A stretch of 64,000 nucleotides of DNA from an uncultured Gammaproteobacteria bacterium (GTDB lineage: Bacteria > Pseudomonadota > Gammaproteobacteria > Steroidobacterales > Steroidobacteraceae). Below the pieces are notes generated by a model. The model was not told the DNA's origin, ran no database searches, and saw only the letters and a list, made by a program, of their open reading frames with translations. The stretch lies in NCBI GenBank assembly GCA_963786705.1, contig CAWBAG010000027.1, forward strand, positions 1-64,000. Reading direction: 5' to 3'. Positions 1-64,000 of this stretch are shown here, piece by piece. How positions within the stretch are numbered: the stretch's first letter is position 1; each line of letters begins with the position of its first letter. The translations under genes and the position numbers were made by a program.

Positions 1-236
1 ACCAGGAATGTCACGGCGCCACCGACGCTGGGGAACGCCTTGCCCAGGGCAACGTAGCTGTAGGCCGCCAGGCCCGCGACAGCCCCGCCGATCGCAAAAG
101 ACAACGGCATCGCGGACCCGGAGATGCCGGCGACGACGCCGAGAATGGAGAAGATTCCCGCGCCGATCATCCCACCGACGCCGATACTGATCGCTGCGAC
201 AAGGCCGATGTTCGAATTCCCCGTCTTACTCGTCAT
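1..236 (-). CDS. amino acid (APC family) permease, N-terminal part, gene runs off the 5' edge
   Basis: The reverse-strand translation from ATG at 236 gives MTSKTGNSNIGLVAAISIGVGGMIGAGIFSILGVV..., a typical APC transporter N-terminus. There is no stop inside the window. Confidence 0.55.
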   Translation of the reverse strand, partial: MTSKTGNSNIGLVAAISIGVGGMIGAGIFSILGVVAGISGSAMPLSFAIGGAVAGLAAYSYVALGKAFPSVGGAVTFL

Positions 237-561
237 CGCGACTCCCATCGACCCCGCTCGCCGCACGGACCTCGATCGTCACCTGCCACGGTTCGGTCGG
301 GGATGCCACTGGGCAGGGGTCCGTTCGGCAAGTCCGACGAATGACCGGGAGGTCACCCCCTCGCGCTGCCCCTTCGCGCACGGTGCTTGATGCCGAGTGT
401 GGTGCTTGCGTCCGGTTGCCACAACACCAGCGCCCACCGCCGAAGCGGTGGGCGCTGGGACGACGGGAAGCCCGCACGGCCGCGGGGCCAAGTGATCCTG
501 ATTCCGCAGCGGCTCGGTGTTCCGAGGTCGAGGCGGGAATCTGGGTCCCGACCGGATTGGC

Positions 562-2257
562 TCAGTTGCCTGCCAGGCTGATCAGGTAGTCGACGTCGGA
601 GGGCTGCAGGCCCTTGAGCAGCGACACGAAGATGTCCGAGAACGACCGCACGGGGCTCACGTACCACTGCTCGTCCACCTGGACCGTGACGATGCCCAGC
701 CCGACGATCTGCTGGAACTCGCGCTTGATGATGTCGACCATGGTCGGGTCCAGGTCCTGGCTGCCGCCGGCCTGGGCGATGAAGTCCTCGATGGTCGACT
801 GGTCGAGGGTCTGCGTCTGACCGTCAAGATCGACGGTCAACGAACCGGCAGCCGGGTCCCGGGTGATGGTCGCGGTCTGGCCCTGTGCACTGACGGTCAG
901 CGAGGCCAGTGAGACCTTCTTGCCGCCGGTCACGTCGCTGACCGTCCAGCTGGCTTTCTCGACGGTGAAGCCCAGGTCGCTGACGCCGGACGTCAGGTTC
1001 GAGGTGTCGATGTTGTCGACCAGCAATGTGCCGTAGTCGTGCAGCACGCCCATTTCGTCGGGGGCGGTGAGCGCGATGACGTCCTTGATGTTGCCTTCCG
1101 ATGCCTTCTTGATGAACGCGTCGACCGCGGCCTCCGGTGACGGCGAGCCGATGGCCGCGATCCGGTCGGCTGCGGTGGGGTTGGGCAGCCCGGCCTGATG
1201 GGCGGCGTTGTCGGCGATCGAATAGAACAGGCTGACGTACCACGCTCCGTCGCGCTGCACCGTGGCGATCCGGATCGGTCCGCCGTTGCTGGAAACGGCG
1301 TCGGCGATATTGAGGGTCTGGCTCTGCGGTTCGGCCTGGCTGATCTGGTCGGCGAACTTGCTCTTGATCTTGTCGCTCAGCGGGAGCTGATCGGGGTTGC
1401 TGACGATGGTGACCGTTCCGCCGGTCAGCTTGACGACCCGGAGGTTGTCGTTGATCGTCTCGTCGGTCGGGTCAACGGTAAGTCCCGAGACGGTGATCGA
1501 CGTGCCGGTCAGCGACGTGGTCGACGCCGGACGGCCCGAGCACGTCAAGTCGCTTCAGCTCGGAGAGCACGTCGGCGTTGAGGTCGGTGAACAGCGAGGC
1601 CTCGGCCGGGTCCAGCTGACCGGCGAGCCCGATCGGGTCGGAGTTGCTCAGCGACGTGAACAGCGCGTTCACCGCCGCCTGCGGGCTCTCCTGACCCGAC
1701 GCCGACTGGGTGTCCCGGATCGCGAAGAACCAGACGCCGGCGCCGGCCAACAATGCCACCACCACGGCGATGGCCGTGACGATCACCGGCGTGCGGTTTT
1801 TCGAGGCCGGCGCCGACGGTGGGGTCTGCGGTTGCCCGGGCTGCTGCCAACCCTGCGGGCCGGTGGGTTGCCCGGGCTGCTGCCAGCCCTGCGGACCGTG
1901 GGTTGCTCCGGGCTGCTGCCAGCCCTGCGGACCGGTGGGTTGCCCGGGCTGTTGCCAGCCCTGCGGGCCGGTGGGTTGTCCGGCTGCTGCCAACCCTGCG
2001 GACCGGTGCGGCTGCCGGGCTGCTGCCAACCCTGCGGACCGGTGGGCTGCCCCGGGCTGCTGCCAACCCTGCGGGCCGGTGGGCTGCCCCGGCTGCTGCC
2101 AACCCTGCGGACCGGTCGGCTGCCCCGGCTGCTGCCAACCCTGCGCACCGGTCGGCTGCCCCGGCTGCTGCCAACCCTGCGGACCAGTCGGCTGGTGCGG
2201 GCTGCTGCCAGCCAGGCGGTGCGGGTTGCCGTGGATCGCCCGGCCCGTAGGGCGCAC
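562..2257 (-). CDS. Pro/Gln-rich repeat protein with one TM anchor and a large extracytoplasmic domain; interrupted by a frameshift near 1500-1550
   Basis: ORFs 1472..2257 (PTGPQGWQQPGQ repeats plus TM VIVTAIAVVVALLAGAGVWFFAI) and 562..1548 continue each other in different frames. Confidence 0.5.
1822..2226. repeat. about 11 tandem copies of a 36-bp unit (ggctgctgccaaccctgcggaccggtgggctgcccc) encoding PTGPQGWQQPGQ
   Basis: Period-36 repetition is directly visible in the nucleotides; the units are slightly degenerate. Confidence 0.85.
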
Positions 2258-2462
2258 CGCTATTTCCCCCGCCCTGATTCCCCCCGACCGGATACCCCCC
2301 GATGTGCCCGCCTTGGTCGCTCACGAGTAGTGCCATCCTTCCTGGTTCCGGTCCACGGAACGTCTCCGGCGCATCTGTCAGCCCCGCCGTCGAGGCCTGG
2401 CCAGGAGCACCCCCTGCCCACCTGGATACTCCTGATGGCCGTATCCCATTGTGAGGCATGTC

Positions 2463-3048
2463 TCAGCCGTTTGGTTGTGGTCTCGGGCCCGAATTCCGCC
2501 AGACGCCGATGATCAGCCAGGCTCCGCCTACGGTGAGCAACATTCCGCCGGCAGACGTCACCGATGGCCCTATCGGGTCGACCTGAACGCCGATCGCGCC
2601 GCCACCACTGACGGCCAGCAACGCCAGCGACACCGCGGCCATGGCGACGCCGAGCAGCACACACAACCCGCCGGCGACCGCCCACCGGCGGAGCAGGGCG
2701 GCCACCACCGGCGTCGCGCACAACAGTCCGATGCAGCGGCCAACCCGCCACCAGTGAGCCCAACACTCCGTCGCCGGCGATTCCGAGTCGATCGATCATG
2801 CCGGTCACCGCGTAGCTGGAGCGCCGAACCTGCCCGGAGACGACCCACGGCAGGAATGAACCGATCAACGCAAGGACCAGGCCGGCGGCGGCGAACACCA
2901 GCGCGGCCACCCTGCCGGCATGGGTCGTGGGCCGGTTTTCGAGCGCAGGAATCACGGGACCAGTGTCGAGGATGATCACGCTGCGTAGAAATTCAGTGAC
3001 GTTCGTCATGGATGTCCGAATTGGGACTAATGGGTTTAGCGTGACCAC
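2463..3048 (-). CDS. small integral membrane protein (Rv1476-like position upstream of ripA), frameshifted near 2750
   Basis: The N-terminal part is in the ORF 2260..3048 frame up to ...SLVAGW. The C-terminal TM-rich part is in the ORF 2463..2723 frame. Confidence 0.5.
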
Positions 3049-3163
3049 TGGTCAATAGGGGGAACAAAGTGGCAAGGTTCTCCTGGCGTGTCGTGTTGAC
3101 ATCGTCACGGTCGGTGTTCGACCGGTCATCCGCGAGAACTCGATCGCGGGGGAGGAGCCTCAA

Positions 3164-5014
3164 GTGCCCGTCCGCACCCGTCCCCGCGGCATCGCGTCGA
3201 TGCTGGGCGGCGTCGTACTGGCCTGGATCGTGGTCGTCGGCACGGCGCTGCCCGCCGGTGCTGTGCCACCCCCGCCGGACAACCCGTCTGATGATCAGAT
3301 CCAGGCCGGACAGAGCCAGGTGGCGACCTCCGCCGCCGAGGTCGGCCGGCTGTCCGGGCTGGTCAGCAAGACCGAAGGCGACATCGAGCGCCTGAAGAAC
3401 GACATGGAGCTGAAGGCGGAGCTGGCGAACAAGGCCGCCGTCGATCTGCAGGTGGCGCAATCCGATGCCGCGGCCGCGTCCGCCGCCGCCACCCAGGCGC
3501 AGGCGGACGCCGACGCCGCAGGCAAGGCCATCGACGACGCCAAGGAAAAGGCTGCCGCGTTCGCCGCCGCGTCGTTCCGCCAGGGCTCGGTGCTCGGGTC
3601 GATGACGGCGCTGATGGACTCCGGCAGCGCCACCGAACTGCTGCAGCGGCGGGAATTGCTCGACCAGGTGTCCGGAACCCAGCTCAACGCGATCGCCAAC
3701 CTGGAGAGCAGCCGGAACCACAAGGCCAACCTCGACTCGGCCGCCCGCGCGGCACTCGATGCCGCCAACGCCGCGCAGGCGCGGGCGGACCAGGCCAAGA
3801 CGGATGCCGACAGCGCCCAGCAGCAGGCCGCCGACTCGCTGGCCGCGGGTCAGGACCAGCTCACCGCACTGGAAGGCCAGCTGACCCAGCAGCAGAACGA
3901 CTACCGGGCGGCACTGTCCAACGTCGCCGGTTTGCAGCAGCAGCGGGATCAGTACAACCAGTGGCTCGCGCAGAAGCAGGCCGAGGAAGAGGCGGCCCGC
4001 AAGGCCGCCGAGGAGGCCGCCCGGCAGGCTGCCGCGGCCGCCGCGGCGAGGCCGCCCGCCAGGCCGCCGAAGCGGCCGCCGCGCAGGCAGCGGCGCAGGC
4101 AGCGGCGCGAGCAGGCCGCCGCCGAGCAGGCCGCGGCGGAACGGGCCGCCGAGCAGGAAGCCGCCGCGGAGCGTGCGTCGGCCGCGCAGGAGGCCAGCAA
4201 CCAGGCCGCCCGGGCGGCTCAGCAAGCCGGCCGCCAGCTCCGAACCGTTCTACGACAGTTGCGACGCAGCGCGGGCCGCCGGTCGCGGCCCGATCTCCCA
4301 GGGCGAACCCGGCTACCGGTCGGCCCTCGACCCGAATGGCAACGGCGTCGCCTGCGAGGGCACGGTGGCCGTCGCCGCAGCCACCGCAAGCTCTGACAGC
4401 GTGTACTACGACAGCTGCGACGCGGCCAGGGCGGCCGGCGGGGGCCCATCGCGCGCGGAGAGCCCGGCTACCGGGCCGCCCTTGATCCCAACGGCAACGG
4501 CATCGCGTGCGAGGGCACGGCCGCGACCACCCCGGTCTCCACCGCCGTCCGGACGGTCGGCTCGTCCAGCTCGTCCAATTCCTCCCGCGGCCAGCAGGTG
4601 GTCGACGCGGCGATGGCCTACCTGGGCACGACCTACGCGTGGGGCGGCGGCGACTACTCCGGTCCGTCGCAGGGCATCCACGACGGCGGCGTGGCCGACC
4701 GGTACGGCGACTACAACAAGATCGGGTTCGACTGCTCGGGGCTGGCGCTGTACGCCTGGGCCCAGGTCGGGGTGTACCTGCCGCACTACTCCGGGTACCA
4801 GTACACGGGCCAGCCGCAGGTCTCCAGCAGCGACCTGCAGCCCGGTGACCTGGTGTTCTACGCCTACAACACGTCCGATCCGAGCACCATCCACCACGTG
4901 GCGATCTGGATCGGCAACGACCAGATCATCGAGGCGCCCAACTCCGGGTCCTCCGTGAAGATCTCCACGATGTACTGGAACGGGTTCATCGGCGCGTCAA
5001 GACCGGGCGGCTGA
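3164..5014 (+). CDS. ripA: RipA-like peptidoglycan endopeptidase with an N-terminal coiled coil, two Excalibur-like Ca-binding motifs and a C-terminal NlpC/P60 domain; two frame changes
   Basis: Coiled-coil Ala/Gln-rich region at 3164-4200. The motif YDSCDAARAAG...DPNGNG(V/I)ACEG occurs twice around 4230-4500 in another frame. The NlpC/P60 catalytic region is at 4598-5014 (FDCSGL...HHVAIW). There is a signal peptide at the N-terminus. Confidence 0.75.
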
Positions 5015-5032
5015 CCGGCGTCGGCATCGAGG

Positions 5033-5787
5033 GTGAGCGAGACACGGCCGGCCGCCGCGATCGTGCTGGCCGGCGGCCGCGGCCACCGATTGGGCGGCGT
5101 CGACAAGCCGGAGCTGGCCGACCGCGATGGGCGGACCCTGCTGGACCGGGTGCTTGCGGCTGTGTCCGGCGCACTCGTGGTCGTCGTCGGACCGCCGCAG
5201 GAGCCTGCCACCGGGGATCCTCGCCGTGCGTGAGCACCCGCCCGGTGGCGGCCCGGCGGCCGCGGTCGCCGCGGGATGCGCGGCCCTCGCGGAGTCACCG
5301 GTCGGCCGTCGGGCCGCATCGCCTGACGATGCCCTGGTCGCGGTGCTGGCTGCCGACCTGCCGAACGTCACCGCACGTACCGTCCGAGCGGTTGTGTGTG
5401 GCAGTGCACAGCGATCCCGAAGCCGGCCGGTGCCCTGCTGATCGACTCGTCCGGTCGGCGTCAGCTACCTTGTCGGCGTGTGGCGGCAGGGCGCGCTGCT
5501 CGCGGCGGTCCGGCAGCGTGAGAGCTGGTACGGCGCTTCAGCTGAAAGAGCTTCTCGCGCCGATCCCGGTCGTCGAGTCGCCGGCGCTCGGCGATGAGTT
5601 CGTCGACATCGACACACCGGATGACCTGCGCAGATGGCGGGAGAAGGTGACGCAGGGTAGCGAACCATCGGGCGACGTTCGACGATCAGTACACAGCGCT
5701 CGCCGGCCGGGCCTGGACAATGGTCGGCGTGACGCACCTGACGAGGAGGAGCCGGTGACCCCAGAGTCATTGAGCCCAGAAGGATAA
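5033..5787 (+). CDS. mobA: molybdenum cofactor guanylyltransferase MobA-like, split over three frames
   Basis: AAIVLAGGRGHRLGGVDKPEL is at the N-terminus, VLAADLPNVTA in the middle and LKELLAPIPVVE...DEFVDIDTPDDL at the C-terminus, each in a different frame. Confidence 0.6.
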
Positions 5788-5793
5788 CAGGGA

Positions 5794-6868
5794 TTGACCA
5801 GAGGATTGACCCGGCGTCAACCAGTGGGAGCGGGACGGCCGGCGGTCGGGCGGGCGCGCACGGGCCAACCGGTGCACACCCCGGCCGGCGACGCGGCCCT
5901 GCTGGAACGCACCGTCTTCGAGGTCAAGCGGGTGATCGTCGGGCAGGACCGGCTGGTCGAGCGGATGCTCGTCGGGTTGCTGGCCAAGGGACACCTGCTG
6001 ATCGAGGGCGTTCCCGGGGTGGCCAAGACGCTGGCCGTGGAGACGTTCGCCCGGGTGGTCGGCGGGACGTTCTCCCGGATCCAGTTCACCCCCGACCTGG
6101 TGCCCTCGGACCTGATCGGTACCCGGATCTACCGCGTCGGCCGCGAAGCAGTTCGACATCGAACTCGGCCCGGTGGTCGCCAACTTCGTGCTCACCGACG
6201 AGATCAACCGGGCGCCGGCCAAGGTGCAGTCGGCGCTGCTGGAGGTGATGGCCGAGCGGCATGTGTCGATCGGCGGCAAGACCTTCCCGATGCCCGACCC
6301 GTTCCTGGTGATGGCCACCCAGAACCCGATCGAGAACGAGGGCGTGTACCCGCTGCCGGAGGCGCAGCGCGACCGGTTCCTGTTCAAGCTGCTGGTCGGG
6401 TACCCCGAACCGGACGAGGAACGCGAGATCGTCTACCGGATGGGCGTTGTGCCGCCGGTGGCGCAGCAGGTGCTGCCGGTCGGCGAACTCGTCCGGCTGC
6501 AGAACGTCGCGTCCAACGTCTTCGTGCACCACGCCCTGGTCGACTACGTCGTCCGGTTGGTCTTCGCGACCAGGACACCCGCCGAGCACGGGCTCACCGA
6601 GGTCGCCGGGTGGCTGTCCTACGGCGCGTCCCCGCGCGCCTCGCTCGGCATCATCGCGGCGGCCCGCGCGCTGGCGCTGGTGCGCGGGCGTGATTTCGTG
6701 GTGCCGCAGGACGTCATCGACGTCTCCGCGGACGTGCTGCGCCACCGGTTGGTGCTGTCCTACGACGCCCTCGCCGACGGCATCCCCGTCGAGGTGATCC
6801 TGGGGCGTCTGCTGCAGGCCATTCCGCTGCCGCAGGTCAGCCCCTACACCCACCCCGGTGCAGCGTGA
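5794..6868 (+). CDS. moxR: MoxR-family AAA+ ATPase, frameshift near 6130-6145
   Basis: Walker A GVPGVAKT is present. After the frame change the sequence continues with GPVVANFVLTDEINRAPAKVQSALLEVMAERHVSIGG... Confidence 0.8.
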
Positions 6869-7850
6869 TGAGTGCTCCCAGCCGTGGCTGATGCTCGTGC
6901 AGCCCGGGGTGATCAGCACCTCGGATCCGGCCAGGCTGGACGCCGCGCTGGCCACCCTGGAACTCACCGTCCGGCGGCGGCTGGACGGCCTGTTGCAGGG
7001 CAACCACCTCGGCCTGGTGCCCGGTCCCGGCACCGAACCGGGGGATGCCAGGGTCTACAACCCGGGTGACGACGTGCGCCGGATGGACTGGTCGGTGACG
7101 GCCAGGACCACCGAGCCGCACATCCGGCAGACGGTCGCCGACCGTGAGCTGGAGACCTGGCTGGTCGCCGACCTCTCGGCGTCGCTCGACTTCGGCACCA
7201 CCGGTTGCGAGAAGCGGGATCTGGTGGTGGCGGCGGCCGCCGCCGTCGGTCACCTGACCAGGGGCGGCGGCAACCGGATCGGCGCGATCGTGGCGACCGG
7301 GGCGGGTATCACCCGGATCCCGGCGCGAGGTGGACGCCCCGCGCTGCAGCACCTGCTGCGCGCGCTGGCCGCGACCCCGCGCACCGGGCCCGGCGACCGC
7401 GGCGATCTCGCCGTGGCGCTGGAACAGCTGCGCCGGCCGCCGCGACGCCGCGGGTTGGCCGTCGTGATGTCCGACTTCATCGGCCCGCTGAACTGGGAAC
7501 GGCCGCTGCGGGCACTGTCCGGGCGGCACGACCTGCTCGCCGTCGAGGTGCTCGATCCCCGGGATCTGGAACTGCCGGACGTCGGCCTGGTGACCCTGGT
7601 CGACCCGGAAACCGGTCGCACCAAAGAGGTTTCCACCACCGCCCAGCTGCGGTCGGCGTTCGCACAAGCCGCCGCGGAGCACCGGGCGCAGGTCGACGTC
7701 GCGCTGCGCCGGGCCGGCGCCGCCCACCTGGTGCTGCGCACCGACCGGGACTGGATCGCCGACGTGCTGCGGTTCGTGATGGGTCGCAAGCGCGGCTGGA
7801 CCGGCGCGGCCACCAGCCCGCCGGTGGCCCGTGCGGGGGAGGCCTGGTGA
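6858..7850 (+). CDS. DUF58 protein (MoxR partner)
   Basis: A 330-aa intact ORF overlaps the moxR stop, which is the typical MoxR–DUF58–VWA arrangement. Confidence 0.75.
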   Translation: MQRDECSQPWLMLVQPGVISTSDPARLDAALATLELTVRRRLDGLLQGNHLGLVPGPGTEPGDARVYNPGDDVRRMDWSVTARTTEPHIRQTVADRELETWLVADLSASLDFGTTGCEKRDLVVAAAAAVGHLTRGGGNRIGAIVATGAGITRIPARGGRPALQHLLRALAATPRTGPGDRGDLAVALEQLRRPPRRRGLAVVMSDFIGPLNWERPLRALSGRHDLLAVEVLDPRDLELPDVGLVTLVDPETGRTKEVSTTAQLRSAFAQAAAEHRAQVDVALRRAGAAHLVLRTDRDWIADVLRFVMGRKRGWTGAATSPPVARAGEAW

Positions 7851-8816
7851 ACTTCGCCTACCCGTGGTGGCTGGCCGCAGGCGTCGTGGTGATCGGACTG
7901 GGCGTCGGCTATCTGCTGGCCCAACGCCGCACCCGACGGCACACCATGCGCTTCGCCAACCTCGAGTTGCTGGAGCGGGTGGCGCCGCGCCGTCCGGGCC
8001 GATGGCGGCACCTGCCCACCGCGCTGGTGCTCACCGGACTGGTGCTGCTGACCGTCGCGCTGGCCGGCCCCACCGCCGACGCGAAGGAACCGCGCAACCG
8101 GGCGACGGTGATGCTCGCGATCGACGTGTCGCTGTCCATGAAGGCCACCGACGTCACCCCGAACCGGCTCGCCGCCGCACAGGAGGCGGCCGGCCAGTTC
8201 GTCGACGACCTGACCCCAGGGGTCAACCTCGGCATCGTGTCGTTCGCCGGGATCGCCACGGTCCTTGTCACCCCGACCACGGATCGAGCCGCCGCACACC
8301 AGGCGATCGACGGACTGACCCTGGACGAGCGGACCGCGACCGGCGAGGCGATCATCTCGTCGCTGCAGACCATCGAGCTGTTCTCCAAGACCATCTCCGG
8401 TCCCACCGAGGCCGGCGAGTCCGCCGCACCACCGGCCCGGATCGTGCTGATGACCGACGGCAAACGCACCGTCGGGCGCACCGAGCAGGACGCCGCCGCA
8501 GCGGGCCGCCGACGCCAAGGTGCCGGTGTCGGTGATCGCGTTCGGCACCGACCGCGGATCGATCGTGGTCAACAACGAGGAGGTCGAGGTCCCGCTGGAC
8601 ACCGAGGCCATGCAACAGATCGCGCAGATCTCCGGCGGAGATTTCCACACCGCCGCGACCTCGCAGGAACTCAAGTCGGTCTATTCGCAGCTCGGCGAGC
8701 AGATCGGGTACGAGGTCAAGCAGCGTGACGTCTCCCGCCCCTGGATGATCGCGGGCACCGCGCTGGTCATCCTTGGCGCCGCGGCCGCGCTGACGGTGAC
8801 CACCCGAATCCCCTGA
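7847..8816 (+). CDS. VWA-domain membrane protein (BatA-like), frameshift near 8500
   Basis: GTG start gives VNFAYPWWLAAGVVVIGL with 2 TM segments. The VWA motifs AIDVSLSM and LMTDGKRT are present. The C-terminus continues in another frame as VPVSVIAFGTD... and ends with a TM helix. Confidence 0.75.
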
Positions 8817-8859
8817 GCACTATTCCTGACTGCACCTGACGCGAAACCGGTGCGCCCAG

Positions 8860-8895
8860 CCGGCCGGATCCGGCCGGATCCGGCCAAATCCGCCA
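8860..8895. repeat. short approximately 10-bp tandem repeat (ccggccggat x3) in the intergenic region upstream of fabG1
   Basis: The repeat is directly visible in the sequence. Confidence 0.5.
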
Positions 8896-8954
8896 GTGGC
8901 CGATAGGGTTCGTCCCGCCACCCCTGCACCAGTTCACCGCTCTGGAGGACCCCA

Positions 8955-9686
8955 GTGACATCAGCCGCGCCCGGCAGCCCCACAGGCCGATCGGTGCTGG
9001 TGACCGGCGGCAATCGCGGGATCGGGCTGGCCATCGCCCGCGCGTTGGCCGACGCCGGACACCGGGTGACGGTCACCCACCGGTCCGGCGAGCCGCCCGA
9101 AGGGCTCGCCGGGGTGGTGTGCGACGTGACCGACCCGGCGAGCATCGACGCGGCCTTCACCGAGGTCGAGAAGTCCCAGGGACCGATCGAGGTGCTCGTG
9201 TCGAACGCGGGGATCACCGACGACACCCTGCTGCTGCGGATGAGCGATGACACCTTCACCCGGGTGCTGGACGCCAACCTGACGGGTTCGTACCGGGTCG
9301 CCAAACGAGCGGCCACCGGCATGCTGCGCAAGCGTTGGGGACGGATGATCTTCATCTCGTCGGTGGTGGGGCTGTCCGGCGGCGCCGGTCAGGCCAACTA
9401 CTCCTCGTCCAAGGCCGGGCTGGTGGGGCTGGCCAGGTCGGTGGCGCGCGAGCTCGGTTCCCGCAACATCACCGCGAACGTCATCGCCCCCGGTTTCGTG
9501 GACACCGACATGACGCGGGCGCTGCCGGAGGCACGGCGGACCGAGATCATCGCCCAGGTGCCGCTCCGCCGCTATGCCGACCCGTCCGAGATCGCTGCTG
9601 CCGTGGTCTTTCTCGCCTCGGAGGGAGCCGGGTACATCACCGGGGCGGTACTACCGGTCGACGGCGGGCTGGGCATGGGACATTGA
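8955..9686 (+). CDS. fabG1: 3-oxoacyl-ACP reductase FabG1/MabA
   Basis: VLVTGGNRGIGLAIA is present and the catalytic YSSSK is intact (NYSSSK). The 243-aa ORF is intact and sits immediately upstream of inhA as in mycobacteria. Confidence 0.9.
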   Translation: MTSAAPGSPTGRSVLVTGGNRGIGLAIARALADAGHRVTVTHRSGEPPEGLAGVVCDVTDPASIDAAFTEVEKSQGPIEVLVSNAGITDDTLLLRMSDDTFTRVLDANLTGSYRVAKRAATGMLRKRWGRMIFISSVVGLSGGAGQANYSSSKAGLVGLARSVARELGSRNITANVIAPGFVDTDMTRALPEARRTEIIAQVPLRRYADPSEIAAAVVFLASEGAGYITGAVLPVDGGLGMGH

Positions 9687-9755
9687 CCCGCACTGCTTCT
9701 CGGGTCGGCTGACCTGCCCGCACATTTCACTACGAATCAAAGATGGGCCCCACTC

Positions 9756-10559
9756 ATGACCGATCAGCTCGGCACCGGACTGCTGTCCGGCAAGAACCTG
9801 CTCATCACCGGCATCATCACCGAGGCGTCGATCGCGTTCCACACGGCTCGGCTGGCCCAGGAGCAGGGCGCCAACGTGGTGCTGACCGGGTACGGGCGAC
9901 TCTCGCTCGTCGAGCGCATCGCCCAGCGGTTGCCGCAGCCCGCGCCGGTGATCGAACTCGACGTCACCGACAAGGCGCAGTTGGACTCGCTCGCCGACCG
10001 GACCCGTGAACACGTGGACGGCCTGGACGGGGTACTGCATTCGATCGGGTTCGCGCCGGCCGCCGCTCTCGGCGGTAGCTTCCTGGACTGCCCGTGGGAG
10101 GACGTGGCGACGACGGTGCACACCTCGGCGTACTCGCTCAAGGCCCTCGCGGTGGCCTGCCTGCCGTTGATGTCCGCCGGCGGATCAATCGTCGGCCTCG
10201 ACTTCGATGCCCGCCAGGCGTGGCCCGCGTACAACTGGATGGGTGTGGCCAAGGCCGCGCTCGAATCCGTGACCCGTTACCTGGCAAGGGATCTCGGTCC
10301 GCAGGGCATCCGGGTGAATCTGGTGTGTGCCGGTCCGATCAAGACGATGGCGGCGAAGTCGATCCCCGGTTTCATCGATCTGGAGAACGGTTGGACCGGG
10401 CGCGCACCGCTGGGCTGGGACACCTCCGACCCCACCCCGGTGGCCAGGGCGGCAGTGGCACTGCTGTCCGACCTGTTCCCGGCCACCAGTGGCTCGATGG
10501 TGATGGTCGACGGCGGCTTCCACGCGCTGGGGTTCGGTGTCTCCGAGGTTGCTGACTGA
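9756..10559 (+). CDS. inhA: NADH-dependent enoyl-ACP reductase InhA
   Basis: The 267-aa product (LLSGKNLLITGIITEASIAFHTARLAQEQGA...) matches the InhA family hallmark sequence. Confidence 0.9.
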   Translation: MTDQLGTGLLSGKNLLITGIITEASIAFHTARLAQEQGANVVLTGYGRLSLVERIAQRLPQPAPVIELDVTDKAQLDSLADRTREHVDGLDGVLHSIGFAPAAALGGSFLDCPWEDVATTVHTSAYSLKALAVACLPLMSAGGSIVGLDFDARQAWPAYNWMGVAKAALESVTRYLARDLGPQGIRVNLVCAGPIKTMAAKSIPGFIDLENGWTGRAPLGWDTSDPTPVARAAVALLSDLFPATSGSMVMVDGGFHALGFGVSEVAD

Positions 10560-10633
10560 CCGAGCAGCATTCACACTCGCGTGCTGCTTTTCGCAGTTTC
10601 AGGCCGCGCTCGCTGCCTTGATATTTGTCCCGT

Positions 10634-11459
10634 TCAGCCCGAACGCCTGCGGCTGACCTGGCGGTCGGGCCGCGGGACTCGGGTCCGGACCCTTGCGGCG
10701 CCCTCGCTGAGCGCCGCCACCGCGGAGGCCACCGCCGCGCGCCTGGCCTCGCCCACCGCGGCCGCCAGCGGGCGGAGCGCGTCGTCGACCACGGCGAGTT
10801 CATGGGAGGTGACAGCGGCGGTGTCCTGGCCGTTGGCAACGCTGAGCAGGGCGTGCAACGAGATCGAGGTGGCCAGCAGGGCCGACGCGGCCGCCGGGAT
10901 GCCCGGGCGGGCAGGTGACCGCCTCGTCCAGCATCATCTGGCGGACCCGCTCCCTGGCGTGCGGGGAACTGCGAGCAACGTCCAGCGCCGTGATCGACCT
11001 GGTTGCCCTGCCGACCTCGGCGTCCAGCAGGTCGTGCGCCTCGGCCAGGCTCGGCGCGGGATGCTCGACGTCGCAGCGGAACGCCCGCCACTGCCCGTCG
11101 CTGGGCACCAGACCGATATCGAGGGCCGGCAACCTGACGACCGCACCGGCATCCAGTGCGGCGACCGCGATGTCGCCGCCGACCGGCAGCCCGCGCATGT
11201 CTCCCGGTCGCGGCAGCAGCAGCTCTGCCCGGCCGCCGCGACGCAGCAGCGGCAGCAAAGCCGACGACCCGGCGCTCGGCCAACCTGGCCCGGGAAGCCC
11301 GGTGGCGTCGGCGATCTCGGTGGAAGCGGCGCGCACACCGGCGCGGTGCCCGGCGTCATCGATGGCCGCCAGCACTTCGTCAGCGCTGGCCCCGCCCTGC
11401 CACGCCGCAGCCCACAGGGCCACGGTGGTGGCCGCGCGGAGGGCGCCGATTCCGGACAT
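10634..11459 (-). CDS. conserved hypothetical protein (Rv1486c-like position), frameshift near 10860-10920
   Basis: ORFs 10800..11459 and 10634..10858 continue each other in different frames. Confidence 0.45.
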
Positions 11460-11639
11460 GAGGGCTACCGTACGTCACGCTCGGACAGCTGACGCGGCTG
11501 TGCACAATCCGGGCAGCATACCCGAGCCGGAAATTCCGGTAGCATCCGCGCGCCGATCGACCGGATCGTACGGTCCGGATCGACACGCCCGAGACGAGTT
11601 CGGCCGTCCGGACGCACGCCCCGCGTAGCGTCGCGGATC

Positions 11640-12504
11640 GTGCCTGAACCCGCACCGTTCGATCTGCCCGCAGCCCGCCGCCCTGAGTTCGCCTCGTATC
11701 CGCGCGACGTGCTCGCTACACCGCGGCGTGCCCAACGCCCTGCCCGAGTGATCCCCGCCACCATCGACACAGTGGCCGAGGATCCGCTGTCCGGCTTCTG
11801 CGGTGCGGTGGTGGCGTGCACCTCCACCGCGGTGACCCTGGAGGATCGCAAGGGTCGTCGACGGGTCTTCCCGCTGGCTCCCGGAGCGTTCCTGGTGGAC
11901 GGTGCGCCCGCCACCCTGGTGCGCCCGCCGAGCGCACCCGCCGCGCCACAACGGTCGGCGTCCGGATCAAGGGCGGTCGCGGGTCTGCGCGCGAGAACCG
12001 CCAGGGCGACACGGATCTGGGTGGAAGGCATCCACGACGCCGCGCTGGTGGAACGCGTCTGGGGGCACGACCTGCGCGTGGAGGGCATCGTCGTGGAGCC
12101 GATCGACGGCCTGGACAACCTGCCGTCGGCGGTCGCCGAGTTCCGTCCGGGTGACGGGCGCCGGCTCGGCGTGCTGGTCGACCACCTGGTGCCCGGTTCG
12201 AAGGAAAGTCGCATCGCCGACGGCGTGCTGGCCGACCTACGGCCGCTGCGTGCTGATCACCGGCCATCCGTACGTCGACATCTGGCAGGCGGTGCGGCCG
12301 GCCGCGGTCGGCATCGCCGCCTGGCCCTCCGTGCCGATCGGCACCGACTGGAAGACGGGGGTGTGCGCGGCGCTCGGCGTGCCGGACACCCGGACCATGT
12401 GGAACAGGGTGAACGGTGCGGTCAGCAGTTACCGGGACCTGGACACCCCGCTGATCACCGCGATGGAGCGATTGATCGACTTCGTCACCGAGACCCACAG
12501 CTGA
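11640..12504 (+). CDS. conserved actinobacterial hypothetical protein (DUF3097-like C-terminus GHPYVDIWQAVRP), frameshift near 12240
   Basis: ORF 11640..12542 and ORF 11902..12504 join at ...ADLRPLR | CVLITGHPYVDIW... Confidence 0.5.
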
Positions 12505-12624
12505 TTCGGCGCTACCACGATCGGATCCCGCCTGCCGAGTGACCCGGTTCGTCACCGAACCCGATCCGCCTGACCTGACCTGCAATTCCCGAGCCATCAG
12601 TGACCGCTCTGGCAGGATGAATTC

Positions 12625-13057
12625 ATGTCCGCATGGGTTTGGTTCGCCGGAGCGGTACTGCTGTCGATCGCCGAGGTGCTCGGTGCGGAATTCGTACTGC
12701 TCATGCTCGGCGGCGGCGCCCTGGTCACGGCCGGCGTCGCGCTGCTGTTCCCGGAACTGTTGTGGCTGCAGCTGATCGTGTTCGCGCTGGCCTCGGTCGC
12801 GCTGGTGCTCGGACTGCGGCCGATGTTGCTGCGCAAGTACTACCAGCCGTCCGCGATCCGTACCGGCATCGAGGCGCTGATCGGGTCGAAGGCCACCGTC
12901 GTGTCCACCGTCGATTCCGACGGCGGGCAGGTCGAAGATCGGCGGCGAGGTCTGGTCGGCGGTGGGCATGGAAGGCCACCGCCCGCTGCCGCCGGGTACG
13001 TCCGTCACTGTCGTCGAGGTCCGCGGTGCCACCGCGGTCGTGATTTGGGGGCCATAA
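12625..13057 (+). CDS. NfeD-family membrane protein, frameshift near 12925
   Basis: Two N-terminal TM helices are present. The C-terminus KIGGEVWSAVGMEGHRPLPPGTSVTVVEVRGATAVVIWGP, followed by a stop, is in the +1 frame. Confidence 0.7.
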
Positions 13058-13062
13058 CCACC

Positions 13063-14400
13063 ATGGATCCAGTTCTGATCGTCGCCATCATCATCGTGGT
13101 CCTCGTGGTGGTGGTGCTCATGCGGTCCGTCAAGGTGATCCCGCAGGCCCAGGCCGCGGTGATCGAACGCCTCGGCCGGTTCAACAAGGCCAGCGGCGCC
13201 GGCCTGGTCTGGCTGATGCCGTTCGTCGACCGGATCCGGGCGCGCATCGACCTGCGCGAGCAGGTGGTGTCCTTCCCGCCGCAGCCGGTGATCACCGAGG
13301 ACAACCTGACCGTCTCGATCGACACCGTCGTCTACTTCCAGGTCACCGATCCGCGGGCTGCGGTGTACGAGATCGCGAACTACATCGTGGCCGTCGAGCA
13401 GCTGACCACCACCACGCTGCGCAACGTCGTCGGCGGGATGAACCTGGAACAGACGCTGACCAGCCGCGATTCGATCAACGGGCAGCTGCGCGGGGTGCTG
13501 GACGAGGCCACCGGCAAGTGGGGGATCCGGGTCGCCCGGGTCGAGCTCAAGGCGATCGACCCGCCGCCGTCCATCCAGGAGGCGATGGAGAAGCAGATGC
13601 GCGCCGACCGGGACAAGCGCGCGATGATCCTGAACTCCGAGGGCCTGCGCGAGTCGTCGATCAAGACCGCAGAGGGTCAGAAGCAGGCCGCCGTGCTGAC
13701 CGCGGAAGGCGCCAAGCAGTCCTCGATCCTGGCCGCCGAAGGTGAGCGGCAGTCCCGGATCCTGCGCGCCCAGGGCGAGCGCGCCGCCCGGTACCTGCAG
13801 GCACAGGGCCAGGCCAAGGCCATCGAGAAGGTGTTCGCCGCGGTCAAGGCCGGCAAGCCGACCCCGGAACTGCTGGCGTACCAGTACCTGCAGACGCTGC
13901 CGCAGATGGCGCAGGGCGACGCCAACAAGGTGTGGATGATCCCGAGCGATTTCTCCAAGTCGCTGGAGGGTTTCGCCCGGATGCTGGGCACCAAGGGCGA
14001 CGACGGAGTGTTCCGCTACGAGCCCCCGGCCGATGAGCCGGTCGACCCCGACAAGCCCAGGGCGCGGCCCGGCGACATCGACGACGACGTCGCCGACTGG
14101 TTCGAGGGCACCTCGGCCGCGGAGGTCGCCGAGGCCGTCAAGGCAGTGGAACGCGAGGCCGCGGTGACGATCGCCGACCAGGACGCCGCGCGGGCCGCCG
14201 CCTACCGGGACCGGGTGGAGATCGCTCCGCCGGTGTCCCCGCAACCGCCTGCGCCGCAACAGCTTCCACAGGGACACGACCAGGCCTACCCGGGTCGCGA
14301 CGAACCGCCGGCACCGGGATACCCGTACCAGCCGCCAGGCCCGCCGCAGCCCTACGGGCCGGGACAACGCCTGACCGGGCGGAGCCGCTCACCTCCGGAC
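13063..14400 (+). CDS. SPFH/band-7 (stomatin-like) protein with a Pro-rich tail; the 3' end is uncertain
   Basis: The product begins MDPVLIVAIIIVVLVVVVLMRSVKVIPQAQAAVIERLGRF, the classic band-7 domain. It is co-located with NfeD. Confidence 0.8.
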
Positions 14401-14414
14401 CAGACAGCCTGCCG

Positions 14415-15254
14415 GTGCCGGTGGCGATCGTCGGCGCCGGCCGGCTGGGCACGGCGCTGCTCGGCGCCCTGCGCGAGGCCGGGATTCCGGTCACCGGACC
14501 GCACGGTCGCGGATTTGACGGCACCGGTGCCGGGGTGGTGCTGCTGTGCGTTCCGGACGACGCGATCGCCGCGGCTGCCGACGCCGTCACCGCCCCCGGT
14601 GCGTTGCTGGGGCATTGCTCCGGGGCATCGCGGTTGGACGTACTGGGTGATCACGAGGGTTTCAGCCTGCACCCGTTGATGACGGTGACCCGCGACGGAG
14701 CCGATTTCCGTGGGGTCACCGCGGCGGTGGCCGGCCGGACGCCGCGAGCGCTGGCTGCCGCGACCGCGTTGGCCGGCGCACTCGGCCTGCGTGCCGTCCA
14801 GGTCGCGGAATCGGATCGGGCCGCGTATCACGCGGCCGCTGCCATCGCCTCGAACTTCCTGATCACCCTGCAGGACGCCGCCGCCGAGCTGATCGCGACG
14901 GCCGGGCTGGATCGCGGCGTGCTGCTGCCGCTGGCCAGGGCCGCGTTGGAGAATTGGGGCAAGGCCGGCCCTGCCGCTCTCACCGGACCTGTCGCGCGCG
15001 GCGACACCCGCACGGTCGACCTGCACCGGGACACCGTCGACAGAGCGGACGCCCGACCTGCTTGGCCTGTTCGATGCGCTGGTGGCGGCGACCGAACGGC
15101 TCGCCGCGCCGGACCGCGACCGCGGTCGAGGTGCGCCCCGCAGTGCGCGGCGGCACGCTGGAGGCCGGGCCGGATCCCGACAGCCGTCGGCCCGAGGATC
15201 AGGCCCACCGTCGATCCCCACGACCCTCGCGCATCGGAGTCCGCCAGCCCATGA
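14415..15254 (+). CDS. Rossmann-fold DUF2520-like protein (in the Rv3603c-like position upstream of panC), frame changes near 15040
   Basis: PVAIVGAGRLGTALLGAL is present. The segment ...PDLLGLFDALVAATERLAA is in another frame. The final stop forms an ATGA overlap with the panC start. Confidence 0.55.
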   Translation: MPVAIVGAGRLGTALLGALREAGIPVTGPHGRGFDGTGAGVVLLCVPDDAIAAAADAVTAPGALLGHCSGASRLDVLGDHEGFSLHPLMTVTRDGADFRGVTAAVAGRTPRALAAATALAGALGLRAVQVAESDRAAYHAAAAIASNFLITLQDAAAELIATAGLDRGVLLPLARAALENWGKAGPAALTGPVARGDTRTVDLHRDTVDRADARPAWPVRCAGGGDRTARRAGPRPRSRCAPQCAAARWRPGRIPTAVGPRIRPTVDPHDPRASESASP

Positions 15255-16180
15255 AAACCGTCCGCACGGTGCGCGATCTGCGCGCGGCTCTGTCGACGCA
15301 GCGCGCGGCCGGTGCGTCGGTCGCGTTGGTGCCCACCATGGGTGCCCTGCACGACGGGCACCTGGAACTGGCCAGGCGGGCCAGGGCCGAGAACGACGTC
15401 GTGGTGATGTCGATCTTCGTCAACCCCGCGCAATTCAACGACCCGGCCGATCTGGCCGCCTACCCGCGGGACGAGGCGGCGGACGCGGAGCTGGCCGCCG
15501 GGGTCGGCGTGGATCTGCTGTTCGTGCCGGCGGCGGCGGAGATCTACCCGCCCGGGTTCTCGGTGACCGTCGCGCTGCACGGGCCGATCGTGGAGACCCT
15601 CGAGGGCATCCAGCGCGGCGCCGGGCATTTCCGCGGTGTCACCACGGTGGTCAGCAAGCTGCTCAACATCGCCGGACCGCAGCGGGCGTACTTCGGCGCC
15701 AAGGACGCCCAGCAGGCACGGGTGGTGCGGGCCATGGTGGCGGATCTGAACATCGACACCGAGATCGTGACCGTGCCGACCGTCCGCGAACCCGACGGGC
15801 TGGCGATGTCGAGCCGCAATCGGCGGCTCAGCCCGGCCGAACGCCGCCAGGCGACGGGTCTGTTCGCTGCGCTGCGCGCCGCGCAGCAGATGAACTCCGG
15901 CGGCGAAGGGCGCGGTCAGGTCATCCTGGCCGAGGCCAACCGGATCCTGACCGAGCACGGCATCACGCCGGAGTACCTCGCGCTGGTCGACGCCGACACG
16001 TTCCTGCCCGCCACCACCGTCGGAGTGCAGCCGGCGGTGCTGCTGGTGGCCGCGCAGATCGGCAACACCAGACTGATCGACAATGTGCACCTGGATGCGC
16101 CCAATCGGTCAGGTAGCCGTCGATGGGCCACCAGGATCACGGTCAACGTGCGCCTGGGTGCGCCGAAGTCGGTCAGGTAG
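15251..16180 (+). CDS. panC: pantoate–beta-alanine ligase PanC; the 3' end runs into a tandem repeat
   Basis: The product begins MKTVRTVRDLRAAL and carries PTMGALHDGH and the full PanC core. The C-terminal roughly 30 codons are encoded by the repeat array. Confidence 0.85.
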   Translation: MKTVRTVRDLRAALSTQRAAGASVALVPTMGALHDGHLELARRARAENDVVVMSIFVNPAQFNDPADLAAYPRDEAADAELAAGVGVDLLFVPAAAEIYPPGFSVTVALHGPIVETLEGIQRGAGHFRGVTTVVSKLLNIAGPQRAYFGAKDAQQARVVRAMVADLNIDTEIVTVPTVREPDGLAMSSRNRRLSPAERRQATGLFAALRAAQQMNSGGEGRGQVILAEANRILTEHGITPEYLALVDADTFLPATTVGVQPAVLLVAAQIGNTRLIDNVHLDAPNRSGSRRWATRITVNVRLGAPKSVR

Positions 16181-16300
16181 CCGTCGATGGGCCAACCAGG
16201 ATCACGGTCAACGTGCGCCTGGGTGCGCCGAAGTCGGTCAGGTAGCCGTCGATGGGCCAGCCAACATCACGTCACCGTCCGCCTGGGCCCCCCAAGTCGG
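16095..16300. repeat. MIRU-like tandem repeat, about 3 copies of a 64-65 bp unit
   Basis: The motif tcggtcaggtagccgtcgatgggcca recurs at 16105, 16169 and 16234. The array overlaps the panC stop, as mycobacterial MIRUs often do. Confidence 0.8.
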
Positions 16301-16441
16301 TGAGGTGACAACAACCACTGGTGGAGTGGATCACACGTCCCACCGGCGCTGCTTTCCGGTGGTGGAATGGAACATTGCTGCCACCACGGCGGTTTCATCC
16401 TCATGCAGCGAATATCCGGCAGGCCAGCGAAGGAGCAGCCG

Positions 16442-17359
16442 ATGTCGACTCGTCCATCCGCCGACAACGCGCGGCGCCCGGTGACCATCCCCGGAGTGCT
16501 GGAGCAGAAGCGGTCCGGCCGGCCGATCGTGATGGTGACCGCCTACGACTATCCCAGCGCGCGGGCAGCGGAGGCCGCCGGCGTCGACATCGTGCTGGTC
16601 GGCGATTCCGGCGCGATGACCGTCCTCGGCCACCCGAGCACCGTGGCGGTCACTGTCGAGGAGATGCTGGTGCTGGCCAAGGCCGCCCGCCGCGGCACCG
16701 AGATCCCTTTGTTCATCGTGGATCTCCCGTTCGGGTCGTACGAGGTCAGCGACGAGCAGGCCATCGCGACCGCGGTCCGCATGGTCAAGGAAGCGGGCGC
16801 CGACGGCGTCAAGCTGGAAGGCGGCGGCCCGACGTCGGTCAGCAGAGCCAGGGCGATCGTCGGCGCCGGGGTGCCGGTGATGGGCCACGTCGGCCTCACC
16901 CCGCAGACCGCGACCGCGCTCGGCGGCTACCGCGCCCAGGGCCGCAGCGTCGAATCGGCGCTGAAGATCGCCCGTGGTGCGCTGGACCTGCAAGCCGCCG
17001 GCTGCTTCAGCATCGTGTTCGAGGCCGTGCCCAGCGTGCTGACCGAGGACCTGGTGCCGCTGATGCGCATTCCGGTGATCGGAATCGGGGCCGGGCCGGC
17101 CGCCGACGGTCAGGTGCTGGTGTTCCACGACCTGCTGGGCATCCGGGACGGCGCCGGGGCGAAGTTCGTCCGTCGGTACGCCGACCTGCAGGACGCCATG
17201 AACGAGGGCGTGGCCAGGTACGCGGCTGACGTCCGCTCTGGCGCGTTCCCGGCGCCCGAACACGGCTACGGGATGGATCCGGCCGAACTCGCGATCTACC
17301 AGGCGCGCCGTGGTGAGATCGCCACGGTCGCAGACGATCTGGCACAGTTGCTGCGGTGA
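16442..17359 (+). CDS. panB: 3-methyl-2-oxobutanoate hydroxymethyltransferase PanB
   Basis: The ORF is intact from M at 16442 and carries the PanB hallmark sequence. Confidence 0.85.
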   Translation: MSTRPSADNARRPVTIPGVLEQKRSGRPIVMVTAYDYPSARAAEAAGVDIVLVGDSGAMTVLGHPSTVAVTVEEMLVLAKAARRGTEIPLFIVDLPFGSYEVSDEQAIATAVRMVKEAGADGVKLEGGGPTSVSRARAIVGAGVPVMGHVGLTPQTATALGGYRAQGRSVESALKIARGALDLQAAGCFSIVFEAVPSVLTEDLVPLMRIPVIGIGAGPAADGQVLVFHDLLGIRDGAGAKFVRRYADLQDAMNEGVARYAADVRSGAFPAPEHGYGMDPAELAIYQARRGEIATVADDLAQLLR

Positions 17360-18584
17360 CCTCAGGGCAGGACGAGATCAGCGAGAATTCGACGCAGCCG
17401 CACGTGGTGGCGCTGACGTCCGCCCTGGTCAGGCTGCGGACCGTGCACGACTCGGAGTCCGCCGAGGTCGAAGACCCCGGCTGCCGAATTGCTGGCGACG
17501 ACGATGCGCGGCTTCGGCTGGGACGTCACGGTCACCGAGGTGGCGCCGGGGCGACCCAACGTCGTCGCACAGGTGCACGGTGCCGGGCCCGGTCGCACGC
17601 TGATGTTCGAGGGTCACCTCGACGTCGTGACCGAGGCCGACCCGGATCTGTGGTCGTTCGATCCGTTACAGCGGTGAGGTGATCGACGGCCGCCTGCGCG
17701 GCAGGGGATCGGCCGACATGAAGTCCGGTGTCGCCGCGATGGTGCACGCCGCCAGGGCCGTCCAACTCGGTGGGTTCGACGGCCGGATCATCCTGGGCGC
17801 GCTGGCCGACGAGGAAGGCATGATGCTCGGCGCCAAGTACTTCGCCGGCGATGTGCGGGCCGGTTTGTGGGGCGTCATCGACGGCGTGATCGTGTGCGAG
17901 CCCGAGGGCGGCGAGGTCTGCCCCGTCGCCAAGGGCGCGATCCGCCTGCAGGTGGAGCTGATCGGCGTGATGGCGCACGGCGCCATGCCGCAGATGGGCC
18001 GCAACCCGGTGCCGGCGATCGGTTCGCTGCTCGTGGGGCTGGACCAGATCCAGCAGGCGATCAGGGCGCAGACAGGCACGCACCCGTTGCTGGGCGAGTT
18101 CTCGCTGACCCCCACCGTGCTGCGGGCCGGCTCGCACGACCAGATCAACGTCATCCCGGCAACCGCCACCCTCGCGCTGGACATCCGCACCGTCCCCGGC
18201 GTGGATCATCGGATGTTGATCGAGTTGATCACTCGGCTGACCGACACGCTGGCCGCGGAATCGGGTCTGCATGCCCGGGTCACCGTGATCGACGACCGAC
18301 CCCCGGTGGACACGCCGGTCGACTCGCCCGTGGTCCAGGCGATGTTCGCCGGCCACCAGGCGGCGACCGGACGACCGGCCGTGCTCGGCGGCGTGCCCGG
18401 CACCACGGACGGCACCATCCTCACCCGCGACGCGGGATTGCCCACGGTCGTCTACGGTCCGGGCGGCAAGTGGATCGCTCACCAGGCCGACGAGTACGTC
18501 GAGGTGGAGGACATCGTGATCAGTACCCGTGCGTACATCAGCGCCGCCCGGCATTTTCTCGCCGACCGGCAGCCGCTCGGATGA
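17356..18584 (+). CDS. M20-family metallopeptidase (ArgE/DapE-like), two frameshifts near 17480 and 17665
   Basis: The GTG start at 17356 forms a GTGA overlap with the panB stop. The motifs HLDVV and GSADMKSG are present, and the C-terminal 300 aa are intact. Confidence 0.7.
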
Positions 18585-19726
18585 CCCTGAACGCGCTCGT
18601 GGACGTCCCGGGCATCCGCGTCGGTCACCACACCGCGACCGGTGACGGGTACCTCACCGGCACGACCGTGGTGCTCGCCCCCGACCTTGGGATGACGGCG
18701 AGCGTCGACGTGCGCGGCGGTGGGCCGGCCACCCACGAGACGGACCTGCTCGACCCTTCGGCCGCGGTGGAATCCGTTCATGCGCTGGTGCTCACCGGCG
18801 GCAGCGCGTACGGCCTGGCCGCCTGTTCCGGCGTGATGCTCGGATTGGAGGAGCGGGGGACCGGCCTGCCGGTCGGCGCCCAGCCGGGGGAGTTGGTGCC
18901 CATCGTGCCGGGCGCGGCGCTGTTCGACCTGGGTCGCGGGGGTGAATTCCGCGCCCGCCCGACCGCGGATTTCGGCAGGTCGGCGTTGCAGGCGGCGCTG
19001 GACGTGGACTCGGCGAACCTGGAATCAGGATCCGCCTCAATCGGCTCGATCGGCGCCGGGTGCGGCGCAGTGGCCGGAAACCTGAAAAGTGGCCTTGGAC
19101 AGGCGTCAATCGTGCTGGCCAACGGCATGGTGGTGGCGGCGCTGGTGGTGTGCAACGCCGCGGGTTCGCCGATCGACCCTGGCAACGGCGATCTGCTGGG
19201 TGCCCGGCACCTTCTCGCCGTCGACGGCCGGCGTCCATCGGCGGTCGCGGCCGATCGGCTGGCCGCCCTCAACGAGGCCGTGTACCGGCGACCCGACCGG
19301 CCCGTCTTCGCCTTCGACGGCGACAACCGGGGCCCCGAAAACCCCATCCAGCACACCACGCTGGCCGTGGTGGCGACCAGCGCGCCGCTGACCAAGAGCC
19401 GCTGCGCCAGGATGGCCGCGGTCGCGCACGACGGGATGGCCCGGGCCGTCAACCCCGTGCACACCATGTTCGACGGCGATCTGGTGTTCGGCGTCTCGAC
19501 CGGGGGAGCGGGATCAGCCCCTGCCAGGAATGAGCCGGATCCGCTGGAATTCCACGAGATCCTCACCGCAGCAGCTGATGTCGTGACGCGCTCGATCGTC
19601 CGGGGAATGCTGGCCGCCCGCTCCACCAGTACCGCCGCCGGAAGCTGGCCGTCCTGGGGCGAACTCGCCCACGGGATGATTCACCGGGCGCAGCATGCGC
19701 TCCGGCATGCTACCCTCATGCTGTGA
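18582..19726 (+). CDS. S58/DmpA-family (P1) aminopeptidase
   Basis: The ORF is intact from MTLNALVDVPGIRVGHHT and the start overlaps the M20 stop. Confidence 0.7.
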
Positions 19727-19920
19727 GCATGCTGCAGATCAAGAATCTTCCTGACGACGTTCATGCCGAACTGCGTCGGCGCGCAGAACGCGACGGCACC
19801 ACGATGTCGGCGCTGGCGGCACGGATTCTCACCGCGGCGATGTCCCGGCCGTCGATCGACGACTGGCTCGCGCGGTTCGCCGATCGACAAGGACCGACCG
19901 TGAGCGTCCGATCCACTTGA
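19723..19920 (+). CDS. vapB: ribbon-helix-helix antitoxin (VapB/FitA-like)
   Basis: A 65-aa product beginning MSMLQIKNLPDDVHAELRRRAERDGTTMSA. Confidence 0.75.
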   Translation: MSMLQIKNLPDDVHAELRRRAERDGTTMSALAARILTAAMSRPSIDDWLARFADRQGPTVSVRST

Positions 19921-19953
19921 CGCGCTGGACGAGGTCCGATCCGATCTCGGCAC

Positions 19954-20343
19954 ATGATCGTCATCGACGCCTCGGCGCTGCTGGACTTGATTCTCTTGCG
20001 TCCCAACGCTTCCCGTGTTGCGGACGCCATGAGGGGACAGTCCGTCGCCGCTCCCGAGCTGATCGTGGTGGAAACCTCTTCTGCGCTCGCGCGACTGGAG
20101 CGAGCGGGAGACCTTCATACCCACGATGCGGACATCGCGATCCGCGATGTGGGGGAGATGCCGATCTCGTTGGTTGGCCATTCTCCCCTGCACACCCGTG
20201 CGTGGGCGATGCGCGGGTCCCTTCGGGTGGCCGACGCCTTCTACGTCGCCTGCGCGGAACTGCTCTCCGCGCCGCTGCTCACCAGTGACGGGCGGCTGGC
20301 CCGCGCGCCGCTGTCCGGGGTGGCCGTCACGCTCGTCCGGTGA
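19954..20343 (+). CDS. vapC: PIN-domain toxin VapC
   Basis: The product begins MIVIDASALLDLIL and carries the C-terminal ...TSDGRLARAP. Confidence 0.8.
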   Translation: MIVIDASALLDLILLRPNASRVADAMRGQSVAAPELIVVETSSALARLERAGDLHTHDADIAIRDVGEMPISLVGHSPLHTRAWAMRGSLRVADAFYVACAELLSAPLLTSDGRLARAPLSGVAVTLVR

Positions 20344-20395
20344 GGTCGGTGGGGAAGGGCTCACACCAGGCACCGGGGGTAGCGTGGCGAGCACC

Positions 20396-20942
20396 ATGAC
20401 AGCACGCGCCCGGGCGATCGTGGCCGGAGCCGCGGTGACAGCCTCTCCTGCTCGCCGTACCCGCATCGGCGGACACCGGCGATGCGACGTCGCACGCCCA
20501 CGCGCCGGCGGTCGTCCTGATGGCCGCTCGCGGCGAGGTGATCGGCGGGGTCGACATCGACGCCGCCGTGGCCGACCTGGGCGACGACCATGTCACGGTG
20601 ATCGGCGACTCCGGTGCGACAACCGGCCTGGCCGAGGCGGTCTCGGAATCACGTGCGGACGGGCTGGGGTTGTCGGTGGTCTCGGTGGCGAGTTCGCTGA
20701 CCACCCAGCAGGCGATGGACATCGCCGGCGCCGTCCAGGTCCAGTCCGGCGGCACGGTGCTCGTGCTCGCTCCTGACGCGATCGGTTCGCGCAGCAACAC
20801 GGTGTCCACAGCGGCGGACGAGGACGCCAGGGGCGCGGCCGCGGAGGCCGCCGACCCACCGGCCGCGGTTCGTGCCTACACCGACGTGGCGACCGAGAAA
20901 CCGTTTGCATGGCATGGGCTGCAGAAGCCACCGCCGACCTGA
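20396..20942 (+). CDS. secreted hypothetical protein, frameshift inside the signal peptide (about 20445)
   Basis: MTARARAIVAGAAVTA is in one frame and LLLAVPASADTGDATSHA... in another. There is an AxA cleavage site. Confidence 0.45.
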
Positions 20943-21574
20943 TGCAGCCGAAGCAGTATCCGGCAGCCCAGGTCTTCACGTTTCTGTTCCTGATGCTCGG
21001 CCCGTTCAAGATCATCGGTCCCTTCTTGCAGATCGTGAAGGGAGCGGATGCGACGTTTGCGCGGCAGATTGCCGTGCGGTCGACCCTCTTTGCGACCCTC
21101 GTTCTACTAATCGCGGCAGTCCTCGGCCAGAGCGTCCTGACCAGTTACGGCATCCCATTACCCATTCTCGCTCTCTCCGGCGGGATCATTCTGTTGCTCG
21201 TCGCGCTGGGGCACGTCCTTCGTGAGTTCGCACCACCGAAGCCGCCTCGCGAGACAACTTCGGAGCCGGCCTCGGCAGCAACCTTGAACATGGCTTTGTC
21301 GCCGCTTGCCTTCCCGACGATTGTCACGCCGTACGGTATCGCTGCGCTCATCGTATTCCTTGCACTCAGTCCAGACCTGCAAGCTCGACTGGTCATCGGC
21401 GCCATCCTGTTGGCGATCATGCTGTTGAACCTGATCGTGATGCTGCTGGCCCAGCGCATGCGGCCGTGGATGGGCGCGTCGCTGCAGGTCCTGGGCGCAG
21501 TTCTCAGCGTCATTCAGGTGGCACTGGGACTGCGAATCATCCTCCTCTCGGTCAAGGCGATGGGGATGTCGTGA
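20942..21574 (+). CDS. marC: MarC-family (UPF0056) membrane protein
   Basis: The 210-aa product has six TM segments. GC is roughly 10 points lower than the flanks. Confidence 0.7.
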   Translation: MQPKQYPAAQVFTFLFLMLGPFKIIGPFLQIVKGADATFARQIAVRSTLFATLVLLIAAVLGQSVLTSYGIPLPILALSGGIILLLVALGHVLREFAPPKPPRETTSEPASAATLNMALSPLAFPTIVTPYGIAALIVFLALSPDLQARLVIGAILLAIMLLNLIVMLLAQRMRPWMGASLQVLGAVLSVIQVALGLRIILLSVKAMGMS

Positions 21575-21631
21575 GGCTGCCTCTGCCGCGAGTGTTCTTC
21601 AGGTCGTGGCCGCTGACGCCGGGCGCATGAA

Positions 21632-21877
21632 GCCCCTCTCGCGGCGAAAAAAGAAGAGGGCAAGCCCATCGGTCCGCTCGACACTCTAATCGCGGCGCAC
21701 GCGCTTGAGCTCGGGGCCGTGCTCGTCACCAGTAACGCGCGGGAGTTCGCGCGGGTACCGGCTCTGTCGGTCGAGGACTGGGTGGCCAGAGCAGAACGGT
21801 TCTGCAACTTGAGACGTCGCAACACGGCGGCAGGCCGGATACGACTGAAAGTGGCTGGCGCCCGACGAAAGGATTGA
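21632..21877 (+). pseudogene. VapC (PIN) C-terminal fragment without an N-terminus
   Basis: The translation EEGKPIGPLDTLIAAHALELGAVLVTSNAREFARVPALSVEDW has no in-frame start. Confidence 0.6.
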
Positions 21878-22100
21878 GGATACGCAACTGACGATCGATG
21901 AGCTGGCCGTGCTGCAGGTATTCGCAGGACAGCACCTGGCCGCCGGCGATCAGCGCCGCCGCTATCAGCAGCGAGTCGTACAGCGAGAATCCGTAGCGCT
22001 CCACGAGCGCCAGCGCCGCATCCTGGATGCCTCGAAACTGGCCGACGTCTTCGGCATCGACATGGCGGGCCGCGACACGAAGGCGCCGCCAACCCGTGCT
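21850..22100 (-). pseudogene. second VapC (PIN) remnant, convergent with the first
   Basis: The translation is ...HVDAEDVGQFRGIQDAALALVERYGFSLYDSLLIAAALIAGGQVLSCEYLQHGQLIDRQLRILNPF. An upstream stop falls before any plausible N-terminus. Confidence 0.5.
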
Positions 22101-22254
22101 TCTACAGACGCAAGACAGAAGGCACTGATGCCCAGACAGCCGAAAATAGTCTCACCGAAGCGCAAGAGACTTCGGTGACCCGGAAGTCATGCGATCGTGA
22201 CCGTCTCAGGCACGCTGGCGTTGGTCGCTGTCGCGACACTGACGTTGGTCGCTG

Positions 22255-22276
22255 TCGCGACACTGACGTTTCACCT
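22255..22276. promoter_or_regulatory. 22-bp perfect palindrome TGACGTTTCAccTGAAACGTCA (operator-like or bidirectional terminator), 3' of the hemerythrin gene
   Basis: A perfect 10-bp inverted repeat with a 2-bp spacer is visible in the sequence. It lies directly after a 24-bp direct duplication at 22214..22261. Confidence 0.4.
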
Positions 22277-22323
22277 GAAACGTCAAGCGCTACTTGACAA
22301 TCACTTCGCCGACGTCGGCCGAC

Positions 22324-22725
22324 CTAGACCTGTGTCTGCAGGAACCGGTGCAGCCGCGCGTCGTAAGTCTTGAAATGGTCACCAAACCACGCGGCCAGGC
22401 GGTCCGAGAAGGCATTGTCGTCGAGCACCCCGTGCTCAATGTGCTCGTCCATGATGTCGCGGATATCGTCGAGCAATCGCTCATGATCCACCTTGTGCGC
22501 GCCGAAATCCGGGTACCGGCGCGCCTGCATGTCCTTCTCTTCCAGCGCGAAATGGGCCGAGATGCGGGCGTAGATCTCGCCGAGGAATTCCTCGATACGA
22601 TCGGAGGTCCGGTCCGCACCCAACGCGGCATGCAGTTCGTTGATGAGGCCGATCAATACCTGGTGCTCATGGTCCACCTCGGCAATGCCGATGCGGAATT
22701 CGTCGCGCCATTCGAGCAGGCTCAC
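22324..22725 (-). CDS. bacteriohemerythrin
   Basis: A 133-aa product with hemerythrin His/Glu/Asp ligand motifs (EVDHEH, HFALEE, HKVDHERL, GDHF). AGGAGG lies 7 nt upstream of the GTG start. The start forms a GTGA overlap with the upstream gene's stop. Confidence 0.85.
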   Translation of the reverse strand: MSLLEWRDEFRIGIAEVDHEHQVLIGLINELHAALGADRTSDRIEEFLGEIYARISAHFALEEKDMQARRYPDFGAHKVDHERLLDDIRDIMDEHIEHGVLDDNAFSDRLAAWFGDHFKTYDARLHRFLQTQV

Positions 22726-23231
22726 GGTGGCACCTCCTGGGTGGCCAGCCCGTGTGCCGGCGCGCGCCCGAACTGGAAGCCTCCTTCCGTGCCGCGAAAG
22801 TCGATGACGAAGTTCTGGCCGGGCACGAGCAGGACGGTCGCGACACTCGCATAGTCGAATCCCGTCGCACGGCCGCTGTCGCGCAGCCGCACCTCGAATC
22901 GATGCCGGCCGGCCGGCACGCGGAAGCTCGCGTAGACGGTGGACGGACCATCGTCCCACAGGCCTGCTGGCTGGTGGGTGGCGCGGTGTATCTGCCGCCC
23001 GTCGAGGTCGAGTTCCACATAGACCGGCCAACGGCCGCGTTCGCACGTCGTCGCGCGCCGCTGGTTGAACGGCAGCTTCGCGAGTTCCTGGGGACTGTAG
23101 TGCCGGCACGGCTTGAGCGGCTGCGAGGCATGACTGAAGCTGAGCTTGAGCAGGGCCTGGTCGTGGTGGAGGTACGCGTAGGTCGGCCGCGTGGCAAACC
23201 AGCCGATCAGCAGGGCCAGGGCTCCCAGCAT
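22722..23231 (-). CDS. hypothetical N-terminally anchored (probably periplasmic) protein, about 169 aa
   Basis: The TM anchor is MLGALALLIGWFATRP. It is translationally coupled to the hemerythrin gene. No family was recognised. Confidence 0.5.
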   Translation of the reverse strand: MLGALALLIGWFATRPTYAYLHHDQALLKLSFSHASQPLKPCRHYSPQELAKLPFNQRRATTCERGRWPVYVELDLDGRQIHRATHQPAGLWDDGPSTVYASFRVPAGRHRFEVRLRDSGRATGFDYASVATVLLVPGQNFVIDFRGTEGGFQFGRAPAHGLATQEVPP

Positions 23232-23272
23232 TGCCGCGGCACCGACGACCCGCAGGGGCGCTGCCAGCTGGC

Positions 23273-24838
23273 TCAGTCGTGGCGCGCCAGGCGAGACCCG
23301 TCCGGCCCGGCAGTGGGGAGCGCGACAACGGCCCGCAGGTGCTGTCGGAATTGCGCGAGCGTCTGTCGTGTTCGATGCTGTTGCACCGGTGACGCCCAGG
23401 AGACGGCCACCCGGTCGCGATCCACGCGATCGCGCAGGTGCGGATCCCTCTGGTTGGCAATGCGCTCGTCCACCCACCGGTTGCCGAGCCGCTCGAAGCA
23501 GTCTTCCTCGGCACAACCGGCGATCAGCACGCCGTCGGCGTGCTTGCGCGAGATCACCAGGTCGATGAACGACGGCGGCAGCATCGCGACGCAGGGCATC
23601 GGCACGACGGCGACCCCCGGATCCGCCAGCGCATCGAGATTGCCGGCGTGGGCGCATCGGAAGACGACGACGCGGTCGTTGCCCTGCAGCTTGCCTGTAG
23701 CGGCGATCACCTGGTCGCGCAAGCCTGCGATGGGAGCGGCAGGCAGTTCGATGCCAGGCACCAGTGCGCTCGCGCGGCGGAACGGCGTGGCCGTCGGGCA
23801 CGCGCCGACGCAGATCCCGCAGCTCATGCAGAGGCCAGGATCGACGCGGGCTTCCTGGTCGAACTCGGCGCCGTCCGTCCGCCCGACCATCGTGATCGCG
23901 CCGAACGGGCAGTCCGCGAAACAGCGGCCGCAGCCATTGCAGTTGTCGAGGTGGACCACGGCGGGCGGCGCCTGGCGCAGCGGTGGCAGCCACGGCAGCA
24001 AGGTGAGGAACACGCTGCCGCCGACCAGCGCCGCCCAGAGCGTGCGGCCGCTCACGACGTCGAGCAGGGGATACACGGTCAGATAGAACCAGTCGACGCC
24101 GACGTCGAACGGGGCCCGGTCAAGGTCCGCCGGCGCCTGGCTCATGGCCGGCACGACGAGCGAAAGCGCAACCAGCATCCCGAACACGGCGAGCCCGAGC
24201 CGGCGCGGCGGGTTCACGCGCGCATGCGCGTGGCGCTGGATGTGCACCCACATGAACAGCAGCATGATCAACGGCACGGCGATGTGGATGTAGGCCATCA
24301 GCGTGAAGAACCGCCCGCTCAGGTGCGAGCTGTCGAGGAAGTTCCGCGCGATCGGCTCCGCAAAGATGCCGATGCTGTCGAGCCACTCCGTGGTGGCGAT
24401 GGCGACGTATTGCGCGAGCTGGTCCCAGACGAGCCAGTAGCCGGTGATGCCGCAGGCATAGAGGAACCACAACAACGGCACGCCGGTGACCCACGGGAAC
24501 CAGCGGTTGCCGCGCATGCGATCCATGGCGAATTCGCGCAGCATGTGCAGGATGACGACCACGACCATCGCGTCCGAGGCGTAGCGATGCAGGCTGCGCA
24601 TGATGCCGCCGAGGTACCACTGCTCGCGCGACAGGTACTCGAGCGATGCGTAGGCCTGGGTCACGCCCGTGTCGAAGAACACGTAGACGTAGATGCCGGT
24701 GACGGTGACGATCCAGAACAGGAACCAGCCGAGCGACCCGAGTTGCACGAGGGGATTCAGCACCGGGCCGAAGAACTTCTCGCAGGCCTGCTCGAGTCTC
24801 AGGAAGAGGGCGCGCAGTGACGCCTTGAGCAGCTTCAC
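23273..24838 (-). CDS. fusion protein: di-heme cytochrome b (bc-type N-terminal domain), 2x[4Fe-4S] ferredoxin and MvhD/FlpD-like iron-sulfur domain
   Basis: The 521-aa ORF is intact. It has His-x13-His pairs in TM helices (HRYASDAMVVVVILH and HIAVPLIMLLFMWVH). The cysteine motifs are CNGCGRCFADCP and CMSCGICVGACP. The C-terminus carries FRCAHAGN...PCVAM...IAGCAEEDC. Confidence 0.75.
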   Translation of the reverse strand: MKLLKASLRALFLRLEQACEKFFGPVLNPLVQLGSLGWFLFWIVTVTGIYVYVFFDTGVTQAYASLEYLSREQWYLGGIMRSLHRYASDAMVVVVILHMLREFAMDRMRGNRWFPWVTGVPLLWFLYACGITGYWLVWDQLAQYVAIATTEWLDSIGIFAEPIARNFLDSSHLSGRFFTLMAYIHIAVPLIMLLFMWVHIQRHAHARVNPPRRLGLAVFGMLVALSLVVPAMSQAPADLDRAPFDVGVDWFYLTVYPLLDVVSGRTLWAALVGGSVFLTLLPWLPPLRQAPPAVVHLDNCNGCGRCFADCPFGAITMVGRTDGAEFDQEARVDPGLCMSCGICVGACPTATPFRRASALVPGIELPAAPIAGLRDQVIAATGKLQGNDRVVVFRCAHAGNLDALADPGVAVVPMPCVAMLPPSFIDLVISRKHADGVLIAGCAEEDCFERLGNRWVDERIANQRDPHLRDRVDRDRVAVSWASPVQQHRTRQTLAQFRQHLRAVVALPTAGPDGSRLARHD

Positions 24839-24878
24839 GCCGGTCGCCCCCGTCCGCCGGCCGCAACCGCTGCATGAC

Positions 24879-25720
24879 TCAACGCGAGTTCCGCCAGGAT
24901 ACTGCGATGACGACAGCCACCATGCCGAGGGCGAGAATTCCCGCGATCGCGTCGGCCACGATCGAATAGTCGAAACGATAGCGACCGCTGGCGGGATCGT
25001 AGATCGTGCAGAACAGTTTCACCGACCGGGCGAGCCCGGCGAGCGTGCCGCGCTCGATCTCCTGGCCGCGGACGAGGCGCTTCAGCGGCTCGACGAGACT
25101 TGGCGGGTTGAAGTCCTGCCCGTACACCTGCAGTGTCACGCGCCCGGTGCCGTCGATGACGGTGGTCTGCGTGATGTGGTCGAATCCCTTGGGCGACGGC
25201 CGGTAGGTGAAGCCGACGTCGCGCGCCAGTCGCTCCAGCGTCGCGGTGTCCGTGCTGGCGAAATACCAACCCGGCAATGCCGGCGCCACGCTCCTGCGCA
25301 TACAGCCGCATCCGTGCCGGCGTGTCGTTGGGCGTGTCGAATCCGACCGTCAGGACGGTGAAGCTGTCCGGTCCGAGCGCTCGCCGCGCCACCTTGGCGA
25401 CGTCGCGCAGGTGCACGGTCAGGCCGGAACAGACCTGGTAGCAACTCGTGTAGACGAGGCTCAGCACGACCGGCTTGCCGCGGAGGCTCGACAGCCGGAA
25501 CGCCCGGCCGCGTTGATCGACAAACTGGTAGTCATCGAGTTGCCGGTTGATCGCGGCCTGGCTGGTCGCCAGCGCGGTGGTCGTCGTCAGGAGCCGGCGT
25601 CTGCGCAAGGGCACCTGCGGCCATCGCCCAGGCGCAACCCGAGCAGGAGTCCGCCGTGCAGCGTTGACCTGCGATGGGGCCTGCGCATGGCTCAGTAGAC
25701 GACCAGGCGGCCTGACAGGG
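24879..25720 (-). CDS. sco: SCO1/SenC copper chaperone (copy 1), frameshift near 25260; the start is uncertain
   Basis: The CxxxC region is VVLSLVYTSCYQVCS and there is a C-terminal TM. The two halves lie in ORF 24835..26073 and ORF 24879..25301. An extra T is apparent in GGGTTGGTAT. Confidence 0.7.
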
Positions 25721-25753
25721 CTCCGTCGACGATGGCCCCGACCAGCAGCAGGC

Positions 25754-26640
25754 TCAACTGCAGCAGCGAGGCCAGGAAGTTGCGGATTGCGTTCTGCCGT
25801 GTCGGTGCGCGGACGAGGAGGACGCTTCGGTAGACGAAATACGCGCCGCCGGCTGCGGCACAGGCGAGATAGGAGTTCCCTGCGCCCCAGGCCGACCGGC
25901 AACAGCGCGAGCAACACGAGCAGCACGGTGTGCCCGAGGATCACGCGAGCCGCGACGCGATCGCCGATACACCACCGGCAGCATCGGCACGCCGGCGTCG
26001 GCGTAGTCCTGCCGGTAATACATCGCGAGGCTCCAGAAGTGCGGCGGGGTCCAGAGAAACAGGATGACCGCAAACGTCCATGCGGCCGGGCCCAGGCCTG
26101 GATTCACCGCCGCAGCACCGGCCAGCACGGCGAAACTGCCGGCGAGGCCGCCGACGACGATGTTCAGCCACGTCCGCCGCTTGAGCCAGAGCGTGTAGAC
26201 GACGCCGTAGGTGAACGCGCCGAGGAACACGAAGGCGGCTGCCAGCCAGTTCGTCGCCAGGCCGGCCGAGACGACCGCAACGGCCAGCAGCAAGCCGATC
26301 ACCGCGAACCATGGCGCAGCCGCCGTCGAGCTGCCCGGTGACGAACGGACGGCCGCGAGTGCGCGACATGCGCGCGTCGAGGTCGCGTTCGGCCAGGTGA
26401 TTGAGCGCACCGGCGCTCGCAGCGGCCAGGAAGACCGCGATCGCAAGAACCAGCAACTGCGCACGGCGGCAACCCGGGGCCCTGGGCCATCGCGACGCCC
26501 GCGATGCCGGCGAACATGATCTCGAGGGCGATGCGCGGCTTGAAGACCTCGACCGTGCTCCGCCAGGAAGCCCGATTCGCTGCGAGGTCCGCATCCTGCG
26601 CGACTGCTTGGTGCACGTTCGCTCCTACCGCAGCGGCCAG
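25754..26640 (-). CDS. ctaB: protoheme IX farnesyltransferase (heme O synthase) CtaB/CyoE, at least 3 frame changes
   Basis: The N-terminus is RSTVEVFKPRIALEIMFAGIAGVAMA. The middle is ALNHLAERDLDARMSRTRGRPFVTGQL. The C-terminus is FVFLGAFTYGVVYTLWLKRRT...LWTPPHFWSLAMYYRQDYADAGVPMLPVV. All three parts are in different frames. Confidence 0.7.
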
Positions 26641-28328
26641 ACCTCGGCAAGGTACTTCCAGTTCACGAAGTAGTACAGGACGAACGACACGAAGAACACG
26701 CCGACCAGCACGATCGTGCCGGGGATCTTGAGCGTTCCCTCGTTGCCGTAGCGCGCCACGGCCGCGGCCGATGCCGCGCCGGACACCGGACCGAGCTGCA
26801 CCACTTCGCTGTCGCCGATCCTGCGGCCGAAGAAGACCGAGCAGACGACGACGAGAATGTACATCGCGCCGCCGATCGCGGCCATGATCGCGGACATGCC
26901 GTTGAGCGCCAGCATCAGGAACGCCGCGGGCGAGAACTGGAACTGGCGTGAGCGCGTCCGCGAACGTGATGTCCCAGTGCCTGCGGGGCACGCCGAGCGT
27001 GCCGGCGCCCATCATGAACAGCGAGATGCCGGCAACGCCCAGCCCGAAAATGTAGGGCTGCAGCTGGGCGACCTTCCTGAACATGACCTCGCGACGGAAG
27101 ATCAGCGGTACGAGGAGATACGTGATCGCCATGAACGCGAGCGTCGTGCCGGCGACCACGGTCGCGTGGAAATGCCCCGGCACGTACAGCGTGTTGTGCA
27201 TGATCAGGTTGATCTGCTCGGTGCCCATCACGACGCCGGAGATGCCGCCGAGGAAGCCGAACATGACCAGCGACAGGAACATGCCGGCAAATGCCGGGTT
27301 GCCCCAGGGCGCCTTGCGCAGCCACTCGAACAGGCCCTTGTTGTAGCCCTTGGCGCGCTGCGCCGCCTCGATGGCGCCCGGCACCGTCATGCCGTGGATC
27401 ATGCTGCCGAGCACGGCGAGGTACATCGCGTAGCTGGTGTTGAAGATCTTCCAGCTCGAGCTCACGCCGGGCTCGACCAGCATGTGGTGCGCGCTCGCGA
27501 GCTGCAGGAACAGGATGTACATGAGGAACGCCATGCGGCTGACTTTCTCGGAGATCGGCTTGGCGCCGAGCACCATGGCGCCGATCGCGTACCACACGGC
27601 GACGTGCGCGGAGACGTTGATCTGCTGCGAGGAGTGGCCCATGCCCCACCAGACCAGCTTGTACATCAGCGGGTCGATGCCGCTGATGATGCCGAGCGAC
27701 CAGAGGAAGGTCGGGATGAGGATGATCGCGCCGCAGGCCAGCGTGAACACGGCGATGATCGCCGCCGTGATGGCGCCGAAGGTGACCAGCGGCACCGATC
27801 CCTCGTAGGTCTTCTCGTCCTTGGCAACGACCAGCGTGCCGAAGAAGACCGCGCAGCCGATCAGGGCACCCACGGCGAACAGGACGAGGCCGAGGTAGAA
27901 GTGCGGCGCCGCCAGCAACGGCGCGTAGGAGGTGAACATGACCGAGGAGTTGCCCTGGAGCACCGCGACGTTGGTCATCAGCGCGCCGACCAGCATCAGC
28001 CAGAACTGGACCCATCCCCAGCGTGGCGCGGCAAGCCGTGAATTGAGCAGTACCGCGGAGGCGAAATACAGCACCGCCATCTCGAAGAAGATGATCCAGA
28101 CGAGCAGCACGTCGATGCCGTGTGCGGTCAGCGCGCAGGTAGAACCAGTCGGCCGGCAGCAGGTGCACGGCAGGCCAGCGTGTCAGCGCGACCGACAGGC
28201 CGAACAGGCCACCGACGAGCAGGAACACGACGGCGGCGACGGCGTTCGACCTTGATGAGGTTTTCCGCCGAACGGTCGATCCGCAGGCCGGTCGTCGGGC
28301 AGGTGCGAAAGATGGTTGCAACTGTCAT
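26625..28328 (-). CDS. cbaA: heme-copper oxidase subunit I, B-family (ba3-like) CbaA, several frame changes
   Basis: Most of the protein is in ORF 26299..28110 (GHFHATVVAG, HHMLVEP). The C-terminal TM helices are in ORF 26625..26915. The N-terminus is in other frames. Confidence 0.7.
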
Positions 28329-28338
28329 GACGGCCCGC

Positions 28339-28875
28339 TCAGTTCTTGTCGACGACGTAGATGCGACCGGTCATCGTGTGATGCCCGAAGCCGCAGTACT
28401 CGTTGCAGACGACGCCGAACTGGCCGGATTGATTCGGCGTCATCGTCACGACCATCTCGTATCCGGGGTGTACCTGGATGTTGATGTTGACGGGCTGGAG
28501 GGAGAAGCCGTGCTGCAGATCGATGGACGAGAGGTGCAGCCGGTAGGTCTCGCCCTTGACGAACTCGAGCATCGGCCACCACATGTAGACGCGACCCATC
28601 ATGTAGACGTCGCTGCCGGGCGGGGGTCGCACGACCGGGAATGCACCTTCCTGGCGCACCGTGTACGTCTCGACCATCTTGTCGACCTTGGCCGCGAAGT
28701 CGGCTGGCGTCGTCCTGTAGGCCTCGTTCGAGAGATTCTGGCTTCCGGCGCCATGCCAGTAGATCATCATGAAGAACATCACGATTCCCCACAGGAACGC
28801 GATGCTGGCCCAGATCAATTCGACCTTGTGAACGGGCTCTTTCCACCAGTTTGCGCCCGGAGATGCGATTGACAT
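28339..28875 (-). CDS. cbaB: ba3-type cytochrome c oxidase subunit II (CuA)
   Basis: A 178-aa product with a single TM and the CuA motif CNEYCGFGHHTM. Confidence 0.85.
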   Translation of the reverse strand: MSIASPGANWWKEPVHKVELIWASIAFLWGIVMFFMMIYWHGAGSQNLSNEAYRTTPADFAAKVDKMVETYTVRQEGAFPVVRPPPGSDVYMMGRVYMWWPMLEFVKGETYRLHLSSIDLQHGFSLQPVNINIQVHPGYEMVVTMTPNQSGQFGVVCNEYCGFGHHTMTGRIYVVDKN

Positions 28876-28890
28876 GGCTGCTGTCTCCGG

Positions 28891-29061
28891 TCACGGCGTG
28901 GCGATGGGAATCTGGATGATTTCCATGATTCCCCAGATGAGATAGACGACCGTCGGGATCGTGACGCCGAGGAACAGCAGCAGGAAATGGTTGTCGAGCA
29001 GACGCTGGAAGAACGGCGTGCGTTCGGGACGATCGGGCTCGGTGGGTTGCGGTCCGGACAT
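28891..29061 (-). CDS. 56-aa single-TM protein directly upstream of cbaB (subunit IIa/CbaD-like), absent from the ORF track
   Basis: The product is MSGPQPTEPDRPERTPFFQRLLDNHFLLLFLGVTIPTVVYLIWGIMEIIQIPIATP. It stops 15 nt before the cbaB ATG. Confidence 0.5.
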   Translation of the reverse strand: MSGPQPTEPDRPERTPFFQRLLDNHFLLLFLGVTIPTVVYLIWGIMEIIQIPIATP

Positions 29062-29239
29062 GAGACCCCCTGGCGTTCGCCTGTCTATGTCGTACGGGTC
29101 GCCCCTGCCACCCGGTACATCCGGCGCTTGTTAGCACTTACGTGAGCGTACGTCCTTGATATAGATCAAGCGCACTGCAAAAAAGAAAGCTGCGCCGCAC
29201 CGGGACTGTGCCCGCAGACGCTGTCTCGACCGGTCGCGG

Positions 29240-29437
29240 CTAGCCCGCTCCGACGCAGCGGCGGATCAGCGCAAATGTGACGAGGCTGAGCCCGAGCAAC
29301 AGCCCGAAGAAGATCAACGAGCGATACTCGAACCGCCGGCCAGCGCGACGCTCGAGCGAGTCGAGCAGGCGGTCGCAGACCAGGTAGAGAACGATCGCGG
29401 CGAGCGTGAAATAGACGGTCGTCATTCGCAATCGCAC
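29240..29437 (-). CDS. small 2-TM membrane protein (PLD-nuclease N-terminal-domain-like)
   Basis: A 65-aa product with a basic loop between two TM helices. Confidence 0.4.
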   Translation of the reverse strand: MRLRMTTVYFTLAAIVLYLVCDRLLDSLERRAGRRFEYRSLIFFGLLLGLSLVTFALIRRCVGAG

Positions 29438-29511
29438 CAGGCGCGCCTGCGGCCCCGAGTAGCGCAGGATGCTAGCAGGTTCGGTCGATTCTCAGGACGG
29501 GGCCCCGACGC

Positions 29512-30504
29512 TCATCGGGTCGGCCGCAGAAATCGCAGCAGCGCGACCGTGGCCAGCACGAGCAACGCCGCCACGCCGTTGTGCGCGACTGCCAGCGGCA
29601 ACGGGAAGGTCCTCAGCACCATCACCGGCCCGAGCAGGAGCTGGGCTGCGAGCACGGTCGCGAGGACAACCCCGGTCGTGCGGACACCGCCTGACCGCCC
29701 GAGACGAATCGCCTTCCAGGCCGTGACGGCCAGCACGAGCGCCGTGACGATCGCACCGAGCCGGTGCGTGAAATGGATTGCCACGCGCGCCGGGTGGTCG
29801 AGCACGCCGCCCTCGTAATCGATGCCGAGACCGCGCCAGAGCACGAAGGCATCGCGGAAATCCATCTGCGGCCAGTACGACGCCTGGCAAGTCGGGAAGT
29901 CGGGACAGGCGAAGGCCGCGTAATTGGAACTGACCCAGCCGCCGAGCATGATCTGCACCGCGAGCACGACCAGGCCGAACACGGCCCACGTGCGCAGGCT
30001 GCGCTCGACGGCAGGCGGGGTCGTCCGCGCAGGCTCGAGGTACAGCCACCACAGCAGCGCCATCGTGGTGAGTCCGCCCACGAGGTGCGCCGAGACGATC
30101 AGCGGCTTCAGCAGCAGCGTTACCGTCCACATGCCGAGCAATCCCTGGAACACGACGAGCAGCACCAGCGCTGCGGGCAGCCCCACCGGTTGCCGCCGGT
30201 CGCGACGGTTGCGCCACGCGATCACCGCGAGCGCGACAATCACGAGGCCGAGCGTCGACGCGAGATAGCGATGCACCATTTCCTTGAGCGCCTTGTCCGC
30301 CTCGAGCGGCCGCTCGGGATACGCGGCGTTCGCGACCGCGGAGTTCTCGACCGCGTCGCCGACCGTCAGGTGGCCGTAGCAGCCCGGCCAGTCCGGGCAG
30401 CCGAGGCCCGCGTGGCTCAGGCGCACGTACGCGCCGAGCACGATCACGCAGAAGGCGAGGACCGTGCCCAGCAGGCAGAGCCGGCGAAATGTCGAGTTGT
30501 GCAT
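29512..30504 (-). CDS. ctaA: heme A synthase CtaA/COX15
   Basis: The ORF is intact from MHNSTFRRLCLLGTVLAFCVIVLGAYVRL and carries the conserved Cys pair CPDWPGC. Confidence 0.85.
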   Translation of the reverse strand: MHNSTFRRLCLLGTVLAFCVIVLGAYVRLSHAGLGCPDWPGCYGHLTVGDAVENSAVANAAYPERPLEADKALKEMVHRYLASTLGLVIVALAVIAWRNRRDRRQPVGLPAALVLLVVFQGLLGMWTVTLLLKPLIVSAHLVGGLTTMALLWWLYLEPARTTPPAVERSLRTWAVFGLVVLAVQIMLGGWVSSNYAAFACPDFPTCQASYWPQMDFRDAFVLWRGLGIDYEGGVLDHPARVAIHFTHRLGAIVTALVLAVTAWKAIRLGRSGGVRTTGVVLATVLAAQLLLGPVMVLRTFPLPLAVAHNGVAALLVLATVALLRFLRPTR

Positions 30505-30518
30505 GACGTAGACCTGGG

Positions 30519-31133
30519 CTAGCCGATGTGCGAGAGTCGCAGCAATTTCCGGACGTCCGCAAGCAGCGCCATGTCCGGCGCCGCCGCGGAGTAGCTCAGC
30601 ACGAGATTGCCGAGCGGATCGACGAGGTAGAGGCGTCCCGCGACGGCATCCGCGGTGCCCGGGAAAGCCGCAAGGAGCGCGCGTCCACCGGCTTCGTCGC
30701 GCGGCAGCACGACCGTGAGATCCGGATGTTCGGCCGACAGGTACGCGCGATCGCAGCAACCACCGGTCGCCAGGAACACGCGCTGCACGCGGTCCATGTC
30801 CTTGTTGAGCGCGATGCGCGACTGCCGCGAGAGGTAGAGCAGCTTGCGACAGCGTTCGTCACAGGCGCCGTCGCCGACGAAGAGCATGGTCCACTTGCCT
30901 CGCAGGAGGTCGACTGGCATGGCCACGCCGTCCATGTCCGCTAGCGATGTGACCGGCAGCGGCACGGCGGGATCGATCAGGTCGCCCTGGTTCGTGCCGC
31001 CGACCGGCCGCCAGTCGGTCGGGCCGTAGTAGAGCCAGAACGCCACGGCCAGCGGCACGAAGAACATCGCCGCGAGCAGCAGCAACTGGCGCTGACCGCG
31101 GCGCGGGGACTCGGTGGGGCTGGGCGCGTTCAT
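30519..31133 (-). CDS. membrane-anchored thioredoxin/SCO-like hypothetical protein (cox-cluster associated)
   Basis: A 204-aa product with an N-terminal TM and Cys motif FVGDGACDERC. It sits between surf1 and ctaA. Confidence 0.6.
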   Translation of the reverse strand: MNAPSPTESPRRGQRQLLLLAAMFFVPLAVAFWLYYGPTDWRPVGGTNQGDLIDPAVPLPVTSLADMDGVAMPVDLLRGKWTMLFVGDGACDERCRKLLYLSRQSRIALNKDMDRVQRVFLATGGCCDRAYLSAEHPDLTVVLPRDEAGGRALLAAFPGTADAVAGRLYLVDPLGNLVLSYSAAAPDMALLADVRKLLRLSHIG

Positions 31134-31900
31134 GGGGGTGAATTGGACGCTTTCATGGCGGCGCCGTCAGGTCGTTGCTGGAAACTGAGCGCGATGAAGA
31201 TCACCAGCAGCACGACGCGAGCGCGAACCACTGGATCGCGTAGCCCGAGGTGCCGCTCGGGGCCGACACTGAGCGCTGGCCGCCACTCGCGTTCGAATCC
31301 GTCCGGTTCGGCCGCGTCGAGCAGCAGGATGCGCGGTTCGACGGGCGCGCCGAGTGCGTGCTCGAGATCGCCGCGCACCGGAAAATTGAGTACGCGAGGC
31401 CAGCGCGTGTCGCCCGGCACGCCGGCTTCGCCGACGCGCACGCCCGGTACCGGCAACTGGTCGAGGCGGCCGACGACGACGCGCGCCGTCGCCGGGACGG
31501 CTACGCTCGGCAGGTCGGCGCGGCTTGCCCCGAGCGGAACCCAGCCCCGATCGACCAGCAGCAAGTGCCCGGTTCCTTCGCGGACCAACGGCGTCAGCAC
31601 GCGGTAACCCGGGCGGCCCGTGCGCGACGAGGGCATGTTGTCGAGCAGCACCTGGCGTGCGGAATCGTAGCGGCCGGCGACCGTCACGTGCTGGTAGCGC
31701 GGCATGGCGTCGACCGTTCCATTGTCGAGCACGGCGGTTGTCACCGCGCCGCGCGTGAATGCGTCGATCATGGCCTGCTTGTCGTGACGGCGGTCCAGTT
31801 GCCACCAGCCGAGCGCGACGAATGCGGCGCACAGCAGCGTCGTGACCAGCACGGCCCAGGCGCGCGGAGCGAACACGCGATCGGCCAGTCGCGGCGTCAT
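31130..31900 (-). CDS. surf1: SURF1 cytochrome oxidase assembly protein with a local compensated frame disturbance near the C-terminus
   Basis: The product begins MTPRLADRVFAPRAWAVLVTTLLCAAFVALGWWQLDRRHDKQ. The expected HLGYAIQWFALA segment is replaced by HLGLRDPVVRARV. The start ATGA overlaps the stop of the next gene. Confidence 0.75.
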   Translation of the reverse strand: MTPRLADRVFAPRAWAVLVTTLLCAAFVALGWWQLDRRHDKQAMIDAFTRGAVTTAVLDNGTVDAMPRYQHVTVAGRYDSARQVLLDNMPSSRTGRPGYRVLTPLVREGTGHLLLVDRGWVPLGASRADLPSVAVPATARVVVGRLDQLPVPGVRVGEAGVPGDTRWPRVLNFPVRGDLEHALGAPVEPRILLLDAAEPDGFEREWRPALSVGPERHLGLRDPVVRARVVLLVIFIALSFQQRPDGAAMKASNSPP

Positions 31901-31936
31901 CTATACTCTGCTTCCAACGCGTCCGGCCTCCCGCAC

Positions 31937-32146
31937 ATGCTCGTCAAGCTGCTCATCGTCGCCGTGCTGGTTGCGATCGTCGTGAGCCTCGGCTCCGGAC
32001 TTCGCCACCTCGTCAAGGACGACGGCCAGTCCAGGAAACGCATGGTCGACGCGTTGACCGTTCGCATCGCCCTGTCCGTGCTGCTGTTCGTGCTGCTGTT
32101 CGTCGCGTGGCGCACGGGGCTCATCACGCCGCACCACGTGCGCTGA
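31937..32146 (+). CDS. twin-transmembrane-helix small protein (DUF2909-like), encoded on the strand opposite the surrounding cox genes
   Basis: The 69-aa product is MLVKLLIVAVLVAIVVSLGSGLRHLVKDDGQSRKRMVDALTVRIALSVLLFVLLFVAWRTGLITP. It shows strong GC3 bias. Both minus-strand frames give only low-complexity translations. Confidence 0.6.
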   Translation: MLVKLLIVAVLVAIVVSLGSGLRHLVKDDGQSRKRMVDALTVRIALSVLLFVLLFVAWRTGLITPHHVR

Positions 32147-32204
32147 CCAGGCGCAACGGCCGCCCGTGGGCGGCCGCCGTGTCCGCCCGTCGCCGGGACT
32201 GCGG

Positions 32205-33086
32205 TCAGAGCCAGTACACGAAGATGAACAGGCCGAGCCAGACCACGTCGACGAAGTGCCAGTACCAGGCGACTCCCTCGAACGCGAAATGATGCTCGGG
32301 CGTGAAGTGGCCCTTCATGACGCGCATCCAGACCACGAGCAGCATGATCGCGCCGATCGTGACGTGCAGGCCGTGGAAGCCCGTCAGCATGAAGAATGTC
32401 GAGCCATAGACGCCGCTGCCGAGCGTGAGGTTCAGCTCGTGGTAGGCGTGCGCGTACTCCTCTGCCTGCAGGCCGACGAACAGGAAGCCGAGGAGGAACG
32501 TCAGGGCCAGGAAGACCTTCAGCACGCCGCGGCTGCCGGCCTGCAGCGCGTGGTGCGCGATCGTGATCGTGACGCCGGACGTGAGCAGGATCGCGGTGTT
32601 GATGGCAGGCAGCCCGAACGCGGGGATGATCTCGAACGAGCCGCCGACGTCAGCGGGCCCGTTCGTCGGCCATGCGGGCTGGAACTCCTTCCAGAGGAAC
32701 AGGTTGGTGAGGAACTTGCTGCCCTCGCCGCCCAGCCACGGCACCGAGAGCTGCCGTGCGTAGTACAGCGCGCCGAAGAACGCGCCGAAGAACATCACTT
32801 CGGACAAGATGAACCACAGCATCCCCATGCGGAACGACTTGTCGACGTCCTGGTTGTACAGGCCGCCCTGGCTCTCGCCGATGACCGTGCCGAACCAGCC
32901 ATAGAACATGTAGAACACGGCAAGCAGGCCGGCGAAGAACAGCCACGGCGCCAGGTTCACGCCGTTCAGCAATGCCGCGGCGCCGAGCATCGTGACGAAG
33001 AGCGAGACCGAACCGATGATCGGCCACTTGCTGCCGTGCGGGATGTAGTACTTCCCCGCGTCGTGCGCGGTATGAGCCTGGGCCAT
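32205..33086 (-). CDS. coxC: cytochrome c oxidase subunit III
   Basis: The ORF is intact from MAQAHTAHDAGKYYIPHGS and carries the typical CoxC core. Confidence 0.85.
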   Translation of the reverse strand: MAQAHTAHDAGKYYIPHGSKWPIIGSVSLFVTMLGAAALLNGVNLAPWLFFAGLLAVFYMFYGWFGTVIGESQGGLYNQDVDKSFRMGMLWFILSEVMFFGAFFGALYYARQLSVPWLGGEGSKFLTNLFLWKEFQPAWPTNGPADVGGSFEIIPAFGLPAINTAILLTSGVTITIAHHALQAGSRGVLKVFLALTFLLGFLFVGLQAEEYAHAYHELNLTLGSGVYGSTFFMLTGFHGLHVTIGAIMLLVVWMRVMKGHFTPEHHFAFEGVAWYWHFVDVVWLGLFIFVYWL

Positions 33087-33132
33087 GGGCGTCTGCCTCT
33101 GTCTTCTGTCTGGCGTGTGTGTCGAACCAAGC

Positions 33133-33666
33133 CTAGCGTGCTGCGAGTCTTCCGGGCTGCGGCAACGCATAGATCGAGTAGGCGAGCGTCATCCGATCGA
33201 CCTGCCGCGGCAGGTCAGGATCGACGATGAAGCGCACCGTGAATTCGCGTTCCTCGGAGGCCGCGAACGACTGCGGCGTGAAGCAGAAGCACTCGGTCTT
33301 CTGCAGGTACCTCGCAGTGACCGCGGGCGCCACGCTCGGCACGGCCTGCGCGACCACCGGCACGGTCGCCTTGTTGCGGATGCGGAACCTCGCCTCGTAG
33401 AGCTTGCCGGGCTGCAGCACGAGACTGCGCGTCATGGGCGTCAGCTCGAATTCCGCGGCGGGCGGCAATATCGAGACGAACTCGAGCGTGACCTCGCGGC
33501 TCGAGCCGGCGTCCGACGTGCCGAGCTGCGACGGCGCCGTGTTGACGCGTAACCCGGCCGCCTCGCAGATGACCTTGTAGAGCGGCACCAGCGCGAAGCC
33601 GAACGCGAAGCTGCCCGCCACCATGAGCACGAGGCCGCGGGTCAGGGAGTGGTCAGGCCTGCGCAC
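33133..33666 (-). CDS. ctaG: cytochrome c oxidase assembly protein CtaG/Cox11
   Basis: A 177-aa product with one TM and the CFCF copper motif. Confidence 0.85.
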
Positions 33667-33695
33667 CGGGCACGGTCATGTGATGTCGCCCGCGC

Positions 33696-33824
33696 TCACG
33701 GCGACGAGCTCACGACGCTCGACGCGATGAACGCGACGTAGATGCCGAACGCCACCAGCATCAGCAGGATCGTGTTGCGGCGGATGCGCCGGCGCTGCTC
33801 GTCCTGTCGGTCGCCAGTTGTCAT
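33696..33824 (-). CDS. 42-aa cytochrome oxidase small assembly protein-like ORF between coxA and ctaG, absent from the ORF track
   Basis: The product is MTTGDRQDEQRRRIRRNTILLMLVAFGIYVAFIASSVVSSSP. Confidence 0.45.
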   Translation of the reverse strand: MTTGDRQDEQRRRIRRNTILLMLVAFGIYVAFIASSVVSSSP

Positions 33825-33846
33825 CTGCCGATGCCTCGCGCCGTCC

Positions 33847-35475
33847 CTACTTGACCTGCGGCGCTTCGTCGAACGTGTGGTACGGCGCGGGCGACGGCAC
33901 GGTCCATTCGAGGCCGTGCATGCTGCCGTCCCAGACCGCCGCCGTCGCCCTGGCGCCGCCGCGCGCGCACTTCCAGATGACGTACACGAACAGCAGCTGC
34001 GAGAGGCCGAAGCCGAATCCGCCGATCGACGACACCATGTTCCAGTCGGCGAACTGCGTCGAATAATCCGGGATGCGCCGCGGCATGCCCGCCAGTCCCA
34101 GGAAGTGCTGCGGGAAGAACAGCACGTTGACGAACACGGCGGACAGCCAGAAATGAATCGTGGCGAGCTTCATGTCGTACATGTGGCCGGTCCACTTCGG
34201 CATCCAGTAGTAGACGCCCGCCATGATCGCGAAGACCGCGCCCGGTACGAGCACGTAGTGGAAATGCGCGACGATGAAGTACGTGTCGTGATACTGGAAG
34301 TCCACCGGCGCGATGGCCATCATCAGGCCCGAGAAGCCGCCGATCGTGAACAGGAACAGGAACGCGAGCGCGAACAGCATGGGCGGCTCGAACGTCAGCG
34401 AGCCCTTCCACATCGTCGCGGTCCAGTTGAACACCTTCACGCCCGTGGGCACGGCGATCAGCATCGTGCTCAGCATGAAGAACATCTCGCCCGCGAGCGG
34501 CATGCCCACCGTGAACATGTGGTGCGCCCAGACGATGAACGACAGGAACGCGATCGACGCCGTCGCGTAAACCATCGCGTCGTAGCCGAACAGGCGCTTG
34601 CGCGAGAACGTCGGGATGATCTCCGAGACGATCCCGAACGCGGGCAGGATCATGATGTAGACCTCGGGGTGCCCGAAGAACCAGAAGACGTGCTGGTAGA
34701 GCACCGGGTCGCCGCCGCCCGAGGCCGCGAAGAACGTCGTGTGGAAGAAGTGATCGGTGAGCAGCATCGTCACGGCGCCTGCGAACACCGGCATGACGGC
34801 GATCAGCAGGTACGCGGTGATCAGCCACGTCCACACGAACAGCGGCATCTTCAGCAGCGACATGCCCGGCGCGCGCAGGTTCATGATCGTGACGATGATG
34901 TTGATCGAACCCATGATCGACGAGGCGCCCGCGAGGTGGATCGCGAAGATCGCGAGCGGGAAAGCATCTCCGGTCTGCAGCACCAGCGGTGGATAGAGCG
35001 TCCAGCCCGAAGCGGGACCGCCGCCCGGCATGAACAGCGACAGGATCAGCAGCGTGAACGCCGACACCAGCAGCCAGAAGCTGAAGTTGTTCATGCGCGG
35101 CAGCGCCATGTCGGGCGCGCCGATCTGGAGCGGGACCATCCAGTTCGCGAGGCCCACCGTCGCCGGCATGACCGCACCGAACACCATGACCAGCGCGTGC
35201 ACCGTCGTCATCGTGTTGAAGAAGCCGGGATCCACGAGCTGCATGCCGGGCATGAAGAGCTCGGCGCGCACGACGAGCGCCATCGCGCCGCCGAGCAGGA
35301 ACATGACGAGACTGAAGATCAGGTACATCGTGCCGATGTCCTTGTGATTCGTCGTCGTCAGCCAGCGCATGATGCCCTTCGCGGGGCCGTGGTCGTCGTG
35401 GTGGCCCTGTTCGGTGACCTCCACGTCGTGGTAGGTGCGGCTCAGGACGTCCGGATGGGCGTGGGTCTCGGTCAT
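33847..35475 (-). CDS. coxA: cytochrome c oxidase subunit I (aa3-type)
   Basis: An intact 542-aa ORF with the canonical A-family motifs (GHPEVYIMILPAFG, HHMFTVG). Confidence 0.9.
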   Translation of the reverse strand: MTETHAHPDVLSRTYHDVEVTEQGHHDDHGPAKGIMRWLTTTNHKDIGTMYLIFSLVMFLLGGAMALVVRAELFMPGMQLVDPGFFNTMTTVHALVMVFGAVMPATVGLANWMVPLQIGAPDMALPRMNNFSFWLLVSAFTLLILSLFMPGGGPASGWTLYPPLVLQTGDAFPLAIFAIHLAGASSIMGSINIIVTIMNLRAPGMSLLKMPLFVWTWLITAYLLIAVMPVFAGAVTMLLTDHFFHTTFFAASGGGDPVLYQHVFWFFGHPEVYIMILPAFGIVSEIIPTFSRKRLFGYDAMVYATASIAFLSFIVWAHHMFTVGMPLAGEMFFMLSTMLIAVPTGVKVFNWTATMWKGSLTFEPPMLFALAFLFLFTIGGFSGLMMAIAPVDFQYHDTYFIVAHFHYVLVPGAVFAIMAGVYYWMPKWTGHMYDMKLATIHFWLSAVFVNVLFFPQHFLGLAGMPRRIPDYSTQFADWNMVSSIGGFGFGLSQLLFVYVIWKCARGGARATAAVWDGSMHGLEWTVPSPAPYHTFDEAPQVK

Positions 35476-35481
35476 GGTCGG

Positions 35482-36399
35482 TTACTCCGCGTCCGCGACC
35501 AGCACGGCTGGCGTGGTGTTGTCGGTGTAGGCCGCGCGCGTGGCAGCCTGGTCGCCCGTCGCGACGGCTGTCTGGGCCGCGGGCGGCACTGCCGCCTGTC
35601 GCGCGGCTTTCTGCGCTGCGAGCCAGGCCTCGTAGGCTGCGGGTTCCTTCACCTCGACCACGATCGGCATGAAGCCGTGGTCGCGGCCGCAAAGCTCCGC
35701 ACATTGGCCGCGGTAGATACCGACCGTGTCTGCCTTGAACCACAGTTCGTTGATGTAGCCGGGGATAGCGTCTTTCTTCATGCCGAAATCGGGCACCCAC
35801 CACGCGTGGAGCACGTCGGCGGCAGTGACCAGGACGCGCACCTTGGTGCCGACCGGCACCACGAGCGGGTTATCCACTTCGAGCAGGTAATTCTCGACCG
35901 AGTCCGGGGCGATGCCCGAGTCGAGCTGGCGCGCGGCGTCGCTGGTGCGCGCGAGCGTCGAGAAGAAACTGACGCCCTCGTCCACGTAATCGTACTGCCA
36001 CTTCCACTGGTAGCCGGTGACCTTGATCGTGAGCTTCGAGCCGCTTGCGTCTTCGATCTTGACCAGGGTCCGCGCCGCCGGCACGGCCATTGCGACCAGG
36101 ATCAGCACCGGGATCAGTGTCCAGAGGACCTCGGCATTGGTGCTGTGGTCGAAACTGGCGGGGACGGCTCCCTTCGACTTCCGGAACGTGGCGATCGAAT
36201 AGATCATCACGCCGAACACGGCAACGGCAATGGCCACGCAGACCCAGAGGATCAGCATGTGGAGGCCGTAGATTTCGCGGCTGAGCTCGGTGACACCGGT
36301 CCGCAGGTTGACCTCCCACGCGGCCATGGCCGGGCTCGAGACCAGCGTCGAGAGGCCTGACGCCGCAAGGGCCGCGAGGGCCCGCCTCACCATCTTCAT
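35482..36399 (-). CDS. coxB: cytochrome c oxidase subunit II (aa3-type)
   Basis: A signal peptide, two TM helices and the CuA motif CAELCGRDHGFM are present. Confidence 0.85.
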   Translation of the reverse strand: MKMVRRALAALAASGLSTLVSSPAMAAWEVNLRTGVTELSREIYGLHMLILWVCVAIAVAVFGVMIYSIATFRKSKGAVPASFDHSTNAEVLWTLIPVLILVAMAVPAARTLVKIEDASGSKLTIKVTGYQWKWQYDYVDEGVSFFSTLARTSDAARQLDSGIAPDSVENYLLEVDNPLVVPVGTKVRVLVTAADVLHAWWVPDFGMKKDAIPGYINELWFKADTVGIYRGQCAELCGRDHGFMPIVVEVKEPAAYEAWLAAQKAARQAAVPPAAQTAVATGDQAATRAAYTDNTTPAVLVADAE

Positions 36400-36473
36400 T
36401 GGCACCACCGAAACTCCCTTGACGTTGACCGGCCGGGTTCCGGGCACCCGGACAGACCCGCGCGACGGCACGA

Positions 36474-37004
36474 TCAATACGATCGATGCTCGAGCGCAGG
36501 GGATTCGCTCGTCCTTCCCACCAATTGCCGGAGCCGCCCCGCAAGACTGCGGCGCTCGTCCTCCATGAGAAACCGGCCCACCTCGCAGGCGATTCCGTGC
36601 GACTCGATCACGAGCCGGCTCGGGTGCAGCACCACTCGCGGATCGCGGAGTTTAACCGTCGCCCAATGGCGTGGAAATACCAACCGACTCGATTCGCCGG
36701 GCCCGCGTCGCTCGACCACGACCGAGGCGTCCGAGACCAGGATGACCTCGCGGCATTCTCCGGAGCGCAGACTGGCCTGCACGGCCCACCAGAGCAACCA
36801 GATCTCGAGCCCGGCGATTGGCAGCACCGGCCACAGGCCCTGGACCGCGAAGAAGACGGCAATGCCGAACGTGAGCACGGCCAATCCACCCACGAACGCC
36901 CGGGCCGACCGCGGGGTCAATGCACAGTTGGGCACCAGTTCGATCCGATGCTCGACGGGCGTGGCGGGCGAACGGTTGTGCGTGGCGATGACCATGGTTC
37001 GCAC
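36474..37004 (-). CDS. DUF2244 integral membrane protein (cox-associated)
   Basis: The 176-aa ORF is intact. Confidence 0.55.
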   Translation of the reverse strand: MRTMVIATHNRSPATPVEHRIELVPNCALTPRSARAFVGGLAVLTFGIAVFFAVQGLWPVLPIAGLEIWLLWWAVQASLRSGECREVILVSDASVVVERRGPGESSRLVFPRHWATVKLRDPRVVLHPSRLVIESHGIACEVGRFLMEDERRSLAGRLRQLVGRTSESPALEHRSY

Positions 37005-37084
37005 GGGCTGGGAGGGTCCCGAATGTAGCCGCGTCCGTCGGTTGCGACAACGCGCGGACTCGGGGTCGCGACCGCCCGCGGGAT

Positions 37085-37828
37085 CTAGTCCCGTCGCGTG
37101 CGTGCGGCCTGCGCCAGCAGCATCGCGCGCAACCGGGGCGCGCGCTGCAACGCAGCAACAGCGGCATTGCCGATTGCGGAAGGTTCACCCGCTTGCCCGA
37201 GCCAGGGCACGAGCGCAAGCGGCGGCGAGCCGAGCAAAGCGGTCAGCGTGGCGACGTTGTGTTCGTGCCGCTCGAAGCCTGGATCGATCGACACGCCGAC
37301 CCAGCCGAGCCAGGGACAACGGCCGCCTCGTGCGATGGCTTCATGGGTGAGCACGGCATGGTTCAGGCAGCCGAGCGTCAGGCCGACCACGAGCACCACG
37401 CCAAGCCCCAGCCGCTCCGGGAAGTCGCTCAGGAATCCGGCGGGATGCAGGGGCACGCGCCAGCCGCCAGCACCTTCGACGAGCGCGACTTCGGCGCCGG
37501 GCGTGACTCTGGCGTACCAGTCGGCCAGGGTGGCGACGGAGATCGCAACGCCCGCTTCAGCGGCGGCGATGTGCGGGGCGATCGCAGGTTCGAAGCAGTA
37601 CGGGTTCACCTCGTCGTAGGTTCGGGCGAGCGGACTTGCGGACTGCAGCTCGAGCGCGTCGTCGTTGCGCAACGGCGCGCCGGAGCCTGCGCTACGTCCG
37701 CCGGAGGCCACTGGCTTCAAGCCGACCGCGCGCACGCCTTCCAGCGCCAGCACTCGCAGCATGGCCGCCGTCACGAGGGTCTTGCCCACCCCCGTGCTGG
37801 TGCCCGTGACGAAGACCCCAGGCGTCAT
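37085..37828 (-). CDS. bioD: dethiobiotin synthetase
   Basis: The product begins MTPGVFVTGTSTGVGKT. Confidence 0.85.
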   Translation of the reverse strand: MTPGVFVTGTSTGVGKTLVTAAMLRVLALEGVRAVGLKPVASGGRSAGSGAPLRNDDALELQSASPLARTYDEVNPYCFEPAIAPHIAAAEAGVAISVATLADWYARVTPGAEVALVEGAGGWRVPLHPAGFLSDFPERLGLGVVLVVGLTLGCLNHAVLTHEAIARGGRCPWLGWVGVSIDPGFERHEHNVATLTALLGSPPLALVPWLGQAGEPSAIGNAAVAALQRAPRLRAMLLAQAARTRRD

Positions 37829-37925
37829 GGGTTAATAAAGACAAAGTTGCCAGTCATGTGTAATTTATCAATTGAGAGATACCAGTAGTACAAAATACTT
37901 GATAAATGGTTACACCTCGACAGGG
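37829..37925. promoter_or_regulatory. about 97-bp AT-rich island (roughly 30% GC) between bioC and bioD with inverted repeat GTGTAATTTATCAA ... TTGATAAATGGTTACAC; candidate internal promoter or operator
   Basis: The sequence is ttaataaagacaaagttgccagtcatgtgtaatttatcaattgagagataccagtagtacaaaatacttgataaatggttacacc, set in otherwise roughly 70% GC DNA. Confidence 0.4.
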
Positions 37926-37939
37926 CCAGCGCCGGCTGG

Positions 37940-38806
37940 TTACGGCGTCGAATTGCGTCGCACGAGCCGGGACACCGGCACGCGGACTTCGCCGTGCGCC
38001 TGCGGGACCTTCGTACGGACCGGCCCGGCCGGGCACCAGGCTTGCCCGAACACCACCTCATAGGTCGCCGGCAGCTTCCCATCCTTGCGATGCTGCTCGT
38101 ACGCGCCGAGGACACGCGCAAACGTCGCCTTGCCGGTCAGCCCTGTCGGCCGTCCGGCGTTGGCGTTGTGCGCGCCGATCGTCTTCAGGTCGCGCATCAG
38201 GTCGCGCGCATCGTCATAGGTCAGCGTGTAGCGCTCGACGTCCAGTACCGGTTCGGCAAAGCCCGCCCGCACGAGCGCGTCGCCGAGGTCGTGCATGTCG
38301 ATGAACCGGTTGACGTGCGCGTGACCCGGATCGGCCGCCTGCCATGCGCGTCGCAACTCGTACAGCGTGTCCGGCCCGAGCGTCGCGAACGTCACGACGC
38401 CTCCCGGACGCAGGACCCGGCGTATCTCCCGGAATACCTCGTCCGGATCGTTGCACCACTGCAGCATCAGGCTCGAGAAGACCATGTCCACGACCCCGGT
38501 GACGAGCGGCAGCGCGGCGGCGTCGGCCGCGACTCGATCGAAGCGGCGCAACAGCGTCTGCCGGCGCCCCGCCTCCAGCAACATGCCCATCGCAATATCG
38601 AGCGCGCAGACCCGGGCCCTCGGGTAGCGCCGCTTGAGCGCGATCGTCCCGTGCCCCGTCCCGGCGCCCGCATCCAGGACGACCTTGGGTTCGAGCCGCA
38701 CGACGTCGAGCCGGGCGAGCAGCTCCTCGCGCACCCTGGCCTGGAGCACGGCGGCCGCGTCGTAGTCCCGCGCTGCCTGTGTGAAAGCCGTCGCGACCCG
38801 GCTCAT
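37940..38806 (-). CDS. bioC: malonyl-ACP O-methyltransferase BioC
   Basis: SAM-methyltransferase motif VLDAGAGTGHGT. The BioC region runs from MSRVATAF. Confidence 0.8.
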   Translation of the reverse strand: MSRVATAFTQAARDYDAAAVLQARVREELLARLDVVRLEPKVVLDAGAGTGHGTIALKRRYPRARVCALDIAMGMLLEAGRRQTLLRRFDRVAADAAALPLVTGVVDMVFSSLMLQWCNDPDEVFREIRRVLRPGGVVTFATLGPDTLYELRRAWQAADPGHAHVNRFIDMHDLGDALVRAGFAEPVLDVERYTLTYDDARDLMRDLKTIGAHNANAGRPTGLTGKATFARVLGAYEQHRKDGKLPATYEVVFGQAWCPAGPVRTKVPQAHGEVRVPVSRLVRRNSTP

Positions 38807-39718
38807 GTCGAGCGTGAGCGCCGCTGCCTCGGTCGGTTGTGGACTCGCGGCGCCTGCGCGTGACAGGCCCGGCGCCCTGCGCTCGAACACCGGCACGCCC
38901 ACGACCGCGGCCGGCGGCGGCCTCGGCTCGAGATGGCGCCCGAGAAACGGCACGATCGCGTCCAGCACGTCGTCGGGGTGCGAGAGAAACGGTGCATGCC
39001 CGGCCTTCGCGACCTGGACGAAACGCGCGGCAGGCAATGCCTGTGCGAGAGCCCGGCCAGCCCCGGCCGGCGTGATGCGGTCGTGCTCGCCGGCGATCAC
39101 GAGCGCCGGAACCGCGATCCCGCCGAGGGAGCCGCGCAGGTCCGCGTCGCGCAGGATGCGGATCCCGGCCTGCAGCGCGCGGGGGTCGGGTTCGCCGTGG
39201 CTCGCGAGGTTCGCGCGCAGGGTGCGCAGTGCCTCGCTTGCTCGCTCGTCACCCCAGGTCTGCAGCGCGAGAAAATTGGCGATCGTGCGCCGGAAGTCCC
39301 GGTCGAGGCCGGTCGCGAATCCGTCGAGGACATCCGGCTTCATGCCGTCAGGCCAGTCGTCGCGGGCCAGGAAGCACGGCGTCGTCGCGACCAGCACGAG
39401 CGCGGCGAGCTCGCCCGGGCGCGAGCGTGCGAGTTCGAGCGCCACCATGCCGCCGAGCGACCAGCCGAGCACGCCGGCCCCTCGCGGAACGTGCGCCGAA
39501 ACAGCCCGGGCGAGCGCGGCCAGGTCAGGCGCGCCATCCGTCCAGGGACTGCGGCCGTGGCCGGGAAGGTCGATCACGTGCAGGCGCGCGTGTGCTGCCA
39601 GCCGGTCGAGCCAGGGTCCCCACATGCCGCCGTGCAAGGCCCAGCCGTGCAGCAGCACGAGGTCCGGACCCGCACCCCGCGTCTCGACGTGCAGCGGCGC
39701 TCGACCGGGATCGCTCAC
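38807..39718 (-). CDS. bioH: pimeloyl-ACP methyl ester esterase BioH (alpha/beta hydrolase), read-through in frame into bioC with no intervening stop
   Basis: LVLLHGWA and GWSLGG are present. The GTG start forms a GTGA overlap with the bioF stop. No stop codon separates it from bioC. Confidence 0.7.
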
Positions 39719-40920
39719 GCCGCGGCGCCGGGCAGCACATCGCGCGTGCGCAGGGTGCGCAGCGCGTCGAGCAGGCGCTCGAGGTCGGCGTCCGAGTGGG
39801 CCGCCGAAAACGTGAAGCGCAGGCGTGACGTTCCGGCAGGCACGGTCGGCGGCCGGATTGCTGGAACCCAGATCCCCAGGTCGAAGAGCGCGGCGCTCGC
39901 CGCCAGCGCGGCGGCTTCGCTGCCCACGACCAGCGGCTGGATGGGAGTGCGCGATGCCATCAGGTCGAGGCCGAGTTCGGCAGCTCCGGCGCGAAAACGG
40001 GCGGCGAGATCGAGTACCCGCCCGCGCCGCCACGGCTCGGACGTCATCACGTGCAGCGACGCGCGCGTCGCGGCGGCCACGGCGGGCGGCAGCGCCGTCG
40101 TATAGATGTAGGTGCGGGCTCGCTGCACGAGCGTCTCGACCAGCGTGTCCGAGCCGGCGACGAACGCGCCGTGCGTGCCGGCCGCCTTGCCCAGCGTGCA
40201 CATGAGCACCGGCACGTCGTCGACGCCGAGTCCGGCTTCCTCGACCGAGCCGGCCCCGGTCGGGCCGAGCACGCCGAAACCGTGCGCATCGTCGACCACA
40301 AGCGTGGCGGCCGCTGCACGGCACACGGCCGCAATCTCGCGCAACGGCGCGACGTCCCCATCCATGCTGAAGACGCCGTCCGTCATGACGAGTGTCCCGC
40401 GCGACGGCAAACCGCCGGCAGGCTGCGCCAGGCGGCGGCGCAAGGCCGCGACGTCGCCATGCGCATAGCGCGTCAGACGCGCTCCCGTCGCCAGCCCCGC
40501 ATCGAGGAGCGAGGCGTGGTCGAGCCGGTCGGCGACGACGCGGTCACCCCGGCCGGCGAGCACGGCTGCGACGGCGAGATTCGCCATGTAGCCGTTCGAG
40601 AACAGCAGTGCGCGCGGCCGGCCGACGAACTGCGCCAGCTCCCGCTCGAGTTCGTGATGCTCGCGGCAATGGCCGCTCACGAGGTGCGACGCACCGCTGC
40701 CTACGCCCCACTCGCGTGCACTGGCCGCGAACGCGTCGACGACCGCCGGGTGGTTCGCAAGCCCGAGGTAGTCGTTGCTGCAGAAAGCGAGGCAGTCCCG
40801 CCCGTCCACCCGCAGACGGACGGATCCGGCGGCGCGCGCGGTGACCGTCCGCCGATGGCGCGAACGTCCTGCGCCGGCCAATGCCGCGAGCCCGGCGGCG
40901 AGCTGCTGCTCGGCATCCAC
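39715..40920 (-). CDS. bioF: 8-amino-7-oxononanoate synthase BioF
   Basis: FCSNDYLGL and the PLP-lysine region TLGKA are present. The start is approximate (GTG near 40917, overlapping the bioB stop). Confidence 0.8.
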   Translation of the reverse strand: MDAEQQLAAGLAALAGAGRSRHRRTVTARAAGSVRLRVDGRDCLAFCSNDYLGLANHPAVVDAFAASAREWGVGSGASHLVSGHCREHHELERELAQFVGRPRALLFSNGYMANLAVAAVLAGRGDRVVADRLDHASLLDAGLATGARLTRYAHGDVAALRRRLAQPAGGLPSRGTLVMTDGVFSMDGDVAPLREIAAVCRAAAATLVVDDAHGFGVLGPTGAGSVEEAGLGVDDVPVLMCTLGKAAGTHGAFVAGSDTLVETLVQRARTYIYTTALPPAVAAATRASLHVMTSEPWRRGRVLDLAARFRAGAAELGLDLMASRTPIQPLVVGSEAAALAASAALFDLGIWVPAIRPPTVPAGTSRLRFTFSAAHSDADLERLLDALRTLRTRDVLPGAAA

Positions 40921-40940
40921 AGCCGGGTGCCGTGCCGTGG

Positions 40941-41930
40941 TCAGGGTGAGGCGGCGGCCGCGGACTCGGCCTCGAGGCCGAGGCGTGTGAACAACCGCTC
41001 GTCGTGGCTGCGGCCCGGGTTCGGCGTGGTCAGCAGCCTCTCGCCGTGGAAGATCGAGTTTGCGCCGGCCAGGAAGCACAGCGCCTGCACGGCGTCGCTC
41101 ATGTCGGTGCGGCCCGCGGAAAGCCGCACGTGCGAACGCGGCATCAGCAGCCGGGCGGTGGCGATGGCGCGCACGAAATCGAGTGGGTCGAGTTCCGGCA
41201 GGCCGTACAACGGCGTGCCCGGCACCTGCACGAGCTGGTTGATCGGCACGCTCTCGGGATGCTGCGGCAGCGTCGCGAGCGTGTGCAGCAAGCCGATGCG
41301 GTCGCTCTCGGATTCGCCCATGCCGAGGATGCCGCCGCAGCAGACGCTCAAGCCCGCGTCACGCACCGCCTGCAGCGTATCGAGGCGGTCCTGGTAGGTC
41401 CGGGTCGTGATGACCTCGCCGTAGAACTCGGGCGAGGTGTCCAGGTTGTGGTTGTAATAGTCGAGGCCGGCGTCCTTCAGCTCGCACGCCTGCTGCGGCG
41501 TCAGCATGCCGAGCGTGGCGCAGGTCTCGAGGCCGAGCGCGCGCACTTCGCGGACCATCTGCTTCACCTGCTCGAGCTGCTTCGGCTTCGGGTTGCGATA
41601 CGCGGCGCCCATGCAGAAGCGCGTCGCGCCCTGGGCCCTGGCGGCCTGCGCCGCGGCGACGACCGCGTCGACTTCCATGAGTTCCTCGCGCTCGAGCCCC
41701 GTGTCGTAGCGGACGCTCTGCGGGCAGTAGTCGCAGTCCTCCGGGCAGGCGCCCGTCTTGACGGACAGCAGCGTGCTCACCTGGACCCGGTTCGGGTCGA
41801 AGTTCTCGCGGTGGACGCGTTGCGCGTGAAAGACCAGGTCGTTGAAGGGCAGTTCGAATACCGCGCGGGCCTCGTCGAGGGTCCAGTCGCTGCGCACTTC
41901 GCCGAGGCGGTTCAGGTCGAAAGCGGTCAT
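40941..41930 (-). CDS. bioB: biotin synthase BioB
   Basis: The radical-SAM motif [10 protein letters not shown] is present. Confidence 0.9.
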
Positions 41931-42048
41931 ACGCAAATCCTTGTTTTCCGGCCAGAAATTCGGGCTCGCGCCGGCGGGGGTGCCGGGCGCAAGGTCGTGG
42001 CCGGACGACGCGGCAGTATTCGGGCGGAGCGCGGCGGCTGTCAACCAA

Positions 42049-42783
42049 TGGCCATGTTCGAAGTCGACAGGTGGCTGGAGCGCGGCGCGGACTGGTTGCT
42101 GCCGTCGCGGTGCGCCGTATGCCGGGGCCGCGGCCAGCGGCAGGGCCTCGATCTCTGCGCCGCCTGCGAGGCCGACCTGCCGTACCTCCACTCCCCGTGC
42201 CTGCGCTGCGGCTTGCCGAGCGAGGCGCACGACGCGCCGGACGGGCCGGGCTGCACTCGTTGCCGGGGCATCGACCTTTCTTTCGCGCGCTGCTACGCGC
42301 CGTATCCTGTACGCGGCCCCGCTCGACGGCCTCGTGCAGGACCTCAAGTATGGCGGCGCGCTCGCGAACGCGCGCGTGCTCGGGACGCTGCTCGGCCGCG
42401 CGGTTCGCGCGCTCGGCCTGCACCTCGACGTCGACCTGCTCGTGCCCGTGCCGCTGCACCCGTCCCGCCTGCTCGAGCGCGGCTTCAACCAGTCGCACGA
42501 GATCGCGCGGTTCGCGGCGCGCGAGGTCGGTATACGCTGTGTGCCGCGCGCTTTGCGCCGGCAGCGATCGACCTCGCCGCAGGTCGGGCTCGCGCGCGAG
42601 GCGCGCGCAGCGAACGTGGCCGGGGCCTTCGGTGCCGATCGGGACCAGGTCGCGGGCCGGCGCGTGGCGCTCGTCGACGACGTCGTGACGACGGGCAGCA
42701 CCGCTCGTGCGGCCGCAAGGCAATTGCGAACCGCGGGCGCGTTCACCGTGGACGCGTGGTCGGTCGCGCGGGTGCCGGGCTGA
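42049..42783 (+). CDS. comF: ComF-family phosphoribosyltransferase (ComFC/GntX-like), frameshift near 42295
   Basis: N-terminal Cys clusters (CAVC...CAAC, CLRC...CTRC) are present. The PRT motif [13 protein letters not shown] is in another frame. Confidence 0.7.
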
Positions 42784-42879
42784 TCCGCGGCTCGCCGGCC
42801 CGACTGCAACGCGCGCAGCCGCGCAGGTTACACTGCGCCGGCCCGGACGGCCAGGCTTTCGTCATGAACAACACCAGGA

Positions 42880-44090
42880 ATGCGTATCCACCGCTGGATG
42901 CCGCTGCGCGATTTCCTGAAGCTCGAGTCCGCGAGCGGCATCGTGCTCGTGCGTGGCCGGCGCGCTCGCCCTGGTGGCGGCCAATACGCCGTTGGCGGAC
43001 CGGTACGAGTCGCTGCTGCGACGCCCTTCAGCGTGCAGGTCGGCGACGTTCACGCTCGACAAGCCGCTGCTCGATCTGGGTCAACGACCTGCTGATGGCG
43101 ATCTTCTTCCTGCTGGTCGGGCTCGAGATCAAGCGCGAGGTCGTGACCGGCGAGCTGTCGGACGCCTCGAAGGTCGCGCTGCCCGCCGTCGCGGCGCTCG
43201 GCGGCATGGTCGTGCCGGCCGCGATCTACGCGGGGATCAACTGGCACGATCCGGTCGGGCATCGCGCGGCTGGGCGATTCCCTCGGCCACCGACATCGCC
43301 TTCGCGCTCGGCGTGCTGTCGCTGTTCGGCGAGCGCGTGCCGGTCGGCCTGAAGGTGTTCCTGATGACGCTCGCGGTGCTCGACGACCTCGGCGCCATCG
43401 TGATCATCGCGATCTTCTACACGAGCGACCTGTCGGTGCCGGCGCTGGTGCTCGCCGGCCTCGCGGTGGCGGCGCTGCTCGCGTTGAACCGGCTCGGCGT
43501 GCTGCGCATTGCGCCCTACATGCTGGTCGGCACGGTGCTGTGGCTCTGCGTGCTCAAGTCCGGCGTGCACGCCACGCTGGCCGGCGTCGTCACCGCGCTG
43601 TTCGTGCCGGCGCGCGACCCGCGCGATCCCGGCCACCCGCCGCTCACGACGGCTCGAGCACTCGCTGCATCCGTGGGTGGCGTTCGGCATCCTGCCGGTG
43701 TTCGCGTTCTCGAACGCCGGCGTCGACCTCGGCGGGCTGGGCATCGCGCGACCTGCTGCAGCCGATCCCGCTCGGCATCATGCTCGGCCTCTTCGTCGGC
43801 AAGCAGGTGGGCGTGTTCGGCATTCGCCTGGGCTCGCCGTCAGCGCCGGACTCGCGCAGCTGCCCGTCGGGCGTCGACTTCAGGCAGGTCTACGGCGCGG
43901 CCGTGCTCTGCGGCATCGGATTCACGATGAGCCTGTTCATCGGCATGCTCGCGTTCGAGAACGCGGGCGCGGGCGAGGTGGTCGTGACCGACCGGCTCGG
44001 CATCCTGGTCGGCTCGCTGCTGTCCGCGGCGCTCGGCTACGTCGTGCTGAATTTCGTGCTGCCGCGACGCGCAGCAGCAACCCTTGAGCT
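42880..44090 (+). CDS. nhaA: Na+/H+ antiporter NhaA, at least 6 frame changes in about 1.2 kb (possible pseudogene)
   Basis: NhaA segments occur in alternating frames. They include [81 protein letters not shown] and [14 protein letters not shown]. Confidence 0.6.
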
Positions 44091-44131
44091 GCGTCGAGCC
44101 GGTCGTGCGAGACGGGCTCTGGCCGGCAGCC

Positions 44132-45061
44132 TCAGCGCGCGAACAGGTAGTCGAGCAGGATGCCCGCGAACACCGCGAGCCCGAACAGGTTGTTGTCAGG
44201 AACGCGCGGAAGCAGCGGTCCGGGTCGCGCTCGCGGATCAGCCACTGCTGGTGGACCGCGAGCGCGCCGCGACGCACGAGCCCGCACCAGTACCAGCGGC
44301 CGAGGCCGCACGTCCCGGCGACCAGCGCGAGGCCCGCGAGCGCCGCCAGCCTGCAGCACCGCGACGATGCGCGCGGTCCGCACGCCCGAACAGGATCGCG
44401 GACGACCGGATGCCGATGACGAGGTCGTCCTCGCGGTCGACCATCGCGTAGATCGTGTCGTACGCGGTGGTCCAGAGCACGCACCGCGACGGAACAGCAC
44501 CCAGGCCTGACGGCGGCACGATCGCCGGTCTGCGCCGCGAACGCCATCGGCACGGACCAGCCGAACGCCAGCGCCGAGGTAGGCCTGCGGCAGTGCGAAG
44601 AAGCGCTTCAGGAACGGATAGGTCACGGCCAGCACGCCGCCGATCAGCGCGAGCACCTGCGTCGGCCGGTTGAGCGGGATCAGCAGCGCGAGCGCGATCA
44701 GGCCGAGCACCGCGAACAGCGCGAGCGCCTCGGCGGGCGAGACCGCCTGCCTGGCGAGCGGCCGGTCCGCGGTGCGCCGGACGTGCGGGTCGAACTCGCG
44801 ATCGGCGAAGTCGTTGATCACGCAGCCCGCCGAGCGCATGACGAACGTGCCCATGACGAAGATCACGAAAATGCGCTCGTCCGGCTGCCCGTCCGCCGCG
44901 ATCCACAGCGCCCACAGCGCCGGCCACAGCAGCAGCCAGATGCCGATCGGGCGGTCGAGGCGCATCAGTCGCGCGTACTCGCGCAGCCGCACGCGCACGA
45001 CCGCGAGTCCGCGGGGCTCGGCGCGCTCGGCTTCTTGTCGAGGTCGCGTGACGTTGCTCAT
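44132..45061 (-). CDS. ubiA: 4-hydroxybenzoate polyprenyltransferase UbiA, about 3-4 frame changes
   Basis: [19 protein letters not shown] is present. [20 protein letters not shown] is in another frame. The C-terminus is CFRAF...[18 protein letters not shown]. Confidence 0.65.
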
Positions 45062-47171
45062 CGGTACCACGATGCAGCGCTCAGACCTTGCGGAATCGCT
45101 CGCCGTCGCCGACCCAGCGCCGCGACGAGCGCCGCTATGTTCGCCTGCGGACCGCGCAGCATCAATGCCGCCGCGCGCTGCACGTCCGGCAGGAGGTCCG
45201 CGTCGCGCACCAGGTCGGCGACCCGCAGCTGCATCAGGCCCGGTCTGGCGCGTGCCGAGCAGCTCGCCCGGTCCGCGCAGCTCCAGGTCGCGCCGCGACA
45301 CCTCGAAGCCGTCGTTCGTCTCGCGCAGCACGGCGAGCCGCTCGCGCGCGATCGGCGTGAGCGGCGGCCTGGTAGAGCAGCACGCAGGTGCTCTCGACGG
45401 AGCCGCGCCCGACGCGGCCGCGCAGCTGGTGCAGCTGCGCGAGGCCCATGCGCTCGGCGTTCTCGATGACCATCAGGGTGGCGTTCGGCACGTCGACGCC
45501 GACCTCGATCACCGTCGTCGCGACCAGCAGGTCGAGCTTGCCGTGCTTGAAGGCGGTCATCACCGCGTCCTTCTGCCGGCCCGGCATGCGGCCGTGCACG
45601 AGGCCGACGCGCACGTCCGGCAGCGCCGCCGCGAGCGGCGGCTGCCGTCTCTTCGGCGGCTTCGTAACGCACGAGCGTCGGACTCGTCGATCAGCGGGCA
45701 GACCCAGTACGCCTGTCGTCCCGCCCGGCACGCCGCCGTCGATGCGCTCGACGACCTCGCTGCGGCGCGCGTCCGGCAGCACGACGGTCTTGATCGGCGT
45801 GCGGCCCGGCGGCAGCTCGTCGATCACCGAGACGTCGAGGTCGGCGTAGGCCGTCATCGCGAGCGTGCGCGGAATCGGCGTCGCGGTCATGACCAGCTGG
45901 TGCGGGTAAGCGCCCACCGGCTCGGCCCTTCTCGCGCAGCTGCAGGCGCTGGTGCACGCCGAACCGGTGCTGCTCGTCCACGATCACGAGGGCGAGGCGG
46001 CGGAACTCGACGCCTTCCTGGAACAGCGCGTGCGTGCCGATCGCCACCTGGATGTCGCCCGCCGCAAGCTCGCGCTCGAGCGCGGCGCGCGTCTTGCCCG
46101 TGTGCCGGCCGGTCAGCAGCGCGACGCGCACGCCGAGCGGGTCGAGCCAGCGCCATGAAATTGCGCGCGTGCTGCTCGGCGAGCAGCTCGGTCGGCGCCA
46201 TCACGCGCGGCCTGCGCGCCGTGCTCGACCGCGCGCAGCGCCGCGAGCGCGGCGACCACGGTCTTGCCCGAGCCGACGTCGCCCTGCACGAGCCGCATCA
46301 TCGGGATGCGCGCGTCGAGGTCGGCCGCGATCTCGAGCCAGACGCGGCGCTGCGCGCCGGTGAGCCGGAACGGCAGCGCTGCGAGGCACCGGTCGACGAG
46401 GTCCGAACGTCGCGGCAGCGGCCACGCACGATCGAGGTCCGCCGCCTGCCGCAGCAGGCGCAGGCTGATCTGGTGCGCCAGCAGTTCCTCGAACGCGAGG
46501 CGACGCTGCGCGGGGTGGCGGCCGGCCTCGAGCAGCTTCGAGGTCCGCGTCGGGTGGCGGGCGGTGCACGTAGCGCAACGCTGCGTCGAGCGCCGGCAGG
46601 TCGAAGGCGTCCAGCACGCCCGGCGGGAGCAGGTCCGGCAATGCGCCCTGCGACAGCAGGGCGAGCGCGAGGTCCGTGAGCACGCGCATGCGGCCCTGCT
46701 GCACGCCTTCCGTCGTCGGGTAGACGGGCGTCAGCGACTCGGCCGGCGCGTCGCCGGCATCGGCGGTCACGCGACGGTACTCGGGATGCACGATCTCGAG
46801 GCCCGCCCGGGCCCATGCGCACCTCGCCGAAGCAGCGCAGGCGCTGCCCGCGCACGAGTGCCGCCTGCTGCGCGGCGGAGAAGTGAAAGAACCGCAGGGT
46901 GACGTAACCCGTGCCGTCGGCGAGCCGCACGCAGCAGCGCGCGCCGGCGGCGGAACACGACTTCGGCGAGCTGCACCTCGCCTTCGATGACGGCGCGGTC
47001 GCCGCCGCGCAGGCTGCCGATCGGGACCACGCGGGTGCGGTCCTCGTAGCGCAGCGGCAGGTGGAACAGCAGGTCCTGGACCGTGCGCAGGCCGAGTCGT
47101 GCCAGCGTCTCGGCGAGCGCCGGGCCGACGCCGCGCAGGCCGTGACGGGCGTTCGGCGAGCGTCTCGGCAT
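45058..47171 (-). CDS. recG: ATP-dependent DNA helicase RecG, at least 8 frame changes (possible pseudogene)
   Basis: RecG pieces lie in at least five ORF fragments. They include the N-terminus [93 protein letters not shown] and the C-terminus [13 protein letters not shown]...[17 protein letters not shown]. Confidence 0.65.
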
Positions 47172-47181
47172 TCATGCGGCG

Positions 47182-47589
47182 TCAGGCGACGTCGGGCCGG
47201 GCGCCGCTCAGAGCGACCAGGATGCCGTCCACTTCGACGCTGGCTCCGCGCGGCAGCGCTGCCACGCCGACCGCCGCACGCGCCGGATAGGGCGGCGCGA
47301 AATACTCCGCCATGACGTGTTCACGAGCGGAAGTTGCGCGAGGTCCGTCAGGTACACGTTGAGCTTGACCGCCGCGCGCGAGGTCGCCGCCGGCGGCCTG
47401 CGCGACGGCGCGCAGGTTGTCGAACACGCGGCGCACCTGCGCTTCGACGTCGCCCTGCACGAGCTCGCCCGTCGCCGGGTCGAGCGGAATCTGGCCCGAC
47501 AGGTAGACGGTGGCGCCGGCCTTGATCGCCTGGGAATAGGTGCCGATGGCGTTCGGCGCGTGGCCGGTCGAGACGGGAGTGAAAGGCAC
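47182..47589 (-). CDS. ridA: RidA/YjgF-family reactive intermediate deaminase, two closely spaced frame changes
   Basis: The GTG start has an AGGAG Shine-Dalgarno. APNAIGTYSQAIKAG and the C-terminus VMAEYFAPPYPARAAVGVAALPRGASVEVD are present. The central block is out of frame for about 60 nt. Confidence 0.65.
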   Translation of the reverse strand: MPFTPVSTGHAPNAIGTYSQAIKAGATVYLSGQIPLDPATGELVQGDVEAQVRRVFDNLRAVAQAAGGDLARGGQAQRVPDGPRATSAREHVMAEYFAPPYPARAAVGVAALPRGASVEVDGILVALSGARPDVA

Positions 47590-47752
47590 GGTGCGGCTCC
47601 TGCAGCGGGATCGATGGCGGCAGCGTAGTGGAGACGCGGAGACGTGGATAGTGCCTGCCGGTCGACCGTCCGTGACGTGAATCACCGGCGGGGCGCGGTC
47701 CGCCGCAATCGTTCGCGCCCGCTTGCGCGCCGCGGCGGGTCGTCTCGTGGCG

Positions 47753-47983
47753 TCAGGGCGTGAACGAAATCGTGCGCGTGAGGAACGTGTAGTCGCCTTC
47801 GATCGCCATCAGGCCGATCAGGACCAGCAGCACAAGCGGCGGCACCAGGATCGCGAGCTTCAGCGCGAGCCGCTCCCACTTCATGTGCATGAAGATCGCG
47901 ACGATGAAGCCGGCCTTCAGGAACATGAACAGGAGGATCAGCGTCCAGCGCAGCATGCCGTGCACGTGGAAGTAATCGACCAT
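47753..47983 (-). CDS. coxQ: cytochrome c oxidase subunit IV (bacterial CoxQ-type)
   Basis: A 76-aa 2-TM product carrying the HMKWE motif. Confidence 0.6.
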   Translation of the reverse strand: MVDYFHVHGMLRWTLILLFMFLKAGFIVAIFMHMKWERLALKLAILVPPLVLLVLIGLMAIEGDYTFLTRTISFTP

Positions 47984-48077
47984 GTAGGAAAACGTGCTGA
48001 GTACGAACAGCAGCAGCCAGATCCAGAGGTAGACGCTGATCGGATGCTGGGTGCCTTCTGGCTGACATGGCCGCTCC

Positions 48078-48771
48078 CTACCAGAGATAGAAGAACGCGA
48101 AGATGAAGACCCAGACCAGGTCGACGAAGTGCCAGTACAGGCCGGCGATCTCGACGATCTCGTAGCCGCTGCGCTCGTAGTCGCCGCGCCAGACCTTCAT
48201 CGCGACGATCGTGAGATAGACGACGCCGGCCGACACGTGCAGGCCGTGGAAACCGGTGATCATGAAGAACGTCGCGCCGAACTGCGCCGCGCCCATCGGA
48301 TTGCCCCAGGGCCGGATGCCTTCCTCGAGTGATCAGCTTGGTCCACTCGAACGCCTGCATGCCGACGAAGGTCGCGCCGAAGGCCGCCGTGATCAGCATC
48401 AGCGCCGCGGTGCGGCCGCGGTTGCGGCGATAGCCGTAGTTCACCGCCATCGCCATCGTGCCGCTGCTGGTGATCAGGATGAACGTCATGATCGCGATCA
48501 GGATCAGCGGCACGGTGCGCCGCCGAGGCTCGAGCGCGAAGACCTCGCTCGGGTTCGGCCACGGCACCGTCGTCGACATGCGCACGTTCATGTAGGACAC
48601 CAGGAAGCACGAGAAGATGAACGTGTCGCTGAGCAGGAAGATCCACATCATCGCCTTGCCCCAGGGCACGGGGAACGTCTGCTTGTCGGACGCGAAATCG
48701 GTGACGACGCCGGGCAATCCCGCGGCTGCGCCGGCCGGTTCGATGGATCCAGTCATGGTTTCGACTGCCAT
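48078..48771 (-). CDS. coxP: cytochrome c oxidase subunit III family protein (CoxP-like), frameshift near 48300
   Basis: ORF 47938..48771 holds the N-terminus. ORF 48078..48296 holds the C-terminus, which contains FGATFFMITGFHGLHV and YWHFVDLVW. Confidence 0.65.
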
Positions 48772-48791
48772 AGGCGTCCGTGATCCTCGGT

Positions 48792-49487
48792 TCAGGTGAT
48801 CAGCAGCAGGCCGAACAGGACCAGCCAGACGACCAGCAGGTAGTGCCAGTACACGGTGCAGAGCTCGACGCTCAGGCGCGTTGCCGCGAGCGTTGCGCGG
48901 CCCCGCGACATCCCGGCGACCGCGCGGGCCCAGACGACGAGGCCGCCGAGCAGGTGCAACCCGTGCAGGCCCGTCAACGCATAGAAGAATGCGTTCGCCG
49001 GATTACCGGCCGCGTAGACGCCCGCCGCCTGCAGCTGGCGCCACGCCAGCCACTGGCCCGCGAGAAATGCGATCGCGAATATCCCGCCCGCGAGCATGGC
49101 GGCGCTCGCGCGCTCGAACCTGCCGCGACGCAGCGCCGCGCTAGCGAGCTGCATGCCGACGCTGCCCGCTACCAGCAGGCCCGAATTCACCCACAGGATC
49201 CCCGGCTCGTCGACGGGCCGCCAGTCCCTCAGGTCGACGGCGGCCTGCACGAGGTGGGGGTTCATGCGCATGAAGTAGGCCGTGATGAACAGCGTGAAGA
49301 ACGACGTCGCCACGCCCAGGAACACCCAGAGACCAGTCCGTGCCGGCGCGGCGCTCGCAATGGCGGCGCCGTCCCGGCCGTCGTAGGTGCCCTGCGCCTC
49401 CCACGACCTGGTGGTCAGCTGTCGCACGGCGAGCCACCAGACGACGAGGCCTGCGACGATTCCTGCCGATGCGACGATCAGGTTCAA
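48792..49487 (-). CDS. coxO: cytochrome c oxidase subunit III family protein (CoxO-like)
   Basis: The 231-aa ORF is intact and multi-TM. Confidence 0.6.
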   Translation of the reverse strand: MNLIVASAGIVAGLVVWWLAVRQLTTRSWEAQGTYDGRDGAAIASAAPARTGLWVFLGVATSFFTLFITAYFMRMNPHLVQAAVDLRDWRPVDEPGILWVNSGLLVAGSVGMQLASAALRRGRFERASAAMLAGGIFAIAFLAGQWLAWRQLQAAGVYAAGNPANAFFYALTGLHGLHLLGGLVVWARAVAGMSRGRATLAATRLSVELCTVYWHYLLVVWLVLFGLLLIT

Positions 49488-51245
49488 GCGTGCCGTCCGT
49501 GGACCGCCGCGGCGACCTCACGCGCATCCGGTGGCTGGTTCTGCGGCACGAAGTCTTCCTTGTGGCCCGGCGCGCCGTACTCGTAGGCCCAGCGGTAGAC
49601 GACCGGCAGTTCCGGCCCCCAGTTGCCGTGCCTGGGCGGCGTGTCGGGGGTCTGCCACTCGAGCGTGGTCGCACGCCAGGGATTGCCGCCGGCGGGCTTG
49701 CCGTGCTTCAGGCTCCAGAACAGGTTGAACAGGAAGATCAGCTGCGCGGCCGCCACGACCAGCGCGGCGATCGTGATGGCGGCGTTCATCGTATGCACGG
49801 AGTCCGGGATGAAATACGTGTCGCCCATCGAGAAGTAACGGCGCGGCAGGCCGAGGATGCCGAGGTAGTGCATGGGCAGGAAGATCGCGTACGTGCCGAA
49901 GAGCGTCACCCAGAAGTGCAGCCGCCCCAGCGTCTCGTTGGTCATGCGCCCCGTCATCTTCGGGTACCAGTGGTAGATCGCGCCGCAGACGACCAGCACC
50001 GGCGACACGCCCATGACCATGTGGAAGTGCGCGACGACGAAATAGGTGTCCGAGAGCGGCACGTCCACCGTGACGTTGCCGAGGAACAGCCCCGTCAGGC
50101 CGCCGTTGATGAACGTGAACACGAAGCCGATCGCGAACAGCATCGGGACCGTGAGGTGCACGTCGCCGCGCCAGAGCGTGAGCACCCAGTTGTAGACCTT
50201 GAGCGCGGTCGGGATCGCGATGATCAACGTCGTCGTGGCGAAGAAGAACCCGAAATACGGGTTCATGCCGCTCACGTACATGTGGTGGGCCCAGACGACG
50301 AAGCTCAGCACGCCGATCGCGAGGATCGCCCAGACCATCATCCGGTAGCCGAAGATGTGCCGTCGCGCGTGCGTGCTGATCAGGTCGGAGACGATGCCGA
50401 ACGCCGGCAGCGCGACGATGTAGACCTCGGGGTGGCCGAAGAACCAGAACAGGTGCTGGAACAGCAGCGGGCTGCCGCCCTTGTGCACGGTCTGGTCGCC
50501 GAGCGACATGACCGCCGGCATGAAGAAGCTCGTGCCGAGCAGGTTGTCGAGCCCCATCATGATCGCGCTCACGAGCAGCGCCGGGAAGGCGAGCAGCGCC
50601 AGGATCGTGGCCATGAAGATGCCCCAGACGGACAACGGCATGCGCATGAGCGTCATGCCGCGGCACCGCGCCTGCAGCACCGTCACGACGTAGTTCAGGC
50701 CGCCCATCGTGAACCCGACGATGAAGATGGCGAGCGACACCAGCATCAGCGTGATGCCCCAGTCCGAGCCCGGCGTGCCGCTCGAGGATCGCCTGCGGCG
50801 GATAGAGGGTCCAACCGGCCCCGGTCGGCCCGCCCGGCACGAAGAAGCTCGCGACGAGCACGAGCACCGCGAGCAGGTAGACCCAGTAGCTGATCATGTT
50901 CAGGTACGGGAAGACCATGTCGCGCGCGCCGCACATCAGCGGGATCAGGTAGTTGCCGAATCCGCCCAGGAACAGCGCGGTGAGCAGGTAGATCACCATG
51001 ATCATCCCGTGCATGGTGACGAACTGGTAGTAGTTGCTCGGGTTGATGAAGTGGAACGTGCCGGGGAACCCGAGCTGCAGGCGCATCATCATCGACAGCG
51101 CGATCGCCACGAGCCCGATGGCCATCGCCGTCACCATGTACTGGATGGCGATGACCTTGTGGTCCTGGCTCCAGACGTACTTGGTGATGAACGTCTGCGG
51201 GTCGTGCAGGTGCGCGTGCTGGTCCGCGATCGCGACGTATGACAT
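49484..51245 (-). CDS. coxN: cytochrome c oxidase subunit I, A-family (CoxN-like, third oxidase), one frameshift near 50750
   Basis: The N-terminal 165 aa are in ORF 49518..51245. The remainder is in ORF 49484..50746 (GHPEVYIVALPAFG, VVWAHHMYVSGM). Confidence 0.75.
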
Positions 51246-51282
51246 CAGAACCTCTCCATGCTCGGCATTGCGTCGCCTGCTT

Positions 51283-52641
51283 TCAACGCAGGGTGTTGAT
51301 GTAGGCGAGCAAGTCTGCGGTCGGCTCGCCTTCGGCCACGGTCCCGCTCATCCGCGCCATCTGCGCGCCATTGAAATCCTGCGGATGGCGGCCCCGATGG
51401 CCCTGCCGGAACTGCTGCAGCTGCCGCGCGAGGTACCAGTCGCTCATGCCGGCGAGCGGCGGCGCGTTCGTCGACCACGAGCCCTGGCCCGTGGCCCCGT
51501 GGCAGTACGCGCAGGTCGTATAGCGGCTCGCGCCGGCGGCCGCGTCGCCCTGGATGGTCGAGCGCGGCGGCGTGCCAGGCAGCGTCGCGATGTACGCGAC
51601 GACATTGTCGATCGTCGTCGCATCGAGCGGCCCGGCAATCGCGGCCATCTGGCTCGCGATCGCGTCACCTGGGGCCCCGCCGCGCAGTCCCTGCTTGAAG
51701 TTGTGCACCTGCCGGGCGAGGTACCAGGCCGGCTGGCCCGCGAGCTTCGGCGCGTTCAGGGCCTGGTTGCCTTCGGCGTTGACGCCGTGGCAGGCCGCGC
51801 AGACCGCAAAGGCTGCCTGGCCGGCAGTCACGTCGGCGGCGGCTCGTGCCGCCATGCGGCCATGCGTCTGCTGGCCGGCCAGCCACGCCTGGTAGTCGTC
51901 TGCCTCGTCGACGACCACCCGCCCGCGCATCGCGAAGTGCCCCATGCCGCACAGTTCCTCGCAGAGGATCTCGTACTCGCCCGCCTTGGTCGGCGTGAGC
52001 CACAGGTACGTGATCATGCCCGGCACCAGGTCCATCTTGACGCGGAACTGCGGCACGGTGAAGTCGTGCAGGACGTCCTTCGATCGCAGCAGCACCTTGA
52101 CGGGCTTGTCGAGCGGCAGGTGCAGCTCGGGTCCCGGAACCAGCACGTCGTCCTGGCCGCGCGGATCGTTGGCGTCCATGCCGAACGGATTGTCGACGTT
52201 GACGAGCGCGGCATCGATGGCGCCGAGCACGCCGTCCTCGCCCGGCAGGCGGTAGCTCCACGACCATTGCTGGCCGACGGCCTCGACCACCGTCGCGTCG
52301 TCCGGCACCGTCACGAACTTCGCCCAGACCACGAGCCCGGGCGCCAGCATCGCGATGACGCCGAGCGACGTCAGCCCCATCAGCCACCACTCCAGTTTCT
52401 TGTACTCGGGCTCGTACTCCGCCCGGCGCTGCTCGCCCTTGCGATGCCGGTAGCGGACGATCGCGTAGGCCATGAACAGGTTCACCGCCACGAACACGGC
52501 TCCGGTGACCCAGAACGTGAGGTTGACGGTGTCGTCCATGGTCCCCCAGTTCGACGCGATCGGCGTGAACCACCAGGGATTGAGGAAGTGGAATGCAACC
52601 GTGCCGATCACGAGCAGCACGAGCGCGATCGCGATCGCCAT
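51283..52641 (-). CDS. coxM: cytochrome c oxidase subunit II with two C-terminal cytochrome c domains (CoxM-like)
   Basis: The CuA motif CEELCGMGHFAM is followed by two CxxCH motifs, CAACH and CAYCH. Confidence 0.8.
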   Translation of the reverse strand: MAIAIALVLLVIGTVAFHFLNPWWFTPIASNWGTMDDTVNLTFWVTGAVFVAVNLFMAYAIVRYRHRKGEQRRAEYEPEYKKLEWWLMGLTSLGVIAMLAPGLVVWAKFVTVPDDATVVEAVGQQWSWSYRLPGEDGVLGAIDAALVNVDNPFGMDANDPRGQDDVLVPGPELHLPLDKPVKVLLRSKDVLHDFTVPQFRVKMDLVPGMITYLWLTPTKAGEYEILCEELCGMGHFAMRGRVVVDEADDYQAWLAGQQTHGRMAARAAADVTAGQAAFAVCAACHGVNAEGNQALNAPKLAGQPAWYLARQVHNFKQGLRGGAPGDAIASQMAAIAGPLDATTIDNVVAYIATLPGTPPRSTIQGDAAAGASRYTTCAYCHGATGQGSWSTNAPPLAGMSDWYLARQLQQFRQGHRGRHPQDFNGAQMARMSGTVAEGEPTADLLAYINTLR

Positions 52642-52644
52642 GCG

Positions 52645-53220
52645 TCACTCCTTCTGCAGGAGTCGGTCGTCCGGGGAACCGGGCACCTGTTCGCGCTTCG
52701 GCGAGCTGAACGGGTTGATGAAGTGGCGGTCGACCCCGGCGAGTTCCGCCTCCGGGTGCCGCTCGCGCATCATGCTGCTGACCGCCTCCTCCTGCTCCTT
52801 GAGCGCGTAGATCAGGATCAGGAACTTGCCGGCCTCGATGGCGTCGTGGAACTTCGCGAGCTTGCGGTTCTCGCTGCCGATGCCGATCAGGCCGCCTTCC
52901 CAGGTGCCGAACAGCGTCGCGACCCCGACCAGGGCGAAGTAGACGAAGTTCGGGACCTCGATGCCGAACGGATCGTAGCGATCGATCAGCCAGACGCCGA
53001 GCAGCCCGACGAGCAGACCCGCCGCGCCGCCGAGGACGCCGTCGCGGACGACGTCGAGCGTCTCGAGGTAGTTGCTCGAATGGATGTGCTGTTTCTTCAG
53101 CCCCGCCTCGTCACGCGAGATCACGTGCACGAAGTAGTCCTTGATCCCGACCTCGTGCAGGTCGTCGGAGATCCCGTGGGTGCTCTCGAGCGTCGGCGCC
53201 AGGTAGTAAAGGCACTTCAT
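52645..53220 (-). CDS. hypothetical membrane protein at the head of the coxMNOPQ-like operon
   Basis: A soluble N-terminal domain is followed by two TM helices. The stop abuts the coxM start. Confidence 0.45.
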   Translation of the reverse strand: MKCLYYLAPTLESTHGISDDLHEVGIKDYFVHVISRDEAGLKKQHIHSSNYLETLDVVRDGVLGGAAGLLVGLLGVWLIDRYDPFGIEVPNFVYFALVGVATLFGTWEGGLIGIGSENRKLAKFHDAIEAGKFLILIYALKEQEEAVSSMMRERHPEAELAGVDRHFINPFSSPKREQVPGSPDDRLLQKE

Positions 53221-53301
53221 CTGCTCCCCCCGTTGCAAGTATTTACGCGGCCGTGGGCTGTGGGTGCGTGCGAATCGTTCCTCGACGAGGATGCGGCGCG
53301 G

Positions 53302-53553
53302 CTATTCCTCGCCCCAGAACCAGGCGAGCAGGCCGAATCCGAACAATGAGAGCGCGATCAAGGCAAACGGCAGTGCCGGCGCCCAGACCGGCAGGTGATC
53401 GAAGGCGTACGCGGACCGGATGACCGGCCCGCCGATCAGCACGGCGACGACACCGATGGCAATGCCTACGGCCAGCTGCGATCCGCGCTGCCACGCGAAG
53501 AACCACAGCAACAAGCAACCCAGCAACACGAACGTGATAAGGGATGCCCACAT
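53302..53553 (-). CDS. small 3-TM membrane protein
   Basis: The real coding part of ORF 53302..54000 begins MWASLITFVLLGCLLLWFFAW. A lower-GC promoter-like stretch lies upstream. Confidence 0.4.
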   Translation of the reverse strand: MWASLITFVLLGCLLLWFFAWQRGSQLAVGIAIGVVAVLIGGPVIRSAYAFDHLPVWAPALPFALIALSLFGFGLLAWFWGEE

Positions 53554-53672
53554 AGTGCAGAAACTGTAGCAGATATTTTCCGGATGGAAGCGCTCGATAC
53601 GAATGCGAAGCGTTTTGCAGCGCAGCGAAATTCCGCCTGCGCACGCGGGCTCGCCGCGCCTCGCCAGCGACG

Positions 53673-54503
53673 TCAGCGATTGCGGCGACCGGCGATGACG
53701 ATGGCTGCGGCCAGCATGCCGAGCACCATCAGGGCGGGAACTGCAGCCGCGAACACGGAATAGTCGAAACGATAGCGTCCCGATGCGGGGTCGTAGACCG
53801 AGCAGTACAACCTCACCCGCTCGATGAGGCCTCGCACGGAGGGGCGTTCGAGGCTGCGACCGAGCAGCAGCCTCCTGAGCGGTTCGACCAGTTCCGGCGG
53901 CGCGAATTCCGGCCCGTAGACCTGCTGCGCCACCTTGCCGTCGGCGTCGAGCACCGTCACCTGCGCGACGTGATCGAAGCCGCCGGGCGTCGCGACCCAC
54001 GTGAACCCGACGTCGTCTGCGAGGCCGCGCACCGTGGCCGCATCCGCGCTCGCGAAGTACCAGTCCGGGTCGTCGATGCCGCGGTCGCGCCCGTACGACC
54101 GCATGCGCTCGGGCGTGTCGTGCTCCGTGTCGAAGCCGACCGTGAGCACGGCGAAGCTGCGTGCACCGAGCGCCTCACGCGCCGTCCGCACGACCTCGCG
54201 CAGGTGCAGCGTCGAGCCCGAGCAGATGCTGTAGCAGTTGGTATAGACGAGGCTCAGCACCACCGGACGTCCCCGCAGCTCCGCGAGGCTGAGTGGCCGC
54301 CCGTCCTGGCCGGTGAATGCGTGGTCGCGCGCGACCCGTCCGATCGCCGCCTGGCTCGTGCGCAGCGCCGCGGCATCGGCGTCGTTGGTTCCGGCCAGCG
54401 CCGCGCCGCCGTGCGCGGCGAGCAGCGCCGCGAGGCCCGCGCCGCAGACGATGCGGGCCCGCCGCGTCGCAGGTGCCGGCACCGCTTGCGGCGCCCCCGT
54501 CAC
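53673..54503 (-). CDS. sco: SCO1/SenC copper chaperone (copy 2)
   Basis: A signal peptide, the CxxxC region VVLSLVYTNCYSICS and a C-terminal TM are present. The GTG start forms a GTGA overlap with the spoT stop. Confidence 0.75.
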   Translation of the reverse strand: MTGAPQAVPAPATRRARIVCGAGLAALLAAHGGAALAGTNDADAAALRTSQAAIGRVARDHAFTGQDGRPLSLAELRGRPVVLSLVYTNCYSICSGSTLHLREVVRTAREALGARSFAVLTVGFDTEHDTPERMRSYGRDRGIDDPDWYFASADAATVRGLADDVGFTWVATPGGFDHVAQVTVLDADGKVAQQVYGPEFAPPELVEPLRRLLLGRSLERPSVRGLIERVRLYCSVYDPASGRYRFDYSVFAAAVPALMVLGMLAAAIVIAGRRNR

Positions 54504-56656
54504 GCGAGTGTCCGCGACACCTTGAGTACTTCGGGCATCGCGCGCACGGCCCGGATCACGCTTGCGAGCTGCTTGCGGTCGTGCACGTGCAACTCGAAGA
54601 TCAGTGTCGACGTGTCGAGGTCGCGTTCGACGACGGACACCCGGTCGATGTTGGTCTGCGTGCCGGCGATGGCGGAGGCGACCGAGGCCAGCACCCCCAT
54701 GCGGTTGGTCACGTCCACGCGGATCTCGACGTGGAACAGCCGGTCGGTCGCGGGTTGCCAGGTGACCGGGATCCACTTCTCGGGTTGCTTGCGGAAGGAC
54801 GAGAGGTTGCCGCAGGCCTCGCGGTGGATCACGACGCCGCGCCCGCTCGAGAGGCTCGCGAGGATCGGGTCGTTCGGAATCGGGAAGCAGCAGCGCGCAT
54901 AGGTGACGACGAGCCCTTCGGTGCCGGCGATCGCGAGCGGGCCGGCGGTGCCTTCGGCGACCGCCTCGGCGTCCGCGGGCAGCAGGCGTCGCGCGATGAA
55001 CGGCGCAACGCGCTCGCCGAGGCCGATCTTCTCGTAGAGCTCGTCGGGTGTGCGCAGGCCGAGCTCCGCCACGACGCCGGCGATCGATTCGGCGGGAATC
55101 TTGCGCAGCGTCAGTGCGAATTCCTCGAGCGCCTGGTTCAGCAGCCGCTTGCCGAGCTCCACCGCCTCGCCGCGCTTCAGGTTCTTCAGGTACTGGCGGA
55201 TCGAGGCCCGCGCCTTCGCGGTGACGACGAAATTGACCCACGCGGGATTCGGCGTGGCGCCCTTCGCCGTGATGATCTCGACGGTCTGGCCGTTGCGCAG
55301 CGGGGTGCGCAGCGGCACCAGGCGCCTGTCGACCTTGGCGGCCACGCACCGGTTGCCCACGTCCGTGTGCACGGCATATGCGAAGTCGACGCACGTCGAC
55401 CCGCGCGGCAGGCGCCGGATCTCGCCCTTGGGCGTGAACACGTACACCTTGTCCGGGAACAGGTCGACCTTGACGCTCTCGAGGAATTCCTCGGGGTTGC
55501 CGCCCTGCTGGATGTCCACCAGCTGCTGCAGCCACTCGCGCGCGCGATCGCTCTGCGCGCCCGCGTCGGTACGGCCGCCTTCCTTGTACTGCCAGTGGGC
55601 GGCGATGCCGGACTCCGCGACCCGGTGCATGTCCTCGGTCCGGATCTGCACCTCGATCGGCGTGCCGTTCGGCCCGAACAGCGTCGTGTGCAGCGACTGG
55701 TAGCCGTTCACGCGCGGGATCGCGATGTAGTCCTTGAAGCGGCCGGGCATCGGCTTGAAGACCGAGTGCACGACGCCGATCGCGCGGTAGCAGGTGTCGG
55801 CCTTGTCCACGACGATGCGGAAGCCGTAGACGTCCACGATCTCGTTCAGCGAGACCTTCTTGCGGCGCATCTTCTGGTAGATGCTGTACGCGTCCTTTTC
55901 ACGGCCCTCGATGCGGGCGGCGATCCCGGCGCGCTCGAGCGCCTCGAGCAGCGAGGCCGCGATCCGCCCGACGAACTGCTTCTGGTTGCCCTTCGCGGTC
56001 TTGACCGCCGTCTCGATCACCTTGTAGCGCCGCGGATAGAGCGCGCGGAAGCCCAGGTCCTCGAGCTCGCGCTTGATCGAGTGCATGCCGAGCCGGTTCG
56101 CGATCGGCGCGTAGATGTCGAGCGTCTCGCGCGCGATCGTGCGCCGCTTGGCCGGCGGCATCGCGCCGAGCGTGCGCATGTTGTGCGTGCGGTCGGCCAG
56201 CTTGACCATGATCACGCGGATGTCGCGGACCATGGCCAGCAGCATCTTGCGGAAGCTCTCCGCCTGCGCCTCGGCGCGGCTGCGGAACTGGATCTGGTCG
56301 AGCTTGCTGACGCCGTCCACGAGCTCGGCGACCTCGTGGCCGAACCGTCCTGTGATCTCGTCCTTGGTGTTCGGCGTGTCCTCCATGACGTCGTGGAGGA
56401 TCGCGGCGATCAGCGTCTGGGAATCGAGCTTGAGGTCCGCAAGCAGGTCGGCGACCGCGACCGGATGCGTGATGTACGGCTCGCCGGACCGGCGCCGCTG
56501 GCCGTCATGGGCCTGGAACGCGAAATCGTAGGCTTCCTGGACCAGCTCGACCTGTTCGGGCGGCAGGTAGGTCTCCAGCTTCGCGACGAGCTGGTTGATC
56601 CCTATGGAGCGTCTTCCGTAGGGCAGCAGGCTGCGCAGGGAAGACGTGACGTCCAC
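54500..56656 (-). CDS. spoT: bifunctional (p)ppGpp synthetase/hydrolase SpoT/RelA
   Basis: An intact 718-aa product with HD, synthetase, TGS and ACT regions. Confidence 0.9.
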   Translation of the reverse strand: MDVTSSLRSLLPYGRRSIGINQLVAKLETYLPPEQVELVQEAYDFAFQAHDGQRRRSGEPYITHPVAVADLLADLKLDSQTLIAAILHDVMEDTPNTKDEITGRFGHEVAELVDGVSKLDQIQFRSRAEAQAESFRKMLLAMVRDIRVIMVKLADRTHNMRTLGAMPPAKRRTIARETLDIYAPIANRLGMHSIKRELEDLGFRALYPRRYKVIETAVKTAKGNQKQFVGRIAASLLEALERAGIAARIEGREKDAYSIYQKMRRKKVSLNEIVDVYGFRIVVDKADTCYRAIGVVHSVFKPMPGRFKDYIAIPRVNGYQSLHTTLFGPNGTPIEVQIRTEDMHRVAESGIAAHWQYKEGGRTDAGAQSDRAREWLQQLVDIQQGGNPEEFLESVKVDLFPDKVYVFTPKGEIRRLPRGSTCVDFAYAVHTDVGNRCVAAKVDRRLVPLRTPLRNGQTVEIITAKGATPNPAWVNFVVTAKARASIRQYLKNLKRGEAVELGKRLLNQALEEFALTLRKIPAESIAGVVAELGLRTPDELYEKIGLGERVAPFIARRLLPADAEAVAEGTAGPLAIAGTEGLVVTYARCCFPIPNDPILASLSSGRGVVIHREACGNLSSFRKQPEKWIPVTWQPATDRLFHVEIRVDVTNRMGVLASVASAIAGTQTNIDRVSVVERDLDTSTLIFELHVHDRKQLASVIRAVRAMPEVLKVSRTLA

Positions 56657-56676
56657 GGGTCAGGCCGGTCGGTCGG

Positions 56677-56961
56677 TCAGTCCCCCAACCCGATCTGCGG
56701 CGCGCGGAACTCGCCCATGAACTCGGGCTCGGGGAGGATTTCAGGCGGCGGTGGCGGCAGGTCCGGCTCGTCGAGGATCTCGACGCCGACGTGGCCGGCC
56801 GCGATCTCGCGCAACGACAGCACGGTGACCTTGTCGTTTTCCCAGTCGAGGGTGGCCTCGGCGCCGTTCGCGAGCTTGCGCGCACGACGGGACGCGACCA
56901 GCACGAGCTGGAACAGGTTCGGGACGTTCTGCAGGCAATCTTCGACGGTGATGCGGGCCAT
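56677..56961 (-). CDS. rpoZ: RNA polymerase omega subunit
   Basis: The product begins [30 protein letters not shown]. Confidence 0.9.
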
Positions 56962-57236
56962 GTGCGGTCAATCTTGCGGGGACGAGGGGGCGAGGATAGC
57001 ACGCGAGCTCGAGAATGCGACGTAACCGCCAGACGCGTCCCGGGAAGTCGCGTCCAATCCGGTCATGCTCTGGACTCAGCGATCGGACCATCCGTTGCCA
57101 CTGGAATTTAACAGAATTCCGAGTGCGACGCTTGTCACAGAAACAATCTGGTGGCCCGCTTCGCCGCGCCGCCGATGCTAACGTCCAACGAAAATAAGCA
57201 CCGGCACTCGCTCACCAACCACTTGGAACAGCATCA

Positions 57237-57644
57237 ATGCCCGCCCCGCCCAGGCTGAAATTCAGCAGCGGATTCTCGCTGATCGAACTCATGATCGTAG
57301 TCGCGATCATGGCGATACTGGCGTCGATCGCATTGCCGGCCTACCGCGAATACGTGCGGCGTGGCGCGGTGGAAGAAGCCACGGCGGCGCTCGGCACGGG
57401 CCGCGTCGTGGTCGAGCAGTTCTTCCTCGACAACCGCACCTACGACGGCGCGACCTGCCCGCCGTCCACGGACTATTTCGCGATCACCTGCGAGTTGGAC
57501 CCCACCACCTACACGCTCACGGCGACCGGGTCGGGCACGATGGCCGGGTTCGTCTACACGCTGGACGAATCCGACACGCGCACGACGGCGGGTCCCTGGG
57601 GTGCGGGCAACTGCTGGATTCCGCGCAAGGGCGGCACATGCTGA
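57237..57644 (+). CDS. pilE: type IV pilin (PilE-like minor pilin) with a prepilin leader
   Basis: The leader is followed by the GFSLIELMIVVAIMAILASIALPAY N-methyl-Phe motif. Confidence 0.75.
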   Translation: MPAPPRLKFSSGFSLIELMIVVAIMAILASIALPAYREYVRRGAVEEATAALGTGRVVVEQFFLDNRTYDGATCPPSTDYFAITCELDPTTYTLTATGSGTMAGFVYTLDESDTRTTAGPWGAGNCWIPRKGGTC

Positions 57645-58165
57645 CCGGCGCGCGCAACGGCTACACGCTGGTCGAGGTCATGGTCACGCTGGCGATCTTC
57701 GCCATGCTGCTCGCGATGGGCGTGCCCTCGATGCGCGGCTTCCTCGAGAACGGGCGCATTCGCGCCGCGGGCGAGGCGTGGAAATACGGGCTGACGCTCG
57801 CGCGCAACGAGGCCGTGCGCCTCAACGCGCAGGTCGAGTTCGTGGCCGACGACACTGGCTGGCAGGTCCGGCGTGTTGCGGACGGCACCGTCCTGCATCG
57901 CGGCACCGGACGGGAGGGTCCCACGGACCTGACGTTCACGATGGATCCCGAGGACTCGGATCGCGTCACGTTCGACGCGTTCGGCCGCACGGTCACGACC
58001 AACCCCTCGGACGGCACGATGCCCCTGGTCCAGGTGGACATCGCCTCGGCCCGGCCCCCGGGCACGCTCAATTACCAGCCGCTCAGGCTCCAGTTGCTCG
58101 CAGGTGGCCTCACGCGCCTCTGCAATCCTGCGGCCGATGCCGACGATCCGAGGGCCTGCCTGTGA
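57638..58165 (+). CDS. fimT: FimT/FimU (GspH-like) minor pilin
   Basis: GYTLVEVMVTLAIFAML is present. There is an ATGCTGA overlap with the upstream gene. Confidence 0.75.
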   Translation: MLTGARNGYTLVEVMVTLAIFAMLLAMGVPSMRGFLENGRIRAAGEAWKYGLTLARNEAVRLNAQVEFVADDTGWQVRRVADGTVLHRGTGREGPTDLTFTMDPEDSDRVTFDAFGRTVTTNPSDGTMPLVQVDIASARPPGTLNYQPLRLQLLAGGLTRLCNPAADADDPRACL

Positions 58166-58536
58166 AGCTTCCCACGCGCACGGCGCGCACCCAGCGCGGT
58201 TCCGCGATGATCGAGGTGCTGATCTCGGTGCTGCTGCTGTCCGTCGGCGTGCTGGGCCTGGTGCGGGTGCTCGGCGTCGCGGTCGAGGACGCGGGCGAAG
58301 TCGAATACCGGGCGATCGCCGCAACGATCGCGGATGAGACGATCGGGCGCATGTGGGTCGACCGCGCGAATCTCGCCGACTACGTCGAGACCGATGCCGC
58401 CCTGGCGCAGCTGCCCGCGGGCACCCGCACGGTCACCGTGGCCGGCAACGTCGTCAACGTCACCATCAACTGGCAACCCCCCGGCGAGGACGACGTGCGC
58501 GCGCACGTGGTCGCCGCAACGCTCGCGAGCAACTGA
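58162..58536 (+). CDS. pilV: minor pilin PilV
   Basis: The GTG start forms a GTGA overlap. GSAMIEVLISVLLLSVGVLGL is present. Confidence 0.7.
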   Translation: MKLPTRTARTQRGSAMIEVLISVLLLSVGVLGLVRVLGVAVEDAGEVEYRAIAATIADETIGRMWVDRANLADYVETDAALAQLPAGTRTVTVAGNVVNVTINWQPPGEDDVRAHVVAATLASN

Positions 58537-59642
58537 TGCAGCGTCACCCATACCGCGGCTTCTCCCTCGTCGAGCTGATGGTCGCCGTCGTGCTGGCGAT
58601 GGTCACGGTCCTCGTCGTGATCCAGGTGCTGTCCGTGTTCGAGGCACGCAGGCGCACGACGACCGTCGGCAACGACGCGGAACTCGCGGCCGCGGTCGGG
58701 CTGTTCACGATCGAGCGCGATGTGCGCATGTCCGCCGCGGGGCTCACGATGCCGAGCGGCCTCACGTGCGCGGCCGGCATCAACATCTACTTCGACGGCA
58801 CCACGATCTCGGACGGGGTCAACCTCGCGCCGGTGGAAATCGTCGACGGCGACACGGCACCCGACACGTTGCGGGTGCTGCGCAGCGACTCGAATTTCGG
58901 CATCGCGCCCGCCACGGTCATCAAGGCCATGGGGACGTCGTCCGCGGACGTGACGATCGCGGGCGGCGCCGGTCTGCGCGACAGCGACCTGCTGATCGCC
59001 GGCGGGGCCGACGGCACCAAGGTCTGCACCCTCATGCAGATGACCGCGGACGCGGATGCGACCGGCACGGGCTGGGACCTGAGCCACGACTCGGGCGGCT
59101 CCCTGTACAACCCGCCCGATCCCGATGCCGCATTCACGAACTCGGTCCGCTACGACGTCGGCGACATCGTGATCAACCTCGGCCAGTTCGGCATGCGCAC
59201 GTTCGGCGTCGTCTGCAACGACGGCGGCGCGCCGGCGGACGACAATTCCTGCGACCTCGTCGGCTACAACCCGTTGACGACGCCGGTGGCGCCGACACTC
59301 GCCGACGTCGAGTCGATCGTGCCGCAGGTCGTCGACTTCCAGGTCCAGTACGGCGTGGCGCCCGTGGCCAGCCAGGAAGTCGACTCCTGGGTCGACGCGA
59401 CGGGCGCCACGTGGGCGGCGCCGACCGCGGCGAACGCATCGCGCATCAAGGCGGTGCGGATCGCGATCCTCACGCGCGGCCAGCGCGAGCCGGTCATGGT
59501 GAGCCCGGCCAGCATCGTGCTCTGGGACGCCGGGCAGCCGACCGAGCGCGTGCGCGCCCTCTCCGACGAGGAGCGCCGCTATCGCTACCGGGTGCTCACC
59601 GTGGTCGTGCCGCTCATCAACGTGATCTGGGCGGGTGTATGA
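58536..59642 (+). CDS. pilW: minor pilin assembly protein PilW
   Basis: GFSLVELMVAVVLAMVTVLVV is present. There is a TGATG overlap with pilV. Confidence 0.7.
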   Translation: MQRHPYRGFSLVELMVAVVLAMVTVLVVIQVLSVFEARRRTTTVGNDAELAAAVGLFTIERDVRMSAAGLTMPSGLTCAAGINIYFDGTTISDGVNLAPVEIVDGDTAPDTLRVLRSDSNFGIAPATVIKAMGTSSADVTIAGGAGLRDSDLLIAGGADGTKVCTLMQMTADADATGTGWDLSHDSGGSLYNPPDPDAAFTNSVRYDVGDIVINLGQFGMRTFGVVCNDGGAPADDNSCDLVGYNPLTTPVAPTLADVESIVPQVVDFQVQYGVAPVASQEVDSWVDATGATWAAPTAANASRIKAVRIAILTRGQREPVMVSPASIVLWDAGQPTERVRALSDEERRYRYRVLTVVVPLINVIWAGV

Positions 59643-60304
59643 ACCGGAATATCGATCGAGCAGTGCAGGCGACACGGCAGGGCGGCCTGTCGCTGATCAT
59701 CGTGCTCGTGGCGTTGCTCGTCATCAGTTTCGCGGCGGTCGCGCTGCTGCGTTCGAGCGATACCAGCACGCTCGTCGCCGGCAACCTGGCGTTCCAGAAG
59801 GCGGCCCTCGCGGCCGGCGATGCGGGCACCGAGGAAGCGATCGACTGGCTGTCCGCGAACGCGGCCGACGGCACGTTGTTCGACGACGACGCGGCCAGCG
59901 GTTACTTCGCGACGACCACCGACAATTGCGACCTGACGGGCTCCGGCACGCCGAACGACGACGATGACGACGTCGACTGGGAAGGCTCCGACCCCGGTGA
60001 CGACTGCAACCTCGAGGCGCTCACGGTCACGCCGGACGGCGTCGCCGACGGCTACACGCTGAGCTACGTGATCAACCGGGTCTGCAATTCCGAGGGCGAC
60101 CCGAATGCCATCACGGGCGCCGGCGGCGCGCCGATGGCGTGCTCGCGCGCGGGCGGCGGCGCGAGCGAAGGCAGCACTCGCGGCGGCGGTTCCTACGGCA
60201 ACATTCCCCTGACGGCCGAATCCCAGACCTATTACCGAATCACCACGAGGATCGCCGGACCACGCAATACGGTCCGGTACGTCCAGGCTTTCGTGGTCAT
60301 CTGA
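59639..60304 (+). CDS. pilX: minor pilin PilX
   Basis: GLSLIIVLVALLVISFAAV is present. There is an ATGA overlap with pilW. Confidence 0.65.
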   Translation: MNRNIDRAVQATRQGGLSLIIVLVALLVISFAAVALLRSSDTSTLVAGNLAFQKAALAAGDAGTEEAIDWLSANAADGTLFDDDAASGYFATTTDNCDLTGSGTPNDDDDDVDWEGSDPGDDCNLEALTVTPDGVADGYTLSYVINRVCNSEGDPNAITGAGGAPMACSRAGGGASEGSTRGGGSYGNIPLTAESQTYYRITTRIAGPRNTVRYVQAFVVI

Positions 60305-60314
60305 GGTGGCGACG

Positions 60315-63300
60315 ATGCGCATGAAGACACTGGTTCCGATCACGGTCCTGACGCTGGCCGCATGGCTCGTGAGCCTGCCCGCCACGTCGGCGGACGTCGA
60401 TCTCGCGAGTGGCCCGCTCGTCACCGGCATCAGCAAGCTCGTGCCGCCGAACGTGTTCTTCATCTTCGACGACTCGTCGAGCATGAACTGGGACTACATG
60501 CCGGACTCGGTCGACGACCACGACGACGACAACTGCTTCAAGAACTTCGGCTACAACACGATCTACTACAACCCTTCGATCACCTACAGGGTGCCGAAGA
60601 ACTCGAACGGCACCGACTTCCTGGCCTCGAACACTTCGTACACCGCCGCGAAGGTGAACGGGTTCAGCTCCAGTTCGTCGACGACCGACCTCTCCGACAC
60701 GACGTCGCAGTCGGTCACGACGTCCGTCTCCATCACGCTCGGCAACAATCCGTTCACGACGACGAACGGCAGCCGCAACGTGACCGTCACCCACACCGCG
60801 CACGGCCTCGCCGACGGCACCCGGGTCACCTTCTCCGGCGTGCCCTAATTTCAACGGCATCTCGATCAGCGGCAACTACAACATCACGTATCTCAGCGCG
60901 AACACCTACCGGATCCGCGTCGGCAACAACGCGAACCGCAACGGCAGCGGCGGCGGCGCCAACGTCAGGGTGCAGTGGAACGTCACGACCACCACCGCAG
61001 TCGCGGATTACGGCTGGTACGAGTACACGGGCGATCCCGCTTCGCCGCCGAAAACCTGCGAAGCGGACTCCGAGTACAACTGGCGCTCTCCCTCGACCGC
61101 GGCCGAGCGGTTGAATTTCACGAACTGGTACAGCTACTACCGCACGCGCCTCCTGATGATGAAGTCGGCGACCGGCCGCGCGTTCGCGAGCGTCGACGAC
61201 AAGTTCCGCGTCGGTTACACGGTGATCAGCGAGACGGGGACCAACAGTTCGGGGTTCCTCAAGATCTCGACGTTCGACTCGACGCACAAGGTCGTCCTGG
61301 TACTCGAAACTGTACGGCTCCGGCTGTCCCTCCGGCACCTGCTATACGCCTTTGCGCGGCGCGCTCTCGAAGGCCGGGCGCCTCTATGCCGGCACGCTGG
61401 TGACGGGCAATGACGACCCCGTGCAGTACTCCTGCCAGCAGAACTTCACGATCCTGACGACCGACGGCTACTGGAACACGTCGGACGAGTCGAGCACCTA
61501 CATCGCGAAGCGCGAGGACAATGTCACGGACGTCGGCGACCAGGACGGCGTGACGGGCACGCTGCGCCCCTACCTCGATGCGCTTGCGAAGCCCAATTCG
61601 CTCGCGGACATCGCGATGTACTACTACAAGTCCGACCTGCGCGGCACGGGTTCGATCGGCGGCCTGACCGACGACGGCGAGCGCCTCGACGTGTCGACGA
61701 ACAACGTGCCGGTGGCGGGCACGGATGACGCCGAGCACCAGCACATGACCACGTTCACGCTCGGCCTGGGCGTCGACGGCGTACTGGGTTACGACGAGGA
61801 TTACCTGAACGGCGGCTCCGCCGACTACGAGTCGATCCGCAACGGCACCGGCAGGAACTGGCCGGATCCGCTGACGTCGCCGCTCTCGACGAGCAGCACG
61901 GTCACGGCGCGCATCGACGACCTCTGGCACGCGGCAGTGAACGGCCGCGGCCAGTACCTGAGCGCCGCCAATCCCGACATGCTCGTCGAGTCGCTCGAGA
62001 AGACGCTGGCCGCGATCTCGGTCAAGAACGCCTCGGCCGCCGCGGCCGCGACGAGCAGCCTCGAGCCGGTCGCCGGCGACAAGGCCGCGTTCGTCGCCCA
62101 GTACACCACGGGCCTCTGGTACGGCGACCTCCAGTCGCGCGATATCGACCTGGAGGACGGCTCGCTGTCCGACACGGTGCAACTGGTCTGCCCAGTCGCA
62201 GTTGAATACGAAAGGTGTCCGATTCGTCCGACTCGCGCGCGATCTACACGTTCAGCGCGTCGGCGACGGGCAAGCTGAAGGCCTTCGACTCGACGAACCT
62301 CGCCACCGAAATCGCGGCCGGGTATTTCAAGTCGAGCAGCGCGAACCCCGGCGGCGCGCTCCTGCAGTACGGCACGTGGACGGCCGGCCAGAGGACCGCG
62401 GCGACCGACGACGCGATGATCACGTTCCTGCGCGGCCAGAGCGGCTCCGAGGACGAGGTGTCGAACACCAACCGCCTGTTCCGTGACCGCACGTTCGCGC
62501 TCGGCGACATCGTCAACGCGACGCCCGTGTTCGTGAAGAAGCCGCCGTTCAAGTATGCGGATGCGGGTTACGCCACGTTCGTGAGCGACAACCTCGACCG
62601 CGAAGGCACCGTGTACGCCGGCGCGAACGACGGCATGCTGCACGCGTTCGACGCCGAGACGCGGCGAGGAGCGCTGGGCCTACATCCCGAGCGCCGTGAT
62701 CCCCAACCTCTACAAGCTCGCGGACGCCGGCTACGCGACCAACCACCGGTTCTACGTGGACGGCCCGATCACGGTCGGCGACGCCTACAGCGGCTCGGCC
62801 TGGAAGACGGTCCTGGTCGGCGCGCTCGGCAGCGGCGGCAAGGCGTTCTACGCGCTCGACGTGACGGATCCGGACAGTCCGAAGGCGCTGTGGGAATTCG
62901 GCGTCGCCGAGGACGTCGACATGGGCTACAGCTTCGGCAACGCGATCCTCACCAAGCGACTCTCCGACGGCAAGTGGGTCGTGCTCTTCGCGTCCGGCTA
63001 CAACAACACGACCGGCGACTCGAAAGGCCGCCTGTATGTCCTCGACGCGTTCACCGGCGCCAAGCTGAACGAGATCATCACCGACAACGCCGTGACGAAC
63101 CCCGACGTCAGCGGCATCGCCAAGATCAACAACTGGGTGCTGAGCACGCTGGTGGAGAACTCGACGCAGTACGTCTACGGCGGCGACCTGGGCGGCTCGG
63201 TCTGGCGCTTCGACCTGACCGCGAATTCGTCGCAGCGCATCGGCCGGACCGCAGGGGCCGCGGGCGACCAGCCCATCACGGTGCGGCCCGAGCTGGCCCG

Positions 63301-63913
63301 CGTGCGCGACGGCACGGGTGTCTATCACCGCGTGGTCTACTTCGCGACCGGCCGGTTCCTGGGGCTCGGCGACCTCGCTCCCACCTCGACCTCGAGCACG
63401 GAGGCCCAGGCGATCTATGGCTTGAAGGACACCGGAACGGACCTGGGCGACCTGACCGCCACCGGCGCGGAACTCGTGGGCCAGGCCCTCGATACCAGCA
63501 CCAATCCGCGGACGATCCCGAATCCGATGCCGGTGGACTGGCAGTCGAAGAACGGCTGGTACCTCAACCTGCCGGTCGGCGAGCGCGTCAACGTCGACCT
63601 GCGCCTGCAGCTCGGCACGCTCGTGGCCGTGGCCAACGAGCCCGACGACGACTACTGCTACGTCGGCGGCAGGAGCTGGCTCTACGCGGTCGATTACAAG
63701 ACGGGCGCCGCGATCATCGGGCTGCAGCCCAAGGAAGTCGGGTTCCCGGTCGGTGGTTCGATCGCGACCGGCGTCACGCTGATCCGGTTGCCGACCAACA
63801 AGGTCATCGCGATCGTCACGCAGGCCGACACGACCGTGAAGGCCATGAGCATCCCCGTGGCGCCCGGCACCTCGGCCGGAGTGCGACGCGTCGGCTGGCG
63901 CGAAATCCGTTAG
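60315..63913 (+). CDS. pilY1: PilY1-like tip adhesin (N-terminal vWA-like region, C-terminal beta-propeller), at least 4 frame changes
   Basis: The four pieces are ORFs 60306..60848, 60970..61413, 61352..62278 and 62696..63913, plus an unlisted frame-1 stretch at about 62215-62690. Changes are visible at about 60846 (extra T in CCCTAATTTC), 61290, 62215 and 62660. The N-terminus contains NVFFIFDDSSSMNWDYMPD. Confidence 0.7.
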
Positions 63914-63936
63914 CCTGCCGCGGCGGGCAGCGACGG

Positions 63937-63955
63937 GCCGAGCGATGCGCTCGGC
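63937..63955 (+). terminator. GC hairpin GCCGAGCG-atg-CGCTCGGC 24 nt downstream of the pilY1 stop (no U-tract)
   Basis: A perfect 8-bp inverted repeat is visible in the sequence. Confidence 0.3.
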
Positions 63956-64000
63956 CCTCGCCGCCGGCTGCGGTGAGCAGTACGTCGGGCAGCAGGTCGC

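Follow-up and report, generated by a model that had tools for sequence, protein, structure and literature searches.

In the SoxABCD quinol oxidase of Sulfolobus, the cytochrome b homologue SoxC serves as the quinol-oxidising entry module. The architecture treated here, a bc-type cytochrome b fused to ferredoxin and MvhD-like domains, corresponds to the 'PDWF-FeS' cytochrome b clade of Kao & Hunte (2014, Genome Biol Evol 6:1894; PMC4122944), to which one paragraph was devoted and no function was given. The eNOR of R. marinus is a proven NO reductase that was isolated without such a fusion protein and is active with TMPD/ascorbate. Both of its heme sites contain heme As, and it depends on a heme A synthesis that requires O2; its physiological electron donor is not addressed in that study (PMC11214002). 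A large part of the NO reduced and the N2O formed in the environment is attributed to enzymes of the eNOR type.

In the window, the whole 64,000-nucleotide stretch of DNA analyzed here, a bc-type cytochrome b/ferredoxin/MvhD fusion is encoded at 23273–24838 of the minus strand by an open reading frame of 521 amino acids. The initial annotation gave its coordinates and motifs correctly, and the strand is to be added. The same annotation called this frame intact, which does not agree with the close homologues (86–92% identity) of 704–706 amino acids full length. Alignment of the homologue P0002 by tblastn places its residues 2–516 at 24841–23297 in frame −1 and residues 522–706 at 23279–22725 in frame −3. 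Compared at the DNA level with the relatives L001–L008, the window has two single extra bases near 23300 and 23280, which cause the stop at 23273–23275. The third frame between the two insertions reads LPGRTGLAWRA, with QPGRTGVAWRA as the counterpart in P0002. A single gene of about 704 codons occupies 22722–24838 on the minus strand, and the 521-aa frame represents its first three quarters. Due to the two frameshifts this frame lacks a transmembrane helix and a β-sandwich module, the last approximately 185 amino acids of the gene product, in which one His and two Cys are invariant. No ATG, GTG or TTG start for the detached module was found near the break. An evolved gene split in the window was considered and rejected, with all close relatives fused, two insertions, the intermediate frame kept and no second start. 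Natural splits of the fusion gene occur elsewhere, at about 22 loci and on a Defluviimonas plasmid.

Frameshifts also affect the neighboring genes, with at least ten of them within about 6.5 kb in subunit I, CtaB, SCO and the target gene according to tblastn (Table 1). Together with the missing start codon of the detached module, this number could be taken to mean that the operon is a decaying pseudogene in the source genome and the 521-aa frame a non-functional remnant. We regard this as quite unlikely, since tracking of the GC3 phase showed that the frame flips just as often in other parts of the window, e.g. at 42–48.7 kb, the single fragments of the operon genes retain 79–95% amino acid identity to their relatives without in-frame stops, and the peptide encoded between both insertions has been retained. 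Decay confined to the operon was rejected, as the flips are frequent across the whole window. Long-read assemblies typically show homopolymer-type errors of this pattern, and the assembly of the window is indel-rich. Should both insertions be real, the copy in the window may be non-functional.

Table 1. Fusion gene, its domains and the neighboring genes in the window.
Feature	Position	Strand	Evidence and remarks
Small single-TM ORF, conserved 56 aa, upstream of subunit II	28894..29061	−	tblastn
Heme-copper subunit II, 178 aa, intact	28339..28875	−	complete CuA motif (H...CNEYCGFGHHTM)
Heme-copper subunit I, eNOR type	26628..28328	−	at least 3 frameshifts; tblastn frames −3, −1, −2, −3
Heme O synthase CtaB/CyoE	25695..26616	−	at least 4 frameshifts; tblastn
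SCO1/SenC-type copper chaperone	24835..25688	−	at least 1 frameshift; Pfam SCO1-SenC on L004 orthologue
Cytochrome b core, target residues 1–290, helices A–F	23969..24838	−	PF00033, cytochrome b6 match, Foldseek
2x[4Fe-4S] ferredoxin domain, target residues 294–350	23789..23959	−	Fer4, Fer4_7, Fer4_9, Fer4_10
MvhD/FlpD-like domain, target residues 398–503	23330..23647	−	PF02662, MvhD chains
Break region	23279..23300	−	two 1-bp insertions vs all close relatives; tblastn frame −1 to −3
Detached C-terminal module, same gene	22722..23279	−	seventh TM helix and ~150-aa periplasmic β-sandwich
Bacteriohemerythrin, ~133 aa	22324..22725	−	tblastn; start overlaps stop of C-terminal module

The N-terminal part matches Pfam PF00033 (Cytochrome_B) with 69.9 bits at a cut-off of 27.2 (E 3e-19), and in the PDB it matches cytochrome b6 by sequence (E 1.7e-20). 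Heme ligands are provided by His84-x13-His98 and His185-x13-His199 in window numbering; the 13/13 spacing is found in 238 of 240 family members and the histidines are invariant in the alignments of 73 sequences. By Foldseek, the model aligns with bc1 cytochrome b over approximately 280–296 columns (E about 5e-7, TM(target) 0.52–0.57). These results bear out the earlier assignment of a bc-complex cytochrome b-like N-terminus. Curated NCBIfam equivalogs all stay below their cut-offs, namely ExtP (98 vs 290), PRK03735 (75 vs 325), SoxC (35 vs 740) and QcrB (25 vs 500). A Qo-type motif, VDWF(Y), is located at residues 248–252. In the family motif xDWF(Y) Asp and Trp are invariant among the 73 sequences and F/Y nearly so. 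According to the motif census the first position is mostly L, F, I, V or M instead of Pro, and due to this replacement quinol binding is not assured.

Two CxxCxxCxxxCP motifs follow, CNGCGRCFADCP at residues 300–311 (C300/303/306/310) and CMSCGICVGACP at 337–348 (C337/340/343/347), and all eight cysteines are invariant. The Fer4 families were detected with E values from 1e-11 to 1e-8 (Fer4 44.4 bits, cut-off 21.1; Fer4_7 41.4 bits, cut-off 27). The next domain scores 45.3 bits on PF02662 (FlpD; cut-off 22.3, E 1e-11) and matches MvhD in the PDB (E 8e-6), including the C...GC..DC motif of the chains 9sw2_D and 5odc_D. The segments FRCAHAGN, PCVAM and AGCAEEDC contribute Cys395, 416, 442 and 447, all four invariant and presumed to be ligands of a [2Fe-2S] cluster; three of them, C416, C442 and C447, align with the two MvhD chains. 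As a module, Fer4 plus FlpD matches the C-terminus of HdrA2 in NCBIfam. With Pfam scores above cut-off, PDB matches and invariant cysteines, the two 4Fe-4S clusters and the MvhD/FlpD-like C-terminus proposed before are corroborated. The matches of all domains exceed chance by a wide margin. No genes for Mvh hydrogenase, Hdr subunits, dehydrogenases or flavoproteins adjoin the fusion in 85 loci, and a hydrogenase or Hdr link via MvhD was rejected for lack of such genes in any locus.

An AF2 model of a 92%-identical homologue (pLDDT 84.9, pTM 0.82) shows six TM helices followed by the Fer4 and FlpD domains, another TM helix and a β-sandwich, with the first approximately 290 residues superposing on bc1 cytochrome b. 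Since six TM helices precede them, the Fe-S domains are cytoplasmic. The C-terminal β-sandwich has no similarity to cupredoxins or Rieske proteins. Regarding the earlier proposal that membrane heme or quinol is wired to soluble Fe-S chemistry, the topology fits.

Members of the family form 802 clusters at 50% identity in several phyla, and the fusion is present in at least 410 of 185,579 species genomes, so that it can hardly be called unusual as initially stated. Cultured carriers belong to Defluviimonas, Limibaculum, Pararhizobium and Turneriella, and the nearest relatives of the target are Steroidobacteraceae-like gammaproteobacterial MAGs. A common and already named family had been mentioned at the outset as an outcome that would refute the observation. 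The family is indeed common and was reported in 2014; databases provide generic names and no curated family. At the loci of the family, the annotations 'hydrogenase iron-sulfur subunit' and 'cbb3-type oxidase subunit I' are misleading. The protein of T. parva cited by Kao & Hunte (WP_014803259.1, P0376) matches the family profile with 329 bits over positions 9–690. Judged by sequence, i.e. by architecture, xDWF motif, missing Rieske gene and this match, the target belongs to the PDWF-FeS clade. Apart from Kao & Hunte, the literature search on eNOR with hemerythrin, on a fusion of MvhD with cytochrome b and on PDWF had no result.

The gene is embedded in a conserved operon. In 83 proteobacterial loci COX2, COX1, (CtaB), SCO, target gene, C-terminal module and hemerythrin are located on one strand, and the same operon core was found in Turneriella parva (Spirochaetota) and SAR324. 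SCO is present in 80 and CtaB in 42 of the 83 loci, CtaA is usually located elsewhere, and bacteriohemerythrin occurs in 82. In the window the SCO stop codon and the start codon of the target, GTG, share bases (GTGA). Orthologues from the related locus L004 confirm the gene assignments: CtaB reaches 263.7 bits on TIGR01473 (cut-off 210.3), hemerythrin 91.6 bits on NF033749 (cut-off 84), and subunit II, which is 88% identical in the window, matches Pfam COX2 and NCBIfam CoxB. The small ORF upstream of subunit II was found in 67 loci, with 91% identity between the window and L001 and 59% to L082, and possibly encodes a small subunit like ba3 IIa or CbaC. At the T. parva and SAR324 loci hemerythrin is absent and a TPR protein takes its place; the T. 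parva cluster adjoins a NirK-cytochrome c gene, NnrS, a Crp/Fnr regulator and CtaA. A motif scan for the Rieske signature CxHxGC...CxCH was negative in all 83 loci and none was found in annotated loci, by which a hidden Rieske gene was rejected. The conserved gene set of the fusion operons likewise includes no cytochrome c or cupredoxin gene. Loci of eNOR type that do not contain the fusion were found in Thermus and Thermomicrobium, the Thermus locus with a cytochrome c gene nearby.

When aligned to ba3 of T. thermophilus, subunit I retains all six His ligands and has Gln in place of the cross-link Tyr (GHSSQQIN). The motif GHS(S/A)QQ(I/L)N, with Gln at the position of ba3 Tyr237, was found in 70 of 70 loci. 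A Gln at this position is diagnostic of eNOR (PMC8756737, Table A4). Together with the CuA-containing subunit II, these features point to an eNOR-type NO reductase as the neighboring heme-copper enzyme. The fusion gene is a clade-specific component of such operons (Tyr to Gln, CuA-containing), and we are highly confident in the family identity and the operon role of the fusion.

Concerning its function, we lean slightly towards a quinone-linked electron module serving eNOR, a reading suggested by sequence comparison; the more specific variant, in which the fusion donates electrons from quinol to eNOR, is tentative and somewhat short of an even chance. Quinol would be oxidised on the periplasmic side in a Qo-like pocket formed with xDWF as a version of the PEWY motif. 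Hemes bL and bH would then link this side of the membrane to the cytoplasmic Fe-S chain, with electrons moving in either direction; the chain might take the electron that in bc1 goes to the Qi site. In this way the module may couple the quinone pool to eNOR, in a putative physical association with it, and play a role as SoxC does in the Sulfolobus SoxABCD quinol oxidase. The cytoplasmic partner in Proteobacteria could be the hemerythrin. Occurring in eNOR operons of Alpha- and Gammaproteobacteria, Spirochaetota and SAR324, the fusion is thus a candidate link between quinone pool and eNOR, and its cultured hosts include Magnetospirillum magneticum AMB-1, which is genetically tractable, as well as Turneriella parva and Defluviimonas.

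Several observations speak against the proposal. The eNOR of R. marinus is active without the fusion, and the Thermus and Thermomicrobium loci do without it. The CuA site of subunit II suggests that electrons enter from the periplasm, and despite this the fusion has no periplasmic redox cofactor. Further, neither SoxC nor bc1 contains anything equivalent to its Fe-S chain.

The same features allow other assignments. As a NarI/NarH-like half of a redox loop, the protein would stand beside eNOR without feeding it, oxidising quinol at the periplasmic side and passing both electrons via bL, bH, the two [4Fe-4S] clusters and the [2Fe-2S] cluster to a cytoplasmic acceptor. In Proteobacteria this acceptor would be the translationally coupled bacteriohemerythrin, kept reduced or scavenging cytoplasmic NO/O2. 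The predicted cytoplasmic location of the Fe-S chain agrees with this scheme, as does the hemerythrin gene, found behind the fusion gene in 82 of 83 proteobacterial loci, its start codon overlapping the preceding stop. Additionally, the terminal cluster is of the MvhD type, which acts as a protein-to-protein electron connector in the Mvh-Hdr complex, and di-iron NO-handling proteins beside nor genes have a precedent in NorA/YtfE. T. parva and SAR324, however, keep the fusion and the eNOR genes without hemerythrin, which therefore is not a universal partner, and the scheme would explain neither why the fusion is so strictly linked to eNOR subunits I and II nor why the periplasmic module is conserved; we consider a redox-loop half unlikely. 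Electrons might also run in the reverse direction, from a cytoplasmic low-potential donor via the MvhD and ferredoxin clusters to bH and bL and on to quinone or eNOR. Ferredoxin-type and MvhD-type clusters are usually low-potential, the flow from Fe-S to heme b would be downhill, and the HdrA2 C-terminus matched by the Fer4 plus FlpD module handles low-potential electrons. With no gene for a dehydrogenase, flavoprotein, hydrogenase or Hdr protein adjoining in 85 loci, and with a conserved Qo-type acidic-Trp motif that suits periplasmic quinol chemistry, this direction appears very unlikely.

The position of the gene between or beside CtaB, SCO and, in T. parva, CtaA could point towards an assembly or maturation factor, supplying electrons either to convert heme O into heme A(s) or to insert copper or heme into eNOR. 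The requirement of eNOR for heme As and O2-dependent heme A synthesis (PMC11214002) would be in line with this, as would the O2 binding of hemerythrin. A maturation role is nevertheless highly improbable: CtaB occurs in only 42 of 83 loci, CtaA is usually elsewhere, and a bc-type cytochrome b with quinol-site motif and a wire of three clusters is elaborate for a chaperone. We know of no assembly factor with this architecture. Returning to a quinone-linked module for eNOR, its most far-reaching form would be a Rieske-less, quinol-oxidising bifurcating complex of fusion and eNOR, for which we see very little chance. There, CuA, with a potential similar to that of the Rieske cluster, would take the first quinol electron at the xDWF site, with the periplasmic β-sandwich as docking adaptor, and the strongly oxidising NO/N2O couple would drive the second electron via the low-potential b hemes into the ferredoxin/MvhD chain. 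If true, NO respiration would supply low-potential reductant or, failing that, close a full electrogenic loop.

Compared to known systems, the fusion shares with cytochrome b of bc1/b6f the A–F fold, the four His at a spacing of 13 in helices B and D, the cd and ef loops and the conserved acidic-Trp motif. In contrast, it has no Rieske or cytochrome c1/f partner, helices G and H are missing, and cytoplasmic Fe-S domains are found where bc1 has only the Qi site; relative to cytochrome b6 and QcrB, the NCBIfam scores are far below the cut-offs. With MvhD and the HdrA2 C-terminus it has the FlpD fold, the conserved Cys and the preceding 2x[4Fe-4S] domain in common, whereas its loci contain no hydrogenase, HdrABC or flavoprotein gene and its hosts are aerobic or denitrifying bacteria, not methanogens. 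The closest curated models for the cytochrome b part are ExtP (residues 33–202) and ExtQ (26 bits, residues 220–292) from the Geobacter selenite/tellurite operon (cut-offs 290 and 150). These are separate proteins of another operon without Fe-S or MvhD domains.

SoxC is a Rieske-less cytochrome b homologue as well, and its gene belongs to the operon of a B-family-related heme-copper enzyme with heme As. The target matches the NCBIfam model cyt_b_SoxC weakly (5.8e-9) and is not a member of the SoxC family, which is devoid of Fe-S domains; SoxA is not known to contain CuA, whereas subunit II here has the full CuA site. A whole cytochrome b reused outside bc complexes is known from the Sulfolobus Sox complexes, and the fusion would be a second case.

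In CuA-type NOR operons a membrane protein, 'orf1' of the sNOR cluster or cbaD of Bacillus, is encoded after senC (PMC4940428, PMC3475470). Described with approximately 190 amino acids, six TM helices and neither heme nor Fe-S domains, it differs from the fusion of about 704 amino acids, which contains both. The 'norSY-senC-orf1' (sNOR) cluster of AOB was rejected as a counterpart due to Asn vs Gln at the cross-link position and the small six-TM orf1/cbaD. Finally, the description of the PDWF-FeS clade (PMC4122944) does not include the eNOR operon, hemerythrin or the C-terminal TM helix with β-sandwich, and it has Pro at the first motif position where the lineage of the window has V, L, F or I. 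The architecture has been known since 2014, and the eNOR operon context goes beyond that description.

The ORF at 23273-24838 was found on the minus strand, and its 521-aa product contains every motif listed in the initial annotation. The heme-ligand pairs are His84-x13-His98 and His185-x13-His199, CNGCGRCFADCP and CMSCGICVGACP stand at residues 300-311 and 337-348, and FRCAHAGN, PCVAM and AGCAEEDC provide Cys395, 416, 442 and 447. The proposed reading as three modules was borne out by a Pfam search, in which each module scored well over its gathering score: Cytochrome_B (residues 23-200, 69.9 bits, E 3e-19), several Fer4 families (294-350) and FlpD (398-503, 45.3 bits, E 1e-11). Among solved structures, the top sequence matches included cytochrome b6 (E 1.7e-20), the MvhB polyferredoxin and the MvhD chains 9sw2_D and 5odc_D, whose C...GC..DC pattern lines up with the fusion in the alignments. 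No curated NCBIfam model attained its own cut-off; the nearest, all below it, were ExtP, cytochrome b6, the HdrA2 C-terminus, SoxC and ExtQ.

The ORF had been taken as intact amid neighbouring genes with indels. The latter was found, with at least eight frameshifts in the neighbours (at least three in subunit I, four in CtaB and one in SCO), whereas the ORF itself is interrupted. Its closest homologues measure 704-706 aa at 86-92% identity. In tblastn, residues 2-516 of the full-length homologue P0002 match window 24841-23297 in frame -1 and residues 522-706 match 23279-22725 in frame -3. Nucleotide alignment with eight related loci located two extra bases near 23300 and 23280; the third frame between them encodes LPGRTGLAWRA (QPGRTGVAWRA in P0002). 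Two-gene versions occur naturally in about 22 of 83 loci and on a Defluviimonas plasmid. A natural split in the window was rejected, since all close relatives are fused and the second part lacks a start codon there. Frame flips are just as frequent in other parts of the window, such as 42-48.7 kb (GC3-phase HMM), and protein identity to relatives is still 79-95% despite the indels. This is most simply read as an indel-rich assembly, probably from long reads, which looks more likely than local gene decay; that the window copy is a real, recent pseudogene is unlikely. Counted together with the two insertions in the fusion gene, the dense indels of the eNOR operon genes (26299-28328, 25695-26616, 24835-25688) amount to at least ten frameshifts, and between 42000 and 48760 the GC3 phase changes every 100-400 nt. 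Some of the related loci from long-read MAGs (L030, L051) likewise have frame-shifted or shortened C-terminal modules, so that database protein lengths for the family are not always reliable; in the L030 protein P0048 (728 aa) similarity ends after about residue 560.

The structure prediction suggested at the outset, carried out on P0002 with AF2 (pLDDT 84.9, pTM 0.82), shows six TM helices followed by ferredoxin and FlpD domains (see table). The first ~290 residues superpose on bc1 cytochrome b (about 290 columns, E about 5e-7, Foldseek). Given six TM helices and a cytoplasmic N-terminus of the cytochrome b, the three-cluster Fe-S chain is cytoplasmic, and the seventh TM helix following it places the beta-sandwich in the periplasm. 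Invariant in 73 family sequences are the four heme His, eight ferredoxin Cys, four FlpD Cys and the Asp-Trp of xDWF(Y) at the PEWY position; among 240 proteins this motif reads L/F/I/M/V-DWF, PDWF being rare. The cytochrome b part is of the bc type with two hemes, and its conserved acidic-Trp motif lies at the putative quinol site on the periplasmic face.

Features of the window, the proteobacterial operon and the full-length homologue P0002
Feature	Location	Basis or occurrence
eNOR-type operon	window 26300-29100	
A-type cox cluster: ctaA, SCO-like, SURF1, coxIII, ctaG, coxI, coxII	window 29512-36651	
Subunit I + subunit II-cytochrome c fusion	window 49484-52644	
56-aa TM ORF	operon position 1	
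Subunit II	operon position 2	
Subunit I	operon position 3	
Heme O synthase	operon position 4	42/83 loci
SCO	operon position 5	
Fusion	operon position 6	
C-terminal module	operon position 7	
Bacteriohemerythrin	operon position 8	
Amphipathic helix	P0002 N-terminus, element 1	AF2 model
Six TM helices, with cd and ef elements	P0002, element 2	AF2 model
Ferredoxin domain	P0002, element 3	AF2 model
FlpD domain, Rossmann-like	P0002, element 4	AF2 model
Long helix	P0002, element 5	AF2 model
Seventh TM helix	P0002 528-551	AF2 model
Beta-sandwich	P0002 554-691	AF2 model

The operon was compared in 83 loci (80 GTDB species representatives, L001, the plasmid of a cultured Defluviimonas strain and the window). 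Its single-strand gene order is kept wherever the contig extends far enough, with strict linkage of the fusion to an eNOR-type enzyme and a copper chaperone, and a scan of all 83 loci returned no Rieske signature. In the neighbouring enzyme, the CuA motif of subunit II is complete, and subunit I aligns to Thermus ba3 (166 bits) with all six His retained. At the position of the cross-linked Tyr237 of ba3 it carries Gln, within GHS(S/A)QQ(I/L)N, in 70 of 70 loci. Gln marks eNOR and Asn sNOR/bNOR (PMC8756737 Table A4, after Hemp & Gennis 2008), and by these residues the enzyme can be classed as eNOR-type. For the R. marinus eNOR, NO reductase activity and heme As have been demonstrated, and the M. 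magnetotacticum 'cytochrome a1-like' protein is also an eNOR (PMC11214002). The 56-aa single-TM ORF immediately 5' of subunit II (28894-29061, minus strand) is conserved in 67 related loci and may correspond to a small subunit such as ba3 subunit IIa; its Defluviimonas plasmid orthologue is labelled 'hypothetical protein' (PLSDB gene table, RefSeq NZ_CP156080.1). The 64-kb window holds three heme-copper enzyme clusters in all.

Beyond the Proteobacteria, the complete genome of Turneriella parva and a MAG of SAR324 have small ORF, subunit II, subunit I (GHSAQQ) and fusion in this order, followed by a TPR protein and SCO in place of hemerythrin. In T. parva (locus L084 from CP002959.1, 10144-18163) these are followed by two unknown ORFs, CtaA, a DGC-domain protein, a Crp/Fnr regulator, a NirK-cytochrome c fusion, a second SCO/AhpC-like gene and NnrS, a compact NO/nitrite island without hemerythrin. 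The plasmid-borne eNOR-type loci of Thermomicrobium roseum and Thermus thermophilus (GHGAQQ) have no fusion within 7 kb. It therefore ranks as an optional partner of eNOR, specific to certain clades, and not as a core subunit. Around the Thermus locus (L087, 1182-9400) are genes for cytochrome P460, cytochrome c, a multicopper (NirK-like) protein, an Rrf2 regulator and DUF542/ScdA-like proteins. The T. roseum 'heme o synthase' (L086, 8817-10619) is unusually long at 600 aa and might be a CtaA-CtaB fusion.

The architecture, initially regarded as unusual, proved common. A profile search of 1.84 billion representatives gave 802 clusters at E <= 1e-30, many matching over the full length (about 690-720 aa), a genome scan found the family in at least 410 species genomes, and each word-indexed search retrieved over 4,000 proteins. 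In cultured organisms, among them Defluviimonas, Limibaculum, Tabrizicola, Pararhizobium, Marivita and Turneriella, the protein is listed as 'cytochrome b N-terminal domain-containing protein' or 'hydrogenase iron-sulfur subunit'. Public names at the eNOR-fusion loci are misleading (Defluviimonas plasmid NZ_CP156080.1, locus L082, 8510-14481, and NCBI names); subunit II appears as 'hypothetical protein'. The architecture was already reported in 2014 as the PDWF-FeS cytochrome b clade, with the Rieske protein missing from the cluster (Kao & Hunte, PMC4122944), and the present family includes the T. parva protein over its full length. Neither PMC4122944 nor PMC11214002, nor any other paper that the literature searches turned up, assigns the fusion a function or connects it with eNOR. 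Newly added here are the full gene structure with seventh TM helix and periplasmic sandwich, fused or separate, the eNOR operon context conserved in several phyla, hemerythrin as partner in Proteobacteria, and the clade-specific, optional nature of the module. The protein offers a directly testable hypothesis on the wiring of eNOR to the respiratory chain.

We infer that the fusion links the quinone pool with the Fe-S chain by electron exchange across the membrane, and serves eNOR. A loop of the NarI/NarH kind, delivering quinol electrons to the cytoplasmic hemerythrin, is rather doubtful and is weakened by T. parva and SAR324, which lack hemerythrin. The reverse wire, with a cytoplasmic donor feeding the fusion, seems very unlikely, as a donor gene is absent; least probable is a role in assembly or heme-A maturation. 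Tentatively, and at somewhat below even chances, we favour a SoxC-like, quinol-oxidising entry module of a quinol:NO oxidoreductase. This is suggested by the conserved operon gene set, which contains no cytochrome c or cupredoxin donor, by the existence of fusion-less eNOR-type loci, the Thermus one near a cytochrome c gene, and by the universally co-inherited partners, which are only the eNOR subunits, SCO and the periplasmic module. The SoxC-like role is weakest at the step from the Qo-like site to CuA, since the fusion has no periplasmic cofactor. In such a module, the Fe-S chain would accept the electron that in bc1 enters the Qi site.

Follow-up and report, generated by a model that had tools for sequence, protein, structure and literature searches.

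The biotin locus examined here raises the question of what an extremely AT-rich stretch does between two co-directional pathway genes of a GC-rich genome. Throughout, the window denotes the whole stretch of DNA that was analyzed (64 kb, average GC 0.687). The spacer between bioHC and bioD is the sole island in these 64 kb with a 60-bp GC below 0.42, the next-lowest dip (29127-29191) reaching only 0.42-0.43, and the lowest 97-bp window lies 6.3 SD under the mean GC. A first-pass annotation of the same DNA had described an AT-rich island with an inverted repeat at this position, and had put its GC at about 30% against a background of about 70%. Sequence and coordinates of the island were found as described, while its strand and GC figure needed correction. 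The AT-richness is real (0.32 in the core of the spacer), but the value for 37829-37925, the segment originally delimited, is somewhat higher at 0.361.

The transcription order on the minus strand is bioB (start near 41930), bioF, bioHC, the 111-bp gap, bioD, DUF2244, coxB and coxA. That bioC has higher coordinates than bioD follows from the minus-strand location of both genes, and the gap does separate two co-directional genes, as had been claimed. bioH and bioC form one continuous ORF of 794 aa, which matches both TIGR01738 BioH (3.5e-75) and TIGR02072 BioC (8.7e-67), with BioC as its C-terminal half; fused BioH-BioC proteins of 569-578 aa are also annotated in relatives. Within the spacer, the 25-28 nt proximal to bioC are GC-rich, and the remainder is strongly AT-rich up to the bioD ATG. 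Since no T-run follows the small hairpin behind bioC, this hairpin is not a canonical terminator, and a search of 37400-38400 for intrinsic terminators returned 0 terminator-like sites. The features of the locus are collected in Table 1.

Table 1. Features of the bioHC-bioD junction, in the order of transcription of the biotin genes.
Feature	Position	Strand	Basis and remarks
bioHC ORF, BioC part (malonyl-ACP O-methyltransferase)	37940..38806	-	stop TAA 37942-37940
bioHC-bioD intercistronic spacer	37829..37939	-	111 bp, overall GC 0.42
Small GC-rich hairpin CCAGC-CGGC-GCTGG, directly after the bioC stop	37926..37939	-	sequence and MFE structure
AT-rich core	37829..37915	-	GC 0.32; lowest 60-bp window 0.28
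bioC-proximal repeat arm	37899..37915	-	sense GTGTAACCATTTATCAA; antisense copy of the recurrent word
Sigma-70-like match TTGAGA-16-AATACT	37872..37899	+	consensus scan, 9/12 positions; own PWM scan; antisense, into bioC
bioD-proximal repeat arm	37858..37871	-	sense TTGATAAATTACAC; sense copy of the clade word ATTGATAA
Candidate extended -10 TGATAAATT (TGnTAnnnT)	37862..37870	-	read from sequence
10-codon upstream ORF, ATG ACT GGC AAC TTT GTC TTT ATT AAC CCA TGA	37825..37857	-	read from sequence
bioD (dethiobiotin synthase)	37085..37828	-	TIGR00347 1.7e-35; ATG at 37828

To place the spacer in an evolutionary frame, we compared it with ~45 related loci on Steroidobacteraceae-like metagenome contigs; a metagenome scan had given 80 loci, and contig look-ups five more. 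The closest proteins to the BioD of the window are metagenomic, some of them with the source 'Steroidobacteraceae bacterium', and a scan of reference-genome contigs gave distant relatives only (BioD at most 49% identical). The BioD of locus L009 is 85% identical to that of the window, but its contig begins inside bioD and does not include the junction. A BioC search returned no relative above 76% identity, and neither the BioD nor the BioC searches produced a locus near enough for its junction to be aligned with the spacer of the window.

The loci fall into two groups. In the close clade, defined by a BioD at least 54% identical to that of the window and a locus GC of 0.64-0.73, bioC and bioD are split by a spacer with an AT-rich stretch, usually 60-180 bp long, with L014, L019 and L031 as the exceptions. 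The second group, of more distant relatives, shares the gene order bioB-F-H-C-D-DUF2244-coxB-coxA and includes many loci that are just as GC-rich. Here bioC directly adjoins or overlaps bioD, most gaps being -4 to +14 nt. The earlier description of the spacer as atypical is upheld by this second group.

The AT islands of the close clade are confined to a single junction. All 37 of the 37 islands detected in 161 kb of close-clade loci (60-bp GC below 0.40) lie between bioC and bioD, and so do the sole islands in three further loci (47 kb with flanks of up to 10 kb; 60-bp GC below 0.42). This makes 40 out of 40 in ~208 kb of relatives, and more than 270 kb including the window in which AT islands occur at the bioC-bioD junction only. 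Because nearly every member of this family-level clade has retained the island, despite BioD proteins that are mostly just 54-73% identical to the window's, a cis-acting role in bioD expression is the best reading. To this extent the earlier proposal of a regulatory insert or internal promoter stands; its other part, the repeat as the core of the element and as an operator, does not, for the reasons given below.

Several spacers contain GC-rich non-coding DNA next to the island, and high GC is also found in the gaps between bioD and DUF2244 and between bioB and comF. Since these other gaps stay GC-rich, the non-coding DNA of these genomes does not drift to AT-richness in general, and AT-richness is maintained at the bioC-bioD junction alone. 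The same does not hold for the sequence itself. Where the flanking coding DNA of two loci is 85-91% identical, the spacers are 46-82% identical and yet remain AT-rich, and aligning the nearest spacers with one another was uninformative (mean column identity 38%). These comparisons show that position and composition of the spacer are conserved and that its sequence is not. The first-pass annotation had named an ordinary conserved intergenic sequence in homologous genomes as evidence against a special role; an intergenic region is indeed present in the homologues, but its sequence differs and only the composition is shared.

We then examined translation initiation at bioD, calling a Shine-Dalgarno (SD) sequence when the duplex with the 16S 3' tail was -4.4 kcal/mol or stronger. 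The bioD of the window has no SD: its anti-SD duplex is at +1.5 kcal/mol, versus -5.2 kcal/mol for bioB. This is the rule in the close clade, where an SD is absent at 26 of the 27 bioD starts that have the island (mean duplex -0.6 kcal/mol), compared with an SD in 24 of 40 distant relatives without the spacer (mean duplex -5.2 kcal/mol). The typical junction of those relatives is an ATGA or GTGA stop-start overlap, in place of the 60-180 bp spacer of the close clade. L014 and L019, clade members without the island, carry SD-like sequences (GGAAGG / AGGGG) upstream of bioD, and an SD is present for bioB, for coxB and for an inserted antitoxin gene. The appearance of the island coincides with the loss of both the bioD SD and translational coupling. 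Since the SD is lost, bioD expression must depend on the island upstream.

Sequence around the start codon of bioD is also exceptionally poor in structure for such a genome. For positions -40 to +20 we calculated an MFE of -7.7 kcal/mol in the window, versus -21.4 +/- 5.6 kcal/mol for random 60-mers of the window, none of which (0/300) was as weak. The same region has a mean MFE of -7.7 kcal/mol in the close clade and of -14.1 kcal/mol in the distant relatives.

A short word recurs in the spacers. Of 39 spacers, 16 contain ATTGAT and 6 contain TATTGATA, where 3.0 and 0.2, respectively, were expected. The word is oriented, with TTGAT occurring 26 times in sense and 10 times in antisense and clustering at -50 to -62 and at -5 to -13 from the bioD start; the sense strand has more T than A in 31 of the 39 spacers. 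A Gibbs sampler recovered only a weak motif of the type tTTATTGATAa, ~1 bit over shuffled controls, and this weakness counts against the module for bioD expression proposed below.

The inverted repeat of the window is built from this word. The imperfect arms GTGTAATTTATCAA and TTGATAAATGGTTACAC were confirmed where the first-pass annotation had placed them, and contain a perfect 9-nt core, ATTTATCAA / TTGATAAAT (37863-37871 / 37899-37907), the two halves of which are separated by 27 nt. One arm is a sense copy (-43) and the other an antisense copy (-75) of tTTATTGATAa. In the 39 orthologous spacers, inverted repeats were not present beyond chance (2/39 at p<0.05, median p 0.46). As the word recurs and the repeats do not, we regard the repeat as a lineage-specific arrangement of a clade-wide word. 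It does not appear to be the conserved functional core that it had been taken for, although it is possibly a protein-binding site.

Could the repeat nevertheless be the operator of a specific dimeric regulator, biotin-responsive or other, at an internal bioD promoter? When the spacer is shuffled (dinucleotide-type), only ~0.5% of the shuffles contain a perfect 9-nt inverted repeat (p about 0.005, ~1 in 200), TTGATAAAT occurs nowhere else in the 64-kb window, and the arm nearer to bioD shares bases with the candidate extended -10. Individual relatives also have suggestive sites, namely a perfect TTGAT-N4-ATCAA box in the spacer of L010 and an 8/7-nt repeat in L036/L038 with its arms 15 nt apart. 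We nonetheless consider an operator decidedly unlikely, given the missing enrichment of inverted repeats among the orthologous spacers, an inter-arm gap of 27 nt that is unlike known bio operators, a bioB promoter region without a related site, and the outcome of the pattern searches described next.

The E. coli-type BirA operator bioO is an imperfect palindrome, TGTAAACC-N14-17-GGTTTACA, that overlaps bio promoters. The island resembles it in being an AT-rich imperfect palindrome at biotin genes, with outer arm ends TGTAA / TTACA that are similar to the half-site cores. Unlike bioO, the arms in the window lie 27-42 nt apart instead of about 16, the element sits inside the operon and not at the bioB promoter, and the repeat is not conserved in relatives. 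When the bioO pattern (inverted half-sites TGTAAACC / GGTTTACA, 14-17 nt apart) was searched for, the window spacer matched at best with 6/16 mismatches, and the 39 spacers were at the shuffled expectation. A BirA operator at the operon promoter was not found either: the island lies between bioC and bioD, and the divergent bioB/comF region (about 41930-42060) is GC-rich, without a related palindrome or related site. Neither of the two bio regions examined (bioC-bioD and bioB/comF) thus has a BirA-type operator, and no birA gene was identified within the 64-kb window.

Other regulators gave similar results. For BioR (GntR, Alphaproteobacteria; TTATMKATAA), the best match in the window had 3 mismatches and the 39 spacers were only slightly above shuffles; for BioQ (TetR, Actinobacteria; TGAAC-N3-GTTCA), the best match had 4 mismatches and the spacers were at chance, as they were for the Fur pattern. 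Having failed these membership tests, the island falls outside every named bio-operator family, and the BirA/BioR-type operator of the first-pass annotation fits no better than shuffled sequence. The arms do contain the half-site words ATCAA and TTGAT of the FNR/ANR box (TTGAT-N4-ATCAA). Unlike in such a box, these half-sites face outward, ~27 nt apart, and full boxes are rare among the orthologous spacers. No FNR-type 14-mer of the window spacer comes closer than 3 mismatches; perfect boxes were found only at position 29156 of the window (TTGATATAGATCAA) and in L010. Inspection by eye gave no convincing match to a DnaA box, dif/XerCD, Tus-Ter or a Xanthomonas-type LexA site.

The rapid turnover of the spacer could also mean that it is a neutral, hypervariable stretch, such as a hot spot for insertions or a remnant of an earlier one, that is kept AT-rich by AT-biased mutation and through which bioD is expressed by read-through. 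The spacer sequence does change faster than its flanks, and spacers at the various loci measure between 4 and 1285 bp. L011 and L017 carry an antitoxin cassette, inserted in the same orientation 3' of the retained island, and in the subclade of L011, L012, L017 and L091 variable C-rich heptamer repeats, not A/U-rich sequence, stand immediately 5' of bioD. Moreover, 14 of about 48 metagenome contigs stop within 175 bp upstream of bioD. Several results make this explanation improbable: the GC-rich non-coding DNA that persists in the same spacers and neighboring gaps, the retention of the island across a clade of such BioD divergence, the recurrent and oriented word, and an SD-less bioD that must rely on upstream sequence. 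In addition, no similar DNA was found among 72,556 plasmid and 50,697 phage records, and signs of a MITE or mobile element were missing, with no target-site duplication flanking the repeat and no second copy in the 64 kb. Together with the presence of the feature in more than 40 independent assemblies, this leaves the earlier suggestion of a foreign-DNA scar or a misassembly without support.

We also considered an element that acts at the RNA level, in which A/U-rich sequence would serve as an RNase E entry site and/or a hairpin would end and stabilize the bioBFHC segment, so that the half-life of the mRNA would differ for bioD and perhaps for DUF2244-cox. The spacer is U/A-rich with a T bias on the sense strand, and is unstructured except for the repeat, which folds into a 9+5-bp stem in the sense RNA. 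This fold is not significantly more stable than those of shuffled sequences (z = -1.6), however, and no conserved hairpin was found in the orthologous spacers. An Rfam search of 37000-38800 gave chance-level matches only, none near the gathering score. The data do not separate this reading from that of a translation-initiation region, and overall we regard an RNA-level element as very improbable.

A composition-tied function would suit the binding mode of nucleoid-associated proteins, and the island might be a nucleation site at which an H-NS/MvaT-like silencer, IHF or Fis sets or conditionally silences bioD transcription. A high-affinity H-NS 10-mer, tCGATAAATT, has been defined in enterobacteria (Lang et al. 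2007, PMC2094087). In the window, TTGATAAATT (37871-37862) matches it at 9 of 10 positions, in an AT-rich context and with the central T-A step. Matches with at most 2 mismatches were present in 14 of 39 spacers (6 expected) and IHF cores with at most 1 mismatch in 10 (5.6 expected), and the finding that no other position in more than 270 kb has an AT island agrees with such a role. However, the enrichment shares its TTGAT core with every other motif tested, and neither the preference of the word for the sense strand (26 to 10) nor the T>A skew would be expected if binding were non-directional; in this orientation bias the island differs from H-NS nucleation sites. There is no H-NS-like gene within the 64-kb window and no evident reason to silence a housekeeping biotin gene family-wide. 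On balance, this explanation seems unlikely. It should be noted that nucleoid-protein binding and a module for bioD expression could coexist.

The evidence for a promoter in the spacer is mixed. A consensus two-hexamer scan found no sense-strand sigma-70 promoter in the window spacer. Its one sigma-70-like match reads antisense (Table 1) and is probably a by-product of AT-richness. With a sigma-70 PWM, the spacers did not score above shuffles and showed no sense bias (mean best scores of 5.0 in sense, 5.4 in antisense and 5.1 for shuffled sequence). TAAATT is found at -39 from the bioD start and, judged from the position of the candidate extended -10, a transcript would be predicted to start at ~37855-37857, with some 27-29 nt left before the bioD ATG. 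In the relatives, TAnnnT occurs exactly at -11 to -6 in 5 of 25 spacers (0.65 expected), an excess that is marginal after correction for ~40 positions; this placement fits the geometry that a leaderless bioD mRNA would have. A further hint of a promoter comes from L011 and L017, where the antitoxin cassette follows a retained island and reads in the same direction. Two further candidates were rejected: TTGATA as a -35 element, as suitable -10 hexamers follow it in only about 9 of 39 spacers, and a sigma-54 promoter, for which TGGCAA is present in the sequence, but without the GC at -12. The promoter regions at bioB/comF and upstream of DUF2244 are not AT islands, so that the extreme composition calls for more than a promoter as its explanation. 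Our literature search on an internal bioD promoter and on biotin in Steroidobacter found nothing relevant.

Taken with the loss of the SD, these data lead us to propose that the spacer is a clade-conserved, composition-encoded module that combines structure-free, SD-independent initiation at bioD with, probably, an internal promoter. We consider this reading plausible, although it stops short of probable. The island would make bioD an expression unit separate from bioB-bioF-bioHC. Ribosomes would engage bioD in the absence of an SD by S1-type standby binding to the unstructured U/A-rich leader or, in some lineages, on a leaderless or very short-leadered bioD transcript. The C-rich heptamers in front of bioD in the L011, L012, L017 and L091 subclade speak against this proposal. 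The island would also supply the internal promoter, for which the extended -10-like TGATAAATT (37870-37862) is the best candidate in the window.

Among known systems, the element would work most like an internal promoter joined to an SD-independent, A/U-rich initiation region. Like intra-operon promoters, it is a non-coding, AT-richer segment between co-directional pathway genes, just 5' of the downstream gene, and in L011 and L017 it is retained upstream of whichever gene comes next. It differs from them in lacking a canonical -35/-10 pair above chance, in an AT extreme (GC 28-36% in a 69% GC genome) that is far beyond what other promoter regions in these loci show, and in that the clade conserves its composition and not its sequence. 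SD-independent initiation on A/U-rich unstructured leaders is known from enhancers that depend on ribosomal protein S1, such as the E. coli rpsA leader. With S1-type leaders and leaderless mRNAs the bioD start shares the missing SD, a U/A-rich sense strand and very weak predicted structure, and with leaderless mRNAs also, in 5 relatives, a -10-like hexamer 5 nt before the start codon. Unlike in S1-type systems, a single gene is affected in an otherwise SD-using genome and, unlike the rpsA leader, the island has no conserved leader hairpins.

A more radical version of the module would be a sequence-agnostic 'operon splitter' that is encoded by composition, has a single origin in the Steroidobacteraceae and is selected on AT content alone. 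Such an island would have replaced coupling and the SD, its sequence, length and cargo would turn over freely, and bioD would be expressed in a leaderless or SD-less manner. In the genome studied here, expression could proceed via a leaderless 10-codon upstream ORF that overlaps the bioD ATG, and the island could serve as the input for a biotin- or growth-responsive control that is not yet known. We regard this version as unlikely.

The pattern across the loci is clear, and three aspects of it appear to be new: one extreme AT island has become fixed at a particular operon junction throughout a family, what is conserved is its composition and not its sequence, and its presence coincides with the loss of SD and coupling. 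If the proposal is true, the spacer would be a clean natural case of a regulatory function that resides in base composition instead of conserved sequence, in bacteria of ~65-73% GC. It would also provide a tractable system for operon splitting and SD-less translation in Proteobacteria, and would point to the site of biotin-pathway control in a group without a recognizable BirA, BioR or BioQ operator in the regions examined. If the spacer holds only a weak internal promoter, it would be an ordinary intergenic region of unusual composition.

A minor observation concerns the 10-codon upstream ORF in the AT-rich part of the spacer. Its stop codon overlaps the bioD start (ATGA), it is not conserved in relatives, and a role for it as a functional element is speculative. 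Its ATG coincides with the transcription start site predicted above.

In the window, the BioH and BioC domains share a single open reading frame (ORF) with no intervening stop (37940-40324, minus strand). The frame is likewise continuous in related metagenome loci (designated by L numbers), where the gene calls are fused BioH-BioC proteins of 569-578 aa. BioH and BioC thus seem to be encoded as a single fused enzyme in the close clade, whose BioD is at least 54% identical to that of the window.

The junction downstream of this frame tolerates or attracts insertions, since an antitoxin-like gene has been inserted there in L011 and L017 and the latter carries additional cargo in the form of further ORFs up to about position 2900. 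This gene, which encodes 88 aa and, judged by its sequence, resembles antitoxins of the Phd/YefM type, lies between the AT island and bioD and has its own Shine-Dalgarno sequence and a palindromic region upstream. We also observed that about 14 of the 48 close-clade metagenome contigs terminate either just within bioD or in the 175 bp upstream of that gene (L009, L013, L020, L021, L024, L027, L032, L034, L037, L042, L047, L049, L054 and L057). By a rough guess, this exceeds random breakage several-fold; possible causes are variation among strains and reduced sequencing coverage where the island lies.

One subclade carries tandem C-rich heptamers (CCCCTAA, CCCTATC, CCCCTTC and CCTCTAA) immediately 5' of bioD, which are absent from the window's own spacer. 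Their copy number differs among loci, and those of L041 are arranged as an inverted pair. The complement of these repeats reads (GGGG-N3)n, a strand that could form a G-quadruplex.

In 7 of the 39 orthologous bioC-bioD spacers compared, TTGAT lies 5-13 nt 5' of the bioD start codon (within the final 13 nt in L015, L018, L022, L024, L039, L048 and L055), as in TTGATCATT-ATG and TTGATAATT-ATG. Because UGAUC is complementary to the GAUCA of 16S rRNA located just 5' of the anti-Shine-Dalgarno sequence, the start-adjacent TTGAT could act as a non-canonical ribosome contact.

Besides the bioC-bioD island, the sole AT dip in the window spans positions 29127-29191 (GC 0.43). It holds a perfect FNR/ANR-type box and is flanked by a CtaA/COX15-like gene and an oxidase subunit II-like gene. 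This arrangement, with the genes identified by their translations, suggests a second terminal oxidase under oxygen-responsive control. The DUF2244-coxBA genes have a candidate promoter of their own, a sigma-70-like site in the 80 bp of GC-rich DNA that separate the DUF2244 gene from bioD. Two long tandem repeats were also found in the window.

Coordinates of features in the window and in related loci
Feature	Location	Strand	Remark
FNR/ANR-type box, TTGATATAGATCAA	window 29156-29169		perfect
CtaA/COX15-like gene	window 30759..29512	minus	identity by translation only
CuA-type oxidase subunit II-like gene	window 28875..28339	minus	identity by translation only
Heme-copper oxidase subunit I gene	window 28110..26299		after subunit II-like gene; identity by translation only
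Sigma-70-like TTGTCG-N17-TACATT	window 37050-37022	minus	read from sequence
Long tandem repeat	window 1830-2210		36 bp x 10.6 copies, 89% matches
Long tandem repeat	window 16081-16306		65 bp x 3.5 copies, 89% matches
Continuous bioH-bioC frame	L017 6-1715; L091 8154-9884; L092 8188-9924		
Phd/YefM-like antitoxin gene	L011 1063-1329; L017 1863-2129		
C-rich heptamer repeats	L011 ~1380-1454; L012 ~2965-3000; L017 ~2975-3000; L091 ~9970-10000		
C-rich heptamer repeats	L024 ~1-45	other strand	
C-rich heptamer repeats	L041 1721-1830		inverted pair
C-rich heptamer repeats	L054; L057

Follow-up and report, generated by a model that had tools for sequence, protein, structure and literature searches.

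The window, a stretch of 64,000 nucleotides from an uncultured gammaproteobacterium, carries three gene sets of the heme-copper oxidase superfamily, all of which Pfam places on the minus strand: set 1 at 47753-52641, set 2 at 29512-37004, and set 3 at 26625-29061. An earlier note on this DNA had located all three and listed their parts correctly: a coxMNOPQ-like oxidase whose subunit II is dihaem, an aa3 oxidase with its assembly genes, and a B-family-related set, together with two sco genes (24879-25688 and approximately 53673-54503), ctaA (29512-30759), and ctaB (25692-26616). What the sequence shows is which genes and motifs are present, the families to which they belong, and their synteny; the catalytic activities discussed below are predictions. 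The features of set 2 are as follows.

36474..37004, minus strand: DUF2244 membrane protein, head of the aa3 cluster (Pfam DUF2244, 128.8 bits)
35482..36399, minus strand: coxB, aa3 subunit II with CuA (Pfam COX2 and COX2_TM; NCBIfam CoxB 196 bits, cut-off 147.7)
33847..35475, minus strand: coxA, aa3 subunit I, A1-type, intact (Pfam COX1 1-435/436, 527 bits; GHPEVY)
33133..33666, minus strand: ctaG/Cox11 assembly factor (Pfam CtaG_Cox11 1-147/148)
32205..33170, minus strand: coxC, subunit III (Pfam COX3 3-255/258, 196 bits)
31946..32146, plus strand: DUF2909 small protein, opposite strand, between coxC and surf1 (Pfam DUF2909, E = 1.1e-20)
31130..31900, minus strand: surf1 assembly factor (Pfam SURF1 3-195/205)
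30519..31133, minus strand: PA0111-family-like redox-active disulfide protein (NCBIfam PA0111_fam 80 bits, under the cut-off of 230)
29512..30759, minus strand: ctaA/Cox15 haem A synthase (Pfam COX15-CtaA 2-322/322, 270 bits); true start probably near 30520

Set 2 is a canonical aa3 oxidase in the order coxB-coxA-ctaG-coxC-surf1-(PA0111-like)-ctaA; its aa3 genes have full-length Pfam matches, and Pfam and NCBIfam bear out each of the six genes (coxB, coxA, ctaG, coxC, surf1, and ctaA) attributed to it earlier. CoxB has the CuA motif CAELCGRDHGFM and is without CxxCH, thus it has no haem c. CoxA scores 682.9 bits against NCBIfam CtaD_CoxA, above the 670.75 cut-off, and is typed as A1 by its GHPEVY motif only. 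Of the assembly factors, Cox11 inserts CuB and Surf1 aids haem a insertion. The aa3 cluster of Pseudomonas (PA0105-PA0114) runs coxB-coxA-ctaG-coIII-...-surf1-PA0111-cox15-cyoE-senC, and from coxB to ctaA this order is the same as that of set 2, including the weakly matching PA0111-family protein and the DUF2909 gene. The two clusters differ beyond that point: here the subunit genes of set 3 sit between ctaA and ctaB-sco, a pair that in relatives accompanies the module of set 3 and not an aa3 cluster.

Set 1 and the genes upstream of it were compared mainly with their orthologues at the related locus L081.

53673..54503, minus strand: sco2, second SCO1/SenC copper chaperone, single frame, approximate start (Pfam SCO1-SenC)
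53302..53553, minus strand: conserved 83-aa membrane ORF upstream of set 1 (69% identity to an 83-aa ORF at the same position in L081)
52645..53238, minus strand: conserved ORF of ~190 aa directly upstream of subunit II (79% identity to a 188-aa ORF at the same position in L081)
51283..52641, minus strand: subunit II (CoxM-like), CuA cupredoxin and two c-type cytochrome domains, intact (Pfam COX2 and two Cytochrom_C stretches)
49484..51245, minus strand: subunit I (CoxN-like), A1-type, split by one extra base at 50782 (Pfam COX1, frame plot)
48792..49487, minus strand: first subunit III-like gene (CoxO-like), intact (Pfam COX3; single frame against L081 COX3a)
48078..48771, minus strand: second subunit III-like gene (CoxP-like), extra base at 48330 (L081 COX3b maps in frame -2, then -3)
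47753..48068, minus strand: subunit IV-like gene (CoxQ-like, COX4_pro; the L081 orthologue with Pfam COX4_pro maps to 48058-47759)

The coxMNOPQ-like layout with a dihaem c subunit II proposed for set 1 is upheld by the COX2 match, by the CuA motif CEELCGMGHFAM, and by two CxxCH motifs (residues 281 and 377) in a protein that is encoded in one frame and is 82% identical to its L081 orthologue. The two parts of subunit I match COX1 profile positions 2-116 and 122-436 in separate frames; deletion of the A at 50782 gives a protein of 586 aa with GHPEVY that scores 400-420 bits against solved A-family aa3 oxidases (PDB) and 667.8 bits against NCBIfam CtaD_CoxA, just below the 670.75 cut-off. The D-channel Asp and the K-channel Thr and Lys were recognized by visual comparison with the canonical motifs. 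The corrected CoxP-like protein (230 aa) has a CyoC/QoxC-type subunit III match under the cut-off, and the caa3_sub_IV match of the COX4 protein is weak. Neither of the two ORFs upstream of set 1 has a family match (Pfam and NCBIfam for the ~190-aa ORF at 52645..53238; no match for the 83-aa ORF at 53302..53553). The L081 SCO protein maps in one frame to 54461-53682, where sco2 has 64% identity to it and a CYSIC motif.

Set 1 would provide a second proton-pumping oxidase, with subunit III split over two genes and a small subunit IV, and since two c haems are built into subunit II, no separate soluble cytochrome c would be needed for electron entry. In layout it appears to resemble the Bradyrhizobium CoxMNOP(Q)-type A-family oxidase (order II-I-III-III-IV, split subunit III, GHPEVY) and the ccaa3 oxidases with dihaem subunit II, such as that of Shewanella, in which subunit II is fused to c-type cytochrome domains; it differs from both in having two conserved ORFs and a dedicated SCO gene upstream. 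The earlier note had allowed that two of the three sets might prove to be pieces of one operon or a same-subfamily duplicate. The sets are not fragments of a single operon, and the subunit I proteins of sets 1 and 2, both with GHPEVY, are only 36% identical and therefore are not recent duplicates.

Set 3 is part of a conserved module of ~7 kb (22338-29454), together with ctaB, one of the sco genes, a hemerythrin gene, and a gene for a cytochrome b/Fe-S fusion.

29240..29425, minus strand: s61, small membrane ORF at the module head (83% identity to a 61-aa ORF of L002; 66/80 related loci)
28891..29061, minus strand: s56, ORF of 56 aa with a single hydrophobic segment, immediately upstream of the subunit II gene (89% identity to the L002 ORF; 78/80 loci); no family match
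28339..28875, minus strand: subunit II, intact, a small cupredoxin that has the CuA ligands (CuA motif CNEYCGFGHHTM; 90% identity to L002, one frame)
26625..28328, minus strand: subunit I, probably eNOR-type, Tyr replaced by Gln (tblastn frames -3, -1, -2, -3)
25692..26616, minus strand: ctaB haem O synthase (L002 orthologue: NCBIfam cyoE_ctaB 265 bits, cut-off 210)
24879..25688, minus strand: sco1, first SCO1/SenC copper chaperone (Pfam SCO1-SenC)
22722..24838, minus strand: fusion protein with a b6/ExtP-like cytochrome b part, a pair of [4Fe-4S] ferredoxin motifs, a domain resembling MvhD/FlpD, and an extended C terminus (Pfam Cytochrome_B, Fer4, FlpD)
22338..22725, minus strand: bacteriohemerythrin, 3' end of the module (L005 orthologue: NCBIfam bact_hemeryth 91.6 bits, cut-off 84)

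Subunit II has NCBIfam CoxB- and NosZ-type cupredoxin matches under the cut-off, as are the ExtP and HdrA2-like matches of the fusion protein, which is present in 66 of the 80 loci. The bacteriohemerythrin (79% identity, one frame) is present in 64 of them. Neither sco gene is a close copy of the other: sco2 is 56% identical to the L002 orthologue of sco1.

Several of these genes are not single continuous reading frames as written, which the earlier note had not noticed. The breaks affect subunit I (50782), the second COX3 (48330), and COX4 of set 1 (at ~48064, 2-3 codons past the ATG, which is followed by 7 nt in the window and by 9 nt in relatives); subunit I of set 3 (28249, 28136, and 26947; 566 aa after removal of the three extra bases); ctaB (four extra bases at 26462, 26317, 25968, and 25893; corrected protein of 306 aa); and sco1 (three at 25635, 25580, and 25277; corrected protein of 268 aa with CYQVC). 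The cytochrome b/Fe-S fusion has two extra bases (23320 and 23282), and breaks are also found in RecG, ComF, and another plus-strand gene, with a further one probable in MoxR. Sequence comparison indicates that these breaks are most likely consensus artefacts and not pseudogenes: single extra bases would have been introduced at consensus building, probably in a long-read or mixed-strain assembly (the technology, as for L081 and L082, being guessed from contig names), and in the organism the broken genes are most likely intact. Insertions often coincide with variable positions and look like two alleles placed one after the other.

That the frameshifts are real, leaving the module of set 3 with its ctaB and sco and parts of set 1 as pseudogenes and only the aa3 oxidase working, is unlikely, even though the breaks are present in the sequence as given and are patchy, with none in 28.3-42 kb and the aa3 set spared. 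The module has 12 coding insertions, all of single bases, but neither coding deletions nor internal stop codons, and every resolvable shift in the window is +1; decay of bacterial pseudogenes, by contrast, is biased to deletions. Removal of the extra bases yields full-length, stop-free ORFs with dN/dS of 0.07-0.20, the same as unbroken neighbors. The damage is even heavier in essential housekeeping genes, recG among them, and ctaB is the sole haem O synthase among the window ORFs scanned, which the intact aa3 set would need. The independent assembly of a relative (L082) has similar errors at other sites: unique 1-nt insertions number 14 in the window, 20 in L082, and four, all intergenic, in the intact assembly L081. 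The uniform +1 direction might also suggest decoding by programmed ribosomal frameshifting or transcriptional slippage; this is extremely improbable, as the sites lack a common motif, slippery sequence, or rare codon, the breaks are missing from orthologues at 80-97% identity, and up to a dozen sites per 2-kb gene would be unprecedented.

With the frame restored, subunit I of set 3 has ba3 as its closest solved homologue (160 bits, against ~35 bits for the A-family). Compared with Thermus thermophilus ba3 (1EHK/1XME), it keeps the six metal-ligand histidines (H72, H233, H282, H283, H384, and H386 of 1EHK) and the equivalents of S309 and Y248, and shares a small CuA subunit II. In Thermus the gene for subunit IIa lies upstream of that for subunit II; in set 3 the small one-helix ORF s56 likewise precedes subunit II and is possibly the counterpart of subunit IIa. 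The GHPIVY motif of ba3, however, is GHSSQQ in set 3, with Gln at Y237, and therefore the His-Tyr cofactor on which O2 reduction depends could not form. The stretch GHSSQQINV at this site shows no variation in 76 orthologues. Among the best 150 cluster representatives, the closest carry GHxxQQ(I/V)N, relatives with Tyr are confined to ≤46% identity, and canonical GHPxVY B-family proteins are 26-37% identical.

According to Murali et al. (2024; PMC11214002), the residue at this site is diagnostic: O2 reductases have Y, sNOR has N, eNOR has Q, and gNOR has D. Characterized eNOR, as described there, reduces NO and not O2 and has haem As and a CuA subunit. The eNORs of Rhodothermus marinus DSM 4252 and Magnetospirillum magnetotacticum (the 'cytochrome a1-like' haemoprotein) are, like set 3, B-family-related, with Gln for Tyr, a CuA subunit II, and retained K-channel-like Ser and Tyr, and many eNOR operons contain ctaA (PMC11214002); haem A synthesis genes adjoin here as well, with ctaB within the module and ctaA beside it. 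Set 3 is probably eNOR-type, as judged by one diagnostic residue and family placement. Since Gln occupies the position of the required cross-linked Tyr, it should carry out two-electron reduction of 2NO to N2O and not four-electron reduction of O2. This predicted NO reductase keeps the six canonical histidines, a CuA subunit II, and K-channel-like residues, and by analogy with the Rhodothermus enzyme it probably has modified haem a at both haem sites.

The description of set 3 as B-family and ba3-type in the earlier note therefore stands as to its nearest relative but not as to the Tyr that defines oxygen reductases, which is replaced by Gln. A true ba3-type, high-affinity O2 reductase, completing three oxidases for different O2 levels, could be argued from Thermus and Aquifex ba3 as the nearest solved structures, from the CuA subunit II, and from the induction of sNOR under O2 limitation, for which some authors propose a high-affinity oxidase role. 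It is nevertheless quite improbable given the Gln in 76/76 orthologues and the distance from GHPxVY proteins; moreover, PMC11214002 reports no migrated Tyr in these Tyr-less families and no O2 reduction by characterized eNOR. Slighter still is the chance that set 3 belongs to the sNOR family (norSY-senC-orf1 of ammonia-oxidizing bacteria), which is likewise B-family-derived, CuA-containing, Tyr-less, and beside SenC/SCO, in a gene order (subunit II, subunit I, SenC/SCO) resembling norSY-senC; sNOR has Asn at the diagnostic site and, according to PMC11214002, lacks the S309 equivalent, whereas set 3 has Gln and the Ser, and no Asn-type protein occurs in the matches covering the site among the best 150 representatives.

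As a whole, the region is likely to encode an eNOR-type NO reductase and two distinct cytochrome c oxidases, both A1-type and CuA-dependent, its frame breaks being consensus-building errors. A1 is the low-affinity class of oxidase. The layered O2 affinity proposed earlier is therefore only partly right: there are two aerobic oxidases, but both are A1-type, and the third set bears the published eNOR signature; with both A-family sets A1-type, the layering would be weak even if set 3 were a ba3 oxidase. The scanned ORFs of the window included no cbb3 or bd oxidase. The region reads better as two aerobic oxidases and a probable NO reductase that share genes for haem A and copper assembly, with ctaA and ctaB (haem A), the two SCO proteins, CtaG, and Surf1 as putative common provision for all three enzymes. 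The clade of set 3 is distinguished by the conserved cytochrome b/Fe-S/MvhD-like fusion and hemerythrin, which the available portion of PMC11214002 does not mention for eNOR. The ORFs scanned, in the window as well as in the sampled nearest relatives (L001, L010, and L013), included no nir or nos gene; nirJ, cd1-domain, and nosR genes stand beside the module in the related loci L038, L050, and L021.

Because the G+C content of the window is ~69%, raw open reading frame (ORF) lists consist mostly of spurious frames; likely genes were chosen by third-position GC content (GC3) and then scanned with Pfam. The scan placed all oxidase genes on the minus strand at the positions given in the earlier note, whose parts list was borne out, down to the pair of SCO genes and the single copies of ctaA and ctaB in the window.

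Respiratory gene sets of the window and the genes beside them
22338-29454: conserved ~7 kb module containing s61, s56, set 3, ctaB, sco1, the fusion gene and the hemerythrin gene
22338-24838: module genes for a cytochrome b/2x[4Fe-4S]/MvhD-like fusion and a bacteriohemerythrin
24879-25688: sco1, in the module
26625-29061, minus: set 3, subunit II (28339-28875) and subunit I
29512-37004, minus: set 2, aa3 cluster in the order DUF2244, coxB, coxA, ctaG, coxC, surf1, weak PA0111-family protein, ctaA, each with a full-length family match; a small DUF2909 gene lies between coxC and surf1 on the opposite strand
47753-52641, minus: set 1, CoxMNOPQ-like oxidase in the order subunit II, I, III, III, IV
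52645-53553: two conserved ORFs without a family match (~190 and 83 aa)
53673-54503: sco2

Subunit II of set 1 combines a COX2 domain with two cytochrome c domains (Pfam), and has a CuA motif and two CxxCH motifs. The gene order of this set is that of COX2, COX1, COX3, COX3, and COX4_pro (Pfam) in L081, an intact syntenic contig from a relative, and all five of the L081 genes find counterparts in the window by protein mapping. FWFFGHPEVY is found in subunit I of both set 1 and set 2. Set 1 also has ARDMVFP and AIPTALKVYNW, which, by eye and against canonical motifs, we take to be the D-channel Asp and the K-channel Thr/Lys; in set 2 GHPEVY was checked, and counterparts of the D- and K-channel motifs are visible in pairwise alignment with set 1. 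Since both have GHPEVY, and set 1 the channel residues as well, both are classed from their motifs as A1-type, and A2-type, in which a Tyr-Ser motif functionally takes the place of the helix VI Glu, is ruled out by the Glu present in both proteins. Against NCBIfam CtaD_CoxA (cut-off 670.75 bits), CoxA of set 2 scores above the cut-off (682.9 bits) and the corrected 586-aa subunit I of set 1 just below it (667.8 bits); the latter matches solved aa3 oxidases (PDB) at 400–420 bits. With 36% identity between the two subunit I proteins and different operon layouts, sets 1 and 2 are neither fragments of one operon nor a duplicate, and their subunit I proteins are classed as old paralogs.

Set 3 had been labeled a ba3-type oxidase. 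The best solved homolog of its subunit I is Thermus ba3 (160 bits, vs ~35 bits to A-family structures), and all six metal-ligand His residues are retained in pairwise alignment with ba3 (H72, H233, H282, H283, H384, and H386). At the position of ba3 Y237, set 3 has Gln, H231-S-S-Q-Q235 being aligned with H233-P-I-V-Y237 (GHSSQQ vs GHPIVY), and the motif with its Gln is invariant in 76 orthologs. The label fails on this replacement of the His-Tyr cofactor motif GHPxVY by GHSSQQ, which argues against a B-family O2 reductase; canonical GHPxVYFWLL proteins of the B family are only 26–37% identical to set 3 subunit I. The residue at this site has been used as a key to families, in which Y denotes oxygen reductases, N denotes sNOR and CuANOR, Q denotes eNOR, and D denotes gNOR (Table A4 of PMC8756737, adapted from Hemp and Gennis). 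By this published one-residue key and the published description of the family, set 3 is a probable eNOR-type NO reductase. Murali et al. (2024; PMC11214002) describe the B-family-derived families that lack the Tyr, eNOR included, as carrying CuA subunits and as having no migrated Tyr in the active site; they also state that the Rhodothermus eNOR reduces NO and not O2, that it has a modified heme a (heme As) in both heme sites, and that ctaA is present in many eNOR operons. Subunit II of set 3 is likewise a CuA subunit, with the CuA ligand set His...CNEYCGFGHHTM present. As for context in the window, ctaB is one of the module genes and ctaA is adjacent to the module.

sNOR was the first working idea for set 3, because the gene order is subunit II, subunit I, SenC. 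It was rejected because set 3 has Gln rather than Asn and because a Ser occupies the S309 equivalent (single pairwise alignment), whereas sNOR lacks that equivalent according to PMC11214002. For the ba3 K-channel, the same single alignment pairs S309, Y248, and T315 with Ser, Tyr, and Thr of set 3, respectively, but T312 with His and Y244 with Val. Tyr residues invariant in set 3 orthologs include 63, 87, 134, 246, 270, and 299, among others (sequence positions). An intact ortholog of subunit I scores only 67.6 bits against CtaD_CoxA. Of 1.84 billion cluster representatives searched, those nearest to set 3 subunit I carry GHxxQQ(I/V)N, and no Asn-type protein was present among those matches of the best 150 representatives that cover the Tyr/Gln site. 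A sister group that keeps the Tyr (GHxxQYVNV; P0129, P0133, P0136, and P0154) is 38–46% identical to set 3 and could represent an O2-reducing relative near the point where an oxidase turned into an NO reductase. A literature search turned up no relevant work on eNOR in Woeseiaceae or Steroidobacteraceae. Of the three oxidase systems proposed in the earlier note, two stand as distinct A1-type oxidases and the third gives way to a probable eNOR; with this third system, and with both true oxidases A1-type, the layered O2 affinity proposed there is not supported.

The surroundings of set 3 were compared in 80 loci fetched from species-representative genomes with a large middle piece of subunit I as query; all are from uncultured Gamma- or Alphaproteobacteria and are 80–97% identical to the query. 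A module of ~7.1 kb is common to the relatives and window 22338-29454 (DNA identity ~76–87%), and in the relatives its genes are intact, encoding ORFs of 61 and 56 aa (s61 and s56), a 178-aa subunit II, a 566-aa subunit I, a 306-aa CtaB, a 268-aa SCO protein, a ~727-aa cytochrome b/Fe-S fusion, and a 131-aa hemerythrin. Presence among the 80 loci ranges from 79 for subunit II, 78 for s56, and 76 for sco to 66 for the fusion, 64 for hemerythrin, and 58 for ctaB, some of the absences being contig ends. The fusion and bacteriohemerythrin genes lie directly downstream of eNOR-ctaB-sco (window 22338-24838; positions 7867-10442 of the related locus L005), and their products might serve in electron supply or as sensors of O2 or NO. 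We consider it conceivable, though rather unlikely, that these two members of the eight-gene module form an undescribed branch, dedicated to NO reduction under microoxia, for electron input or for O2/NO sensing, and that the GHxxQYVNV sister clade marks the passage from reducing O2 to reducing NO. Where the aa3 set adjoins the module, scanning for promoters and terminators yielded two weak matches only, both within the s61 ORF.

The Pfam family found most often in 118 ORFs that flank the module in 12 diverse relatives is the cytochrome cd1 domain. NirJ and NosR were confirmed beside the module in one locus (L038, 2372-7288), a second has a matching layout (L050, 2395-7295), and a third has NosR (L021, 16130-17743). 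Some relatives, alphaproteobacterial ones among them, thus have nirJ, a gene for a cd1-type beta-propeller, and nosR <10 kb from the module, a proximity that ties it to denitrification in the lineages concerned. The ORFs scanned in the window and the nearest relatives sampled included no nir or nos genes; the window flanks are housekeeping in character (spoT, rpoZ, panB, panC, bio genes, and pilus genes).

Several of these genes are broken in the window, as found by homolog mapping, since GC3 segmentation across the full window gave too much noise to count the breaks by itself. Subunit I of set 1 matches COX1 in two different frames (Pfam); its coding frame switches at ~50,780 in the GC3 plot, and the two translations meet between GWTLYPPQAIL and GGTPGSDWG of a conserved stretch. 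Across 24.8–28.3 kb the frame changes repeatedly: proteins of relatives map subunit I of set 3 to frames -3, -1, -2, and -3, ctaB to five frame segments, sco1 to three, and the cytochrome b/Fe-S fusion to at least two. In the module coding sequence, a multiple alignment of DNA resolves twelve single-base insertions and zero coding deletions. The RecG helicase gene (45121-47175) falls into at least eight frame pieces (~9–12 breaks in 2 kb) and a plus-strand gene (42983-44082) into three frames, all shifts in both genes being in one direction. Contig L081, which has a short-read-style name, is intact and fully syntenic with window 37–57 kb. Against its proteins COX1, the second COX3, ComF (42075-42780, plus), and RecG are broken, whereas the diheme COX2, the first COX3, RidA, UbiA, BioB, BioF, BioH/C, SpoT, RpoZ, sco2, and both uncharacterized ORFs upstream of set 1 are in single frames. 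COX4 of set 1 is broken just past its start codon, and a MoxR ATPase near 6.1 kb (~6100-6170) lacks its N-terminus in frame. A +1 break was also seen at ~17679 in an M20 peptidase gene; the single-base +1 breaks are patchy, affect unrelated genes on both strands, and are absent from 28.3–42 kb and 51.3–57 kb.

The breaks, which the earlier note missed, are most likely assembly artifacts, a reading inferred from sequence comparison, with the sequencing technology guessed from contig names. It is based on their common direction (~26 or more events), from the ORFs restored on correction, from low dN/dS, from the tandem-allele look of the insertions, and from similar errors elsewhere. When window-only bases are removed, all module genes are colinear with those of relatives, gap-free and stop-free, and dN/dS of the corrected genes is 0.07–0.20, no higher than that of the unbroken subunit II and s56. 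Decaying pseudogenes, for which mixed indels biased to deletions, internal stops, and dN/dS near 1 would be expected, are unlikely, the module coding sequence having 1-nt insertions only, with no stops once corrected and dN/dS in that range. Programmed frameshifting would need a shared motif, and none was found at the shift sites. None of the insertions lies in a homopolymer run, and many fall at sites that vary among relatives, resembling two alleles in tandem (CTC/CTT to CTGC, GGC/GGG to GGGC, CGC/CGT to CGCT, and TTC/TAC to TATC). In a three-way alignment, unique 1-nt insertions number 14 in the window, 20, at other sites, in L082 (contig_10453, a related public assembly that is also fragmented), and four, all intergenic, in L081. 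Many frame-shifted fragments occur among the public protein clusters of the set 3 family (P0123, P0131, P0135, P0141, P0148, and P0151), with readings such as 'GHSSQQDQRRR'. Because L082 and several cluster representatives are frame-shifted too, the same assembly problem seems widespread for these high-GC organisms.

Naming such a protein 'ba3-type oxidase' or 'cytochrome c oxidase subunit I', whether automatically or by eye, hides a probable NO reductase here; with that enzyme, the predicted physiology changes from layered O2 affinity to NO handling under aerobic or microaerobic conditions, with N2O as product. The lineages concerned are Steroidobacteraceae-, Nevskiaceae-, and Woeseiaceae-like metagenome-assembled genomes from soils, sediments, and wastewater, according to record titles. 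At least two dozen single-base insertions would make key respiratory genes score wrongly as pseudogenes or truncated proteins. Neither practical lesson is new biology, as both the eNOR family and the occurrence of frameshift errors in assembled metagenomes are already documented.

By eye, both SCO proteins appear to begin with a signal-like segment and to end in a hydrophobic helix, in place of the usual N-terminal anchor. The two are not close copies, the sco1 ortholog of locus L002 being 56% identical to sco2. The two conserved ORFs at 52645-53553 lie between sco2 and subunit II of set 1, as they do in L081; ORFs of similar size (103 and 191 aa) fill the matching slot in L082. A backbone of rpoZ-spoT-RidA-recG-ubiA is conserved (window 44141-57000; L081, 4280-17014; and L070, a related locus, 2070-9239). 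In both the window and L081, set 1 and its SCO gene are flanked by spoT and RidA; in L070 this slot is empty and the module directly follows a UbiA-like gene. Respiratory modules thus seem to settle repeatedly in this neighborhood. At 37988-39718, BioH-like hydrolase and BioC-like methyltransferase domains share a single continuous ORF, and the occurrence of both domains in one ORF in L081 as well suggests a fused BioH/BioC protein.
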